A stretch of DNA of 50,888 nt from an uncultured Patescibacteria group bacterium (GTDB lineage Bacteria > Patescibacteriota > JACMRA01), in contig CALIJC010000004.1 in NCBI GenBank assembly GCA_938017575.1, positions 1-50,888 on the forward strand. The letters run 5' to 3'. Each line of letters begins with the position of its first letter. Positions within the stretch are counted from its first letter, which is position 1. The position numbers and the translations under genes are program-made. Below are positions 1 through 50,888 of the stretch, in pieces. The notes under the pieces are model-generated. The model was given only the letters and a program-made list of their open reading frames with translations. It did no database searches and was not told where the DNA came from.

Positions 1-416
1 ATGGTTTTTTGATCAGCCAAAGTTAATTCTAGCATTAAAATCTCTTCGTCATCTCCTGGGTTTACACGGTTTTCTACGTGAACAATATCGTCATTTTGGA
101 ATTTTCTCAAAACTAGTAAAATCAAATCTACTTCACGAATATGAGATAAAAACTGATTACCAAGTCCTTCTCCTGCGTGGGCGTTTTTGACCAGTCCAGC
201 GATGTCTTTGAATTCGATAGCGGCGTGGACTAATTTTGCTGCGTTAACTAGCTTGCCTAATTCATCAACGCGAGAATCAGGAACAGAAACGATACCGTCG
301 CTTGGGTCGATAGTACAAAATGGAAAATTCTCAGCAGGAACAGACCGTTTTGTTAATAGGTTAAAAAGAGTAGATTTTCCAGCATTCGGGAGCCCGACAA
401 GTCCAACAGATAGCAT
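1..416 (-). CDS. ychF: Ribosome-binding ATPase YchF (Obg-like GTPase family), N-terminal 138 codons; the gene runs off the left window edge
   Basis: Absent from the ORF track because it is open at the edge. Reverse-strand translation from ATG 416..414 gives MLSVGLVGLPNAGKSTLFNLLTKRSVPAENFPFCTIDPSDGIVSVPDSRVDELGKL...IEFKDIAGLVKNAHAGEGLGNQFLSHIREVDLILLVLRKF. It carries Walker A GLPNAGKST, G3 DIAGLV and the YchF-type GEGLGNQFL block. Confidence 0.88.
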   Translation of the reverse strand, partial: MLSVGLVGLPNAGKSTLFNLLTKRSVPAENFPFCTIDPSDGIVSVPDSRVDELGKLVNAAKLVHAAIEFKDIAGLVKNAHAGEGLGNQFLSHIREVDLILLVLRKFQNDDIVHVENRVNPGDDEEILMLELTLADQKT

Positions 417-517
417 AAAATGTAATTAGTTTTGCTTTATTATGCCATCATATTAATAGTTTTGTCAATGAGTAAGGGGGTGTTGACTAGTCAAATTATA
501 TGAATCACAACTAAATT

Positions 518-1138
518 ATGATTTCGTTTGATGATTTTTTTATTATTAATACCACAACTGAGTTCCACATTTTGAGACATTTCGATAAAGTAACCGATGA
601 GTACGTGTCTTCATTGATAGGACAGGATTATTTCTACTATGATTATTTAAAAGATGAGATGATTGAAAAAAAATTAACTAATCAAGAAATAGGCTTCGCA
701 TTGGATACAAAAGGTAGTAAATTTGATTCAGAATTAACCATATTAGAAAATCCTCAAAATGTTCTAAAATTTATACAAAATGAGATAAAAAATTATAATA
801 TTAAATGGACTAAATCAGGTGAGAATCAAACGACTGAATTTCAGATTAAATTCCCTGGAAACATTGGATATTGTAATTTACTCAGCATTAGTGACTTAAC
901 CAGTGATGAGTTGTTAAAGGTTAAAAAAATTAATAGAAGTAATTTAGTTGGAGAGGACTCAGTTATGGTTAATTACTTGGAACATAAGAAAAATAAACAG
1001 CCAACAAATATTTTAAATATAGAACTTGTTAAAACTCCAAAATTGCCTTTTTTATGGATTACAGCGTATCCAATCGATCAAAAATTTATTGATTCTGAAT
1101 CAACAAGCTTTTGGGATGATATAGTAATTTTAAAGTAG
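518..1138 (+). CDS. Hypothetical protein, 206 aa, no domain recognised
   Basis: Long ATG-initiated ORF in AT-rich DNA, followed by the convergent hairpin at 1186..1215. Confidence 0.6.
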   Translation: MISFDDFFIINTTTEFHILRHFDKVTDEYVSSLIGQDYFYYDYLKDEMIEKKLTNQEIGFALDTKGSKFDSELTILENPQNVLKFIQNEIKNYNIKWTKSGENQTTEFQIKFPGNIGYCNLLSISDLTSDELLKVKKINRSNLVGEDSVMVNYLEHKKNKQPTNILNIELVKTPKLPFLWITAYPIDQKFIDSESTSFWDDIVILK

Positions 1139-1185
1139 GTTATCCCCGAAATAGGAGTAATTTTTTTAAAATATCAAATAAAAAT

Positions 1186-1215
1186 AACGTAGTGTTTTGG
1201 ATATCACACTACGTT
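1186..1215. terminator. Hairpin between convergent genes, rho-independent for the minus-strand gene
   Basis: Perfect 10-bp stem AACGTAGTGT / ACACTACGTT with a 10-nt loop. On the minus strand it is followed by a T-rich tract (TATTTTTATTTGAT). Confidence 0.5.
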
Positions 1216-1241
1216 GATCATGCTACCTATTGGTCAAGAAA

Positions 1242-1763
1242 CTATTGTGGGCAATTCAATTGATAATATTTCTGCAGGTCATCAATATTTGAATACCCGC
1301 CATAGTTAGTCATAAAACAAATAAAACTATCTTGACTTTCGTTTCCTTGGCTCACCCAATTAGCATGGGTTAAAAATGCTCTTGCTTCTGTAGAATTATA
1401 AAAAATTCTATCAAAATAAACATCAGCTTCTAATTTTTCAGGAAAATAAACATCCCATAGTTGACTCATTTTTATTAAAGTTTCTAATTTGTTGGTGCTC
1501 CAGAAGCAAAGCATGTATATAGATTTCTTTGCTTGTTCTGTGGAATCTCTGAAAAAAGCATTTGTTATTTTTTCAAATTCTCTTTCCTGACCTATTTTTT
1601 TCATATGCGTCGATGCATCTGAATATACTTGCTCCTTAAGTGTTAATGACTTCTCCTTAAGTGTTAATGACTTGGTGGCTTTAGACTTGGTAAGAAGTTT
1701 TAGCATATGATTTAATACCTTGACACTATCATCATTTATAGCATATATTCCAGGTCTAGTCAA
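1242..1763 (-). CDS. Hypothetical protein, 173 aa, containing a perfect 7-residue tandem duplication
   Basis: ORF from the track (TTG start, so the true start is uncertain). Two identical 21-nt units at 1632..1673 encode KSLTLKE twice. Confidence 0.55.
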   Translation of the reverse strand: MTRPGIYAINDDSVKVLNHMLKLLTKSKATKSLTLKEKSLTLKEQVYSDASTHMKKIGQEREFEKITNAFFRDSTEQAKKSIYMLCFWSTNKLETLIKMSQLWDVYFPEKLEADVYFDRIFYNSTEARAFLTHANWVSQGNESQDSFICFMTNYGGYSNIDDLQKYYQLNCPQ

Positions 1764-1856
1764 ATCTTTTCTCTACTTAATTCTAAATTAGACCTAAAAT
1801 TAAAAAATGCAATTTGTCTTGGCAGGATTTATCCAATATAACACAAGGAGGTGGAT

Positions 1857-2048
1857 ATGACATTTGATGAACTGATTCAGAAAGCTGAAGCACAAGGAAT
1901 CATCATTAACGATACTGATATATTTGCGTGGCTACATTCAACAGATGATGAAAAAATTATAAATCAGTATTTGGAAAATGACACATTGCCTAATAATGTT
2001 TCAGTGATTGAGGTTCAAAAAGCTGGTAAACAATTAATTGCTTGCTAG
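1857..2048 (+). CDS. Small hypothetical protein (about 63 aa) ending in LIAC
   Basis: ATG at 1857 lies 6 nt after a strong SD (AAGGAGGTGG). Its own promoter-like TTGTCT-N17-TATAAC lies upstream and the terminator at 2075..2104 downstream. Confidence 0.55.
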   Translation: MTFDELIQKAEAQGIIINDTDIFAWLHSTDDEKIINQYLENDTLPNNVSVIEVQKAGKQLIAC

Positions 2049-2074
2049 CACTACTATCAGTTGTAAACTTTACA

Positions 2075-2104
2075 AAGCGGCGGAGAAATCTAGCTGCTTT
2101 TTTG
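2075..2104 (+). terminator. Rho-independent terminator, copy 1 of a conserved hairpin
   Basis: Stem AAGCGGC / GCTGCTT, 11-nt loop GGAGAAATCTA, then a T6 run. The same loop and stem recur at 2423 and 3277. Confidence 0.7.
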
Positions 2105-2144
2105 TTGTTGCTTTTAATGACTACTTTTTAATATTTTGGCATTG

Positions 2145-2173
2145 TTTACAAAAACTGATTTGTGTTGTATATG
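2145..2173 (+). promoter_or_regulatory. Sigma70-like promoter for 2202..2396
   Basis: TTTACA-N17-TATATG with TG immediately upstream of the -10. Resembles the promoters at 2465 and 5569. Confidence 0.45.
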
Positions 2174-2201
2174 TTTGATTAGGTAACTGTGAGTAACGTT
2201 T

Positions 2202-2396
2202 ATGTTTATTTCAGAATATGTTCAATACTGGGCGCGTATGGGTGTCTATTTCACTCCTAATGATGTCCTAGATTGGTTTCATTTGTTTGCATCACCTCAG
2301 CATCAGCTGGCTTTTGAGATGACTAACAAAGTTTCTATGGCGATTAGGCCACAGGAAATTATTATGGCTTCGGGTTGGTCACATAGTGTACTTTAA
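2202..2396 (+). CDS. Small hypothetical protein, 64 aa
   Basis: ATG ORF bracketed by its own promoter and terminator. Shares a G-[IV]-x5-D-[IV]-x2-W-[LF]-H block with the 1857..2048 product. Confidence 0.5.
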   Translation: MFISEYVQYWARMGVYFTPNDVLDWFHLFASPQHQLAFEMTNKVSMAIRPQEIIMASGWSHSVL

Positions 2397-2422
2397 TGAT
2401 CTATGTGGTGTTACCAGGTACA

Positions 2423-2456
2423 GAGCAGCGGGGAAATCTAGCTGCTCTTTTTGTTT
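2423..2456 (+). terminator. Rho-independent terminator, copy 2 of the conserved hairpin
   Basis: Stem GAGCAGC / GCTGCTC, loop GGGGAAATCTA, then a T5 run. Confidence 0.7.
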
Positions 2457-2464
2457 CTGTTTGT

Positions 2465-2493
2465 TTGACATTTAACCAGTTTTGGTGTATATA
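2465..2493 (+). promoter_or_regulatory. Sigma70-like promoter for 2532..3251
   Basis: TTGACA-N17-TATATA with TG upstream of the -10. Confidence 0.5.
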
Positions 2494-2531
2494 AGCTTGT
2501 TGTAGTTGATGTTTTTGGAAAGGTGCTGTAG

Positions 2532-3251
2532 ATGACCATTGTTTCGCCCGTGCGACTAGAAGAAATTCGTTGCTGTCATGATTGCGTGGCTGCTTCAATG
2601 GCTGGGCATAGAATTCAAAGCAACAATAACTATGTATTTGCATGGGTCCAAGACCCGCTTATTAACAGGTTGATGAGGAGATACTGGGATCTTTCAAATC
2701 AAAAAAAGATCAAACATCTATATAGCCCCTCTAGTAAATGTATTGCATACTGGAGAGATTTAGATTTCCACAAAATTGATTTAGAAGAGTATAAAGAAAA
2801 CATCGCAAAGGATTCTGATTTACTGGCATTTTTGTGCAAGATTTCTATCATAAATCAGGGGTCGGTTAGCTATCCACTGGACATAGCATCAAATATAATT
2901 TTGTTCCATGATAGTTTCGCCAACCTAGTATCTGGGCAGAGCCATAGTTCAGGCTTGCAAGTAATGGTAACTATGTATGATGGTATTTTGGTTGATAATC
3001 CTCTAGCTGTTCAGGCTAAATTGCTGTTTGCAGCTTACATTGCGGTTAACCAGTATAAAAAAATACAAATGCCGCGAAAAATTGATCTAATGAATGCTTT
3101 TGATGAAATTAGAAACCTTGCCAAGCTTTTTGAAGGTCGTTTCATATCAATCTATGCTAGAAAATTAATAGAATTAGATAAAATTTATTCAGATTTAGTA
3201 GATGATTACAATAAATCTGGTATAAATGATGGGGCTTTTCAAATTTGTTAG
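2532..3251 (+). CDS. Hypothetical protein, 239 aa, ending in FQIC
   Basis: ATG preceded by GGAAAGG. Long ORF with its own terminator at 3277..3309. Confidence 0.6.
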   Translation: MTIVSPVRLEEIRCCHDCVAASMAGHRIQSNNNYVFAWVQDPLINRLMRRYWDLSNQKKIKHLYSPSSKCIAYWRDLDFHKIDLEEYKENIAKDSDLLAFLCKISIINQGSVSYPLDIASNIILFHDSFANLVSGQSHSSGLQVMVTMYDGILVDNPLAVQAKLLFAAYIAVNQYKKIQMPRKIDLMNAFDEIRNLAKLFEGRFISIYARKLIELDKIYSDLVDDYNKSGINDGAFQIC

Positions 3252-3276
3252 TTGCAACATTAATAACTACGAACTA

Positions 3277-3309
3277 AAGCAGCGGAGAAATCTAGCTGCT
3301 TGTTTTTTT
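3277..3309 (+). terminator. Rho-independent terminator, copy 3 of the conserved hairpin
   Basis: Stem AAGCAGC / GCTGCTT, loop GGAGAAATCTA, then TGTTTTTTT. Confidence 0.7.
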
Positions 3310-3354
3310 CACAATATAATCGACAATCTCAGATTTATTAGTGACTAATATTAT

Positions 3355-3981
3355 ATGCAATTAGAGCAGATTTTATTTATCGATTTTAATGGGGTTATCT
3401 CTTATGATAATTATTGGAAACCAATTGAAACTATAAAACACCCTCTCCATAAATATCACAATTCTATTGAAAAGTTTTTATTCAAAGAATCTCCTGAAAT
3501 TGTTAATGACTGGATGCTTGGTAAATATACAAGTGAACAAGTTCATTTGCTCATTCATGAAAATACAGGAGCTCCTGCTGATGAGCTATTTAATATATTT
3601 GAAAAAGGTTGCCGCGAGATAGATATATCTACAAAAATATTGAGAAAAATCAATCAAATAAAAAATCAATACTACTGCATATTAGCAACTGGGAATATGG
3701 ACTGTTTTGATAGATTTACATTGGATAGTAACCAGATATTAACAAGCTCTTTTGATGAGATAGATAACTCATATAACATTGGTTTACTCAAAACCTCCAA
3801 TAGCGGTGAGTATTTCCTGTCCAGAGCCCAACAAAAAAATATCGACATTAGAAATTGTGTTGTTATCGATGACTCCCCAAAAGTCTGCGAGATTTTCACA
3901 AAACTTGGCGGGAAATCATTTTGTGTTAGCGGCGAAAAAGAAGTAATAGATATTTTAAATAAACTTGATATAAACGCCTAG
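3355..3981 (+). CDS. HAD-superfamily-like hydrolase (tentative)
   Basis: N-terminal ILFIDFNGVISY resembles HAD motif I (DxDG with the second Asp replaced by Asn). C-terminal VVIDDSPK resembles motif IV. Size is about 208 aa. Confidence 0.45.
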   Translation: MQLEQILFIDFNGVISYDNYWKPIETIKHPLHKYHNSIEKFLFKESPEIVNDWMLGKYTSEQVHLLIHENTGAPADELFNIFEKGCREIDISTKILRKINQIKNQYYCILATGNMDCFDRFTLDSNQILTSSFDEIDNSYNIGLLKTSNSGEYFLSRAQQKNIDIRNCVVIDDSPKVCEIFTKLGGKSFCVSGEKEVIDILNKLDINA

Positions 3982-4019
3982 GGTTTGACAAATAGACATA
4001 TTTAGTATACGAATTGATT

Positions 4020-4802
4020 ATGAATAAAAAACCATTTGTATTTGGGATATTGCTGATTACTGTTTTGATTGTTGCTGTAGCTGGCTGGTCATTAAAAGGA
4101 ATTATTAATGAGATTGATTTTGGTGCAACACCAGAAATAGAAAATACTACTGACGTAAAAACCTCCGCCGTTTTACCATCAACAGAAAAAGTTGTTATTG
4201 ATAATAGTTTTCAATTATTACAAAACTTTGATGAAACCGAACTGGCTGATATTAGCTCTTTGACTGTTGGCTCTGGCGGTAAAATAGATTTGGAATTTGG
4301 AAATAACCCTTTGGTTGAGGTTTTTAGTGATAGCGAGAATATTAGATTACAATACAATTCAGGAAATTTGACGATTTTAGCAGGAGAATTAACTAATGGT
4401 AGTGATTTGCAGCCTGAGATGTATAATATTAGACTAGTTGTGCCTCAGATTGATAATATTGTGATGAACCAATCTAGTATTTCAGGAGAAATAAATATTC
4501 CGGCGATTAACCAAGAAAGTCTGAGAATAACTACAACCTCTGCTGGAACTGTGAATGCCCCAAATGTTGTTTTGAATAATTTAGAGATTTATAATTACGG
4601 CGAGGGAGATGTGAATTTGGGTGGTCAGACTGAAACTCTTTTTGCAATCACACAAAGCAGTGGGAACATATTTGCCAATAACCTAGACGTTACCAGTGGA
4701 GATGTAACTATAGATGGTTCAGGCTCGATTGAATTAGGCGAGGTTACTACAATTTCTCAGGAATTAAATGGCTTAGGTAATCTTGATTTCCAAAAAAAAT
4801 AA
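4020..4802 (+). CDS. N-terminally membrane-anchored protein with DUF2807/GIN-domain-like beta-helical repeats
   Basis: Leader MNKKPFVFGILLITVLIVAVAGW is followed by repeated G-S/E-G-x-[IV] units (VGSGGKIDL, SISGEINI, YGEGDVNL, QSSGNIFA, VTSGDVTI, DGSGSIEL), typical of the putative adhesin head GIN family. The track start TTG 4014 is shifted to ATG 4020. Confidence 0.55.
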   Translation: MNKKPFVFGILLITVLIVAVAGWSLKGIINEIDFGATPEIENTTDVKTSAVLPSTEKVVIDNSFQLLQNFDETELADISSLTVGSGGKIDLEFGNNPLVEVFSDSENIRLQYNSGNLTILAGELTNGSDLQPEMYNIRLVVPQIDNIVMNQSSISGEINIPAINQESLRITTTSAGTVNAPNVVLNNLEIYNYGEGDVNLGGQTETLFAITQSSGNIFANNLDVTSGDVTIDGSGSIELGEVTTISQELNGLGNLDFQKK

Positions 4803-4815
4803 TCCAATAATCTAA

Positions 4816-5565
4816 ATGAAAATAATAACTGCCTGTGCTGGAGTAAAATACGACTTTTCTAGAGCTGGCCTAGTTAGTAGTAAATCTGCACTGGCAAAGG
4901 AGCTTGGAATTTCTATAGAAAATCTAAAAACTCTGACACAGGTGCACGGTGATTCGGTTTGTATTGTCAGAGACAAAAATGAAATTACTGATATTATTGA
5001 AGCTGACTGTTTGATTACAAATATACCTAATGTTTGCTTGGGGATAAAAACTGCAGATTGCCTACCACTGGCGATTTATGATTTGGCAAATAATGTTATT
5101 TCAATGATTCATTTAGGTCGAAAAAGTCTCAACAAAGGATTACTACAGAAAACTGTTAATGTGTTGAAATCAGAATTTAATAGTTCTCCTAAAAACCTGC
5201 AGGTTTGGATATATCCTAATTTACAGAGGAAAAACCACATTACTCATTTATCAGAAGCTGCTAATTTCCCACCTAATTGCATTACAGAGTTGCCAAAAGG
5301 GGTTCATATTTCTAATAATAGTACATTATTTTGGGAGTTTCTAGAAAAAAACAATCTGGAGTTAGAGGATTTACAGAAAATACCTATGGCTATGGTTGAT
5401 ATGGAGAAGTTTGTGGTTGAGGTGTTAGCTGAGATGGGTGTGGATACAGAAAATATTAATTCGGAGAAAATTGATACTTTTACCGATAAAAATTATGCTA
5501 GCTATCGCCGAGATTACCCCAAACATACCCTGATGCTATCATATATAATGATGAAGAAGCTATAA
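4816..5565 (+). CDS. pgeF: PgeF/YfiH family (DUF152) purine nucleoside phosphorylase / peptidoglycan editing factor
   Basis: LTQVHGDSVCIV ... EADCLITNIPNVCLGIKTADCLPLAIYD matches the conserved QVHG ... ADC ... TADCxP core of the family. Confidence 0.8.
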   Translation: MKIITACAGVKYDFSRAGLVSSKSALAKELGISIENLKTLTQVHGDSVCIVRDKNEITDIIEADCLITNIPNVCLGIKTADCLPLAIYDLANNVISMIHLGRKSLNKGLLQKTVNVLKSEFNSSPKNLQVWIYPNLQRKNHITHLSEAANFPPNCITELPKGVHISNNSTLFWEFLEKNNLELEDLQKIPMAMVDMEKFVVEVLAEMGVDTENINSEKIDTFTDKNYASYRRDYPKHTLMLSYIMMKKL

Positions 5566-5568
5566 ATA

Positions 5569-5597
5569 TTGACATTTTTCCTAGTTTGGTGCATATA
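5569..5597 (+). promoter_or_regulatory. Sigma70-like promoter for 5616..6122
   Basis: TTGACA-N17-CATATA with TG upstream. The spacer is near-identical to the 2465 promoter (TTGACATTTTTCCTAGTTTGGTGCATATA vs TTGACATTTAACCAGTTTTGGTGTATATA). Confidence 0.45.
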
Positions 5598-5615
5598 TCC
5601 TCCAGTGGATATTGA

Positions 5616-6122
5616 GTGTTAAATAACATGCTTTATATAGACTTTCACGAAACCCTAGTTAGATCGTTTATTGCTACAGGCCAAAACTATCCAACCCTCA
5701 AAGGGTATCGGGATCGTAAACTCGCTTCAGTTTTAGATTTTAAAAAACTCCTGTATGATTATAGTCAGTTTTGCCATCTAAATAATATCTCTCATATTAA
5801 TAACTACTTACAAACTATTCGGTCTGCACTCAAGCATATACAATCATTTAGAGAAAATAAGACATATTTTCTGTACTTTAATGATACAGAAAGAAAGATA
5901 GGTGCTAACGAGAAATTAACGGAGCTAAGAAAACGTGAGAATGAGTTCCTCACAGAATTTCATATTCATTTAACATATGCAGAGTGTTATCATGGCTTCC
6001 AAGATGTGGAGCTGCAACAAAAGTTTATTGAGACCTTTAAATTAGATCTAAAACTGTACTTACCGACAATGGTTACTAAATTTAATGATGCTGCCATTAG
6101 AAATAATTTGATTGCATGCTAA
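5616..6122 (+). CDS. Hypothetical protein, about 165 aa, ending in LIAC
   Basis: ORF from the track (GTG start; ATG at 5628 is an alternative). The C-terminal tail NDAAIRNNLIAC resembles the tails of the 1857 and 2532 products. Confidence 0.55.
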   Translation: MLNNMLYIDFHETLVRSFIATGQNYPTLKGYRDRKLASVLDFKKLLYDYSQFCHLNNISHINNYLQTIRSALKHIQSFRENKTYFLYFNDTERKIGANEKLTELRKRENEFLTEFHIHLTYAECYHGFQDVELQQKFIETFKLDLKLYLPTMVTKFNDAAIRNNLIAC

Positions 6123-6232
6123 ATGTAATAAATAGAACAATATTACAAAGGGTTAGGGGTCCACTCTAACTCAATTTTTTATAAAATAATTAATTTCACA
6201 CATACAACACCCTGCTTATTGATTTTTAAAAC

Positions 6233-6257
6233 AAAAAAAAAGAGGGCTGAGCTCTTT
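6233..6257 (-). terminator. Rho-independent terminator of the 14400-to-6289 operon
   Basis: On the minus strand, stem AAGAG / CTCTT with a 7-nt loop followed by a T9 run. Part of a roughly 55-nt block repeated at 14456..14513. Confidence 0.6.
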
Positions 6258-6288
6258 GAATTGTTGGTATTTTAGAAACTACCTCCTT

Positions 6289-6942
6289 TTAGTCTTTGTA
6301 GTTGTTTGATTTTGTATTTTTATTTAGTTTCATTAATGTGTATATTGTAGTGAAAACAGCTATTAATAATAGAAACCATGTAGCGTTTTTCAAATTTCTA
6401 TTAACTATATTGTTATTGTATTTTTGGCGGAAATTTTCTTTTAACTCATTGTAATTTTCTGGTGTTAACACACCACTACCGAATTCCTTTTTTATGCTTT
6501 TGCTACTTGTAATGATGGTATTTGTAGATGATTCGTATTCATTTGCCAGAACTAAATATGTTTCTCCAACATCAAATTTTTGAGCAAAGACGGCTGTGCA
6601 ATAGTATTCTGGATTTCCTGGGTATGAGCCTAGTGAAAATCTATAACCCTGACTTCTTAGATTGCTACTTGTAGGTATATTTGAGTTAGATATGTCATCA
6701 ATAATTTCAATTCTATACTCTTCTCCCGAAGTATAAAGGTTGCTTGAAATGTCATATGGTAGAGAGACTTTTTTAGATGAAACAATCTTAGCTTCTACTA
6801 CTATTGGATTATCTTCTAAATACTCTGCATTTGATATATTTTTGACAGAGCAAGCCTGGGTTTGAATACCAGAGGTAAAAATTAGCACTAGAGGTGTTAG
6901 AATTATTTTTTTATAGGCTACGTGCTTAGCAATTACTTTCAT
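6289..6942 (-). CDS. Secreted, C-terminally TM-anchored protein; paralog of 7010..7681
   Basis: Signal-like leader ending SGIQTQAC, C-terminal TM WFLLLIAVFTTIYTLM plus a basic tail. Aligns with its neighbour (QTQACSV..EDNPIVVEAKIVS vs QTHACNQ..KDNPIVIEVKILS). Confidence 0.7.
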   Translation of the reverse strand: MKVIAKHVAYKKIILTPLVLIFTSGIQTQACSVKNISNAEYLEDNPIVVEAKIVSSKKVSLPYDISSNLYTSGEEYRIEIIDDISNSNIPTSSNLRSQGYRFSLGSYPGNPEYYCTAVFAQKFDVGETYLVLANEYESSTNTIITSSKSIKKEFGSGVLTPENYNELKENFRQKYNNNIVNRNLKNATWFLLLIAVFTTIYTLMKLNKNTKSNNYKD

Positions 6943-7009
6943 ATCTGTGTCGTTAATAACGGTTAATTTTGTATCAAGTTCAACAAAGTGGTGACTTTTT
7001 TATTGTATA

Positions 7010-7681
7010 CTATTTTTTATTTTTCTTGTTTAAAATAGATTTTACTAACAAAACAGCGGCCGATCCAAACACCAAAATTAGTATAATGGATCTACTAATA
7101 TTAGTATCTCTTATTTGATTTTGCCTCTCTTTAATTAAATTTGATTCATAATCAATTCTATTATCAATATAGTTTTCATCGGGTTTAAGGGTGTTTGTGA
7201 ATTTATTTATTGATATGCTAGTGTCGAGCACCTTTTCGTTTCCAGGCTTTGATGTTTGCGTACCTCTTCCAATTTCTTCTATCCTATTGAAAAAAGGATC
7301 GTATTTATTTGAATAAATCAAATATCTTTCATTTTCGATGAAATTTGTACTTGGGGCTGGGCATACACTATATTGGCTTTCAAATTTATTACTGACTATT
7401 TGTACAGTTGAATTCAGGTTTGATTTAGAAATATCCGTTAATAGCTCAACATCATAAATAATTTTAGAGTCTTTATAAGACTCAGTCTCATCTATAACTA
7501 AAGTTCTTTTTGATAATATTTTTACTTCAATAACAATAGGGTTGTCTTTAATTAAATCATCTGTTTCTATGAATATCTGATTACAAGCATGAGTTTGAAT
7601 ACTTGTAATAGAAATCAAACAGGTTAGGGTAAAGGCTGTTATTAACGTTAATTTTTTCAATACATTCATATTATTATTCAT
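7010..7681 (-). CDS. Secreted, C-terminally TM-anchored protein; paralog of 6289..6942
   Basis: The track ORF extends to 7786 but its first 35 codons overlap the upstream gene. ATG 7681 (or 7669) directly precedes the leader MNVLKKLTLITAFTLTCLISITSIQTHAC. C-terminal TM IILILVFGSAAVLLV plus KKNKK. Confidence 0.65.
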   Translation of the reverse strand: MNNNMNVLKKLTLITAFTLTCLISITSIQTHACNQIFIETDDLIKDNPIVIEVKILSKRTLVIDETESYKDSKIIYDVELLTDISKSNLNSTVQIVSNKFESQYSVCPAPSTNFIENERYLIYSNKYDPFFNRIEEIGRGTQTSKPGNEKVLDTSISINKFTNTLKPDENYIDNRIDYESNLIKERQNQIRDTNISRSIILILVFGSAAVLLVKSILNKKNKK

Positions 7682-8417
7682 TAATAATGGTAAATTCTGG
7701 CTCGAACTCTCCATATTCAAAATCTGAGCTTGCTTCATATTTTTGTGACCCATCACTGCCTTTGAGTTTTTCTTCAACCTCCTCATAAGATGTTTCTAGA
7801 AAACTAACTTGTCTAAATTTTTCTATTTCCCAGCTACTCAAACCAGTTCTATTTAAATGAACTATAAAAACTGCAATCCTTGTACTGTTGCCATAATCAA
7901 GCAGGTCTGGAATTATCATAGAATGAATCGGGTTATTTAGGCTTTTTTTATTTTTAACAAATATAATATTGTCTAGAATGTCTTGACTAGAAAATATTTC
8001 CAGTTCTTGATAGTATTCTTGATCAAAGTCTACCTCTTCACCAAAAATAAACAGCCCAGTGGAATATTTTTCGATTAAAAATTCATTGATTTCAGATTCT
8101 TGATTATATCCATATCCTACTACTATCAGTGATGAAATTAATATAATAACAATTAGAACTAGGGATAGTTTAGTTTTTAAAATAGGTAATATTTTTTGCC
8201 TTGTTTTTTTGATGTTTATTAACCCCCAAATAGTAAATAAAATTATGGTGATTATGGGGTATAATATATTTAGATTTTTGAAATAAAAAGACAACACTAT
8301 TTGTGAAATTGTAGCTAGCAATATCAATATTATAGCAATTTTTATAAATAGCTTACTGTTTATATCAAATTTGCTTAAAAATTTTTTTGGTTCATTTGAT
8401 TTATTTTTGATCTTCAT
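7674..8417 (-). CDS. Polytopic membrane protein with a C-terminal soluble domain, unknown function
   Basis: About four hydrophobic segments in the first 110 residues. The start overlaps the upstream stop by 17 nt, indicating translational coupling. Confidence 0.65.
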   Translation of the reverse strand: MKIKNKSNEPKKFLSKFDINSKLFIKIAIILILLATISQIVLSFYFKNLNILYPIITIILFTIWGLINIKKTRQKILPILKTKLSLVLIVIILISSLIVVGYGYNQESEINEFLIEKYSTGLFIFGEEVDFDQEYYQELEIFSSQDILDNIIFVKNKKSLNNPIHSMIIPDLLDYGNSTRIAVFIVHLNRTGLSSWEIEKFRQVSFLETSYEEVEEKLKGSDGSQKYEASSDFEYGEFEPEFTIINE

Positions 8418-10020
8418 AGGCTTGGATAGCTAGAGTTTTTGATTCTTCTATTAATTGTTTAACTTCTTCGTTTGTGAATTTAAATAATTTTAAATTGTGA
8501 GATTGATTAAATATAGCCTTTTCGCAATAGTAGTCGGGGTTTTTATCAATTGCAGCTAAATCTTTTGGAATTTGAAGGTAATAGCAGTAGTGATTTTTCC
8601 CATCGGTTGATATACTATCTGTGACATTAGGCATATATTTATCCAAGTCTACATCAGTTAGTATACTGAAACCATAGTAAGTGTTGTTTTTATCAATTGC
8701 ATAGGGCTCGTATATTTCGTAAACATTACTATAATTCTCCGGATCTTTTTCTACTTTGTCTGGCCATTGTCTGAATATCTCAAAAGTATCTGGGTCAGCA
8801 CCATCTAATTGAAACCCTTGATACCAGACACTATCATTATCTTTAACATGGTTTTTGCTAATTGTTTCCAGGCTGTTTAAATCAACTCCAAATATCTCTC
8901 TCCCAAAATGAAAAACGCTTGAACCATCTGTCATTAGATGTCTGTTTTCTGTGTCAATAGCTTGGATATTTTGTGCAGTGCAATCATCTCTCATGAGCAA
9001 TCCAGAGTAGTAGCAATTATTATTATCACCATCATATGAAACATTGGGTCCAATAACAAAAGAATTTGGGTCTGCGTTTTCAAAAATATATTTATCCAAC
9101 CCTTCAAAACCAATTTCACCTTTTCGGTTCGCCCAGCTAGAGTACACAAAATTAATATCTTTTGCATAATATTTGTCTAATCTTTCTATAGTATTTGGAT
9201 CGCACCCTTCAATTGTCTCTACTGATTTAAATGATCTGAAATAACATTGATTCTCATCTGCAGCAAAATCGTCATTTATATTTCTAAATCCCGTGCCAAA
9301 TTGTGAAATACTACCGTCTGTATTAAAAACATTATCTTTATCTTTAACGAGGCTAGGTCTACCACCTATTAAACCGCCTTTTACGACCTCAAAAGTTTTT
9401 CCATCACAATTTTCAATTAGCCTAGTTCCCAGGTAGCATTTACCACCTACATTGAATAAATCATATAATTTCCATTCAAATTCTCCATCGCATTCAACTT
9501 TTTCTAGGTTGGAGGAGGTTGTTAGGAAACAATTTGAATCATCGTAAACCCAAGACCTCTCAACTCTAACTGAATTTAAATCCAATTCTGGAATTTTTGC
9601 GTCATTATAAAACACGTTTTTATCATCGCGGTATAGTACATTGTCTGTTCCCGAAGTGTTAATTATCTCTACTTCTTTTCGGTTAATTCCTTGAATTTGC
9701 TTGACTGTTTCAGGTCCAAGACGATAAAAGACATTGTAATTATCGGCGTATAACGTAGCTGTAGGTTGGTTGAGCACCTTAAAAGATTTATAATCTAAAT
9801 CAAAAGAGGGTGAAAACTGTCCATTTTGGAGCTTACATAAAACCCCATCGCCTTTTTGGTAAAACTGAAAATTGTATTTTCCTGGTGAGAGATTTATACC
9901 CTCACAGGAACTACTTACCTCTCCAATATTATAAATGAATGATCCAATTGCAAGTATCAAAATTCCGATTAATACTGAAATATTCAGGAAAAGAAGGTGT
10001 TGATTATTTTTTTTAGTCAT
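8401..10020 (-). CDS. N-terminally anchored extracytoplasmic protein with DKNYY-type repeats
   Basis: TM LLFLNISVLIGILILAIGSFIY is followed by recurring motifs DNYNVFY, DKNVFYND, DKDNVFNTD, DNDSVWY, DKNNTYYG and DGKNHYCYY, as in the Pfam DKNYY family. Confidence 0.7.
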   Translation of the reverse strand: MTKKNNQHLLFLNISVLIGILILAIGSFIYNIGEVSSSCEGINLSPGKYNFQFYQKGDGVLCKLQNGQFSPSFDLDYKSFKVLNQPTATLYADNYNVFYRLGPETVKQIQGINRKEVEIINTSGTDNVLYRDDKNVFYNDAKIPELDLNSVRVERSWVYDDSNCFLTTSSNLEKVECDGEFEWKLYDLFNVGGKCYLGTRLIENCDGKTFEVVKGGLIGGRPSLVKDKDNVFNTDGSISQFGTGFRNINDDFAADENQCYFRSFKSVETIEGCDPNTIERLDKYYAKDINFVYSSWANRKGEIGFEGLDKYIFENADPNSFVIGPNVSYDGDNNNCYYSGLLMRDDCTAQNIQAIDTENRHLMTDGSSVFHFGREIFGVDLNSLETISKNHVKDNDSVWYQGFQLDGADPDTFEIFRQWPDKVEKDPENYSNVYEIYEPYAIDKNNTYYGFSILTDVDLDKYMPNVTDSISTDGKNHYCYYLQIPKDLAAIDKNPDYYCEKAIFNQSHNLKLFKFTNEEVKQLIEESKTLAIQAYEDQK

Positions 10021-10028
10021 AAAATTTA

Positions 10029-10859
10029 TTAAATTTCTACATTCTCTTTATAATTTTTAGGGAATTTTTTTAATATTTGTGAGAACTGTTTGTTGGTGCT
10101 TTCTAATTCGATTTCAAATTTTATTTCATTTTTCCAGTACCTAGACCATCTAGAATCTCCCATCTTTAGGATTGAAGTGATCCTCCCATTGATATTATTA
10201 TCTATTGTTGGTTTGAGTCTCATTTCCATGCTTTCGATTTTTTCGACAGGACCATCGTTAAATAGCATTGTGTCAAAAGCTAATTCTCTGTTTTTTCTAG
10301 AATTCTCTATAGTATAGACTATTTCATTGCTAGTTATATCATAAAATTTAAACTCTCCTTCTTGAAACACTTCATCAAAAAAATTAATTTTATCAAATCT
10401 GTCTTCGTAAGATGTTGGACTAAGATTATATCCTGATAGCCTAAACCAGCAATCTTTTTCTTGTCCACATTTTTCTTGGTGTGAGTCTGATTTTATTGTG
10501 TCTTGTTCGTGGTTAATATTGGCCACAGTTACATAATTATTTCTAATTATCTCTGATTCATTCCTCCATTTGTAATCAGTAGGTCCAGTATTGCCAAAAT
10601 TATATAAATCTGTTTTCAGGTAGTAGTTGTTTTTATTTTTTATCAATTTATTCGACAAGGTCCTAGCATATCTTTCTTGGTCGGAGTCTTTGTAATTGTT
10701 TGTTTTGATATTTATATTTGACTTAAAATCCTCGTTTTCTGAAGTATAATCGTTAAAAATTTGGTTAATTTTGCGATGCTGGTAATAAGTAAAAAGACTG
10801 CTAATCATTATTAGTATCACAAAAATACTTGATATAATTTTCAGCTTCTTGATGGTCAT
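10029..10859 (-). CDS. N-terminally anchored protein, unknown function
   Basis: Single N-terminal TM (IISSIFVILIMISSLFTYY). Lies 8 nt from the downstream gene. Confidence 0.65.
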   Translation of the reverse strand: MTIKKLKIISSIFVILIMISSLFTYYQHRKINQIFNDYTSENEDFKSNINIKTNNYKDSDQERYARTLSNKLIKNKNNYYLKTDLYNFGNTGPTDYKWRNESEIIRNNYVTVANINHEQDTIKSDSHQEKCGQEKDCWFRLSGYNLSPTSYEDRFDKINFFDEVFQEGEFKFYDITSNEIVYTIENSRKNRELAFDTMLFNDGPVEKIESMEMRLKPTIDNNINGRITSILKMGDSRWSRYWKNEIKFEIELESTNKQFSQILKKFPKNYKENVEI

Positions 10860-10927
10860 AGTTGCTTATTTGGGTGTTATTTGGAATGATAGTAAAAAAC
10901 CTAGATATTGTCTACAAGCTATTAAAT

Positions 10928-11800
10928 TTATTGATTTAAACACTCTTTTGCAGTTTTAAACTTACAACTTTCTAAACTAGGGATTATATATTCTCTAATT
11001 ATACTGATTTCACCATATAAATCTCTATAGCTTTTTGAAAGCTCTCCAGGAGAGGCTGAATATAGCTGACCGTGCACACTTTTAAAAAAAACCTGCCTTC
11101 TTTCATAGGATTGTTCTAACTCTTGATATGCATTTTCAATTGGAGTAATATAATTGATATATAATTGTATAACTTCTTCTGGAGAGGCGTCATTTTCAAC
11201 TTTTTCTGCTATATTTCGTTTTATTGTTTTTGAATCAATTTGTGATGTAGTATTTGTTATATTCATGACGCATTCTTGATTTTCCAAATCCGATAAGGAT
11301 GCTAAAATGCAGTAATCTTCTTTTCCTGGAAAGTCAGAGGCCAGGTTGTGTTTTTTTGCTAACAGAGCTACCTCATTATATTCTAAATTTTTAATTATTG
11401 TGAAGTTTGGTATTGTTTCAGTTGAGATTGTAAAACCATCTCTATTTGAACCGTAGGTTGCAACAACTATACCACCATCAATATCACCAAAATAGTCTGA
11501 TATATCTAATATCAACTGGAAAACTATTTTATTATGATTTATGCTATTTACCCTAACTATTTCATATTTTACATCTTTAATTATTTGAGGTCTTTCTTCT
11601 AGAAGCTCGAACTCTGCATAAGAATTTATAAATGAAACTTTTGACATAATATTATTCTGGTAATCATATAAATAATATGGCAACAGCAGATACCCAAATG
11701 CAAATAGGGTAATTATACAAAAACTGCTTATGAGTTTTATTTTGTGTCTAAGTAGCTTATTAAATCTATCCTTAATTAGTTTGTTCACTGGAGTATTCAT
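10928..11800 (-). CDS. N-terminally anchored protein, unknown function
   Basis: Single N-terminal TM (LISSFCIITLFAFGYLLLPYYL). Member of the operon. Confidence 0.65.
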   Translation of the reverse strand: MNTPVNKLIKDRFNKLLRHKIKLISSFCIITLFAFGYLLLPYYLYDYQNNIMSKVSFINSYAEFELLEERPQIIKDVKYEIVRVNSINHNKIVFQLILDISDYFGDIDGGIVVATYGSNRDGFTISTETIPNFTIIKNLEYNEVALLAKKHNLASDFPGKEDYCILASLSDLENQECVMNITNTTSQIDSKTIKRNIAEKVENDASPEEVIQLYINYITPIENAYQELEQSYERRQVFFKSVHGQLYSASPGELSKSYRDLYGEISIIREYIIPSLESCKFKTAKECLNQ

Positions 11801-11821
11801 ATTATTGAAATATTGGGGGTG

Positions 11822-12841
11822 TTACATTTTTTGATTGGTAGAACTGATTATTTTATTGTATATATCTTTAAATTCTTCAATATCAGCTTCTAAATCACTG
11901 GCTCCATTATCAAAACTAAAATAATATTTATCAAAGGCAATTACTCTAAGAGGACTATTTGGGGTATTTAGTGTTTCTAGGGCTGTTTCTGCTTGGGCTA
12001 AATACTCGGGGAATTGTTCTATATAGTCTTCTTTAGTTGGACCTTCATTATTCAAAAATGACCCTGGAGATAGGTCGGTAGAAATCTTACTAAAAGTATC
12101 AATTTCAGATTTTAATTGAACAAAGTTATATGACCTTAATTCTCCAATATCATTAAGATAAAACATTTCTAATTCATCATAGTTGGTAATTTTGCTGATT
12201 TTTTCAATTTTTTGTTGACTATTTACTATTGCATCTTTGTAAAACTGAATATTATTTTGGCTAGTTGTTTTTAATTGATTTTGAATATAGTTTAATTCGT
12301 CACACTCTGCTACCAAAGCAAATTCCTTTGTATTCATGCTTTGAGTGGTTTCTAAATCTGTGACAACCATGGTGTTATATAATGATAAGTAGGGCTGTAC
12401 ACTGTCTGTTTCCGTTGCTTGTCCTACACCTGCAAAAGCCGATGAAACTGCAAATGCGGCAGATTCTAAATTAACCCTCCTGTCTTCTCCAAATAAGCTT
12501 TTTTTATTTCCATTTTCAAAAACATTAAAGTAAATACCAAATATACCCGTTTCTATACCATTGGTGAGTAATTCATTTTCACTGCTAATTTCATAAATTC
12601 CTGGTTTTGGAGGTGGACAGGTGAAATTGTTTATTGATTCATAGGTTTCGGTTTGGAGGGTTTTTGAGTCTGATTGACTTGCTTTATTGATTGTTAATGA
12701 ACTGCTTGTTGTTGATTCTTCTTTGTTGTTTTTTAGAAATATGATAGAGCCAGCAATTATTATTGCCAAGACGGGAATAGCTATAATTAGATAAATATAT
12801 TTATTGTAAACTGCTGAATTTTTTTTATGTGATTTTGTCAT
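11822..12841 (-). CDS. N-terminally anchored protein sharing a C-terminal module with 12847..14400
   Basis: N-terminal TM (YLIIAIPVLAIIIAGSIIFL). The C-terminal ALETLNTPNSPLRVIAFDKYYFSFD aligns with GKETLNQLNIDSTIKVFVYDNYYGGD of its neighbour. Confidence 0.65.
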   Translation of the reverse strand: MTKSHKKNSAVYNKYIYLIIAIPVLAIIIAGSIIFLKNNKEESTTSSSLTINKASQSDSKTLQTETYESINNFTCPPPKPGIYEISSENELLTNGIETGIFGIYFNVFENGNKKSLFGEDRRVNLESAAFAVSSAFAGVGQATETDSVQPYLSLYNTMVVTDLETTQSMNTKEFALVAECDELNYIQNQLKTTSQNNIQFYKDAIVNSQQKIEKISKITNYDELEMFYLNDIGELRSYNFVQLKSEIDTFSKISTDLSPGSFLNNEGPTKEDYIEQFPEYLAQAETALETLNTPNSPLRVIAFDKYYFSFDNGASDLEADIEEFKDIYNKIISSTNQKM

Positions 12842-12846
12842 AATAC

Positions 12847-14400
12847 TTAATTGTCTAATATTAATTTTTCTGTATTCTCATACTTTAATTGATAGTATTC
12901 ATCCTGAATATTTTGGAATTGTTCTGTCAAAAGTTCTTTGTCATAAATTGAATCACCACCATAATAATTATCATAAACAAACACTTTAATAGTGGAATCT
13001 ATATTTAGCTGGTTAAGCGTTTCTTTTCCATCAGCAGTGGCTTGTTTTAATAATTCTAAATATTCTTCTTTGCTTCCATTTTCTTTCAAGTTTTCATACT
13101 CACTTTCAAAAGCTGTTTTTACATTAGGACTATTTACGCTTCTCAGTAATTTATATCTTTCTTGTCTAATTTCGTATGGGTTTATTTTGGGCAGGTTGGT
13201 TTCATATTCTCTAAAATCTTCATATAGTTTATATAGATCCTGTGAATCTTCAAAATGAATTTGTAAATCCTGGGGGTATTCATAAAACGTACCTCTAAAT
13301 TCTATATTCTCTTCTAACTCTCTAAAACGTATAGCTAAATTATTGAATTCTCCTATCTCTCGGTCAAAGAAACCCAGTTGGTTTGCATAATTTTTTTGTC
13401 GAATCTCTTTTTCTTCAATGATGAACTCTTGACTATCAGATCTTATTTTTTGTTCTTTCCACATCTTTCTGGTTTCTTTTGGACTGATAAAACTTGAATT
13501 CTTTAGGGTTTCACAGTCAAGTACTTGGGCGTATCGATCATCATTATATATTTCAGAGCTCATTAAATCTGTGGATGAGGCAATCCCATATTGTAAAAAC
13601 CATGAACTTTGCCCATCATAGCTAACAGTAGGGTTTTGAGCATCTAGATTATCTATTGAATACCATTGTAGACTGAATCCAAAAAATGGAACACCAAGAA
13701 TTTGAAAGACTTTCATGCTTTGTTTGTTTTGGTTGCAAACGAAAATAGGTAATTCTAGAATATTTTTCCTATAATCAATTGTGAAACTACCAACTTTAGT
13801 TTCTTCTGTTGGTAAATAATCTATACTTTCTCTATAATCTAGAATTAGATTATTAATATCATCATTATCAATTGGCTTTTTAATTTGATTAATTTTTTGG
13901 AAAGGTGATAAGGGTATTATTTTCCCTGCCAAAGTTCGATTTGATAAACTATAATAGTCTGTGCTTTCGATAAGGAAACCTTTTTTGATTTCATTGCAGT
14001 CTATATTTTCATATAAATTTCTTAGGAGATTGCTATCATAACCACCAGTTTGAAAACCAGTTGTTGTGATTTTTCTATTAAATTGGACATTGTGGTAATA
14101 CACAATACCGCCGCTATTGCCTATATTGTATGTTACAACTTCGTAATTAAATGGGTTTATATTATTTTCTTTACATAAAATTGGCTGATAATCAGTGTAG
14201 CTTTTGGAAATTGAGTCAATATATGGGTATTTATTTTGTAGAAGGGTGAGAGCTTCTTTTTCTAGTTTGTCCTGACTTTTATTGAAATTTTGATATACAA
14301 AATAGAAAGTTGCAGAAATAGAAAAAATGATTACTAAAATAATTGATAGTTTTGTATAGCCAGCTTTAGTAAACTTTTTTCTATTTTGTTTTATAACCAT
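12847..14400 (-). CDS. N-terminally anchored protein, 517 aa, first gene of the operon
   Basis: N-terminal TM (LSIILVIIFSISATFYFVY). Lies 5 nt from the next gene. Confidence 0.65.
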   Translation of the reverse strand: MVIKQNRKKFTKAGYTKLSIILVIIFSISATFYFVYQNFNKSQDKLEKEALTLLQNKYPYIDSISKSYTDYQPILCKENNINPFNYEVVTYNIGNSGGIVYYHNVQFNRKITTTGFQTGGYDSNLLRNLYENIDCNEIKKGFLIESTDYYSLSNRTLAGKIIPLSPFQKINQIKKPIDNDDINNLILDYRESIDYLPTEETKVGSFTIDYRKNILELPIFVCNQNKQSMKVFQILGVPFFGFSLQWYSIDNLDAQNPTVSYDGQSSWFLQYGIASSTDLMSSEIYNDDRYAQVLDCETLKNSSFISPKETRKMWKEQKIRSDSQEFIIEEKEIRQKNYANQLGFFDREIGEFNNLAIRFRELEENIEFRGTFYEYPQDLQIHFEDSQDLYKLYEDFREYETNLPKINPYEIRQERYKLLRSVNSPNVKTAFESEYENLKENGSKEEYLELLKQATADGKETLNQLNIDSTIKVFVYDNYYGGDSIYDKELLTEQFQNIQDEYYQLKYENTEKLILDN

Positions 14401-14455
14401 ATAAGAGGTTTGGGAATTGGATAATTTAACGGTACGATTTAATTAATATTTGGTC

Positions 14456-14479
14456 AAAAAAAAGAGAGCTGAGCTCTCT
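14456..14479 (-). terminator. Rho-independent terminator of 14502..15377
   Basis: On the minus strand, a 7-bp stem AGAGAGC / GCTCTCT with loop TCA followed by a T8 run. Resembles 6233..6257. Confidence 0.7.
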
Positions 14480-14501
14480 GAATTGTTGGTATTTTTAGAA
14501 A

Positions 14502-15377
14502 TTACCTCTTCTTCTGGGCTTTTCTGAAAATCATAAAACCACTGATTCCTACTAAACCGAGAAGATAAGGTATGAAAGATTTATTACTGCCTTCTTTGCC
14601 TCCAGTTCGAACTAAAGATCCTTGGATGGCTTGGCCGTTCTCACTGACATTGTAACCTGAATATGCCCCTTGGAAACTATTTGGTGTTAATTCTAAACTA
14701 TACCTAAACCCGCTTGCAAAATCAATTACAGCTCCATTTTCACCAGCATCATTATTGAAAATATAGTTTGGATTTGTTGAGCAAAGTCCAGAACCTGATT
14801 CCACAAGTGCTAATGAAGTAACTGGGAGAGTAGGGATTGTGTACAAATTAGAACCAGAACTATCTTCACTAACTACTGTACCGTTAATACAAATTGATCC
14901 GTTAGTTATATTGGATAAACCAACCAACTGAAAAAGCCTGATAACTGGGCCACCGGCCTCGGTTGTTGCAGAAGTTATTTTTAAATTATCTGGCACTGTA
15001 TTGAAACCTGATAATACAGGGCTACCAGAGAAAACATAGCTGTAACCTGCATCAGCAACTAGGCGATCTATTTCTGCATTTTGGTTTACTAAATAGTTAC
15101 ACGGTAAATTAATATCTCCATCAAAAATAAAACTGAGTTCATTTACACTAGAAGTAAGAGGAGCGGTTTGGGTTTCTCCTCCATTTACTACAAAAAGTGG
15201 GGAATTATTTGTACAAACCAAAATTCTTGGAGCTCCTCCATTAATAGCATTTGCCTCCATATCGTTGGTAACTGATATACTGTTTGCAGTTTGCGCGTTA
15301 GTATTTATAAAAGAAGTGAACAGGCTAGAAACCATAACCAAAGAGGCTATGATTGGAAATACTTTTTTAGAATTCAT
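14502..15377 (-). CDS. Secreted surface protein with an LPXTG-like C-terminal sorting signal
   Basis: Signal peptide MNSKKVFPIIASLVMVSSLFTSFINTNAQT. The C-terminus is SLVRTGG-KEGSNKS-FIPYLLGLVGISGFMIF-RKAQKKR, i.e. motif, hydrophobic span, basic tail. Confidence 0.65.
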   Translation of the reverse strand: MNSKKVFPIIASLVMVSSLFTSFINTNAQTANSISVTNDMEANAINGGAPRILVCTNNSPLFVVNGGETQTAPLTSSVNELSFIFDGDINLPCNYLVNQNAEIDRLVADAGYSYVFSGSPVLSGFNTVPDNLKITSATTEAGGPVIRLFQLVGLSNITNGSICINGTVVSEDSSGSNLYTIPTLPVTSLALVESGSGLCSTNPNYIFNNDAGENGAVIDFASGFRYSLELTPNSFQGAYSGYNVSENGQAIQGSLVRTGGKEGSNKSFIPYLLGLVGISGFMIFRKAQKKR

Positions 15378-15420
15378 AATAGTCTAATTAAAAATAATAT
15401 TCACCTCAGTTTCAAATTGT

Positions 15421-15458
15421 TTATTAAATAAAACAGCCCAAGTATAGAACTTGGGCTG
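15421..15458 (-). terminator. Rho-independent terminator of 15486..16535
   Basis: Perfect 10-bp stem CAGCCCAAGT / ACTTGGGCTG with a 5-nt loop. On the minus strand it is followed by TTTTATTT. Confidence 0.7.
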
Positions 15459-15485
15459 AGGACAAATTTTGATTATTACCACTAT

Positions 15486-16535
15486 TTAGAAGTAGCTGAT
15501 TAAATTTTCTAGTCCAAAACTCACTTGAGAGTATGATATCCTCTCAATACTTAGATTGGATAACTGATCTCTGAGTGCTTTTATATAAACCTCCTGTGAA
15601 TTGTTTTTGGAATACAAAATTCTGGTATTGTACACAAGTTGAAGCAAGTTATCTAATGGTTGAATATTTTTTACTAGTAAATACCTTTCTCTCCCAAGGG
15701 AGGTTTGGTTGTAAAAACCTTCGTTTTTAAGATAAATAATAGTGTTAGTTATTGCAATTAATAGAAAAAAACCAGCCCTGTTAACATAATCACACTTATT
15801 TTCATAAGATAAGTATACCGACCATTGTTTTTCAAATTTCCAGTTGTTTGCTATTGAAGCTCCCAAAATGATATTTCTATCTTCATTTGTGAACTGCCTG
15901 GAATTATTGGTCTCAAATGAACCTTTACTTACAGCCATTTCGAAATAACTATTTACTTCTTCCAGGATGTAGTTAATCTCTAGGTTTTTTTCTTGGATCA
16001 GCAATAGAAATTTGTTAAGAATATCAAGATTCTTGCTTAATAAAATCTTTTCTTCTGCTGACATTAACTCCAAGACTTCAAGAGAAACCTCAAAACCTAA
16101 TTGACTTATCGGATCAGAATTATTTTGTATGTTTTCTGGATACTCATCTGATAGAACAATGTTGTAGACTAATTGACTTGCTACATAATTATTCAAGTAT
16201 ACCTCAAAACTACTATATTCATAAGATAATCCAATATAGAATTTTAAATAGATTCCTTTCAGATGACAATTGAATGTTATTTTCCCAGATCGCTTTTTTG
16301 TTGGTTTTACCATCTTTTTATTAGAGTGCGTTGAACTATCTAAATTGCTGATTTTTTGCTTCTCCGTGATACAACAATTTACTTGGCCAACCTCAACCCC
16401 AGCCAAAGAGAATTGATACAGGATATCATCTGGCCAAGAATTCTCAAGATAGTATTGTACTTTTACCGGTTTAATACTATTTACAATTTTTGCAATTTTT
16501 TTAGTATTGTCTGAACCAATTTTGGTTGATTGCAT
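15486..16535 (-). CDS. Hypothetical cytoplasmic protein, about 349 aa
   Basis: The track ORF extends to 16592. ATG 16535 is preceded by GAGGAACACCTC, so it is preferred. No TM segment or signal peptide. Confidence 0.6.
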   Translation of the reverse strand: MQSTKIGSDNTKKIAKIVNSIKPVKVQYYLENSWPDDILYQFSLAGVEVGQVNCCITEKQKISNLDSSTHSNKKMVKPTKKRSGKITFNCHLKGIYLKFYIGLSYEYSSFEVYLNNYVASQLVYNIVLSDEYPENIQNNSDPISQLGFEVSLEVLELMSAEEKILLSKNLDILNKFLLLIQEKNLEINYILEEVNSYFEMAVSKGSFETNNSRQFTNEDRNIILGASIANNWKFEKQWSVYLSYENKCDYVNRAGFFLLIAITNTIIYLKNEGFYNQTSLGRERYLLVKNIQPLDNLLQLVYNTRILYSKNNSQEVYIKALRDQLSNLSIERISYSQVSFGLENLISYF

Positions 16536-16690
16536 GAGGTGTTCCTCTAGATTGTACGCTAATATAATAGCATAGTAAATGACTAATGTCAACTTATAGA
16601 AAAGGTTGCTGATTTGTGAAAAACTCTGTGTTTTGACAATAAACTGTTATAAGTGTAATCTGTTACAAATTTGATAAGGAAATTTGCATA

Positions 16691-16825
16691 GTGAGAAATT
16701 TTAAGAGAACTAGAATTAATCTAGAGACCATTTCAATTATTATCGACAGGACATTCTGTGTAATTCTTGGGCTAATTTTTCTGGGAGGTTTATCATCTCT
16801 GGGATACCTGATATTATATTTGTAG
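16691..16825 (+). CDS. Possible 44-aa small hydrophobic protein (below the track cutoff)
   Basis: GTG is preceded by AAGGAAA 8 nt upstream. The product is VRNFKRTRINLETISIIIDRTFCVILGLIFLGGLSSLGYLILYL, a basic N-terminus plus one TM. TTGACA-N17-TAATCT lies upstream at about 16634. Confidence 0.25.
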   Translation: MRNFKRTRINLETISIIIDRTFCVILGLIFLGGLSSLGYLILYL

Positions 16826-16893
16826 TTAGGGTGTTTGATTTGACATTCATGATTTTGTGAGCTATATGTTATTTATTCAGTTGGGGAGAAACT

Positions 16894-17394
16894 ATGGATT
16901 CATTAACTGCTACAATTAAGAAACCAGTTTCATTAGATGTATGGTATAGTCGTAATTTTAGCTACCAAGGAGTAAATAAAAGCACATATTTTAATACGAT
17001 AACTATTATTAGAAATATTATTCCAGCTCAGCTATATATGGAGAGACTAATACCACATATTGAATTGGGCGACATTATAAATGTTGTCGGTTCGAATTTG
17101 GTTGGAACCACCTTTTTTCCAATTGTTGATTTAGTAATCAATGATAAAATAAATTTATATCTAAAGTTTGATGGCAAACTCTGGCATGTGATTGTCTTTA
17201 GCGGAGTTGAATTATTAGTGGCAGATAGGCTTACTTTTAGTATCAACCAAGACCTGGACGATCTTTTTTTCAAAGGGTTTGATTCGATGATATATTGTGG
17301 TAACTACTGCGATTCAAAGAAATTTTTTGGCTTTAGAGCAGAGCTAGAACATCTTATGGAGTTTTTGTCATTGATAAGGCCCTCTAGGAGATAA
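16894..17394 (+). CDS. Hypothetical protein, 166 aa
   Basis: ATG preceded by GGGGAG. Terminator at 17421..17450. Confidence 0.6.
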   Translation: MDSLTATIKKPVSLDVWYSRNFSYQGVNKSTYFNTITIIRNIIPAQLYMERLIPHIELGDIINVVGSNLVGTTFFPIVDLVINDKINLYLKFDGKLWHVIVFSGVELLVADRLTFSINQDLDDLFFKGFDSMIYCGNYCDSKKFFGFRAELEHLMEFLSLIRPSRR

Positions 17395-17420
17395 AAATAG
17401 GTTTTCCCTAAACATAACCA

Positions 17421-17450
17421 AAGCGCTTGGTGTTAACTAGGTGCTTTTTT
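17421..17450 (+). terminator. Rho-independent terminator
   Basis: Stem AAGCGC / GTGCTT (one G-U pair), 14-nt loop, then a T6 run. It overlaps the track start of the gnd ORF, arguing for the later start. Confidence 0.5.
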
Positions 17451-17509
17451 GTTGGGTTTTTATTGTAAATGTTGACATTTTTTTTCTTGCGGTAGTAGTA
17501 TTGTTATAT

Positions 17510-18904
17510 ATGGAGAATAATATTAATCACGTAGGAGTTATTGGATTAGGCGTTATGGGAGCTTCGCTGGCGCAGAATTTTGCTAGTAAAAATCACAATG
17601 TTGCTGTATATAACCGAAGCTGGGATAAAACCCAAAGCCTAATTGACAAAGGAGTCTCTGGGATTAGTGGTTATCAAGATTTAGTAGATTTTGTAGGTAG
17701 CTTGGAGTCTCCAAGAAAAATAATCCTATTGGTTAAAAGTGGTGATCCGGTTGATAAAACAATTGAAACTCTACTGCCAATGTTATCTGAAAAGGATATT
17801 GTTGTGGATATGGGGAATAGTAACTGGAAAGATACTGAAAGGAGGTATAATGAGTATGCTGGTAAAATTAGATTTGTAGGTTGCGGCGTCAGTGGAGGAG
17901 AAGAGGGAGCTCTCCATGGTCCTAGCATTATGCCAGGTGGGGAGAAGGATGCTGTGGATGAGTTACTGCCACTTCTACAAAAAATATCAGCCAAAGATTT
18001 TAATGGGAATCCTTGTGTTACTAATGTTGGTATTGGGTCAGCTGGACATTTTGTAAAGATGGTTCATAATGGAATTGAATATGCAATCATGCAAGGTATT
18101 GTTGAGGTGTACGATATTTTGAGGTCTTTTGATTTAGGAACTGGGCAAATTGCTGAAATTTTTCGGAAAGTAGATTATGGTAATATTCAAAGTTATTTGC
18201 TGGATATAACAATTAATATTTTGGAAACTCAAGATAAAGTTGATGGCGGTTATTTGCTAGAAAAAGTTGTGGAAGAAGCCAAAGCCAAAGGAACTGGTGG
18301 TTGGACAGCTCAAAGCGCTATCGAATTTGGAGTTGCAACCCCAAGTATTTCTGCTGCGGTAATTGCCAGGATTATGTCAGCTAGAAATCAGTCATATGTT
18401 ACTGATAAACTAATTGATGACCTCAAGGAAATGCGGACGACTAAATTAACTGAACCTGAGATTGAGGCTATGATAACCCCAATTTTTAGGACTTTGGAAA
18501 TGGTTTATCTCTCTAGTTATTTGCAAGGTTTAGATTTGATAAAACAGGTTGGAGATGAAAAAAACTACCAAATTGATATGAGTGAAGTAACTAGAATATG
18601 GCAGGGCGGCTGCATAATCCGTTCACAAATGCTGACAATGTTAGATTTATTCTGGGAAGAAGATAAAATTAAATCCCATAAAGTTTTATACGAAATCAAA
18701 AAAGATATAGCCTATATTAGGATGCTGCACGGGAAAAGTCATACTCCAAAACCGGTTTTGAATGCAACTTATGATTATTTCCAATCTATTTTTGCAGGTA
18801 GGTTACCAAGTAATTTAATTCAAGCACAGCGAGATTATTTCGGAGCTCACACATATCGCAAAGTAGGTGAGAAAGGTGATCATACTGGCGGCTGGAACCA
18901 ATAA
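17510..18904 (+). CDS. gnd: 6-phosphogluconate dehydrogenase, decarboxylating
   Basis: MENNINHVGVIGLGVMGASLAQNFASKNHNVAVYNRS is a Rossmann GxGxMG motif. Also present are VDMGNS, GCGVSGGEEGALHGPSIMPGG, GSAGHFVKMVHNGIEYAIMQ and IWQGGCIIRS. The start is moved from 17441 to ATG 17510. Confidence 0.92.
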   Translation: MENNINHVGVIGLGVMGASLAQNFASKNHNVAVYNRSWDKTQSLIDKGVSGISGYQDLVDFVGSLESPRKIILLVKSGDPVDKTIETLLPMLSEKDIVVDMGNSNWKDTERRYNEYAGKIRFVGCGVSGGEEGALHGPSIMPGGEKDAVDELLPLLQKISAKDFNGNPCVTNVGIGSAGHFVKMVHNGIEYAIMQGIVEVYDILRSFDLGTGQIAEIFRKVDYGNIQSYLLDITINILETQDKVDGGYLLEKVVEEAKAKGTGGWTAQSAIEFGVATPSISAAVIARIMSARNQSYVTDKLIDDLKEMRTTKLTEPEIEAMITPIFRTLEMVYLSSYLQGLDLIKQVGDEKNYQIDMSEVTRIWQGGCIIRSQMLTMLDLFWEEDKIKSHKVLYEIKKDIAYIRMLHGKSHTPKPVLNATYDYFQSIFAGRLPSNLIQAQRDYFGAHTYRKVGEKGDHTGGWNQ

Positions 18905-18952
18905 CAGCAATAGTTGACAACACCATAAATTTGGGCTATCTTGGTAGGAATT

Positions 18953-19459
18953 ATGAATATCTTGGATAGCTTCAAAGAATGGGCTAATAATTTAGCATCA
19001 GCTAATGATTTTGGACAGTTTTTTATTTTTGCTCTGGTTGGGGCTAGTATGACTGTGGTTGATTTAATTCAGTTTCAGGTTTTTTCTAGGGTGCTTAACC
19101 GGTTTTTCCCAGGTGAGCAAAATCGCCCAAGAAATAATGCAATTTCGAACATCATTTCATTTATTTTGGCCACGATTTATAGTTATTATTTAAATCTATG
19201 GTTGGCTTTTAGCGATAGCGGCGAAAGTGGAAATTCTGCACTCATTCCATATTTGCTAGTGAGCATGGTGGCTCTGGCTGTTTCAACAGGGGTTGTTTAT
19301 GAGCTTTCCAAAAAGAATTACTACGAGCTGTATTGTAAACTACCAAAATGGTTAGTTATTTCACACAACAGACACTGGTACGAGATTATAGTAAAATGTT
19401 TTTCCCTGTTTTTCTCTATGATGATTAACTTTTGGGGGTACAAATGGTTTGTTTTTTAA
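18953..19459 (+). CDS. GtrA-like family membrane protein (tentative)
   Basis: Small four-TM protein. The N-terminal FFIFALVGASMTVVDLIQFQVF resembles the GtrA signature. ATG 18953 is preferred to TTG 18941. Confidence 0.5.
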   Translation: MNILDSFKEWANNLASANDFGQFFIFALVGASMTVVDLIQFQVFSRVLNRFFPGEQNRPRNNAISNIISFILATIYSYYLNLWLAFSDSGESGNSALIPYLLVSMVALAVSTGVVYELSKKNYYELYCKLPKWLVISHNRHWYEIIVKCFSLFFSMMINFWGYKWFVF

Positions 19460-19481
19460 AATCTAAATATATAAATGTTTT

Positions 19482-20498
19482 ATGAGTAAAATACTTAATG
19501 GGTTATTAATCTTTGTATTATTGGTTGGTATTGCCTGGGTTGGTAAGGACTTGTTGATTCCACTAGTTTTTGGGTTCTTATTGTGGGTTGTTATTACATC
19601 ATGGCAGCAGTTTTTCAATAAATTGCATATTAATAGAAAAAAATTACCTAAATGGCTCCAACAGGTTTTGTCTGTATCCTCTATTTTTGTGATTATAATC
19701 GTTTTAGCCGATCTTTTGTCTAGAGATTTGTCTAGCTTTAGTCAGGTGTATCCGCAAATTACAGCTCAAGCAGCTTCTTATGCTGATTCTATAGAGTCAG
19801 TTACAGGATTTAATTTAAATAGCTTGTGGCAAGAATACATACCTACTTTGAATATTTCTGGATTTGCTGCTTCAACAGCATCTGGTTTGTCGAATATTTT
19901 TGGTACTGCATTTACTGCCGTTTTGTATCTGATATACATATTTGGAGAGCAGAAATGGTTTGCTAAAAAATTGAAAGCAACTAGTAGTAAAACATACGAC
20001 CATCAGTTGAAGCTTTCTCGTGATATATTGCAGAGTATCAAACAATATGTTGGAATCAAAACAGGTACTAGTTTTTTAACCGCAGCTCTATCATACTTGG
20101 TTATGGTAATTATAGGTTTGGAATTTGCTTTTGTATGGGCTTTTATTATCTTTGTGATGAATTTTATTCCTAGTATCGGTTCAGCTATCGCGACTGGTTT
20201 TCCGGTGATTTTTGCAATCATTAGCACTGGTACAATCTGGCAGCCAGTTACAGCTTTACTATTAATTGGTTTTGTGCAGCTCTATATTGGTAATTCATTA
20301 GAACCAAAATATATGAGCAATAAGCTAAACATTAGTTCACTGCTGGTTATATTTGCTTTGTATTTTTGGGGTGCTTTATGGGGTATTGCTGGGATGTTTT
20401 TAGCAGTTCCATTAACAGTAATAATTATGATTATCCTGTCGAGGATTCCGCAAACGCGTAATATTGGAATCTGGATGTCAGGAGATGGTGATGTTTGA
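19482..20498 (+). CDS. AI-2E family transporter (PerM/UPF0118)
   Basis: Polytopic protein with the characteristic C-terminal LEPKYMSNKLNISSLLVIFALYFWGALWGIAGMFLAVPLT. Confidence 0.8.
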   Translation: MSKILNGLLIFVLLVGIAWVGKDLLIPLVFGFLLWVVITSWQQFFNKLHINRKKLPKWLQQVLSVSSIFVIIIVLADLLSRDLSSFSQVYPQITAQAASYADSIESVTGFNLNSLWQEYIPTLNISGFAASTASGLSNIFGTAFTAVLYLIYIFGEQKWFAKKLKATSSKTYDHQLKLSRDILQSIKQYVGIKTGTSFLTAALSYLVMVIIGLEFAFVWAFIIFVMNFIPSIGSAIATGFPVIFAIISTGTIWQPVTALLLIGFVQLYIGNSLEPKYMSNKLNISSLLVIFALYFWGALWGIAGMFLAVPLTVIIMIILSRIPQTRNIGIWMSGDGDV

Positions 20499-20563
20499 TT
20501 TTTAGCTTGAAAAAAAGCCCCAGTAAAATTACTAGAGCCATTCGTAGATATTGGTAATTTGAT

Positions 20564-21052
20564 TTACCAGTTTTTATTGTAAACTATTGAATTGGTAATA
20601 GTTGGGAATAAGTGTGATTCAGTTGTTGGAGCTTGGAACTCCACGTAAGTATATCTCCCATTTTGAATTGGACCAGTGATGGTCATTAGGAACCATCTAT
20701 CTCCGCCTTTTTCTTTTGTGATATTGTTTTTACAGTGGTTAAAAGTCCGGATAGTTAAAGGACCTTTTGTTTTTGATCCAATCTGGGTGCAGCTAGATAA
20801 AATCTGGCTGGGAATTTTTACTGGAGTTTTACTTAGTACCACAGACGTGTACCTTACTTGGGGAGATAGGGCTTCAAACCCCGCCTTTGATTCGGTTATA
20901 TGATAGTACTCCTTACCATTTCTTTGAAAGTATATTTCCTCCCAATTTTTAGGTTTATTATCTATTCTAATATGCCTTTGCTGAGCTAGAGCCGGGGTGC
21001 TTATACTTGTAACAGTAATTAAAGCTATTAAACCAAAAAATCCACGATTCAT
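20564..21052 (-). CDS. Secreted hypothetical protein, 162 aa
   Basis: Signal peptide MNRGFFGLIALITVTSISTPALA-QQ. A hairpin plus T7 run lies downstream on the minus strand at about 20510..20545. Confidence 0.65.
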   Translation of the reverse strand: MNRGFFGLIALITVTSISTPALAQQRHIRIDNKPKNWEEIYFQRNGKEYYHITESKAGFEALSPQVRYTSVVLSKTPVKIPSQILSSCTQIGSKTKGPLTIRTFNHCKNNITKEKGGDRWFLMTITGPIQNGRYTYVEFQAPTTESHLFPTITNSIVYNKNW

Positions 21053-21175
21053 AAGATAGATAACCCAAACGAGTATGATTTTTTATATACCATATTTTAC
21101 TTTTGGTCAAATGCAGAATTTTTAAGTCCAGTAACTTTGACTTACTTTCTTTGGGATTGACTAGGGTGTTTTTTT

Positions 21176-21595
21176 ATGCTATCTATTATGAACAGATGTA
21201 ATCAAAGGTGTATTGTGAGAATTAAAACTGTTGCTAAGATTAGCTTTATTTTTTTGATTTTTCTCTCAGGCTGCAATTCTAATCAGTCAGACAATAAACA
21301 GTTGACTTCTTCTTTAGCCCCTCCTATAGATGAAAATATTATCACATCGATTGGAGACTGCAAGTATAGTAGTATTAACTATTATCCAAATTCATTTCCA
21401 GCTGGGGTCTCAATCTGGTATAAATGCCAATTAAAAGAAGGAAGGACTAGTATGGTTAATTCTGGGGGTGTTAAACCTCTGACAAACTTTCCTAAATTGA
21501 GGAAATGGTTGAGTCAAGCAAACCTTATTCATTATGATGGGCCTGTTACGATAACTAAACATGGTTTTAGGTATGTAAAAGTTGATGAGGGTTAG
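21176..21595 (+). CDS. Putative lipoprotein
   Basis: Basic n-region, hydrophobic core and lipobox FLSGC (ISFIFLIFLSGCNSNQ). The exact start is uncertain. Confidence 0.6.
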   Translation: MLSIMNRCNQRCIVRIKTVAKISFIFLIFLSGCNSNQSDNKQLTSSLAPPIDENIITSIGDCKYSSINYYPNSFPAGVSIWYKCQLKEGRTSMVNSGGVKPLTNFPKLRKWLSQANLIHYDGPVTITKHGFRYVKVDEG

Positions 21596-21616
21596 TAGGT
21601 AGATGTATAGGTTGGT

Positions 21617-21645
21617 CGGTCAAATATTTTTTTGACCGCTTTTGT
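21617..21645. terminator. Bidirectional hairpin between convergent genes
   Basis: Perfect 8-bp stem CGGTCAAA / TTTGACCG, 6-nt loop, followed by CTTTTGTT on the plus strand. Confidence 0.6.
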
Positions 21646-23108
21646 TATTCGCTTCTAAGTACTTCGGTTGGGTTTTGCTTGGCTGCTGATAGGGAAGGGT
21701 ACAACCCTGATAGTAATGTAAATAATATTGCCAAGCCTAATGTTGCTGCCAAGATATATACAGGAATTGGTAAATCAAAACTGGTAATATCAAATTGGGC
21801 AAGGTTTTCTTGGATGTCGCTACTACTTAGTAATAATTGATCAAAAGCAAAGGACAAAACCGTCGTAGAGGCCAGAGCAAGTAGCCAGCCCAGTATCCAC
21901 CCAAGGATTCCTAGGAATATACTTTCAAATGTAAACAGATAGAATATATCATTGTTTGTCGCTCCTAGAGCTTTTAGGATTCCTATTTCTTTGCGTCTCT
22001 CTAGAACTGAGATTATCATAACATTTACAATACCAAAAATTGCCGCAAACAAAGCAATTGCAGCGAATATTCCCAGAATTATTGTAATTACAGTAAAGGC
22101 TGTATTGATTGAGCTGACCAAAATCTGACCTGTTGAAATAACCAAGTAATTTTTATTATTAAAGAAATCGATAACATCATCTAGGTTTTCAAAATTATCA
22201 ATAAATACATTGTGTTCAACATATCCTACGTTGTTAGGGTCTATAGTTTCATCTACTCCTAAAATAGCCTTTTCAAATAATGCTCTATCAGCAAAGAAAA
22301 ATGAATTCAAAGCCCCACCAAGCAGCCCTCCACCAGAAGACCTATCATCAATCACACCAACGATTTCTAGAGGGGTAATTTGAGTTTGTTTGATTTGCTC
22401 TTGGGTAACAAAGGTCGCTGTTTGAAAATCAATTTCTTTACCACCAGGGGCGATAGTTTGGACAGTGTTTAACTCAACGTTAATTTTTTTTCCTAGTAAC
22501 TCATCTGGAGAGTTAACATCTAGTTTTTCGAACAAAGGATTATTCTGATCACATCTGTAACATACCACGATTTCATTGGCCTCTGGAGCTGTAGTTTTAC
22601 CAATCCAGTTAGTCTTGTTTGTCTGATAGAAGAAATCAAATGGCTGATTTAGGACTTGGTATTGATGACAAGATTCATTCAGTATTTCCTGACTGGCAAT
22701 GGCTTTTTCAGGTTCAACTGCAATATTCACTGAAGTATTTACACATTCCACACTTTCGCTATTTGTGTTGACAAATAGACCTAGAATATCAGATGGAGCA
22801 TAACTAACTACGTTTGGTTGCTCATTAGATTCACTATCTCCCACACCATAGCTAATTGTCTTGAGTTTGGTATCTGGCCTGGCTTCAAATATAGATTGAA
22901 TTCCATCAATGTTATAGAACTGTACTGTTTTGGCCAGAGGTTGACTGTTTACTGCTGTTTTGAGCTTTGTTGAGAGTCCGGTTGAGAGTGTGACAGTGAG
23001 CAGTATTGCCCAGACTCCGATCATGATTCCCATGGAACTGAGTAGGACTCGACCCCATTTTTTTGTTAAATGTTTTGTTAGTAAGATAAAGAAAGCTTTT
23101 AAAGACAT
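21645..23108 (-). CDS. ABC transporter permease, FtsX/MacB type
   Basis: TM1, a large extracytoplasmic domain, then three C-terminal TMs with ERRKEIGILKALGATNNDI (FtsX box). Ends PTEVLRSE like its paralog. Confidence 0.85.
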   Translation of the reverse strand: MSLKAFFILLTKHLTKKWGRVLLSSMGIMIGVWAILLTVTLSTGLSTKLKTAVNSQPLAKTVQFYNIDGIQSIFEARPDTKLKTISYGVGDSESNEQPNVVSYAPSDILGLFVNTNSESVECVNTSVNIAVEPEKAIASQEILNESCHQYQVLNQPFDFFYQTNKTNWIGKTTAPEANEIVVCYRCDQNNPLFEKLDVNSPDELLGKKINVELNTVQTIAPGGKEIDFQTATFVTQEQIKQTQITPLEIVGVIDDRSSGGGLLGGALNSFFFADRALFEKAILGVDETIDPNNVGYVEHNVFIDNFENLDDVIDFFNNKNYLVISTGQILVSSINTAFTVITIILGIFAAIALFAAIFGIVNVMIISVLERRKEIGILKALGATNNDIFYLFTFESIFLGILGWILGWLLALASTTVLSFAFDQLLLSSSDIQENLAQFDITSFDLPIPVYILAATLGLAILFTLLSGLYPSLSAAKQNPTEVLRSE

Positions 23109-23109
23109 A

Positions 23110-24654
23110 TTATTCAGATTTTAGGGTTTCTACTGGGTTTGAACGACTAGCTCGAAGGGCTGGGAATAATCCAGAGATGAGAGTTACGATACAAGCGATT
23201 ATTAATGTAATTATTGCAACTCTGAAATCGAATGGGATATTGAAATCAGTTATTCCTAACTCTAATAGATTTTGCTCCCAGCCGCTATTGTTGGCGATTA
23301 TTCTTTCTAATGAGGCGGCGAATACAAGGGTAGAAATATACCCCAAGACAGTTCCAATAAACCAACCAACGATTCCCAAAGATAGGCTTTCGAGAGAGAA
23401 TATTTTGAATATATCAAAGTTGGTTGCTCCAAGAGATTTTAGGATTCCGATTTCTTTTTGACGTTTTAACACGGAAATTGCCATTACATTAGTGATTCCA
23501 AAAATAGAAGCAATGAGCGCAATGAAACCAAACAATCCTAGAACAATACTAACTACCAAAAACAATGTTTGAATTGCTTGCACAACTAATAAAATTGGTG
23601 ATGAAGCAAGAAATCCTTTTTCAGCTAGGGTTTCAATTGTAGGTTCTAAATTAGCATAGTCATTCACATATATATTATAAGCGGTGAATCCCAAAGTTGA
23701 AAAATCTCGACCATCAATTTGGTCAACTGCAGTTTTTAAAATAGATTCTGATCCATAGAAATTATTTCGCTGAGCCCCAATTGCGCCACTATTATCACTA
23801 CTATCATCAATAACCGCCACGATTTTTAATTCATTTAATTGCGGTGAAGTCACATTTTTATTGAGCTCTTGAACGTTTGTCACGTCAAAAATCTCACCAG
23901 CTTCTAGAAGCGAAGGGACTTGCACAAATTCACTACTAACTGTCTTACCAACTAATTCTTGTGGGCTTGTAATTCCTAGTTCTTTATAAAGAGGTTTTTG
24001 TGGGTTACAGCTATAGCAGGCGATTACTTCATTTCCTACAGGAGCTGTGGTTTTGCCTAGCCAATCATTTTTGTTTTCTTCATATATTTGGGTAAAATTA
24101 GTTATGCCGAGGTTAATTGAATAACACTCATCAGGGATTGATTGTGGCTGCTGAGGCGAGGGCTGTGTTGGCTGCTCTGGCTCATTTGTTGTCGCCTCTG
24201 AATCTTCAGAAATAAATGAAGGAGGTATATCTGCCGGAACTTCTGCTTGAACTTGTTGTGGGGTAATTAAAGCTGTAGTACACAAATTATTTGCAGGTTC
24301 TGGGTTGTTATTAACAAAAATTGAAATATTTTCTTCTAGGCTAACCTCTGAAACACTTTCGATGCTACTGATTTCACTAAAGGTTTTATTTTTATCCAAT
24401 GAAACAAATTTAGGAGGTCCGGAGATTTCAAAAAATGTTGTCGCTCCAGATTCTTCTTGTTGGATATTGATAGAGCGAGCACTTGGCTGGGAGTTAATAG
24501 CTGTAACAATTTTATCGCTTACACCAAAACTAAGCATGGTGGTTAGAGTAATTGACCAAATACCTATAACAATTCCAGCTGAAGCTAGTAAGACACGTAG
24601 CCAGTTTTGTTTGAGATATTTTCCAAGGAATAGGAATATTGATTTGATAGTCAT
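23110..24654 (-). CDS. ABC transporter permease, FtsX/MacB type (second paralog)
   Basis: Same architecture, with KRQKEIGILKSLGATNFDI. The periplasmic domain carries a P/Q-rich insert (EPEQPTQPSPQQPQSIPDE). Confidence 0.85.
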   Translation of the reverse strand: MTIKSIFLFLGKYLKQNWLRVLLASAGIVIGIWSITLTTMLSFGVSDKIVTAINSQPSARSINIQQEESGATTFFEISGPPKFVSLDKNKTFSEISSIESVSEVSLEENISIFVNNNPEPANNLCTTALITPQQVQAEVPADIPPSFISEDSEATTNEPEQPTQPSPQQPQSIPDECYSINLGITNFTQIYEENKNDWLGKTTAPVGNEVIACYSCNPQKPLYKELGITSPQELVGKTVSSEFVQVPSLLEAGEIFDVTNVQELNKNVTSPQLNELKIVAVIDDSSDNSGAIGAQRNNFYGSESILKTAVDQIDGRDFSTLGFTAYNIYVNDYANLEPTIETLAEKGFLASSPILLVVQAIQTLFLVVSIVLGLFGFIALIASIFGITNVMAISVLKRQKEIGILKSLGATNFDIFKIFSLESLSLGIVGWFIGTVLGYISTLVFAASLERIIANNSGWEQNLLELGITDFNIPFDFRVAIITLIIACIVTLISGLFPALRASRSNPVETLKSE

Positions 24655-24675
24655 ATGAGTAGAATATTGACCTGA

Positions 24676-25425
24676 TTAGACTGCGTTGTTATTTAACGGC
24701 ATTGAATAGTTTATATTAGATGTAGTCGGAACTGTTGGTTGATTTTTGTGTTCGAACTCGTTTTGGTCGACAATTAAACCGTCACGAAGGTAAATAATTT
24801 TATCGCTGAGAGGGGTGAATTCTTTGGAGTGGGTTACCATGATAATGGTTTTTCCTGAATCTGAAATTTGTTTGAGAATTTCTATAACTTGGCGTTCATT
24901 GTTAGAATCCAAAGCGCCTGTTGGCTCGTCGCAGAATAATATGTCAGGATCAGAAATTAAAGCTCTGCAAATGGCTACACGTTGTTTTTCCCCGCCAGAG
25001 AGGATTTTCACATTGCTTTTTTCTCTGTGGTCAATTCCAAATTGTTTCATTAATTCTCTAGCTCTAGTTTTATTGGCTTTGGATCCTCCTGCCCAGGCAC
25101 CCATTAAAATATTTTCGATTGTGTTTAGGTTAGGGAGTAGATTGTAGAATTGAAATATGATACCTATGGAAGCTCTGTATTTGGAGAGTTTCCTAGCCGA
25201 GAATTTAGAAATGTCGTTGTTTTCGATAATTAAATCTCCATTAGTTGCCTTATCTAGTCCTGCTAATAGATTCAATAAAGTAGATTTACCGGAGCCAGAT
25301 TTTCCTAGGATCAAAGTAAACTCACCTTTATTAATCTCAAAATTAATTGGTCCAAGTGCCTTGATTGGATTTTTTTTGGTACCATAGTGTTTGGAAAGAT
25401 TTGTAGCTTTTATTATTGGCGTCAT
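24676..25425 (-). CDS. ABC transporter ATP-binding protein (MacB/LolD-like)
   Basis: Walker A GKSGSGKSTLLN, signature LSGGEKQRVAICRAL, Walker B ILFCDEPTGALD, H-loop VTHS. ATG 25425 is preferred to TTG 25440. Confidence 0.92.
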   Translation of the reverse strand: MTPIIKATNLSKHYGTKKNPIKALGPINFEINKGEFTLILGKSGSGKSTLLNLLAGLDKATNGDLIIENNDISKFSARKLSKYRASIGIIFQFYNLLPNLNTIENILMGAWAGGSKANKTRARELMKQFGIDHREKSNVKILSGGEKQRVAICRALISDPDILFCDEPTGALDSNNERQVIEILKQISDSGKTIIMVTHSKEFTPLSDKIIYLRDGLIVDQNEFEHKNQPTVPTTSNINYSMPLNNNAV

Positions 25426-25457
25426 AATAAGGGTATTCAATTATTATTTTCTATATA

Positions 25458-25471
25458 TGTCAATATTGACA
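25458..25471. promoter_or_regulatory. Perfect 14-bp palindrome carrying back-to-back TTGACA boxes in the divergent intergenic region
   Basis: TGTCAATATTGACA is its own reverse complement. On the plus strand TTGACA-N17-TAATGA precedes 25522. On the minus strand TTGACA-N17-TTGAAT precedes the ABC operon. Confidence 0.45.
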
Positions 25472-25521
25472 ATGTTGGAAATATGCACTAATGATTATGA
25501 AAGTTGTTGGGAGATTAAATC

Positions 25522-26055
25522 GTGAGTCAAATTATTCATCCAAGTTTATTGCCTCTTTTAGTAATTAGAGCTGAGACTAGGTTAGAGCAATTACAACTGG
25601 ATTCAAAAGTTAATACTGATGGCACATTTTATATACCTGGGGTTCTCTATCAAGATTATTTCAAGGAAAATACTTCTGTGGATGATCATTTTGATGAATA
25701 TAGTCTGGGTGTAATTTCAAATTTGTGTTTGAATGAGTATTTTTTACATATTTTCATGCATAATTTATTTAACTATCTTATTTTGAAGAACACACAAATT
25801 AGTCAGGTTTTGATTGAACAACTTCAACAAACTAATTTTAAAAAACAGAAGGATATTATTGAAACTTTTAAGAACCGAAAAAGTTGGAGTGTTGTAGATA
25901 TTCACGAATTTATTTTGCTTGGGCTTTTGGTAATTAGGAAAGATGAAATTTATACAAATCCTCTTTATTACGGAGTTCAAGAACAGTTACTGTTTACAAA
26001 TGCTTCTCTTCAAATAAAAGATGAATTTGATATGCCGGCAGAAGCTGTTTATTGA
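25522..26055 (+). CDS. Unknown-family paralog 1 (CLNxYYL / YTNPxYxG family)
   Basis: GTG preceded by GGGAGA. Motifs CLNEYFLH and IYTNPLYYG. No signal peptide or TM. Confidence 0.7.
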   Translation: MSQIIHPSLLPLLVIRAETRLEQLQLDSKVNTDGTFYIPGVLYQDYFKENTSVDDHFDEYSLGVISNLCLNEYFLHIFMHNLFNYLILKNTQISQVLIEQLQQTNFKKQKDIIETFKNRKSWSVVDIHEFILLGLLVIRKDEIYTNPLYYGVQEQLLFTNASLQIKDEFDMPAEAVY

Positions 26056-26090
26056 TGATTGTGTGTATTGATTCAGATTTTTCAATAAGT

Positions 26091-26121
26091 AGAGGCTGTG
26101 TAGATCAACAGCCTCTTTTTT
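26091..26121 (+). terminator. Rho-independent terminator
   Basis: Perfect 9-bp stem AGAGGCTGT / ACAGCCTCT, 8-nt loop, T6 run. Confidence 0.8.
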
Positions 26122-26375
26122 ACAGCCCTATTTATTAATTTGGTTTGATGAGTTGTGATTCTAGTGGGAATTTTTTGGTTTTTATAAAGTTGGTTGCGCC
26201 TTAGACAATTATATTAATTTTTCAAATCTGTTGAATTCTAAATCAAACCCCAAGTGTAAATCTGTTTACAACGGCAATGAATGAAACATTAAGAATGGGT
26301 TTTGTACTGTGTATTCATTGACAATTGGCTAATTCTGTGGTAAATCCTTATAGCAAAGTTCGAGGGGTTCAGGGG

Positions 26376-26903
26376 ATGATTATTATTCCAAAAGAATCAG
26401 CAGATCTCTATCATTTAAGATGTAATACTCATCTTAATAGTACAGAAAAGAGAAATTACAATTATATTAGTCCATATGATATAGAAATAGTTTCTCAAAT
26501 TGTTTTTGAAGGCCGGGATAAGGTACAGAATTTTCTATCTCCATCAGACATTGAGGAGCTTAAGGTGCTATGTTTAAACCAGTATTATTTATTTTTGTAT
26601 CTAGAAATGTTGTTTGGATACTTATCCCAGCAGCAAGGTCAGGTAAATATTGAGCAGTTTTTGTTTTCGAGGCCTAGTTTCAATATCGACTTAGAGAATG
26701 CCAAACAGTCTTTGAATCAACCTAAATTTAGCATATACAAGATTATGAATATGGTTGATAGTGGCTATCTCCTAATTGATAAAGGTGAATATTACACAAA
26801 CCCATTTTATTTTGGAGAGAAAAAACTCGTGAATTTCACTGATGTATATATTATGTCTCCAGATCTGGCTAATATCCAACCTGGTGTGCCATTTGTGTAT
26901 TAA
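26376..26903 (+). CDS. Unknown-family paralog 2
   Basis: ATG 26376 preceded by AGGGGTTCAGGGG. The track start TTG 26325 lies inside a TTGACA promoter box. Motifs CLNQYYLF and YYTNPFYFG. Confidence 0.7.
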   Translation: MIIIPKESADLYHLRCNTHLNSTEKRNYNYISPYDIEIVSQIVFEGRDKVQNFLSPSDIEELKVLCLNQYYLFLYLEMLFGYLSQQQGQVNIEQFLFSRPSFNIDLENAKQSLNQPKFSIYKIMNMVDSGYLLIDKGEYYTNPFYFGEKKLVNFTDVYIMSPDLANIQPGVPFVY

Positions 26904-26932
26904 TGTTGATTTGTGAATATTACTATGTGAGT

Positions 26933-26962
26933 GAGGTAGTTAAAAAACTGCCTCTTTTTTTT
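26933..26962 (+). terminator. Rho-independent terminator
   Basis: 8-bp stem GAGGTAGT / ACTGCCTC (one G-U pair), loop TAAAAA, T8 run. Confidence 0.75.
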
Positions 26963-27045
26963 GCATACTTGTATTGGTTTGTTTGACCACAAACGAAAAA
27001 TGTGTTAAATAATTCTTATTCTTGGAGAAAATCTGGAGAAAACTC

Positions 27046-27588
27046 ATGGCTAAGATTCCCGAACAGCTTTATGAAATTTTAGATAAGAGAGTTAATGATG
27101 CTCTGATAAGCTTAGGAAGAGAACCAAATGTTCGTGAATATAATCTCGAGGAGGCAATAAACAGTACATTATTGGAAAACCAAATTAATATTGGAGCGAT
27201 ATTTTCTGAAGATGATCTTGAATATTTACAAGAGCATTGTTTGAATGAGTATTATCTGTTTTTTGCAATCGCTTGTTTGTTTAAGTTTTTAGATGCAGAA
27301 GATGAAAGAAGTAAAGAAATTTCATTACAACAAGCCATTGAATCAGATCAAGAGTTTATTTGTTGCCAACAAAAAATACGTACTATATTGAGCCAGGCCA
27401 AATTTACTATTTTTGATGTGATTGAAATAATTGGAAAAGGTTATATCTTAATTGATATAGAAAAACCAACACTTTATACCAATCCGCTTTTTTATGGGGA
27501 TAAAGTTGAACTAGAGTTTGATTCATTTGAATTAACCAATAATAAAGGGAGGTGGCTAGACCTATCTTCAATTATATGTTCGAACTAA
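27046..27588 (+). CDS. Unknown-family paralog 3
   Basis: ATG 27046 preceded by GGAGAAAA. Motifs CLNEYYLF and LYTNPLFYG. Confidence 0.7.
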   Translation: MAKIPEQLYEILDKRVNDALISLGREPNVREYNLEEAINSTLLENQINIGAIFSEDDLEYLQEHCLNEYYLFFAIACLFKFLDAEDERSKEISLQQAIESDQEFICCQQKIRTILSQAKFTIFDVIEIIGKGYILIDIEKPTLYTNPLFYGDKVELEFDSFELTNNKGRWLDLSSIICSN

Positions 27589-27614
27589 ATATCAGCTAAT
27601 TATTTATTGTTACG

Positions 27615-27646
27615 ATTGGAGTATTTTTATACTCCAATGTTTTTAT
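27615..27646 (+). terminator. Rho-independent terminator
   Basis: Perfect 9-bp stem ATTGGAGTA / TACTCCAAT, 6-nt loop, then GTTTTTAT. Confidence 0.7.
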
Positions 27647-27732
27647 ATTAATTATAAATAACAGTATTTAGAGTTGACTAGGCTAAGAAAGTATGCTAAT
27701 TGAGAGATTGTTATGTATATGGAGAGTATACC

Positions 27733-28299
27733 ATGGCCTATATTCCAAGCAGCGGACATGATATTTTTAAAATTTGGACTAATAATAATTTAAATCAGTT
27801 TGATCAAGCCAAGCTAGGTTCAAGATCAGTTGTTCTGGAGAATCTAAATATTAAAAGAATAATAAATGATAGATTACTAACAACAAAGATTATTTCAGTC
27901 GAAGAAATGCTGACAGTAGCTGACATTGCTTTTATCAGATCACGATGTTTAAATGCATATTATTTATTTAGATTTTTGAAAGAGGTGTTTGAATCAGAAA
28001 GTCTTGCAGTTGATTCAGATTTTCCATTGAAAGAATATTATGAATCACTGGAGATTGCAGGGCAAGAGAAGCTAATAGCCAAACAATCTTTGTCGAGATC
28101 GGATATATCTTTGTTAGATGGTTTAGACCTTTTGGAAAGTGGTTATATCTTGATAAAAGGGGAATGGATTAACAGAGAGATTGTATCAAACCCTTTTTAT
28201 TTTGGAGATTCAATGAGATTGAATTTCAGTAGTATGGCTAACTTCAGTAGTAGAAATTTTGCTTCAGAGCCCGATCAAGGGACACCCTTTATAGACTAA
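27733..28299 (+). CDS. Unknown-family paralog 4
   Basis: ATG 27733 preceded by GGAGAG. Motifs CLNAYYLF and VSNPFYFG. Confidence 0.7.
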   Translation: MAYIPSSGHDIFKIWTNNNLNQFDQAKLGSRSVVLENLNIKRIINDRLLTTKIISVEEMLTVADIAFIRSRCLNAYYLFRFLKEVFESESLAVDSDFPLKEYYESLEIAGQEKLIAKQSLSRSDISLLDGLDLLESGYILIKGEWINREIVSNPFYFGDSMRLNFSSMANFSSRNFASEPDQGTPFID

Positions 28300-28363
28300 A
28301 GAGAGCTGTTTTGGAGTTGCATACTACATAGGGTGCAGTAATAAATACCAGCGTCTTATTTTT

Positions 28364-28392
28364 TTGACATAATATATTTCTTAAACTAAGTA
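28364..28392 (+). promoter_or_regulatory. Sigma70-like promoter placing the transcription start at or just before ATG 28401
   Basis: TTGACA-N17-TAAGTA, with only 8 nt between the -10 and ATG 28401. Confidence 0.4.
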
Positions 28393-28400
28393 TTTTTTAT

Positions 28401-28994
28401 ATGCATAGCATTCTACCAACTTTCAACTATTATAACAAATAGAATTCTCATAAACTATTTATTATTGTCCATGGGGGTAAAGCTGGTATTGATGACCCAT
28501 TTCTAAAAAAAATTTATTCCAAGATAAAAGATGGTGGGTTTAGTTATATTGCAATCCAGATGCCTTTCAAAGACAGAGGTGAAAACCAAACTAGGTCCCC
28601 TGAAACACTAGAAGAGATTCAAGTTGTTGAAAAAGTTATTTCTAGTTTGGATATTTCTAATTACAAGGTAATTAACTTTATTGGGAAATCTTTAGGTGGC
28701 TTAATACTCCAGCGATTTATTGAAAAATCTAAATTTAATACTAATAAACATCAACTTACAATACTGGGCTATTTGACTGAGTATGTTGATATTTCCAGCC
28801 TAAAAACTCAATTACATATTATTCAGGGAGAAAAAGACCGGTATGGAAAACTTGATGATTTAAACAAGTTAATTAGTGGTAACCCAAAGAAAGATATAGA
28901 ACTATCTGTTGTTGCAAAAGGCGACCATAGTTATCGAGATGAGAACAAAAACCCTCTTTATCAAGACAAGGCAGTTGAGCTAATTGAGATTTAG
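28401..28994 (+). pseudogene. Alpha/beta hydrolase (KANL3/Tex30-like, dienelactone-hydrolase-like) interrupted by an in-frame TAG at 28440..28442
   Basis: One frame reads MHSILPTFNYYNK-TAG-NSHKLFIIVHGGKAGIDDPFLKKIYSKIKDGGFSYIAIQ-MPFKD... The track ORF only starts at Met 28560, after the conserved HGG oxyanion strand. The catalytic triad candidates GKSLGG, QGEKD and GDHS lie downstream. Confidence 0.55.
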
Positions 28995-29009
28995 GTGAGT
29001 TAGAAATAT

Positions 29010-30443
29010 CTATTTTTTACCATCGATGTATTCGTTGGCGATAACCCAATCAGGTCGTTTTTCAATGGATAGCATATTACCAACTTCAGATTTACTAAAC
29101 CATTTGGCTTTTTGATTTTCCCAATTGGTCCTAGGGTTATCCAGGCCACTATATTTTATAAAGTTAATATAATTTTTAGCAGCTTTATACCTACAACCTT
29201 GAACCAGGAATCTAGCAAGAGATATTGACTGCGGCTCTAACTGACCAGTGATAGGTCTATAGAAAGTACTCATGTCTAGCGGGTCGAATTTTATTTCTTC
29301 GGCAACTTCACGAATTCCAGCTTTTTGTGGGGACTCGTTATTTTCGATACCACCTTGGACAAAGCTCCAGCCTAAATCTCCAGGGAGGACGTTACGTCTT
29401 TTTACTAACAAATATTTGTTTTGTTTGTTGGAGATAATATTCACAACTGTTTTGCGCTCCCCGGTTAATGATGAAAACTGTTCCACAGTTAACCACCACC
29501 ATAATGTAATAATGGAATCAATAATTCTTTTAGATCTAGAAGGGTTGGTAAATAATCTGTATAACCATTCTAAACCAATACTTTCCATCCATTTTGGAGT
29601 TCTGTTTTGTTGATTACCTCCGCCTAAATGATCTATTGCAGCTCCCAGACCTGTGGCTAGTTTGAAATTAATGTACGGATCTTTCTTTAGATATTCTAGG
29701 AAAAACTCTTGTTTACCACTAGCACCCCCTAAACAAACTAATATCAAATCCGGTTTGGTTTTTTTGATGTGGTTTCGAGCTTCCCACAAATCAGGGAAAA
29801 TCTGACAAATATTTTCAGAATTAATTGTACTTCCAACAAACTTTGGTAGAAATTGGTCTTTCATCAGCAGGGATTTGGAATCTCGGGTCCAAGAAATCAA
29901 TTTTAGATCAGGAAATAGTCTATGAATAATTTTAGTTGTAATCTCATCTCCAGTTTTACTTCCTCCAATTATCAATGTTTTCCACTTCTTTTTTTGAGCA
30001 ATGGTTAATAGGTCATAAACATAGTCTCTACCGAGGATAACTTTATTTTTGGTGGTTTTAGTAAAATTATATCTAAATATTATTGTAAAGAAACCTAGAA
30101 TCAAATTGCTAATTAGCTGAAATGGGAAAAGCCCGACAAACAAAGGGATTGTAATAATCCTAGGTAAATTGGCAGCGAAAGAAAAAACCCTAGGCAGAAC
30201 TGGGTTTCTCATGGTTGACCACATTGCATAGTGCAGTCCTTTACCATCGATAGCTGACAAATCTGCTGAATTCAACGATGACCTATAGAAAGGGTTACGG
30301 TTTGCTCTGAGCAGGAACTCACTGTAATGGAAAAATAAGAGATTTTTAGGATTCTTTCGCCTGTCTAATTTCTCAATTTCCTTACTTAGTGAGGCTTTGT
30401 TGGTTTGGGGTAATTTAACATTAAACAGTTTAGGCTGCTCCAT
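29010..30443 (-). CDS. Fusion protein: WecG/TagA/CpsF (GT26) glycosyltransferase with a hydrophobic insert plus a C-terminal Nudix hydrolase domain
   Basis: GT26 blocks AIDGKGLHYAMW, LIIGGSKTGDE, PDLILVCLGGASGKQEFF, GLGAAIDHLGG and GLEWLYRLFTNPSRSKR. The Nudix box is GGIENNESPQKAGIREVAEEIKF (Gx5Ex7REx2EE). ATG 30443 (MEQPKLF) is preferred to 30506. Confidence 0.8.
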   Translation of the reverse strand: MEQPKLFNVKLPQTNKASLSKEIEKLDRRKNPKNLLFFHYSEFLLRANRNPFYRSSLNSADLSAIDGKGLHYAMWSTMRNPVLPRVFSFAANLPRIITIPLFVGLFPFQLISNLILGFFTIIFRYNFTKTTKNKVILGRDYVYDLLTIAQKKKWKTLIIGGSKTGDEITTKIIHRLFPDLKLISWTRDSKSLLMKDQFLPKFVGSTINSENICQIFPDLWEARNHIKKTKPDLILVCLGGASGKQEFFLEYLKKDPYINFKLATGLGAAIDHLGGGNQQNRTPKWMESIGLEWLYRLFTNPSRSKRIIDSIITLWWWLTVEQFSSLTGERKTVVNIISNKQNKYLLVKRRNVLPGDLGWSFVQGGIENNESPQKAGIREVAEEIKFDPLDMSTFYRPITGQLEPQSISLARFLVQGCRYKAAKNYINFIKYSGLDNPRTNWENQKAKWFSKSEVGNMLSIEKRPDWVIANEYIDGKK

Positions 30444-30521
30444 ATACGCTAATATATACACTATTACTATATTTCTAGTCAAGTATATATAAAATTTAAA
30501 ATCCATTTTAATATAGTTTTA

Positions 30522-30552
30522 TTGACAAAATCGATTGTCTGAGTGATAAAAT
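30522..30552 (+). promoter_or_regulatory. Sigma70-like promoter for dnaN
   Basis: TTGACA, then a 19-nt spacer, then TG-A-TAAAAT (extended -10). The spacer is slightly long. Confidence 0.4.
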
Positions 30553-30572
30553 AAGGTAATTACAACGAAAAC

Positions 30573-31757
30573 ATGGTTTATATAAGTTTTGATCAAAAAG
30601 AATTGGCTAGTCTTTTAAATGTTTGCAATAGTGTTAGCCCAAAGAGAAGTGAGATAAATTTATTCACGATGACAAAAATCACAGTCACTAAAGATGGCCT
30701 CGGTAGGTTTATGTCGATAAACTCTTCTTTATTTTATGTCAAAGAATTAGCTTCTCAAAAAAGCGATATAAAAGAAGAAATCTCATTCCTAGTTGGAACC
30801 GATTTACTAACCTCAGCGGTTTCGTTGATTCGAGACGATATGGTTAGCTTGGAGATAGATTTAGAAAAAACTAGTATGTCAATTGTTGGTGCCAAATCTA
30901 AACATGTTCTGAGGATAAACACACAAAATATTGATGATTTTAGTGTTCCCTCTAGCTCCGATGAAGAAGTCGAAGTGGAGTTGGAGTTATATGGAGATAG
31001 TTTCTTGGAGGCAATTAAAGTCGGTTCAACAAGTGTTGGAAATCCGCGGGTTGTTAGTCAGCCAGAATTCCTTAGTATTTGTTTGCACTACGCCGGTGAG
31101 AAAGAAGGTTTATATGTAGCCTCGACTGACAGATTTAGAATGACTCAAACTATTTTAGATTTGGTTAGTTCAAAACAGAAAGAAGATTTGTTGAGTGAGG
31201 GAGAGCCAGTAAATTATTTATTAGAGCCAAAGAGTCTGAATCTATTATCGCAAATTGTGAATGAGGGGGAGAAACTAAATCTGAGGTTTGAAAAGAATTT
31301 TTTGTGGATTGATTTTGAAAATGGAAAAATGGCCTTTCGTTATCGTGACGGTAAATTCCCTGATTGGAGAAAGATCCTTCCCCAGAGCTTTAGCTGTAGT
31401 TTCAATTTGAATAGTAATGATTTACTGGACGCTTTAAAACAGGTTTATTTTTCTGCAAGAACTAATGCAATTAATAAAACAATTACAATTGAGGTTAACC
31501 CTGAATCAAGCCTAGTAACGTTTATTGCAAAATCTGAAGAAGATGGAGCTAGTAGTGAAAGTAGTATCGAGTTAAACCAGTATGAAGGTGTTAGTGAGAA
31601 ATGGTCCCAGTCATTTAATGCAGATTATTTGTTAGATTATATTTCTGTGTTAAAAACTGAGAATGTTACTTGGGAAGCAAATCCTGGCAAACCTTCGGTA
31701 CTTTCTCCAATGGGTGGAAAAGATAAACAACTTTGTTTGGTAAGTGGACTGCGATAA
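30573..31757 (+). CDS. dnaN: DNA polymerase III beta subunit (sliding clamp)
   Basis: The N-terminal FDQKELASLLNVCNSVSPKRSEINLF, STDRFRMTQ, GKFPDWRKILPQ, FNADYLLDYISVL and C-terminal KPSVLSP ... CLVSGLR follow the canonical DnaN blocks. Confidence 0.88.
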   Translation: MVYISFDQKELASLLNVCNSVSPKRSEINLFTMTKITVTKDGLGRFMSINSSLFYVKELASQKSDIKEEISFLVGTDLLTSAVSLIRDDMVSLEIDLEKTSMSIVGAKSKHVLRINTQNIDDFSVPSSSDEEVEVELELYGDSFLEAIKVGSTSVGNPRVVSQPEFLSICLHYAGEKEGLYVASTDRFRMTQTILDLVSSKQKEDLLSEGEPVNYLLEPKSLNLLSQIVNEGEKLNLRFEKNFLWIDFENGKMAFRYRDGKFPDWRKILPQSFSCSFNLNSNDLLDALKQVYFSARTNAINKTITIEVNPESSLVTFIAKSEEDGASSESSIELNQYEGVSEKWSQSFNADYLLDYISVLKTENVTWEANPGKPSVLSPMGGKDKQLCLVSGLR

Positions 31758-31780
31758 TTAGACTATAAATTTAGTATTAT

Positions 31781-31809
31781 TTGACAAGACAAATTGTTTT
31801 GTTTTGAAT
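31781..31809 (+). promoter_or_regulatory. Possible promoter for the tRNA
   Basis: TTGACA-N17-TTGAAT about 22 nt upstream of the tRNA 5-prime end. Confidence 0.35.
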
Positions 31810-31831
31810 ACTTTTTGTGCAATAAATTTGT

Positions 31832-31902
31832 GGATGTATAGCTCAATGGTAGAGCTGCGGTTTAATACTCCGTGAGTGGGGGTTCGAATCCTTCTACATC
31901 CG
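31832..31902 (+). tRNA. 71-nt tRNA with an atypical anticodon arm; the canonical 7-nt loop reading gives anticodon AAU (nominally Ile), so identity is uncertain
   Basis: Acceptor GGATGTA / TACATCC, D arm GCTC-AATGGTA-GAGC, T arm GGGGG-TTCGAAT-CCTTC, 4-nt variable loop, discriminator G, no encoded CCA. The anticodon arm is GCGGT-TTAATAC-TCCGT, with G-U at its outer end and a U-U mismatch closing the loop. Confidence 0.75.
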
Positions 31903-31905
31903 CTT

Positions 31906-31936
31906 CCGTCTGGTTTAACTAGGCGGATTTTATTTT
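31906..31936 (+). terminator. Rho-independent terminator after the tRNA
   Basis: Stem CCGTCTGG / CTAGGCGG (two G-U pairs), loop TTTAA, then ATTTTATTTT. Confidence 0.6.
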
Positions 31937-32255
31937 ATTGAGCTATATTTGGTCCGCCGCCGCTGTTACTTCTAGGGATAACATTTTGGTTTTGGGTAGC
32001 TTGATTAGTTTGAGACCCTTCTATAACACCTCTTTGAAATAAATTAATTTGTCCTAGAAAAACGAAAAATGAAAAGATAATTACTGATAGTCCGATTAAT
32101 TTGTAAGCCGAGGTTCCCATTCCAGGGCCGAACTTTCTTTCAATATATTTCAAAAAAAGTATATGATGATTAAAATAATAAGCCTCTTTGATCAAAAAGA
32201 AACCACAAACCATTCCAATAAGTCCTATTAGAGTGTTAAAAGAGAAAAAGCCCAT
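31935..32255 (-). CDS. Small membrane protein, 106 aa, two TM segments
   Basis: Hydrophobic segments LIGLIGMVCGFFLI and LIGLSVIIFSFFVFLGQI, with a Q/N/G-rich C-terminal tail. Confidence 0.55.
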   Translation of the reverse strand: MGFFSFNTLIGLIGMVCGFFLIKEAYYFNHHILFLKYIERKFGPGMGTSAYKLIGLSVIIFSFFVFLGQINLFQRGVIEGSQTNQATQNQNVIPRSNSGGGPNIAQ

Positions 32256-32384
32256 ATAATCAAAGTATCAATTAATTGAGTAGATATGTCAAAATAAGCC
32301 ATATGAATGAAATTTAAATTCTAGGTATTCTGGTTGACGTTTTATTGTTTATAGAGTTTATTTATTATTAATTAAATATAATAT

Positions 32385-33821
32385 ATGGATGTGTTAATGC
32401 AAATTATAGGTATTCTTTTTTGGTTCGTAGTAATATTAATACCATTGGTGGTTATCCACGAGTTTGGTCATTTATTGATGTCTAGATTGGTTGGTGTCAG
32501 GGTGGTTGAATTTGGTGTGGGTATTCCGCCGAGAGTGTGGTATAAAAAATGGAAAGGAATTATTTGGTCTATTAACGCAATATGGCTAGGTGGTTTTGCA
32601 AAGATTTATGGAGACCATGATGCGATTGATAATGCTCATGATTTAAACGAGGTAAATCCAAAAGAGGCTAAAGAGAAATATATTACCGATAGACTTTTAG
32701 AATTAGTAGAAGGTAAAGAGTTGGAGTTCTTTTTAGAAGATAATAACATGAGCTATGATTCTAATTGGCAAGGACTAGAAAAATCTGGAGTTTTATCAGG
32801 TGAGGTTGCGGTTGAGGATTTGCCAAAGAGTGACCAAAAAGAATATGAGTCTCTATATAATCAATTAGTTACTTTGATAGAGTGGGAGATGGATTCCAAG
32901 ATTAACTCAGGAGAGGTTTTTTATAATAAGAATATTTTTCAAAAGACTTTGATTATCCTGGGTGGAATTATATTTAATTTAGCGGCTGCGTTTTTGATAT
33001 TTTTTGTTTTAATTGGTTTTGTATCGACCCCAACTCAGCCGATTCTATTTGATGATTTGAATGAGATTGATGACAGAGTATTGATTGACTCTCGGTCCGA
33101 GAATATTGTTTTACTTAGTGTTTTAGAAGATTCTAGTGCTTACGATGCTGGGATTAGAGCAGGGGACTCCCTGGTTAGTTTTAGTGGGATTGAATTGAAC
33201 GAGCTTCAGAGTTTTGATAAATTCAAAGAATTAGTAGAGTTAAATGCTGGTGAAACTGTGCCAGTTTCATATATAAAAAAGGACTCTGGAGAAGTAGTTA
33301 ATACTGATATTGATTTGAAATTAAATGATGAAGGTAAGGCTGTTTTTGGTGTAGATTCTCGAGGGTTTGGTTATTTGGTTAGCCTAAAAGGCAAAAACAT
33401 CGGCTCTTCAATTGGTCTAGCAGCTAAACAAACCTGGACAGTGTTTCGGTTGAACTTTGAAATATTAGGTGAAATAGTAAAGGCACCATTTTCTGAAGAT
33501 AAAAGCGCTCTTGGAGCTGTTGGTGGACCAGTTGCTGTTGGTAGTGTAGGTAATCAAATCTATAGTCTCCAGGGTGCTAGTGGGATATTAAATGTTATGG
33601 GAATGGTTTCAGTTTCACTGGCGGCATTTAATTTATTGCCTTTACCAGCTTTAGATGGGGGTAGGTTACTGATAATTTACCTAAACCGACTGACCGGTCG
33701 ACGAAATAAAAAACTTGAAGCTTCTCTAATTGGTATCACCTTTGTATTGTTATTGGGACTTGGGGTAGTAATCTTGTTCAAAGACGTTATTGGAGTCGTC
33801 CAAGGCAAAGGTTTGTTCTAG
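32385..33821 (+). CDS. rseP: RIP metalloprotease RseP (site-2 protease, M50 family) with a PDZ domain
   Basis: HEFGHLLMSRLVGV (HExxH) in TM1, a central PDZ-like region (GIRAGDSLVSFSG), and C-terminal NLLPLPALDGGRL. Confidence 0.9.
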   Translation: MDVLMQIIGILFWFVVILIPLVVIHEFGHLLMSRLVGVRVVEFGVGIPPRVWYKKWKGIIWSINAIWLGGFAKIYGDHDAIDNAHDLNEVNPKEAKEKYITDRLLELVEGKELEFFLEDNNMSYDSNWQGLEKSGVLSGEVAVEDLPKSDQKEYESLYNQLVTLIEWEMDSKINSGEVFYNKNIFQKTLIILGGIIFNLAAAFLIFFVLIGFVSTPTQPILFDDLNEIDDRVLIDSRSENIVLLSVLEDSSAYDAGIRAGDSLVSFSGIELNELQSFDKFKELVELNAGETVPVSYIKKDSGEVVNTDIDLKLNDEGKAVFGVDSRGFGYLVSLKGKNIGSSIGLAAKQTWTVFRLNFEILGEIVKAPFSEDKSALGAVGGPVAVGSVGNQIYSLQGASGILNVMGMVSVSLAAFNLLPLPALDGGRLLIIYLNRLTGRRNKKLEASLIGITFVLLLGLGVVILFKDVIGVVQGKGLF

Positions 33822-33899
33822 TTGAAGTCTGTTAGATCTTATTGACAACTTTTAGATTTTATAGAAAGACTTAAACACTGGTTTATATATTCGTTATAG

Positions 33900-34346
33900 A
33901 TGATGAATCAATTAGATTTACCAGATAGGGATTTTAAAGCCTATACATGCTTTTGTTTTAAAGGTTATAAGCCTGTTGATTTACACTGCACTCATTCGTA
34001 CTTTAATTTTACTAATCAAGAGGAGGTGGAGCAATCTGTTCAAATCATTAAGAAATATTTTTCTAAGAATAAGTTTATTAAAAAAGAATGGGTGTTTGAT
34101 GTTCCAGATTTTTTTGGTACAAAAAATAATATTCCGGTACTTAGAATGAATAATGAACTATGTAACCAAGAGTTGTTCTTGGATTTGAGGTCTAGCCTAC
34201 CAAATAGGCATGGTTTCTTAAAGTATAATCCTCATATCACAACTAATCTAGAATATTTCAAAGGGGTGGTTGATAGGTATTCGATCGTCATTAAAAATGA
34301 TCAGCTTAGGGAAGAGGTGTATACTATATTTGCTCATGGGAATTGA
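33900..34346 (+). CDS. Possible 2H phosphoesterase superfamily protein (LigT-like)
   Basis: Two H-x-T-x motifs 83 residues apart (DLHCTHSYF at His29, NPHITTNL at His112), similar to the LigT spacing as recalled. Otherwise unrecognised. Confidence 0.4.
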   Translation: MMNQLDLPDRDFKAYTCFCFKGYKPVDLHCTHSYFNFTNQEEVEQSVQIIKKYFSKNKFIKKEWVFDVPDFFGTKNNIPVLRMNNELCNQELFLDLRSSLPNRHGFLKYNPHITTNLEYFKGVVDRYSIVIKNDQLREEVYTIFAHGN

Positions 34347-34375
34347 ACCATGGTTTACAAAATGTGGAGACAGTA

Positions 34376-34407
34376 AAACCGTTGGTTTATATAGGCGGTT
34401 TTTTTTC
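34376..34407 (+). terminator. Rho-independent terminator
   Basis: Stem AAACCG / CGGTTT, 14-nt loop, T8 run. Confidence 0.55.
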
Positions 34408-34426
34408 GATGAATAATAAAATAACG

Positions 34427-34450
34427 TTATACGAAGCCAATAGATTTTTA
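34427..34450 (+). repeat. 24-mer motif copy A (TTATACGAAGCCAATAGATTTTTA)
   Basis: 23/24 identical to the reverse complement of the tetR-flanking repeats. Lies 81-104 nt upstream of ATG 34531 and 21 nt upstream of a TTGACA box. Confidence 0.7.
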
Positions 34451-34530
34451 GGTAAAACTAATCTGCCTAAATTGACATTTGTTGAATTATGTGCGATGGT
34501 TTGCAATGTAGCTCATGGAAAAGGCAAAAA

Positions 34531-35259
34531 ATGACGGCACTTGTAGTCAATAAATTAACAGAAAACAGACTGTTCGTTAATTGGTGGGGGAGCCTGAAAT
34601 CTCTTCTTTCTAGTAGCGATTTAGTCCTATGTACACATGTTCTTATCGTTTGTGTAAATATTGATAACTCTAAAGAGGATAGATTCTTTTTTAAATTATC
34701 TAATAAAAAAGCAGTGGTAAAGGTTAGTCACCCTGGCAGATACCGTATTGGTGTGATTCCGTTTTGGTTAGACAAACCAATGATAGGTTCTCTATATAGA
34801 TCCGAAATCTACGGAGACCTTAAATCAAAGAGAGAATACGAATTTTGGATAGGCCTCAATGGTTTGAAATCACTAGGTAGTAGGATTCATTTAAAAAACT
34901 ATGAGAAAGAAGGTCTGCTAATGAAAAATGAGGAAACAATTCATTTAATTAGCTCTAACCCTGCTGTTTTTAGTAAAGCTGATTTTAACTTTACAGAGTT
35001 GATGCTTTATAAACTTGTGGCCGGCTTAGTAAATAAATATAAACTACTACCCAGACCATATTCTATTACAAGCTGTAATTATATTGATTTACTACCTTTC
35101 TTTTTGTTGGCGCTATTTTGGGATGGGATAATATCCCTAATCAATATTGCTTTACAACCAGTCACTTACTTACTTGGTTTGATTATATGTTTTGTGTTCT
35201 GTTTATTTGAATTTATATTCTACCTTTGTAATAGAACAGCTTCATCACAAAACAATTGA
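34531..35259 (+). CDS. Hypothetical membrane protein, about 242 aa, C-terminal TM segments
   Basis: ATG 34531 preceded by GGAAAAGG. The track start 34489 is less likely. The C-terminal LLPFFLLALFWDGIISLINIAL and LLGLIICFVFCLFEFIFYL are hydrophobic. Confidence 0.55.
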   Translation: MTALVVNKLTENRLFVNWWGSLKSLLSSSDLVLCTHVLIVCVNIDNSKEDRFFFKLSNKKAVVKVSHPGRYRIGVIPFWLDKPMIGSLYRSEIYGDLKSKREYEFWIGLNGLKSLGSRIHLKNYEKEGLLMKNEETIHLISSNPAVFSKADFNFTELMLYKLVAGLVNKYKLLPRPYSITSCNYIDLLPFFLLALFWDGIISLINIALQPVTYLLGLIICFVFCLFEFIFYLCNRTASSQNN

Positions 35260-35339
35260 GTCTGCTAATTTTTAGCCTATTAGAGGCTGTAGCATTTGCC
35301 ACTTTAAAACATGGCAATATTTTTTAGGGTAGTTAGCTA

Positions 35340-35361
35340 TTATACGAAATTAATATTTTTG
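35340..35361 (+). repeat. 24-mer motif copy B (degenerate: TTATACGAAATTAATATTTTTG)
   Basis: About 20/24 with one gap. Embedded in a duplicate of the typA-proximal sequence. Confidence 0.5.
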
Positions 35362-35604
35362 CATAAAACCGTTGAATTATAGTAAATTTTGAATATGTTT
35401 TTCTTCCTCGCACACTATATTCAAACACGAGAGGGCTAGAGCAGGGTTAGTTGATTATAATTGACGCAAAACCTCTTTATATTTGATTTATTAATCTTGT
35501 AGCTATGTCATAGACAAGCTTTATCAATACTATTTTTAGGTGGGTGATTTTTTATTATAAATCATTTTAAATGAGACAGTTTTCTTCAGAAACAATAATA
35601 TATG

Positions 35605-35628
35605 TTATACGAAGTTAATAAATTTTTA
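35605..35628 (+). repeat. 24-mer motif copy C (TTATACGAAGTTAATAAATTTTTA)
   Basis: 22/24 to the consensus. Lies 78-101 nt upstream of the typA ATG and 17 nt upstream of TTGACA 35646..35651. Confidence 0.65.
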
Positions 35629-35705
35629 AAAAAATATCTTATAAGTTGACAAAACAGGGTAGTTAGGCAACTATTATTTAGCATATAACCGAATAAAAAT
35701 ATATA

Positions 35706-37538
35706 ATGACTTACACAGCAGACAAAATCAGAAATATAGCTATAATCGCTCACGTTGACCACGGAAAAACAACTCTAGTCGACGGTCTAATCAGACAAAC
35801 TTTAGAAATCAGAAATGTGGAGTCTTTAGGGGATTTGATCATGGATAATATGGATCAGGAAAAAGAAAGAGGAATTACTATCAAAGCAAAAAATGCCTCT
35901 CTTTATTATAATGATACAAAAATTAATATCGTTGATACACCAGGTCACGCAGATTTTGGTGGAGAAGTTGAGCGAACTCTTAGAATGGTTGAGGGTGTTG
36001 TCTTATTAGTAGATGCCCAAGAAGGGCCAATGCCTCAGACAAAATTCGTATTAAAAAAAGCAATCGAACTAGGGCTTCGGGTAATTGTTTTGATTAACAA
36101 AGTTGATAAGCCAGCTGCAGATTGTCCTCGGACCCTTTCTAAAATTGAAGATTTATTCTTGGACCTTGGTGCAAATGATGAGCAGATGTTATTCCCAACA
36201 ATTTACGCTAGTGGAGTACAAGGAAAAGCCGGCCTCAAAGAAGGTGAGTTAAAAGAAAATCTTTTTGATCTACTTGAGGTTATAATTGACGAAGTTCCTC
36301 AGCCGACAGTTAACACAGAAGAAGGTGTTTCTAACCCTCTACAAATGTTAGTTCTAAGTTTGAATTATGACTCTTTCAAAGGAAAGATGGCTGTAGGTAG
36401 AATCTTTGGTGGAAAGCTCGAAAAGAATATGGCAATTGAAGGTATTCAAGAAAATGGTTCTATCAAAGGTAGGGTTTCTAGTTTGATGGTGTTTGATGGA
36501 TTAGGAGTAATGGAAGTAGAAAAAGCCGAAGCTGGAGAAATTGTCATGGTTGCCGGTCTTGAAGAAATCTCTATTGGAGATACAATTACAGTTAGTGAAT
36601 ATGGAAAAGCTTTGGAGAGGGTTAAAGTTGACGAACCTACAATTCAAATGACTTTTGGAGTAAACACTTCTCCTTTTGCTGGAAAAGAGGGACCAAAGGG
36701 AACTAGTAGACAAATTAGAGAAAGACTATACAAAGAATTAGAAACTAATGTTAGCTTGAGAGTTACTGATTCACCAGAATCTGCAGATAAATTTATAGTT
36801 TCGGGTAGGGGAGAACTTCATTTGTCAGTATTGATTGAATCTATGAGACGAGAAGGGTTTGAATTAGAAGTTTCCAAGCCTGAGGTTATTTTTAAAAACA
36901 TTGACGGTGTTGAAAGTGAACCATTTGAAGATATTGAAATTGATATTCCTCAAGAATACCAAGGTGTAGTCATGCAAGAACTTGGTAAAAGAGGTGCGGA
37001 TATTAAAGATATGGCACCAAATGAAGCTGGGACCGAATTCCATTTTGAGGCCAACATGCCAACTAGATCATTGATCGGATTAAAATCTCTATTAATTACT
37101 AACACCAAAGGAACAGTTATCATGAATAATGTGTTCGATGGCTACAAACCAAAAGTTAAAATTGATACTGAAACTAGTCATGGTTCGTTAGTTAGTACTG
37201 AAAAAGGTTCAACAATGGCATTCGCTTTGAATAATGCACAGTTACGTGGAACTTTATTTATTGGTGCTCAAGTAGAAGTATACGAAGGAATGGTTCTTGG
37301 ACAAGCAGCCAAAGATGAAGATTTAGAATTAAACCCATGTAAAGGAAAACAATTAACAAACATGAGGACCAAAGCTAGTGACGATGGAATTTCATTAACT
37401 CCTCCTAGAAAAATGACTTTAGAAACATCTCTAGAATATATTGATGATGATGAATTAGTAGAGGTTACTCCAGAAAATATTAGGATTAGAAAGAGATTCT
37501 TGAGCGCAGGGGAGAGAAAAAGACAGCAAAAGAAGTAA
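35706..37538 (+). CDS. typA: Translational GTPase TypA/BipA
   Basis: IRNIAIIAHVDHGKTTLVDGL, DTPGHADFGGEVER and NKVDK GTPase motifs. Full-length 610 aa with a C-terminal BipA-type domain. Confidence 0.95.
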   Translation: MTYTADKIRNIAIIAHVDHGKTTLVDGLIRQTLEIRNVESLGDLIMDNMDQEKERGITIKAKNASLYYNDTKINIVDTPGHADFGGEVERTLRMVEGVVLLVDAQEGPMPQTKFVLKKAIELGLRVIVLINKVDKPAADCPRTLSKIEDLFLDLGANDEQMLFPTIYASGVQGKAGLKEGELKENLFDLLEVIIDEVPQPTVNTEEGVSNPLQMLVLSLNYDSFKGKMAVGRIFGGKLEKNMAIEGIQENGSIKGRVSSLMVFDGLGVMEVEKAEAGEIVMVAGLEEISIGDTITVSEYGKALERVKVDEPTIQMTFGVNTSPFAGKEGPKGTSRQIRERLYKELETNVSLRVTDSPESADKFIVSGRGELHLSVLIESMRREGFELEVSKPEVIFKNIDGVESEPFEDIEIDIPQEYQGVVMQELGKRGADIKDMAPNEAGTEFHFEANMPTRSLIGLKSLLITNTKGTVIMNNVFDGYKPKVKIDTETSHGSLVSTEKGSTMAFALNNAQLRGTLFIGAQVEVYEGMVLGQAAKDEDLELNPCKGKQLTNMRTKASDDGISLTPPRKMTLETSLEYIDDDELVEVTPENIRIRKRFLSAGERKRQQKK

Positions 37539-37568
37539 TAAGTATTTATTAAATTAACATTAAGAATT

Positions 37569-37590
37569 CCAGGTTATGCCTGGTTTTTTT
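37569..37590 (+). terminator. Rho-independent terminator of typA
   Basis: Stem CCAGG / CCTGG, 5-nt loop, T7 run. Confidence 0.6.
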
Positions 37591-37638
37591 ATTAAAGTAA
37601 TATTGTCAAACTGGAGAACTTGTGAGATTATATAACTA

Positions 37639-38604
37639 ATGACTGAAAAAAGGAAGTTTTTAGGGTTTTATCCAAATAAAACAATCTGGGCTGGAAATGC
37701 CGCTAACATCAATGGTGATTGTTTGGAATTTCTACCTAAGTTGTTTTCTGAGATTGTTTACTCATTTTCTAGTGATTATTTTGAACTAAAAGTTTGTCGA
37801 GACGGGATGTTTTTAATTAGTTTGAAATTTGCTAATAGTAACGTTGGTATATATCTGGATTATATTAATGCATTTTATGTGACAATGGAATCAGTAATCA
37901 GTCAAAATACTTTTCAAAAATATTTCTCATTACAAGAAATTACCATTGAGGATTATATTTATCATGAGTTTATCGGGGATAAGGTTATTGTAACTAGGAC
38001 CGATAATTTAAATATACAAACCAACTATCAGTATAAATCACGGCAGTTGAGTGGATATATTCCAGTTGATTTCAATAAGATAGACATTAGAAATAACAAA
38101 TTTTGGCGAGATCTACTAATTCATACAATCAATAATGATGATAGAAACAAGGGTCGATGGGACAGGATAGTTTCAGTTGAACAGTTAGAGTTAGTAGCTA
38201 GGACCTTTGAGAGGATTTGTCAGAGCTGGGAGCATGTGAACCTATTATCGAAACTGGTTAGGGTGGTTCAAGAAATAAATCTAGGTAATTATACTTACGC
38301 AATTAGTTATAGTTGGCTTATAATCGAGATTTACTTAGATAAACTTTATTATACGAATAATCAATTAGGAGATAAAAATGATGGTCAGCCTATTTCATCA
38401 AGAGATTTAATTAATGGTCTTAGGGATAGGAAAGTCTTACCTAGAGAACTTGCAAATGAAATACATCAATTGAGAATTACTCGTAATGGAATAATTCATA
38501 AACAACAAGAAAAGGCTAGTTTTGATCAGGCAGCATTAGCGGTTGAAATAATTAGAGAATTTATTAGGAAAGATATTGCAGTAGATATTAAATTATTATT
38601 TTAG
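37639..38604 (+). CDS. Protein with an unknown N-terminal domain and a C-terminal HEPN-type domain (RxxxxH RNase motif)
   Basis: The C-terminal roughly 110 residues read YAISYSWLIIEIYLDKLY ... LPRELANEIHQLRITRNGIIHKQQEKASFDQAALAVEIIREFI. R-N-G-I-I-H (38482..38499) fits the HEPN R-[NHD]-x3-H signature in its usual helix context. Confidence 0.7.
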   Translation: MTEKRKFLGFYPNKTIWAGNAANINGDCLEFLPKLFSEIVYSFSSDYFELKVCRDGMFLISLKFANSNVGIYLDYINAFYVTMESVISQNTFQKYFSLQEITIEDYIYHEFIGDKVIVTRTDNLNIQTNYQYKSRQLSGYIPVDFNKIDIRNNKFWRDLLIHTINNDDRNKGRWDRIVSVEQLELVARTFERICQSWEHVNLLSKLVRVVQEINLGNYTYAISYSWLIIEIYLDKLYYTNNQLGDKNDGQPISSRDLINGLRDRKVLPRELANEIHQLRITRNGIIHKQQEKASFDQAALAVEIIREFIRKDIAVDIKLLF

Positions 38605-38624
38605 AAAGAGGAATATTCATATTT

Positions 38625-39701
38625 ATGAAAGTAATCATTATTGGAGCTGGAATTGCAGGAATTAGCGCAGCTCATTTGCTTGAAGAGCGAGGTGTTGAAT
38701 ATAGGCTTATAGAAGCATCTGCAAACTATGGAGGTAGAATCAAGAAAACTGATATGTTCGAAGATTTCCCGATAGATTTAGGAGCTGAATGGATTCATAG
38801 AATAATTATGGCTAGACCAAAACTAATGGAGGAATTATTATCTGGAAATTCTAAAACTTTCAAAACTTTACCTGATAGCCCTAAATCAATATACGGATGG
38901 AAATTTAATAGGCTTTGGAATATTAGTTTTATAAATAAACTCTTTAGCTTTGGAGATCATAAATTTGTTTCTTCGTCGTGGTATGACTATATTAGCACAA
39001 TCTATACAGAAACTATTAAATCTAAAGCAATCTATAATTCTCCTGTAAAATTTATTCGGTACGACACGGATAAAGTAAAAGTAAGTTGTACTGATAATCA
39101 AGAATTTGAAGCAGATAAAGTAATTATCACAGTACCAATTAAAATATTGCAAGGAGATTCTATTACCTTTGTACCGGCTATTCCTACAAGCCAACGAAAA
39201 GAAATACAGAAAGAAACGATGAGAGGTGGGATTAAAGTATTTATTGAATTTTCTAACAAATTCTACCCTGATTTACTGTTTACTAAATCCCTATTAACAT
39301 TTTTCGTTAATGGTGAACATATTTATTATAATGCAACTTTGAATAAAAATACGGATAAAAATGTTTTGGGGTTGTTTGTTGAAGGAAAGAGATCTGAGGA
39401 ATATACCTTGCTATCTGATGAAGAAGTTCTTGCAAAGTTGCTTAATGATTTAGATAAGGTTTTTGACGGGCAGGCATCTAAATATTATATGAGACATATT
39501 GTTCAAAACTGGACAAATGAGACCTATATTCGAGGTGCTTATTCCCATTTGAAAGGGAATCCAAAGAAGATGGGTGCTCCAATAGATAATAAGATATTCT
39601 TTGCAGGTGAGGCAATGAATAAACACAGACATCCAATTGCGGTGCATTCAGCATGCGAATCAGCTTATACAGCGATTGATGAAATTTTTAATGGAATATA
39701 G
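38625..39701 (+). CDS. FAD-dependent amine oxidase family protein (flavin/polyamine oxidase-like)
   Basis: MKVIIIGAGIAGISAAHLLEERGVEYRLIEASANYGGRI is a GxGxxG plus E ... GGR dinucleotide fold. C-terminal FFAGEA is typical of PF01593 members. Confidence 0.8.
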   Translation: MKVIIIGAGIAGISAAHLLEERGVEYRLIEASANYGGRIKKTDMFEDFPIDLGAEWIHRIIMARPKLMEELLSGNSKTFKTLPDSPKSIYGWKFNRLWNISFINKLFSFGDHKFVSSSWYDYISTIYTETIKSKAIYNSPVKFIRYDTDKVKVSCTDNQEFEADKVIITVPIKILQGDSITFVPAIPTSQRKEIQKETMRGGIKVFIEFSNKFYPDLLFTKSLLTFFVNGEHIYYNATLNKNTDKNVLGLFVEGKRSEEYTLLSDEEVLAKLLNDLDKVFDGQASKYYMRHIVQNWTNETYIRGAYSHLKGNPKKMGAPIDNKIFFAGEAMNKHRHPIAVHSACESAYTAIDEIFNGI

Positions 39702-39747
39702 ATGTATTATTTGATCTATTTTATAAACAATGCTAGTATAGTACTAT

Positions 39748-40214
39748 ATGTCAAAATTATTAGATAACCAGGAAAAGATACTTATCTGGGAGAATGAGAA
39801 TATTTTAGTCACAACCAGATTGATTCCACACATTAGTAAACATGATGGAGGTCATATTTTGTCTCACCAAAAAATAGCGTTTCTGAGATTTATGAACTGG
39901 AGTAAGGTTTATTAATAGAGTTGGTGAAAGTTGTTGCTATAGGAACTAAGGCTTTGAAAGAAGTTCTTGGAAAACAAGGTATAGAGATTCCTTATACTAA
40001 TAATCAGGATAATGGGAATTGGGCAACCTTGAGAAACCAGCCTAAATCATTGCATATTCATATTTATGGAAGAGCAAAGAATAGTATCAAACAAGTTTTT
40101 GGACAGGCTATATATGCACCAGATCCTAATTCAACCTTTTACGATAATAATGAACCTCTTAGCCCTCAAGACATTTTAGATATACAAAAGTATATTGATG
40201 AGCATATTCAATAA
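39748..40214 (+). pseudogene. HIT-like (histidine-triad-like) gene disrupted by a 1-nt frameshift (near 39862) and an in-frame TAA (39903..39905)
   Basis: Frame A from 39748 reads MSKLLDNQEKILIWENENILVTTRLIPHISKHDGGHIL. Frame +2 continues SPKNSVSEIYELE-TAA-GLLIELVKVVAIG ... NGNWATLRNQPKSLHIHIYGR. Restoring one nt after TTG 39859..39861 gives GHILxSPK, with x most likely hydrophobic, as in the HIT consensus. Confidence 0.6.
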
Positions 40215-40284
40215 ATAACCATCTTGACCGTATTTGGTTTGTAGCATATTTCTAGATAACTCATTCTACGAGGGATTAAATATT

Positions 40285-40800
40285 GTGGATATTACTGGAT
40301 TAACAGAAGAACAGTGTGAGAGTCTTGAGAGACATTATAGATTAGAAGTTGAAGGTTTTGGTATTAAAAAAGGCTGGGTTGACCCATCTATTACTTCAGC
40401 TGGATGCATAGAAGAAATTCTTCATGAGAGGCAGGATTTTATTTATTATGACTCTGGACAAATTATCCAGCTACAGGGGTTGGTAACTGAACAGGCTCTC
40501 AATTATCTATTTGATATATGTAAAAATAAGTACTACCTATATCTATTCCTTAGAGAAATCTATCGTGAATTTTCAGACTCCTATCCAAAAGTAGCTATTA
40601 ACCTGGATAGAATAAAACATATCCATGTTGGAATTAAGGAGAAGAATCAATTAGTTGGGTCTGGATTGGAAACTGGTAATGATGCATACCATTATATTCA
40701 CCATTTCAGCGAAGGGTTTTATTTGGTAAATACAATAGATAAGACAGTTTGGACGAATCCATTTTATTTGCCAGAATTTAAAGAGGTGACTATCAATTAG
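40285..40800 (+). CDS. Unknown-family paralog 5 (distal copy of the 25.5-28.3 kb family)
   Basis: Motifs CKNKYYLY and VWTNPFYLP. GTG 40285 is preceded by GAGGGATTAAATATT, resembling the initiation region of paralog 1. The track start is TTG 40234. Confidence 0.6.
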   Translation: MDITGLTEEQCESLERHYRLEVEGFGIKKGWVDPSITSAGCIEEILHERQDFIYYDSGQIIQLQGLVTEQALNYLFDICKNKYYLYLFLREIYREFSDSYPKVAINLDRIKHIHVGIKEKNQLVGSGLETGNDAYHYIHHFSEGFYLVNTIDKTVWTNPFYLPEFKEVTIN

Positions 40801-40821
40801 TCAGATTCAATGAGAATTGAA

Positions 40822-40858
40822 AGTAGGTGCTTGTAAACTCGGTACCTACTATATTTTA
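40822..40858 (+). terminator. Rho-independent terminator
   Basis: 9-bp stem AGTAGGTGC / GGTACCTACT (one G-U pair), 11-nt loop, then ATATTTTA. Confidence 0.5.
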
Positions 40859-40899
40859 GGGTATTAATATAACTAAAAAAACGAAGTCAGAAGTATGTT

Positions 40900-41847
40900 T
40901 TAGAATAAATGTTTTGGGTTTAACCTAATTTGTAGGTTCTGCCTTTTTGTCTCGTTTATCAAATCTCTTTTTAATTGGAAAAATTTAGGGTATTGTTTGG
41001 GGTATTTAATCAGAAAATGATATGAATAATAGTTTTTTCTACGTAAAAATCTGGCCGGATAAGGTGATGAAATGGTAATATCTGGGTATTTTTCTTTTTG
41101 ATTTTTTGAAATAATATTTTTAGTTCCATTTATCAAATCCCAGGCTTTATCTTTATTTTTCTCTTGGACTGTTATTAATATTAGATTATTAAATGGTGGG
41201 AATTTGTATTGTTTTCTGATCTCAGATTCTTGCTTGAGGAATTTTATAAACCAATCAAGGAGGTCTTTTTTACCCATGTTTGATAGTTTTGAAAGATCTG
41301 TAAATAGCTCTGATTCAGGTGAACTAGTATCGAAAATTACCTGAGTTTTATCACTACAATCCAGCAATACCTCTGTTAATTGTTTGGTTGTGTCTTCTTG
41401 AACTAGATAATCAGGACTAGATAATAAGTTCTCGCTAGAGACAAAAATCACCTTGGAGAAATCACTATAATTTATAGATGGATCATAAATCCTGGTTGTG
41501 ACAAAAATGGATTCATTAATATATTTACTATATAAGAACTTTTTATTATCTAGTCTGATTACTTTTTGATTTACCTCTTGTTCGATTATTTCTGATAAAC
41601 GATCTATCCCTTCTAATACAGAAGAAAAATCTTCTTGGCCACAATTTTGGCAATTTACAGGATAACTATAATAACTTTGACATTGATGACAAACTAGTTC
41701 CAAATTCTTTTCCCATTTTTTGTAGGTCACTAAATTGCTATCACAATTTTTACATTGATATGTATATTTGCAGTTGTTACATTTTGTTAAAAGATACAAT
41801 CCTTTGCGTGGATAGATAAATAGGATTTTTGGTTTGTTATTTTTCAT
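40900..41847 (-). CDS. priA: Primosomal protein N-prime (PriA)-like, C-terminal half (Cys-rich region plus C-terminal domain)
   Basis: ILFIYPRKGLYLLTKCNNCKYTYQCKNCDSNLVTYKK ... LVCHQCQSYYSYPVNCQNCG reproduces the PriA NRRGY block and the four CxxC pairs. Confidence 0.75.
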   Translation of the reverse strand: MKNNKPKILFIYPRKGLYLLTKCNNCKYTYQCKNCDSNLVTYKKWEKNLELVCHQCQSYYSYPVNCQNCGQEDFSSVLEGIDRLSEIIEQEVNQKVIRLDNKKFLYSKYINESIFVTTRIYDPSINYSDFSKVIFVSSENLLSSPDYLVQEDTTKQLTEVLLDCSDKTQVIFDTSSPESELFTDLSKLSNMGKKDLLDWFIKFLKQESEIRKQYKFPPFNNLILITVQEKNKDKAWDLINGTKNIISKNQKEKYPDITISSPYPARFLRRKNYYSYHFLIKYPKQYPKFFQLKRDLINETKRQNLQIRLNPKHLF

Positions 41848-41855
41848 TGATTTAC

Positions 41856-42974
41856 TTATTCGTTTGTAAAAATTTCGTTAATATCTTCTTGGTCGTTCAA
41901 AATATCCAAAATTTGGTTAGAAATCACCTTAAATTTGTCATTTTTGAAGTTCTTCTCATATATTTTGATTCTGGGGAGCTTTTTATTATTTTGGCTATAG
42001 TTCGTCGATATTTTATTCAAAACACTCTCAGAATAGAAATTTGAAAGGCGAATTGAGGGTAGGGTGCTAATAAAGTCTAAATCACAGTTAAATGACTTTG
42101 AAAGAAGAAAACAGGCGTCTCGAGTATCATAATATAAAGAATTCTGTTCTTGGATATAAAATGAATTAGATTCGTCAACTAGTATGATTTTGTTAATTGA
42201 GCTAAAAGGTAAAAATATTCCTGCTTTGGTTGATAGAATTATATTAATTCGTTGTTTAGAATCTTGGTTCGTATAACTAAAATAGGGTGATGTCTTTATT
42301 ATATTAATAATGGTTTCTTGGTCACTTTTTCTCCTTTCAGCTTTATATTTATATATATTAATTAGGTTAGCGTCTGTAGATAGATTAGGGAAGGTAAAAT
42401 TTTCTTTATTTTGAGTAAAATTGTCCAAAATCTTTTTTTCAGGAAAAACCACCAAAATGTTAATATCCTGTAGTGGGCTTTTATAAGATAGCTTTAAATA
42501 GCTCGAAATACTTATTCGTATAATATTTCTTATACGAATAAGAAGCTCTGAATCCAAAATAAACTCTAAGTTTGGTGGTCTTTTGTCACCACCCTGTTTA
42601 TTTTCAATGTCGGTAATATTTTGACCTTCATAAATCGATTCTGAGAGGTTTTTAGTATTCTTTTGATTAATTACCTTGATGGGATTCACTACTGATTCAA
42701 ATAATATATTTGGGCTATTAAATGTATTATTAGCCATATTCTTGATAAAATCCATTTGATTACTGGATAGGATATAAGGAAAAGTCCCAGAAACAGGTTT
42801 TATATTGGATAAATCTCCTTTTAGTGTATTATTTTGAGATATAACAACGCCAAAAACTTCTGTATTCCTGATATTTATCAGTACTATCTGCCCAGGTATA
42901 AAATCTTTATCTGATTTATAAGTTAATGTATCGATTGGGAGTTTTTTTTCTGGTAGTATCTGATAATAGTTCAT
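41856..42974 (-). CDS. priA: PriA-like, N-terminal half (3-prime-DNA-binding region and helicase lobe 1 remnant lacking Walker A)
   Basis: MNYYQILPEKKLPIDTLTYKSDKDFIPGQIVLINIRNTEVFGVV has a PriA-type N-terminus. NILVVFPEKKIL, IILVDESNSFYIQEQ (DExH-like) and DFISTLPS are colinear with PriA. No GxGKT motif is present. It ends 8 nt before the next ORF, in a different frame. Confidence 0.7.
   Translation of the reverse strand: MNYYQILPEKKLPIDTLTYKSDKDFIPGQIVLINIRNTEVFGVVISQNNTLKGDLSNIKPVSGTFPYILSSNQMDFIKNMANNTFNSPNILFESVVNPIKVINQKNTKNLSESIYEGQNITDIENKQGGDKRPPNLEFILDSELLIRIRNIIRISISSYLKLSYKSPLQDINILVVFPEKKILDNFTQNKENFTFPNLSTDANLINIYKYKAERRKSDQETIINIIKTSPYFSYTNQDSKQRINIILSTKAGIFLPFSSINKIILVDESNSFYIQEQNSLYYDTRDACFLLSKSFNCDLDFISTLPSIRLSNFYSESVLNKISTNYSQNNKKLPRIKIYEKNFKNDKFKVISNQILDILNDQEDINEIFTNE
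42511..42542. repeat. Perfect 13-6-13 inverted repeat inside the priA N-terminal ORF
   Basis: CTTATTCGTATAA-TATTTC-TTATACGAATAAG. Both arms contain the TTATACGAA core. It encodes LIRIRNIIRIS. Confidence 0.9.
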
Positions 42975-43079
42975 TATAAATGATTGATTAAATAGTTTGC
43001 TTTGTTCGAATCTAGAAGATTCTTACTTTGTGTAAAACGCCATCAATATGACGTTTTACTTATACGAACCAAGTCTTGG

Positions 43080-43805
43080 TTACTCTCCTTTCCATACTCC
43101 GTATGCTATAAAACTGAGATTTCGCTCAGAAATAACACTAGAATCTAATTGCCTTATAGTTCCACTAGCAGCGTTTCGAGGATTGGAGAATTTTGCTTCT
43201 TCACCTGTTTTACCCCCCTTACCTGTAATCTCTCCTTTGGCAATTCTTTGATTCATTTTTTCAAAATTATCCTTAGTAAAGAAAACCTCACCTCTTATTT
43301 CTAATTTTTCATTAAAAGAAATTTTTGTGGGTATACTTTTGATTTGTAGGGCATTTTTAGTTACAAGTTCGCCAATTCTACTATCTCCACGCGTAATGGC
43401 TGAAATTAGCTCTCCGTTGTTATAATGTAAACTAAGTGCCAATCCATCAATTTTAGGCTCGCAAATGTAATCCTTGTGACCCGAATAATCAATATTAGAT
43501 TTTTCACTGTGATTTTTCCACCGATCTTCCCAATCTGATAGCTCATCAATATTAAAAATATCATTTAATGAAAGCATCCTTCTTTTGTGACTAGCTTTTT
43601 CGAACTTTTCTAGAACGCCACCAGCAATTGTATAATTTGGACTATTAGGACTAATTTCTTTTGGATGTTCATTTTCCCAGATTGTAATTTTGTGTTTCAA
43701 ATCGTCGAGGGCGGCTTCACCAATTTCGTCATTATTAAAAATATGAATTTCATTACGCAATCTGTTGACTTCAGAAACCATCTGAAGATACTCTTTTTTA
43801 TTCAT
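43080..43805 (-). CDS. ligA: NAD-dependent DNA ligase LigA, N-terminal fragment only (241 aa; domain Ia and part of the adenylation domain)
   Basis: YICEPKIDGLALSL (KxDG motif I), LEIRGEVFF (motif III) and FSNPRNAASGTIRQLD. The ORF stops after FIAYGVWKGE. Motifs IV-V and the OB, Zn, HhH and BRCT regions are absent, and priA starts 105 nt downstream. Confidence 0.8.
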   Translation of the reverse strand: MNKKEYLQMVSEVNRLRNEIHIFNNDEIGEAALDDLKHKITIWENEHPKEISPNSPNYTIAGGVLEKFEKASHKRRMLSLNDIFNIDELSDWEDRWKNHSEKSNIDYSGHKDYICEPKIDGLALSLHYNNGELISAITRGDSRIGELVTKNALQIKSIPTKISFNEKLEIRGEVFFTKDNFEKMNQRIAKGEITGKGGKTGEEAKFSNPRNAASGTIRQLDSSVISERNLSFIAYGVWKGE

Positions 43806-43845
43806 AATATTTTTTATTCATAATATTTTTTATTAATAATTTAAT

Positions 43846-50888: not shown

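What the first reader, a model, noticed from the sequence alone, without database searches (positions are those of the whole stretch)
25522..28299. Tandem array of four divergent paralogs (fifth copy at 40285..40800) of an unrecognised cytoplasmic protein family, divergent from a MacB-type ABC operon
Five ORFs of about 171-188 aa share two signature blocks and little else. The first block is C-[LK]-N-x-Y-[YF]-L (CLNEYFLH, CLNQYYLF, CLNEYYLF, CLNAYYLF, CKNKYYLY). The second, near the C-terminus, is G-[YF]-x-L-[IV] ... [YVW]-[TS]-N-P-[LF]-[YF]-[YFL] (YTNPLYYG, YTNPFYFG, YTNPLFYG, VSNPFYFG, WTNPFYLP). None has a signal peptide or TM. Each copy has its own promoter-like region and its own strong rho-independent terminator, so these are independent cassettes rather than an operon. 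Copies 1 and 5 also share their initiation context (GGGAGATTAAATCGTG vs GAGGGATTAAATATTGTG). I do not recognise the family. Arrays of diverged small cytoplasmic paralogs are the usual layout of immunity-protein repertoires, and the neighbour is an exporter-type ABC system, but that functional reading is inference.
Basis: partly seen in the sequence, partly recalled or inferred. Interest (0 to 1): 0.7.

Follow-up and report, generated by a model that had tools for sequence, protein, structure and literature searches.

The report
Orphan five-copy acidic protein family
Five very diverged copies of a small acidic protein gene, each with its own promoter and terminator, sit in two variable spots of an uncultured candidate-phylum bacterium's chromosome and have no detectable relative in any database searched; their function is unknown, and a toxin-neutralising (immunity-like) role is the leading but unproven guess.

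Summary
Five ORFs are true paralogs: c1 25522-26055, c2 26376-26903, c3 27046-27588, c4 27733-28299 and c5 40285-40800. They share 15-29% identity and two core motifs. All are soluble and acidic (pI 4.3-5.1). Each has a TTGAC[ACT] box 56-63 nt upstream of its start, a Shine-Dalgarno site and a downstream hairpin, so they are monocistronic cassettes. No relative was found. Pfam, NCBIfam, PADLOC, PHROGs and PDB sequences gave nothing. A profile search of 1.84 billion representative proteins returned only the five window proteins. Motif-seeded scans of viral and metagenome contigs were empty. Two AlphaFold models had no Foldseek match in PDB or BFVD. The host is a Patescibacteria bacterium that uses the standard code. 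Its nearest sampled relative is labelled Ca. Gracilibacteria (BipA 82% identical). That relative keeps the same gene order but lacks both family-bearing blocks: WecG-NUDIX directly abuts the ABC operon. The suggested link to the exporter is therefore contradicted. The immunity reading remains inference. It fits the fast divergence, acidity, non-catalytic conservation and variable location. It fails the polycistronic and known-Imm-family criteria of polyimmunity loci, and no toxin is nearby. I rate the interest as moderate.

The parts
25466..25494 (+). c1 promoter-like element: TTGACA, 17 nt, TAATGA. Its -35 box is half of the 14-bp perfect palindrome TGTCAATATTGACA (25458-25471), which also gives a TTGACA on the minus strand facing the ABC operon.
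25522..26055 (+). Copy 1 (c1). 177 aa, GTG start after GGGAG, TGA-TGA stop, pI 4.92. Motifs CLNEYFL and YTNPLYYG.
26091..26122 (+). c1 intrinsic terminator: 9-bp GC-rich stem plus T6.
   Evidence: z -2.36
26318..26346 (+). c2 promoter-like element: TTGACA, 17 nt ending TGg, TAAATC.
26376..26903 (+). Copy 2 (c2). 175 aa from ATG 26376; the TTG at 26325 lies inside the promoter. pI 4.88. Motifs CLNQYYL and YTNPFYFG.
26933..26962 (+). c2 intrinsic terminator: 9-bp stem plus T8.
   Evidence: z -3.17
26983..27011 (+). c3 promoter-like element: TTGACC, 17 nt ending TGt, TAAATA.
27046..27588 (+). Copy 3 (c3). 180 aa, pI 4.34, net charge -17. Motifs CLNEYYL and YTNPLFYG.
   Evidence: AF2 model
27615..27644 (+). 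c3 intrinsic terminator: 10-bp stem plus T-rich tail.
   Evidence: z -4.47
27674..27702 (+). c4 promoter-like element: TTGACT, 17 nt ending TGc, TAATTG.
27733..28299 (+). Copy 4 (c4). 188 aa, pI 4.84. Motifs CLNAYYL and VSNPFYFG.
28301..28366 (+). Long imperfect hairpin followed by T7 after c4. A possible but weak terminator.
   Evidence: z -1.05
28404..28994 (+). Alpha/beta hydrolase (Abhydrolase_11) reading frame with an in-frame TAG at 28440-28442. It belongs to the same window-specific block as c1-c4 and is probably a pseudogene.
40224..40252 (+). c5 promoter-like element: TTGACC, 17 nt, TATTTC.
40285..40800 (+). Copy 5 (c5). 171 aa, GTG start after GAGGG, pI 5.10. Motifs CKNKYYL and WTNPFYL. 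It is the most divergent member and sits in a second window-specific block.
40822..40857 (+). 10-bp hairpin followed by AUAUUUUA after c5, convergent with the PriA C-terminal gene.
   Evidence: z -2.26

Best explanation
Shown:
- These are five real, separately transcribed genes of a lineage-restricted protein family in a standard-code Patescibacteria (CPR) bacterium.
- They lie in two blocks that the nearest sampled relative lacks.
- The products are soluble, acidic proteins of about 175-190 aa.
- The two conserved blocks are a buried-looking aromatic helix (CLNxYYLF) and a beta-hairpin plus NPFY turn (GYxLI...YTNPFYFG). Everything else has diverged to 15-29% identity.

Inferred:
- The conserved residues form the fold core. 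No conserved polar set suggests catalysis.
- The proteins therefore most likely act by binding, not catalysis, on a common scaffold with free-evolving surfaces.
- The most likely role is a repertoire of cytoplasmic neutralisers. These would be orphan immunity/antidote-type proteins against protein toxins or other hostile factors met by this symbiont, each gene insulated and expressed on its own.
- The array is not a partner of the adjacent ABC transporter.
For: - Real genes and true paralogs.
- The promoter at a fixed distance, the SD site and the terminator were duplicated with each copy.
- Soluble and uniformly acidic (pI 4.3-5.1). The window median is 6.45, and 32% of the other proteins fall below 5.2.
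- Invariant residues are only C, N, Y, L, G, N, P, with no conserved His/Asp/Glu/Ser/Lys set.
- Two AF2 models give the same order of secondary-structure elements, and confidence is highest over the conserved core (pLDDT 70-83).
- Both family-bearing blocks are absent from the syntenic relative L004. Window versus L004 identities: BipA 82%, 6PGD 72%, ABC ATPase 65%, WecG-NUDIX 64%. The WecG-NUDIX/ABC junction also varies in other relatives.
- If the family expanded after that split, it evolves at least about 3 times faster than the neighbouring conserved genes. This is my inference from Poisson-corrected distance, -ln(identity): about 1.4 for the paralogs against about 0.45 for the neighbours.
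- Tandem arrays of distantly related paralogous immunity genes, not interrupted by toxins and variable between genomes, are a described phenomenon: PMC3482391.
Against: - No toxin, secretion-system or recombinase gene lies in the 50.9-kb window.
- No Pfam Imm/SUKH or other immunity family is matched.
- Polyimmunity loci are described as tightly spaced and polycistronic. Extended ones are reported only from proteobacteria, bacteroidetes, firmicutes and actinobacteria. Here every gene has its own promoter and terminator.
- Acidity and fast divergence are not specific to immunity proteins.
- With only one genome, strain-level copy-number variation cannot be seen.
- dN/dS is uninformative because synonymous sites are saturated.
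- The AF2 models are only of moderate confidence (pLDDT 58-63).
Confidence: 0.3

Rival explanations
1. The proteins are nucleic-acid- or ligand-binding regulators. The C-terminal helix plus beta-hairpin (GYxLI...YTNP) would be a winged-helix-like module, as in AbiEi-type antitoxin/repressors, and the single conserved Cys could sense redox state.
For: - c2 gives a weak PADLOC match of its C-terminal 50 residues to the N-terminal wHTH part of AbiEi (E 0.0023-0.0028).
- Both AF2 models place a helix followed by a beta-hairpin there, with the best pLDDT.
- There is one invariant Cys next to conserved Tyr residues.
- A perfect 14-bp palindrome lies in the c1/ABC divergent promoter region.
Against: - The AbiEi hit occurs in only 1 of 5 members.
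- Foldseek of both models finds no winged-helix protein above noise. The best such hits are GntR at E 7.2 and HucR at E 5.4.
- The C-terminal 60 residues are acidic to neutral (pI 4.5-6.8), not basic.
- No AbiEii-like partner is present.
- The palindrome is not repeated upstream of the other copies.
Confidence: 0.12
2. The genes are cargo of decayed mobile elements or prophage remnants, for example anti-defence, superinfection-exclusion or addiction functions, inserted at intergenic hot spots.
For: - Both family-bearing blocks are insertions relative to L004. They travel with unrelated accessory genes: a nonsense-interrupted alpha/beta hydrolase, and an amine oxidase with a HIT-like fragment.
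- The window holds several further lineage-specific blocks.
- Small acidic orphan proteins are typical of phage early genes (general knowledge).
Against: - No integrase, transposase, att-like flanking repeat or phage structural gene is nearby.
- There is no PHROGs hit and no BFVD structural match.
- There is no relative in IMG/VR contigs.
- The G+C of the genes (0.30-0.34) equals the genome background.
Confidence: 0.12
3. The family has a lineage-specific cellular role unrelated to conflict, for example adaptors, chaperones or assembly factors for the many lineage-specific surface proteins of this bacterium. Paralogs would have specialised to different clients.
For: - The window carries a 17-kb block of membrane-anchored proteins without Pfam matches that L004 also lacks.
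- The family looks non-catalytic and built for binding.
- Each paralog has a strong housekeeping-type promoter.
Against: - The family genes are not adjacent to, or co-oriented with, any candidate client.
- Total absence from relatives argues against a core cellular role.
Confidence: 0.15
4. One reading: the array is functionally coupled to the divergent MacB-type ABC system, for example as immunity to a peptide that the system exports.
For: - c1 and the ABC ATPase are transcribed divergently from a 96-nt region with back-to-back TTGACA boxes.
Against: - The ABC ATPase plus FtsX permease operon is conserved next to WecG-NUDIX in L004, L005, L006, L010, L011 and L012 with no family member.
- c5 lies 15 kb away from any transporter.
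- No peptide precursor ORF is in the array.
- The transporter has no C39 peptidase domain.
Confidence: 0.04
5. The ORFs are decaying or non-functional.
For: - The neighbouring hydrolase is interrupted by a stop codon.
- No homologs exist elsewhere.
Against: - Five open frames of similar length are maintained despite saturated synonymous divergence.
- Core motifs, promoters at a fixed distance, SD sites and terminators are all conserved.
Confidence: 0.03

Closest known systems
Polyimmunity loci of polymorphic toxin systems (Zhang, de Souza, Anantharaman, Iyer, Aravind 2012, Biol Direct 7:18; PMC3482391)
   Same: - A tandem, same-orientation array of distantly related paralogs of one small cytoplasmic protein family.
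- No toxin cassettes between the genes.
- Content differs between related genomes.
- A second, separate copy lies elsewhere in the genome.
   Different: - The family is not SUKH or any Pfam Imm family.
- Each gene has its own promoter and terminator instead of forming a tight polycistronic array.
- There is no adjacent recombinase.
- No toxin was identified.
- The host is a Patescibacteria bacterium, outside the phyla in which extended loci were reported.
AbiEi-type antitoxins (N-terminal winged helix)
   Same: A short stretch, helix then G-aromatic-x-L-I strand, turn, aromatic strand, resembles the recognition helix and wing. One paralog gives a weak PADLOC hit (E about 0.002).
   Different: - Only 1 of 5 members hits.
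- The module is C-terminal and acidic.
- There is no AbiEii partner.
- There is no structural match.
- The family is not a member.
Lineage-specific orphan multigene families of CPR/Patescibacteria genomes (general phenomenon; my own knowledge)
   Same: The proteins are small and hypothetical, have no Pfam match, are confined to a narrow lineage and lie in variable regions of a reduced genome.
   Different: - Here there is a five-fold expansion.
- Promoter-to-terminator cassette structure is conserved.
- No homolog at all is detectable among 1.84 billion representative proteins.

Membership tests
Polyimmunity locus (PMC3482391) | Tandem genes in the same orientation, encoding paralogous and often distantly related small proteins, never interrupted by toxin genes or cassettes | tested here: met
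   c1-c4 all lie on the + strand. Intergenic gaps of 320, 142 and 144 nt (from the refined starts) hold only terminators and promoters.
Polyimmunity locus (PMC3482391) | Members belong to a recognised immunity superfamily (SUKH, Imm families) | tested here: not met
   No Pfam-A or NCBIfam match at E up to 10 is shared by more than one member.
Polyimmunity locus (PMC3482391) | Small intergenic distances implying one polycistronic message | tested here: not met
   Every copy has its own TTGAC-N17-TA-rich promoter 56-63 nt upstream. c1-c3 have canonical intrinsic terminators.
Polyimmunity locus (PMC3482391) | Number and type of genes differ between related strains or genomes | tested here: inconclusive
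   The family is absent from the syntenic site in L004-L006 and L010-L012. These relatives are distant (BipA 82% or lower). The only same-strain data are identical.
Polyimmunity locus (PMC3482391) | Frequently adjacent recombinase (XerC/D) | tested here: not met
   No recombinase domain was found in any ORF of at least 110 aa scanned in window 518-48500; the last two ORFs (48725-50869) were not scanned.
Polyimmunity locus (PMC3482391) | The proteins neutralise cognate toxin domains | not testable with these tools
   No toxin candidate is in the window. The rest of the genome is not available.
Bacteriocin/lantibiotic immunity coupled to an ABC exporter | Co-occurrence with a precursor peptide gene and a dedicated exporter (C39-peptidase ABC or LanFEG/BceAB), conserved together | tested here: not met
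   - No peptide ORF is in the gaps scanned, c1-c2 and downstream of c4.
- The transporter is an ATPase plus two FtsX permeases without C39.
- The operon is conserved in relatives without the family.
AbiEi / winged-helix antitoxin | Significant profile match, winged-helix fold, basic DNA-binding face, adjacent AbiEii nucleotidyltransferase | tested here: not met
   - The PADLOC match has E 0.0023 and occurs in 1 of 5 members only.
- Foldseek finds no wHTH match.
- The C-terminal region has pI 4.5-6.8.
- No NTase neighbour is present.
Phage-encoded protein families (PHROGs / BFVD) | Sequence or structural similarity to a viral protein family, or presence on viral contigs | tested here: not met
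   - PHROGs gives no hit below E 0.2.
- The best BFVD Foldseek hit has E 0.54.
- IMG/VR scans were empty.

The most novel reading that the evidence does not exclude
The five genes could be the first polyimmunity-like antidote repertoire described in a Patescibacteria/CPR episymbiont. It would be built on a previously unseen fold that arose or diversified within this lineage, with each antidote on its own insulated promoter-terminator cassette instead of in an operon. That would point to toxin-mediated conflict, with the host or with competitors, as a force shaping CPR accessory genomes.
Probability: 0.15. Interest if true: 0.65.

Novelty: new variant of a known kind. Interest (0 to 1): 0.4.

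Why it matters
If the proteins are antidotes or binding modules under conflict-type selection, they would give a handle on how ultra-small symbiotic bacteria defend themselves. Almost nothing is known experimentally about that. They would also add a new protein fold or family to the immunity repertoire.

Even without a function, the locus is a clean example of a gene family that is invisible to every current database yet clearly maintained. Five diverged copies keep a conserved core, promoter geometry and terminators. The family lies in identifiable insertion hot spots of an otherwise syntenic CPR chromosome.

On present evidence it is still one more orphan family of unknown function in a lineage rich in such families. 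The claim should stay modest.

Tried and rejected
- Alternative genetic code (UGA read as sense, as in Gracilibacteria proper). Rejected. The conserved genes are full length under code 11, and the split PriA is split by TAA and is also split in the relative.
- Pfam, NCBIfam, PADLOC, PHROGs and PDB-sequence profile searches. Only isolated sub-threshold hits, each in a single member.
- Word-indexed search of 5.8 billion clusters and a full HMMER profile search of 1.84 billion representatives. Only the window's own five proteins came back.
- Motif-seeded scans of IMG/VR and JGI metagenome contigs with c2 alone (IMG/VR only), with the c1-c4 alignment (both collections) and with the c5+c2 alignment (metagenome contigs only). 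No relative.
It found only distant hits of 26-29%. The useful relatives came from protein searches plus contig look-ups.
- Foldseek of two AF2 models against PDB and BFVD. Nothing below E 0.5.
- dN/dS among the paralogs. Synonymous sites are saturated (pS 0.60-0.82), so the ratio is meaningless.
- Flanking direct or inverted repeats, or shared non-coding DNA between cassettes. Only the coding motifs repeat.
- Small peptide genes in the c1-c2 gap and downstream of c4. None.
- DKNYY family resemblance of the YTNPFY block. No Pfam support.
- Literature look-ups for the run and assembly accessions. Nothing found.
Full report
**1. What is in the sequence**

The window has four + strand ORFs at 25522-28299 and a fifth at 40234/40285-40800. 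A MAFFT alignment shows 15-29% pairwise identity. One is C, N, Y, L of C-[LK]-N-x-Y-[YF]-L. The other is G ... N-P of G-[YF]-x-L-[IV] ... [TS]-N-P-[LF]-[YF].

The similarity is not compositional:
- phmmer among the window's 135 ORFs gives E 1e-12 to 3e-19 between c1-c4. The c1/c4 pair is weaker, at 2e-5.
- A profile built from c1-c4 alone scores c5 at 32.7 bits. The best of 2000 shuffles of c5 scores 9.7 bits.
- No other ORF in the window belongs to the family.

Alignment and promoter positions fix the starts at GTG 25522, ATG 26376, ATG 27046, ATG 27733 and GTG 40285. The products are 177, 175, 180, 188 and 171 aa.

The standard code applies. Conserved genes are full length under table 11, and TGA is a rare stop.

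**2. Cassette structure**

- Every copy has TTGAC[ACT] 56-63 nt upstream of its start. A 17-nt spacer and a TA-rich hexamer follow: TAATGA, TAAATC, TAAATA, TAATTG or TATTTC. In c2-c4 the hexamer is preceded by TGn.
- TTGAC occurs only 65 times on this strand of the window, so 0.64 are expected in all 500 nt examined.
- All copies have GGAG-type Shine-Dalgarno sites.
- c1, c2 and c3 are followed by canonical hairpin plus U-tract terminators (z -2.4 to -4.5).
- c5 is followed by a good hairpin with a short U-tract (z -2.3). c4 is followed by a weak long hairpin with U7 (z -1.05).

The duplicated unit was therefore promoter, 5' UTR, CDS and terminator.

At DNA level only the coding motifs are still alike. 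Synonymous sites are saturated, with pS 0.60-0.82. The duplications are therefore old, and dN/dS cannot be interpreted.

**3. Properties of the proteins**

- None has a TM segment or signal peptide.
- All are acidic: pI 4.34-5.10 and net charge -6 to -17. The median pI of the 44 other window proteins is 6.45.
- Two AlphaFold2 models were built from the five-sequence alignment: c3 (pLDDT 62.8, pTM 0.61) and c2 (pLDDT 57.6, pTM 0.51). They agree on the order of elements.
- That order is: several helices; the aromatic CLNxYYLF helix; two or three helices; a helix ending in G-Y-x-L-I; a beta-hairpin; and a short turn helix at NPFY.
- Confidence is best (70-83) over the conserved core and poor over the first 25-35 residues and the tail.
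- The only invariant residues are one Cys, two Asn, Tyr, Leu, Gly and Pro. No conserved acid/base or nucleophile set suggests an enzyme. I read the two blocks as the fold core. This is inference.

**4. Searches for relatives**

- Pfam-A, NCBIfam, PADLOC, PHROGs and a profile search of all PDB sequences gave no significant hit. Each sub-threshold hit occurs in one member only, including AbiEi at E 0.0023 for c2.
- The word-indexed search of 5.8 billion clusters returned only proteins of this window. So did the exhaustive HMMER profile search of 1.84 billion representatives.
- Motif-seeded scans with tblastn confirmation found nothing in IMG/VR or in JGI metagenome contigs.
- Foldseek of both models found nothing below E 0.5 in PDB or BFVD.

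One caveat applies. A relative as far from the profile as c5 is from c1-c4 (about 33 bits) would have E of about 4e-3 in the 1.84-billion library. That is just beyond the reporting cut-off. I calculated this. The claim is therefore 'no relative closer than that', not 'none exists'.

Independent Logan contigs from run ERR9287624 reproduce c1-c2 and c3-c4 at 99.93-100% identity. The sequence is therefore not an assembly artefact of one pipeline.

**5. Genomic context and origin**

The neighbours are ordinary chromosomal genes:
- 6PGD, GtrA, an AI-2E transporter, and an ABC ATPase with two FtsX permeases;
- WecG-NUDIX, DnaN, an M50 protease, BipA and split PriA;
- a LigA fragment, an M17 peptidase, DnaG and TetR.

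The best homolog of the permease and of WecG-NUDIX is from 'Candidatus Gracilibacteria bacterium' GCA_012031925.1 / GCA_012036295.1. Those contigs (L004-L006) are collinear with the window. Identities are BipA 82%, 6PGD 72%, M50 68%, ABC ATPase 65%, WecG-NUDIX 64% and DnaN 60%.

In these relatives:
- WecG-NUDIX is followed after about 100 bp by the ABC ATPase. The whole 3.6-kb block 25441-29009, which holds c1-c4 and the hydrolase frame, is missing.
- Only a 69-aa ORF lies between the 323-aa gene and PriA_C. The window has an amine oxidase, a HIT-like 97-aa ORF and c5 there.

More distant relatives (L010-L012, WecG-NUDIX 54-57%) keep the WecG-NUDIX/ABC linkage. The spacer varies: nothing, an 86-aa ORF, or a 108-aa ORF plus an AIRS-domain gene.

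The family HMM finds nothing in six-frame translations of any of these loci. No integrase, transposase or flanking repeat marks the blocks. Their G+C equals the background.

The family thus sits in two junctions that vary between relatives in an otherwise syntenic chromosome. It was either gained or greatly accelerated in this lineage. If it expanded after the split from L004, its amino-acid divergence is at least about 3 times that of the conserved neighbours. This is my inference.

**6. Interpretation**

The link to the ABC system is contradicted. The operon is conserved without the family in every relative examined. c5 is nowhere near a transporter. No peptide precursor gene is present.

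The immunity-repertoire idea is the best available functional guess, but it is only an inference. 'Polyimmunity loci' are tandem, same-orientation arrays of distantly related paralogous immunity genes, without intervening toxins and variable between genomes (PMC3482391). They match the layout here. However, they are described as tightly spaced and polycistronic, made of recognised Imm/SUKH families, often next to recombinases, and extended ones are confined to four other phyla. None of that holds here, and there is no toxin in the window. I give this reading 0.3.

The rivals are:
- a winged-helix-like regulator (0.12), weakened by acidity, the lack of structural matches and the one-member hit;
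- mobile-element or phage cargo (0.12), weakened by the absence of any mobile or viral signature;
- a lineage-specific non-conflict binding role (0.15);
- coupling to the ABC system (0.04);
- decay (0.03).

The probability left over belongs to functions I cannot name.

**7. Novelty and score**

As a protein family it is unclassified and, so far, unique to one genome. As a genomic phenomenon it resembles known layouts: a diverged paralog array in a variable region of a CPR genome, possibly polyimmunity-like. I therefore file it as a new variant of a known kind and not as categorically new.

I score interest at 0.4. But orphan families are common in these lineages, and nothing here yet points to a new mechanism.

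Noticed in passing
window 28404-28994 (+): The alpha/beta hydrolase (Abhydrolase_11) has a full-length frame starting at ATG 28404, interrupted by an in-frame TAG at 28440-28442 (MHSILPTFNYYNK*NSHKLFIIVHGG...). The ORF callable from ATG 28560 lacks the N-terminal strand and the HGG box. An independent Logan contig has the identical sequence. It is a pseudogene or a read-through/recoding case, and the gene is absent from the syntenic relative.
   Followed up: partly
window 25458-25471: A perfect 14-bp palindrome, TGTCAATATTGACA, lies in the 96-nt region between the ABC ATPase gene and c1. It provides a TTGACA -35-like box on each strand. This could be back-to-back divergent promoters or an operator. 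One of the five SNPs against the Logan contig (25451) lies next to it.
   Followed up: partly
window 31832-31903 (+): ARAGORN calls the only tRNA in the window as tRNA-Ile with anticodon AAT, which is unusual for bacteria. Rfam confirms a tRNA (61.5 bits).
   Followed up: no
window 40900-41847 and 41856-42974 (-): PriA is split into two ORFs by a TAA stop: an N-terminal 3'-DNA-binding part and a PriA_C part. The same split, a 284-aa ORF followed by a 315-aa PriA_C ORF, is present in relative L004. The split is therefore conserved and not an error.
   Followed up: partly
window 43080-43805 (-): A 241-aa ORF carries only the NAD-dependent DNA ligase adenylation domain. No OB/BRCT-containing remainder was seen next to it.
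   Followed up: no
window ~500-17400: A block of about 17 kb is absent from L004, where the homolog of window ORF 3-425 lies next to 6PGD. It encodes mostly proteins with no Pfam match and N-terminal membrane anchors. It also holds a DKNYY-repeat protein (8401-10020), a DUF2807 protein and a paralog pair (6289-6942 / 7010-7786, E 1e-11). It looks like a lineage-specific cell-surface island.
   Followed up: partly
window 33822-35696 and 38605-40284: There are further window-specific insertions relative to L004. Two ORFs without Pfam matches (148 aa and 256 aa) lie between the M50 protease and BipA. A flavin amine oxidase (38625-39701) and a 97-aa HIT-like fragment (SLHIHIYGR, 39921-40214) lie upstream of c5.
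   Followed up: partly
window 21645-24654 (-); L004, L010, L011: The two FtsX permease genes are tandem paralogs (E 1e-100, about 40-49% identity to the single best L004 ortholog). The duplication is shared with relatives.
   Followed up: partly
L004 9080-9179; L010 5522-5525; L011 9434-11110; L012 9452-9809: The junction between WecG-NUDIX and the ABC operon is a variable spot across the lineage. The spacer is empty, or holds an 86-aa ORF, or a 108-aa ORF plus an AIRS-domain gene, or the ABC operon is inverted. In the window it holds c1-c4 plus the hydrolase.
   Followed up: partly

Follow-up and report, generated by a model that had tools for sequence, protein, structure and literature searches.

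A perfect inverted repeat inside a PriA-like gene as a probable single-recombinase dif site in a class of Patescibacteria

A palindrome within a PriA-like gene of an uncultured Patescibacteria group bacterium is, judged from its sequence and that of its relatives, very probably the dif site of the chromosome, one that is served by a single recombinase and lies embedded in a gene. Xer/dif is a textbook system, dif being the place where the recombinase separates joined sister chromosomes. The palindrome lies in a stretch of 50,888 nucleotides (contig CALIJC010000004.1) that is referred to as a whole as the window; its genome is designated G000, a congener G001, and a relative with a closed chromosome G018. 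The features at the site are:

42511..42542, no strand assigned: proposed dif core site (perfect 13-6-13 inverted repeat), the sole copy in G000
42517..42536, no strand assigned: 7-6-7 core conserved in the class, CGTATAA-N6-TTATACG, present in 25/27 class genomes
41856..42974, minus strand: PriA-like N-terminal ORF of 372 aa, with a 3'-DNA-binding domain and a degenerate helicase lobe 1; the site occupies codons 145-155
40900..41847, minus strand: PriA-like C-terminal ORF of 315 aa, the next ORF, with a Cys-rich zinc finger and PriA_C

The plus strand at 42511..42542 reads CTTATTCGTATAA-TATTTC-TTATACGAATAAG, exactly as the initial annotation had described it, with perfect 13-nt arms around a 6-nt spacer and thus the dif layout of two inverted arms around a centre of 6-8 bp. 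This is the antisense strand of the ORF at 41856..42974, and the residues encoded are L145-S155 (LIRIRNIIRIS), again as first reported. The window holds no second 13-6-13 copy at up to 3 mismatches, the core is single-copy across the G000 genome, and Rfam gave no match at the palindrome. Taken by itself the palindrome is only mildly unusual, since a perfect inverted repeat with arms of at least 13 and a spacer of at most 12 turns up in 80 (4%) of 2000 first-order Markov simulations of the window, and the G000 genome has 19 such repeats; the case therefore rests on comparison.

That comparison begins with the class to which the window belongs. The exact core CGTATAA-N6-TTATACG is present in 25 of 27 genomes of the class (reversed-pattern control, 0/27). 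Of the 25 carriers, 22 have a single copy, and 23 have it within the PriA-like ORF. Outside the class it was found in 4/376 genomes, against 2/401 for the control. Perfect 7-N(4-10)-7 inverted repeats with at least 2 G/C per arm that are common to G000 and G018 number only five; the core alone among these has a 6-bp spacer, and 16S rRNA is the location of two of the remaining four. With the repeat present class-wide, the suggestion that it is an insertion or replacement particular to this genome had to be abandoned.

The codons of the PriA-like gene provide a second line of evidence. Among 16 aligned homologues (30-47% protein identity), R147 is CGT in 16/16, I148 is ATA in 16/16, I151 is ATT in 13/13 and I152 is ATA in 16/16, and these four are the only invariant codons among 67 amino acid-conserved, degenerate alignment columns; at other invariant Arg columns five codons are used. 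Synonymous, non-palindromic codons in relatives had been named at the outset as an observation that would speak against a recombination site, and the opposite was seen: relatives keep the palindromic codons, while other conserved residues vary synonymously. Selection on the DNA site would thus have fixed the codons CGT ATA A.. ....TT ATA CG. and, through them, the peptide R-I-x-x-[IL]-I-R. One genome, G017, is a natural control, with the site elsewhere and the peptide motif lost: its PriA-like protein has neither the RIxYIIR motif nor the site (WSNRITDLLYSK is there instead), and its sole exact site is intergenic, on a different contig from the PriA-like gene.

An enzyme that could act on such a site is conserved. 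A search for the xerC/xerD-like genes expected of a dif site found a Xer-like tyrosine recombinase encoded in 27/27 class genomes, at 46-80% identity. The G000 recombinase (G000:C76:8544-9479) lies outside the window; its best NCBIfam model is XerA at 213.1 bits (cut-off 220), followed by XerC and XerD, so that it falls below every NCBIfam equivalog cut-off, and it scores 107 bits with the XerS model. Among PDB sequences it matches XerA and XerD best, with XerH the weakest of the matches listed. Where recombinase gene and site share a contig (G021, G011, G002, G013, G018 and G022), they are 6-43 kb apart. FtsK was found in 5/5 genomes tested and the FtsK gamma domain in 4/4 tested.

The position of the site relative to the replication terminus was examined by whole-chromosome skew in the one closed genome, G018 (1,272,640 bp). 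The curve of cumulative GC skew bottoms out at 251 kb, peaks at 899 kb and stays on a plateau until ~926 kb; that of gene-strand bias is lowest near 260 kb and highest at 860-900 kb. The G018 site, at 914,117, falls on the plateau of the skew maximum, opposite the minimum. The 16S (+, 424 kb), rpoC (+, 472 kb) and rplP (-, 158 kb) genes are co-directional with replication from the inferred origin to the inferred terminus. Local GC skew, over at most 30 kb on each side of the site, is weak and noisy; it is higher on the left in 6/7 contigs, by no more than 0.02 in G008 and G013, and runs the other way in G006. An unusual feature is the closeness to the proposed terminus of dnaA in G018 (856,615) and of dnaN in the window (30573-31757). 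Such positions would suggest an origin, but skew, gene strand, the orientation of rRNA and ribosomal-protein genes, and the polarity of KOPS-type motifs all oppose that reading.

The KOPS-type motifs locate the terminus more finely. In the window these are:

42057..42064, plus strand: nearest left KOPS-type motif, GGGTAGGG, pointing toward the site
12387, 14828, 36467 and 36803, all plus strand: further left KOPS-type copies
46894..46901, minus strand: nearest right KOPS-type motif, GGGTAGGG, pointing toward the site
47688-47695, minus strand: further right KOPS-type copy

The most strand-skewed 8-mer of G018 is GGGTAGGG, with 41 leading-strand and 0 lagging-strand copies, and it fits the KOPS consensus GGGNAGGG (PMC5357621). 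The broader motif RRGTAGGG is polar in 111 of its 120 G018 copies; the last plus-strand copy is at 912,635 and the first minus-strand copy at 914,598, and this 1,963-bp interval brackets the site. RRGTAGGG likewise switches strand around the site in G019 (an interval of 1.8 kb), G013 (1.9 kb), G008 (7 kb) and G006 (20 kb), and in the window, where 7/7 copies are polar, the switch falls between 42,057 (+) and 46,894 (-). Convergence on the site was thus seen in 6/7 genomes examined, to less than 2 kb in three, the remaining genome (G009) having no copies on one side. The ranking of the 8-mers took the site as the terminus, which makes it somewhat circular for G018; the five further genomes are free of this. 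The proposal of the initial annotation, a core site for a tyrosine recombinase with dif/lox architecture, is supported by every test that it named and that was run, down to the GC skew of a closed relative in which the site sits at the skew terminus where these motifs converge.

Taken together, these observations suggest a scheme in which a homodimer of the one conserved Xer-like recombinase would bind the two identical arms of each duplex and swap strands across the 6-bp centre, so that chromosome dimers would be resolved at the replication terminus. FtsK would read the polar motifs of E. coli type, which point toward the site from both sides, and thereby guide the reaction. Binding, strand exchange and the part played by FtsK are what we infer from the sequence, conservation, copy number and position of the site and from the presence of the enzymes. 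Throughout the class the site has been housed in a PriA-like gene that lacks Walker A.

The ORF at 41856..42974, the host gene, matches Pfam PriA_3primeBD (PF17764) and, weakly, the NCBIfam PriA models, and the best 9 Foldseek PDB matches of its structure model are all PriA. The ORF at 40900..41847 carries PriA_C (PF18074) and the zinc finger; this C-terminal part is its own ORF in most of the family and is fused in G025. The 3'-DNA-binding domain, Cys-rich zinc finger and C-terminal domain of PriA are therefore all present, over two ORFs. A Walker A motif, GxGK[TS], is absent from the PriA-like protein, motif II is VDESN in place of DExH, and the protein has ~27 residues fewer than canonical PriA of the same phylum. 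The palindrome was initially placed exactly where the Walker A loop should be. As an approximate position this holds, for the site residues 147-153 finish 19 residues ahead of the NILVVFPE strand and the GKT of canonical PriA from the same phylum finishes 17 residues ahead of AIVLVPE; "exactly" is too strong, since a MAFFT alignment with canonical PriA sets residues 147-153 opposite the helix that precedes the P-loop, a placement that is itself ambiguous. In the AF2 model these residues lie within a helix (140-163) preceded by a disordered segment (115-138). Searches of the PDB by phmmer and with the family profile aligned only motif Ib-II, leaving the site stretch unaligned to solved PriA. 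Nor is the loss of Walker A tied to the palindrome, because of three PriA homologues inspected in other classes of the phylum, two lack GxGKT as well.

Further copies of the core bear on what else the site may do. Four genomes (G002, G015, G017 and G020) contain six extra copies, all intergenic and at least four beside mobile-element genes; genes nearby include ParA, a tyrosine integrase, a DDE transposase, a large serine recombinase and a VirB4/HerA-like ATPase. In these copies the arms are identical and the central regions different, and the contigs that bear them have few KOPS-type motifs or half-sites. Mobile elements of the lineage presumably exploit the host recombinase, for integration or for multimer resolution. 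It might be argued from this that the site serves merely as an attB, a target for integrating mobile elements in a conserved stretch of the PriA-like gene, with no part in host dimer resolution. Several of the six same-arm copies outside the gene lie beside mobile-element genes, as on G002:C21 (an integrase 400 bp away) and G020:C42 (an adjacent serine recombinase), and in G002 the PriA-like gene itself is broken over two contig ends at the site. We regard the attB reading as unlikely. The codons are frozen class-wide, and hosts do not keep synonymous sites for the benefit of their parasites; the KOPS switch falls within 2 kb of the site in three genomes and the site is at the skew terminus; and the chromosomal Xer-like recombinase, encoded in every genome of the class, is there also in the 22 single-copy genomes without extra sites.

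The G002 and G012 assemblies break at the site or close to it; alternative junctions were considered as the cause and set aside, ordinary fragmentation being an equally good explanation. The contig break in G024 is not at the site. Logan contigs from three runs of one study, being blind to rare forms, crossed the site unchanged with zero joints. Among viral contigs, 13 contain TTCGTATAA-N6-TTATACGAA, and several of these sites are near terminase genes. No tyrosine recombinase was found within 2 kb of the viral sites (28 ORFs at 8/13 loci), and no link of the viral contigs to the window's class was found. One of them, L173, has complete lox-type arms.

Another feature of this region is the presence of many single, arm-like sequences, or half-sites. 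Those in the window are:

18686..18694, plus strand: half-site TTATACGAA, left of the site and pointing toward it, in a coding sequence on the sense strand
34427..34437, plus strand: half-site TTATACGAAGC, intergenic, pointing toward the site; one copy of the "dispersed 24-mer"
35340..35350, plus strand: half-site TTATACGAAAT, intergenic, pointing toward the site
35605..35615, plus strand: half-site TTATACGAAGT, intergenic, pointing toward the site
38349..38357, plus strand: half-site TTATACGAA, pointing toward the site
42268..42276, minus strand: core-proximal half-site ~250 bp from the core, in the PriA-like coding sequence (YTNQ)
43060..43068, plus strand: core-proximal half-site ~540 bp from the core, intergenic, between a ligA fragment and the PriA-like gene
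47846..47856, minus strand: half-site TTATACGAAGT, right of the site and pointing toward it; starts an exact 29-mer repeated at 48602
48600..48610, minus strand: half-site TTATACGAAGT, right of the site and pointing toward it; second copy of the 29-mer, on the far side of the TetR gene 47859..48500

The half-site motif is also written TTATACGAAGTC, and the "dispersed 24-mer" noted earlier is part of the TTATACGAAGT half-site pattern. An excess of the 9-mer TTATACGAA had been remarked upon, and recounting bore this out: the window has 11 copies including both arms, or 9 outside the palindrome, where shuffles expect 0.63. The core-proximal copy at 42268..42276 has the orientation of the nearer core arm, opposite to that of the distal copies, and has a counterpart at the same offset in G001; the copy at 43060..43068 likewise follows the nearer core arm, with a G001 counterpart at +500. 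Across 7 genomes the TTATACGAAGT motifs cluster near the terminus and 47 of 51 copies are oriented toward the site; in G018 this holds for 21 of the 22 copies within 270 kb. Copies of TTATACGAAGT(C) lie both between genes and within them, in whichever frame and on whichever coding strand, and are limited to the ~40% of the chromosome nearest the terminus, where nearly all are leading-strand copies and the direction in which they point reverses exactly at the proposed dif.

A function for the half-sites as promoters or operators was considered and set aside: hexamer readings were unconvincing, and the motif occurs in all frames within genes; a TetR gene does stand between the two identical 29-mers. 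They were also rejected as the main FtsK-orienting motif, since the canonical GGGNAGGG-type motif is far more skewed. The closest precedent is provided by the XDS of B. subtilis, dif-like sequences that are scattered through the terminus region, as described at second hand in PMC11840125 and PMC11894783. XDS are reported to unload Smc-ScpAB, but neither an SMC hinge nor ScpA was found in 4/4 genomes searched, the closed G018 included, so that an XDS-like role in SMC unloading would be left here with no partner.

The clustering and polarity of the half-sites recall opposed polar arrays, and they invite the view that the palindrome is some other protein-binding site of the terminus, for replication termination or chromosome organisation, and that palindrome and polar copies form an array that works with no strand exchange. 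As a replacement for dif this is improbable. The anatomy of the core is exactly that of a tyrosine-recombinase site, its identity with dif and loxP is strong, the enzyme family is conserved, and a perfect palindrome cannot itself be polar. Such an array may well exist alongside dif, not in its place. Tentatively, and at rather less than even odds, it could be supposed that the recombinase arm has been multiplied into a polar, Xer-based array that marks the terminus domain, provided that single Xer monomers bind, and that keeping dif in a replication gene is a passive defence. The array might, for example, block or steer FtsK or replication forks according to their direction, or might recruit the recombinase; and with dif placed in a replication gene, integration by elements that exploit Xer may come at a cost. 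To our knowledge, no polar Xer-based terminus array of this kind has been described.

It is very unlikely that the arms instead regulate the PriA-like gene, either as an RNA hairpin in its mRNA or as an internal promoter pair (they can be read as CGTATAAT or CGTATAAG). The mRNA could fold into a stem of 7-13 bp capped by a 6-nt loop, and TATAAT is present on both strands in many relatives; against this, the stem is invariant and never covaries, Rfam holds no match, the same arms occur between genes near mobile-element genes and not at the PriA-like gene, and regulation of the gene would leave the coincidence with the KOPS and skew switches unexplained. That the palindrome arose merely by chance, from a peptide rich in Ile and Arg encoded by an AT-rich genome, for which the 4% of simulated windows and the favourable IRI..IRI peptide might be cited, is refuted for practical purposes by an exact core in 25/27 genomes against 0/27 for the control, and by the frozen codons.

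A dif site in the PriA-like gene would be unusual in being kept, class-wide, in the coding sequence of one conserved gene, where the DNA site dictates the peptide RIxx[IL]IR. No printed dif for bacteria of the candidate phyla radiation was found in the literature; these bacteria would gain a testable dimer-resolution system, built from a single XerA-like recombinase and a symmetric lox-like site together with FtsK gamma and KOPS of the E. coli type. The site would offer a precise terminus marker for assembly checks and for replication-based growth estimates in metagenomes, and with its recombinase might serve as an orthogonal lox-like recombination pair. Polar, terminus-confined half-sites in genomes where SMC and ScpA were not found may indicate that the terminus domain is marked in a manner not yet described.

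The proposed site resembles several known systems in part (identity counts with dif and loxP were made by hand). Like XerS/difSL and XerH/difH, it would depend on a single Xer-type recombinase for a chromosomal site. In those systems the recombinase gene adjoins the site, the arms are unequal, and the difSL centre is 11 bp (PMC5357621), whereas here the gene, where it shares a contig with the site, is 6-43 kb away and identical arms surround 6 bp. With Cre/loxP of phage P1 the likeness is one of sequence: when the site is divided 13-8-13, its inner arms TTCGTATA / TATACGAA equal those of loxP, and the G008 site matches loxP (Table 1, PMC1479339) at 26/34 positions, 15 of them consecutive. The site is nevertheless not of loxP type, for the match of each arm is confined to its inner 8 bp and the outer arm differs; it is chromosomal and at the terminus, no cre-like gene adjoins it, and the recombinase is Xer-like.

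With XerCD/dif of E. coli and B. subtilis it shares the 11-6-11 layout, the inner ATAA/TTAT, a location at the terminus, convergence of GGGNAGGG-type motifs, and FtsK gamma. The likeness of ATAA-N6-TTAT to dif, noted in the initial annotation, agrees with published dif sequences (the arms matching loxP as well): the G008 site and E. coli dif agree at 20/28 positions, including the whole central TGTATA, which is identical in several relatives. The differences are that XerCD comprises two paralogues and here there is one recombinase, that the arms here are symmetric, and that the site here is coding; in one survey, 93.92% of predicted dif sites are non-coding and ~6% are in genes, mostly hypothetical ones (PMC3025954). 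The archaeal XerA/dif system of Thermococcales likewise has one recombinase, near-identical inverted arms, a 6-bp centre and one site per chromosome. The G000 recombinase scores highest with the XerA model and structures, yet misses the cut-off. The archaeal system is described as lacking FtsK, and its dif was sought or found in non-coding DNA (PMC2958812); the bacteria studied here, in contrast, have FtsK with its gamma domain and KOPS-type motifs, and their site is intragenic. Between these two systems, the dif of Thermococcus kodakarensis (PMC11840125) and the G018 site agree at 20/28 positions, the whole central TGTACC included.

The window is the complete 50,888-bp contig C4 of an assembly (G000) of 1.04 Mb, 33% G+C and 78 contigs, and it carries a perfect 13-6-13 inverted repeat coding for LIRIRNIIRIS, as the initial annotation had described. 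The repeat lies within a minus-strand ORF, where it codes for residues 145-155. That ORF supplies the N-terminal portion of a PriA-like protein: it has a Pfam PriA_3primeBD match and weak NCBIfam PriA hits, and the first 9 matches of its AlphaFold model in the PDB are all PriA. The split of the PriA-like gene seems to be conserved in the family, since most members have open frames of about 320-500 aa; in G025, from the second family of this small Patescibacteria-type class, the frame is unsplit or fused, with the site and without GxGKT.

Features of the window
18686, 34427, 35340, 35605 and 38349, plus strand: arm-like half-sites
30573-31757: dnaN
31832-31903, plus strand: tRNA-Ile, anticodon AAT (ARAGORN; tRNA confirmed by Rfam)
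40900-41847: ORF with zinc finger and PriA_C domain, adjoining the N-terminal ORF
41848-41855: 8-nt gap splitting the PriA-like gene into two ORFs
41856-42974, minus strand: PriA-like N-terminal ORF
42511-42542, plus strand reading CTTATTCGTATAA-TATTTC-TTATACGAATAAG: palindrome, two perfect 13-nt arms and 6-nt spacer
43067-43081: 15-nt palindrome AACCAAGACTTGGTT at the end of the ligA fragment, abutting a half-site at 43060
43080-43805, minus strand: ligA, a 241-aa fragment only, its adenylation domain reaching profile position 162 of 253
45869-47551: dnaG
47848 and 48602, minus strand: arm-like half-sites

The AAT anticodon is unusual for a bacterial isoleucine tRNA. The LigA OB domain was not found anywhere in the G000 assembly, which is 78% complete.

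Taken alone, the palindrome does not convince: when the window was simulated 2000 times by a first-order Markov model, 80 of the copies held a perfect inverted repeat whose arms were at least 13 nt and whose spacer was at most 12 nt, and the whole genome holds 19. Of 41 related genomes, 28 have a homologue of the N-terminal ORF, 26-47% identical to the window protein. Sixteen homologues were aligned, and they conserve both the peptide R-I-x-[YNC]-[IL]-I-R and its nucleotides (CGT ATA A.. ....TT ATA CG.). Among 67 degenerate columns, defined as those in which at least 12 of the 16 sequences share an amino acid having synonymous codons, only four use a single codon, every one inside the palindrome: R147 (CGT, 16/16), I148 (ATA, 16/16), I151 (ATT, 13/13) and I152 (ATA, 16/16). 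The remaining invariant arginines use five different codons. Relatives keep the palindromic codons, and what is under selection here is the nucleic acid, DNA or RNA, and not the protein.

The core of the site, CGTATAA-N6-TTATACG, is found once in a search of all of G000 and in 25 of the 27 genomes of the class (which is the order as well), the reversed-pattern control in 0 of 27. Outside the class its frequency is at chance level (4 of 376 genomes, in a phylum sample of 401, of which two genomes have the control pattern). Exactly one copy is present in 22 of the 25 carriers, and a copy lies within the PriA-like ORF in 23. Four genomes have no exact site in the gene. The PriA-like gene of G021 bears a one-base variant; that of G002 is broken at the point of the site, across two contig ends; neither gene nor site was found in G003 (84% completeness). 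In G017 the gene is intact, without site or peptide motif, and the sole exact site lies between genes on a different contig, a single case that suggests that the peptide motif is imposed by the DNA site.

The palindrome had been placed exactly at the Walker A loop. By spacing to a conserved strand this holds only approximately, the site-encoded residues falling where GKT and the start of the next helix would be expected. A MAFFT alignment places them elsewhere. The PriA-like proteins of the class have no GxGK[TS] and are about 27 residues short of a canonical PriA of the phylum (G033). GxGKT is also absent in two of three homologues examined from other classes (L175/G031, L177/G029 and L176/G033); P-loop loss is not peculiar to site carriers, and many PriA proteins of the phylum may have lost the ATPase motif.

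The position of the site relative to the replication terminus was read from the closed relative G018, whose 1,272,640 bp form one contig. There the cumulative GC skew is lowest at 251 kb and peaks at 899 kb, staying level until about 926 kb, and the site (914,117-914,136) lies on this plateau; cumulative coding-strand bias is lowest at about 260 kb and highest at 860-900 kb. The 16S (424 kb, plus), rpoC (472 kb, plus) and rplP (158 kb, minus) genes all run the same way as forks that start near 250 kb, and the region around 900 kb is therefore the terminus, despite dnaA at 857 kb (G018:C1:856615). Replication genes bunch near the proposed terminus, at distances of up to about 60 kb, and not at the origin: dnaN, dnaG, the PriA-like gene (40900-42974) and the ligA fragment in the window, and dnaA in G018. 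GC skew within 30 kb of the site is a weaker witness, the left side being higher in six of seven contigs and clearly so in four.

A scan of all 8-mers of G018 for strand skew, the ranking of which presupposed a terminus at the site, gave GGGTAGGG as top word (leading 41, lagging 0) and AGTAGGGG as second (40 to 2), with GAGTAGGG (27 to 0) within the top seven. By sequence these words are recognizable as the FtsK-orienting polar sequence (KOPS) consensus, which a section of the review PMC5357621 gives as GGGNAGGG. The listing of RRGTAGGG copies and the other genomes did not share that presupposition: in G018, 111 of 120 copies obey replichore polarity, and the 1,963-bp interval in which they switch contains the site. 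A G018 repeat family around GTGTTGCTCCGAGTGTTG has some 31-35 copies genome-wide, all or nearly all leading-strand.

Switch of RRGTAGGG polarity (last plus copy; site; first minus copy)
G018: 912,635; 914,117-914,136; 914,598
G019: 38,626; 40,000; 40,404
G013: 27,343; 28,831; 29,235
G008: 33,303; 38,701; 40,267
G006: 27,854; 40,000; 47,476 (two exceptions further on)
Window: 42,057; 42,516; 46,894 (7 of 7 copies polar)

In G009, copies are absent on one side of the site.

A search for xerC/xerD-like genes found a single tyrosine recombinase with an orthologue in 27 of 27 class genomes, at 46-80% identity to the copy on contig C76 of G000 and far better conserved than the PriA-like protein. A Pfam integrase-family search of four genomes returned one gene in each. 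The best NCBIfam score is to XerA (213.1 bits, cut-off 220), followed by XerC and XerD, and no equivalog cut-off was passed; among proteins of solved structure, XerA and XerD are closest to it in sequence. Where gene and site share a contig they are 6-43 kb apart. FtsK is present in five of five genomes tested, and its KOPS-reading gamma domain in four of four.

The 9-mer TTATACGAA had been reported as over-represented in the window, and its count is 11 (two being the palindrome arms) against 0.63 expected. For the whole of G000, base composition predicts about 26 copies and 39 are present, and the excess is therefore local to the window contig. Copies outside the core are non-random: in seven genomes 47 of 51 point toward the site (plus strand in 24 of 26 to its left, minus strand in 23 of 25 to its right). 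In G018, 21 of the 22 copies are no more than 270 kb from the site, as are all 10 copies of the 11-mer TTATACGAAGT, every one polar; for 40 permuted 9-mers the mean share near the terminus was 42% and the mean polarity 59%. Of the 51 copies, 15 are intergenic; the others are antisense or in any of the three sense frames. They are usually extended by GT(C), which prolongs the recombinase arm just as the best core sites and loxP do. Two more window copies are oriented the other way; they lie 250 and 540 bp from the core, and G001, a congener, has counterparts at matching distances. Identical 29-mers TTATACGAAGTCAATAGATTTTTACAAAA (47848-47876 and 48602-48630, minus strand) form direct repeats flanking a TetR-family gene (47859-48500), with close variants at window position 34427 and G018:895,659, and may be a promoter or operator based on the arm-like motif. 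It is possible, if rather unlikely, that the array as a whole is a Xer-bound polar terminus array. The nearest known precedent is the XDS of the B. subtilis terminus, cited in PMC11840125 and PMC11894783, which are bound by XerD and said to unload Smc-ScpAB; SMC hinge and ScpA were not found in four class genomes, the closed G018 among them.

Six exact core copies lie outside the PriA-like gene, every one intergenic.

Neighbours of the extra core copies
G002:C13: ParA-type ATPase, YhcG nuclease
G002:C21: tyrosine integrase, DDE transposase, Y-family polymerase
G020:C9: CHAP-domain and IstB-like proteins
G020:C42: large serine recombinase
G015:C108: HigB/HigA pair; contig end
G017:C119: M23 peptidase, VirB4/HerA-like ATPase; contig end

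All six retain the arms and have different central regions, the pattern seen when plasmids or integrative elements borrow the host Xer system, and they are the main support for regarding the site as merely an attachment site. Such a role leaves unexplained, however, why the codons are frozen in the 22 genomes with one copy and why the site coincides with the KOPS switch. The site is better described as a predicted dif, served by a single recombinase, associated with FtsK and KOPS, with lox-like symmetric arms, fixed in a gene class-wide and with a polar array of arm-like motifs alongside. Going by the anatomy of the site and the protein families, each of the identical arms would most likely be bound by one monomer of the Xer-like recombinase, two sites would synapse, and strand exchange would take place at the edges of the 6-bp centre; RRGTAGGG would steer FtsK, which would draw the sites together and probably license the reaction. 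Exchange between identical sites would be conservative, and the host gene therefore unharmed. Contigs from three public runs of one study simply cross the site, with no recombination observed.

In the literature searched, no paper was found that joins a dif site, Xer and Patescibacteria, nor anything relevant on chromosome dimer resolution in the Candidate Phyla Radiation, nor a report of a dif site in priA. A passage of Kono et al. (2011, PMC3025954) gives 93.92% of predicted dif sites as non-coding and the rest as mostly in hypothetical genes, to which supplementary tables might list exceptions. Thirteen viral contigs (IMG/VR, L162-L174) bear TTCGTATAA-N6-TTATACGAA, including two families of near-identical sites adjoining packaging genes and, in L173, complete lox-type 13-bp arms with a variant spacer. 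The description "dif/lox-like" proved apt in layout and in sequence, by positions counted by hand. The E. coli dif (printed in PMC3025954) equals the G008 site, ACTTCGTATAA-TGTATA-TTATACGCAAT, at 20 of 28 positions, the whole central region included, and the T. kodakarensis dif (PMC11840125) equals the G018 site at 20 of 28, with an identical central hexamer, TGTACC. Compared with loxP (Table 1 of PMC1479339), the G008 site is equal at 26 of 34 positions and, read as 13-8-13, has identical inner arms, TTCGTATA and TATACGAA.
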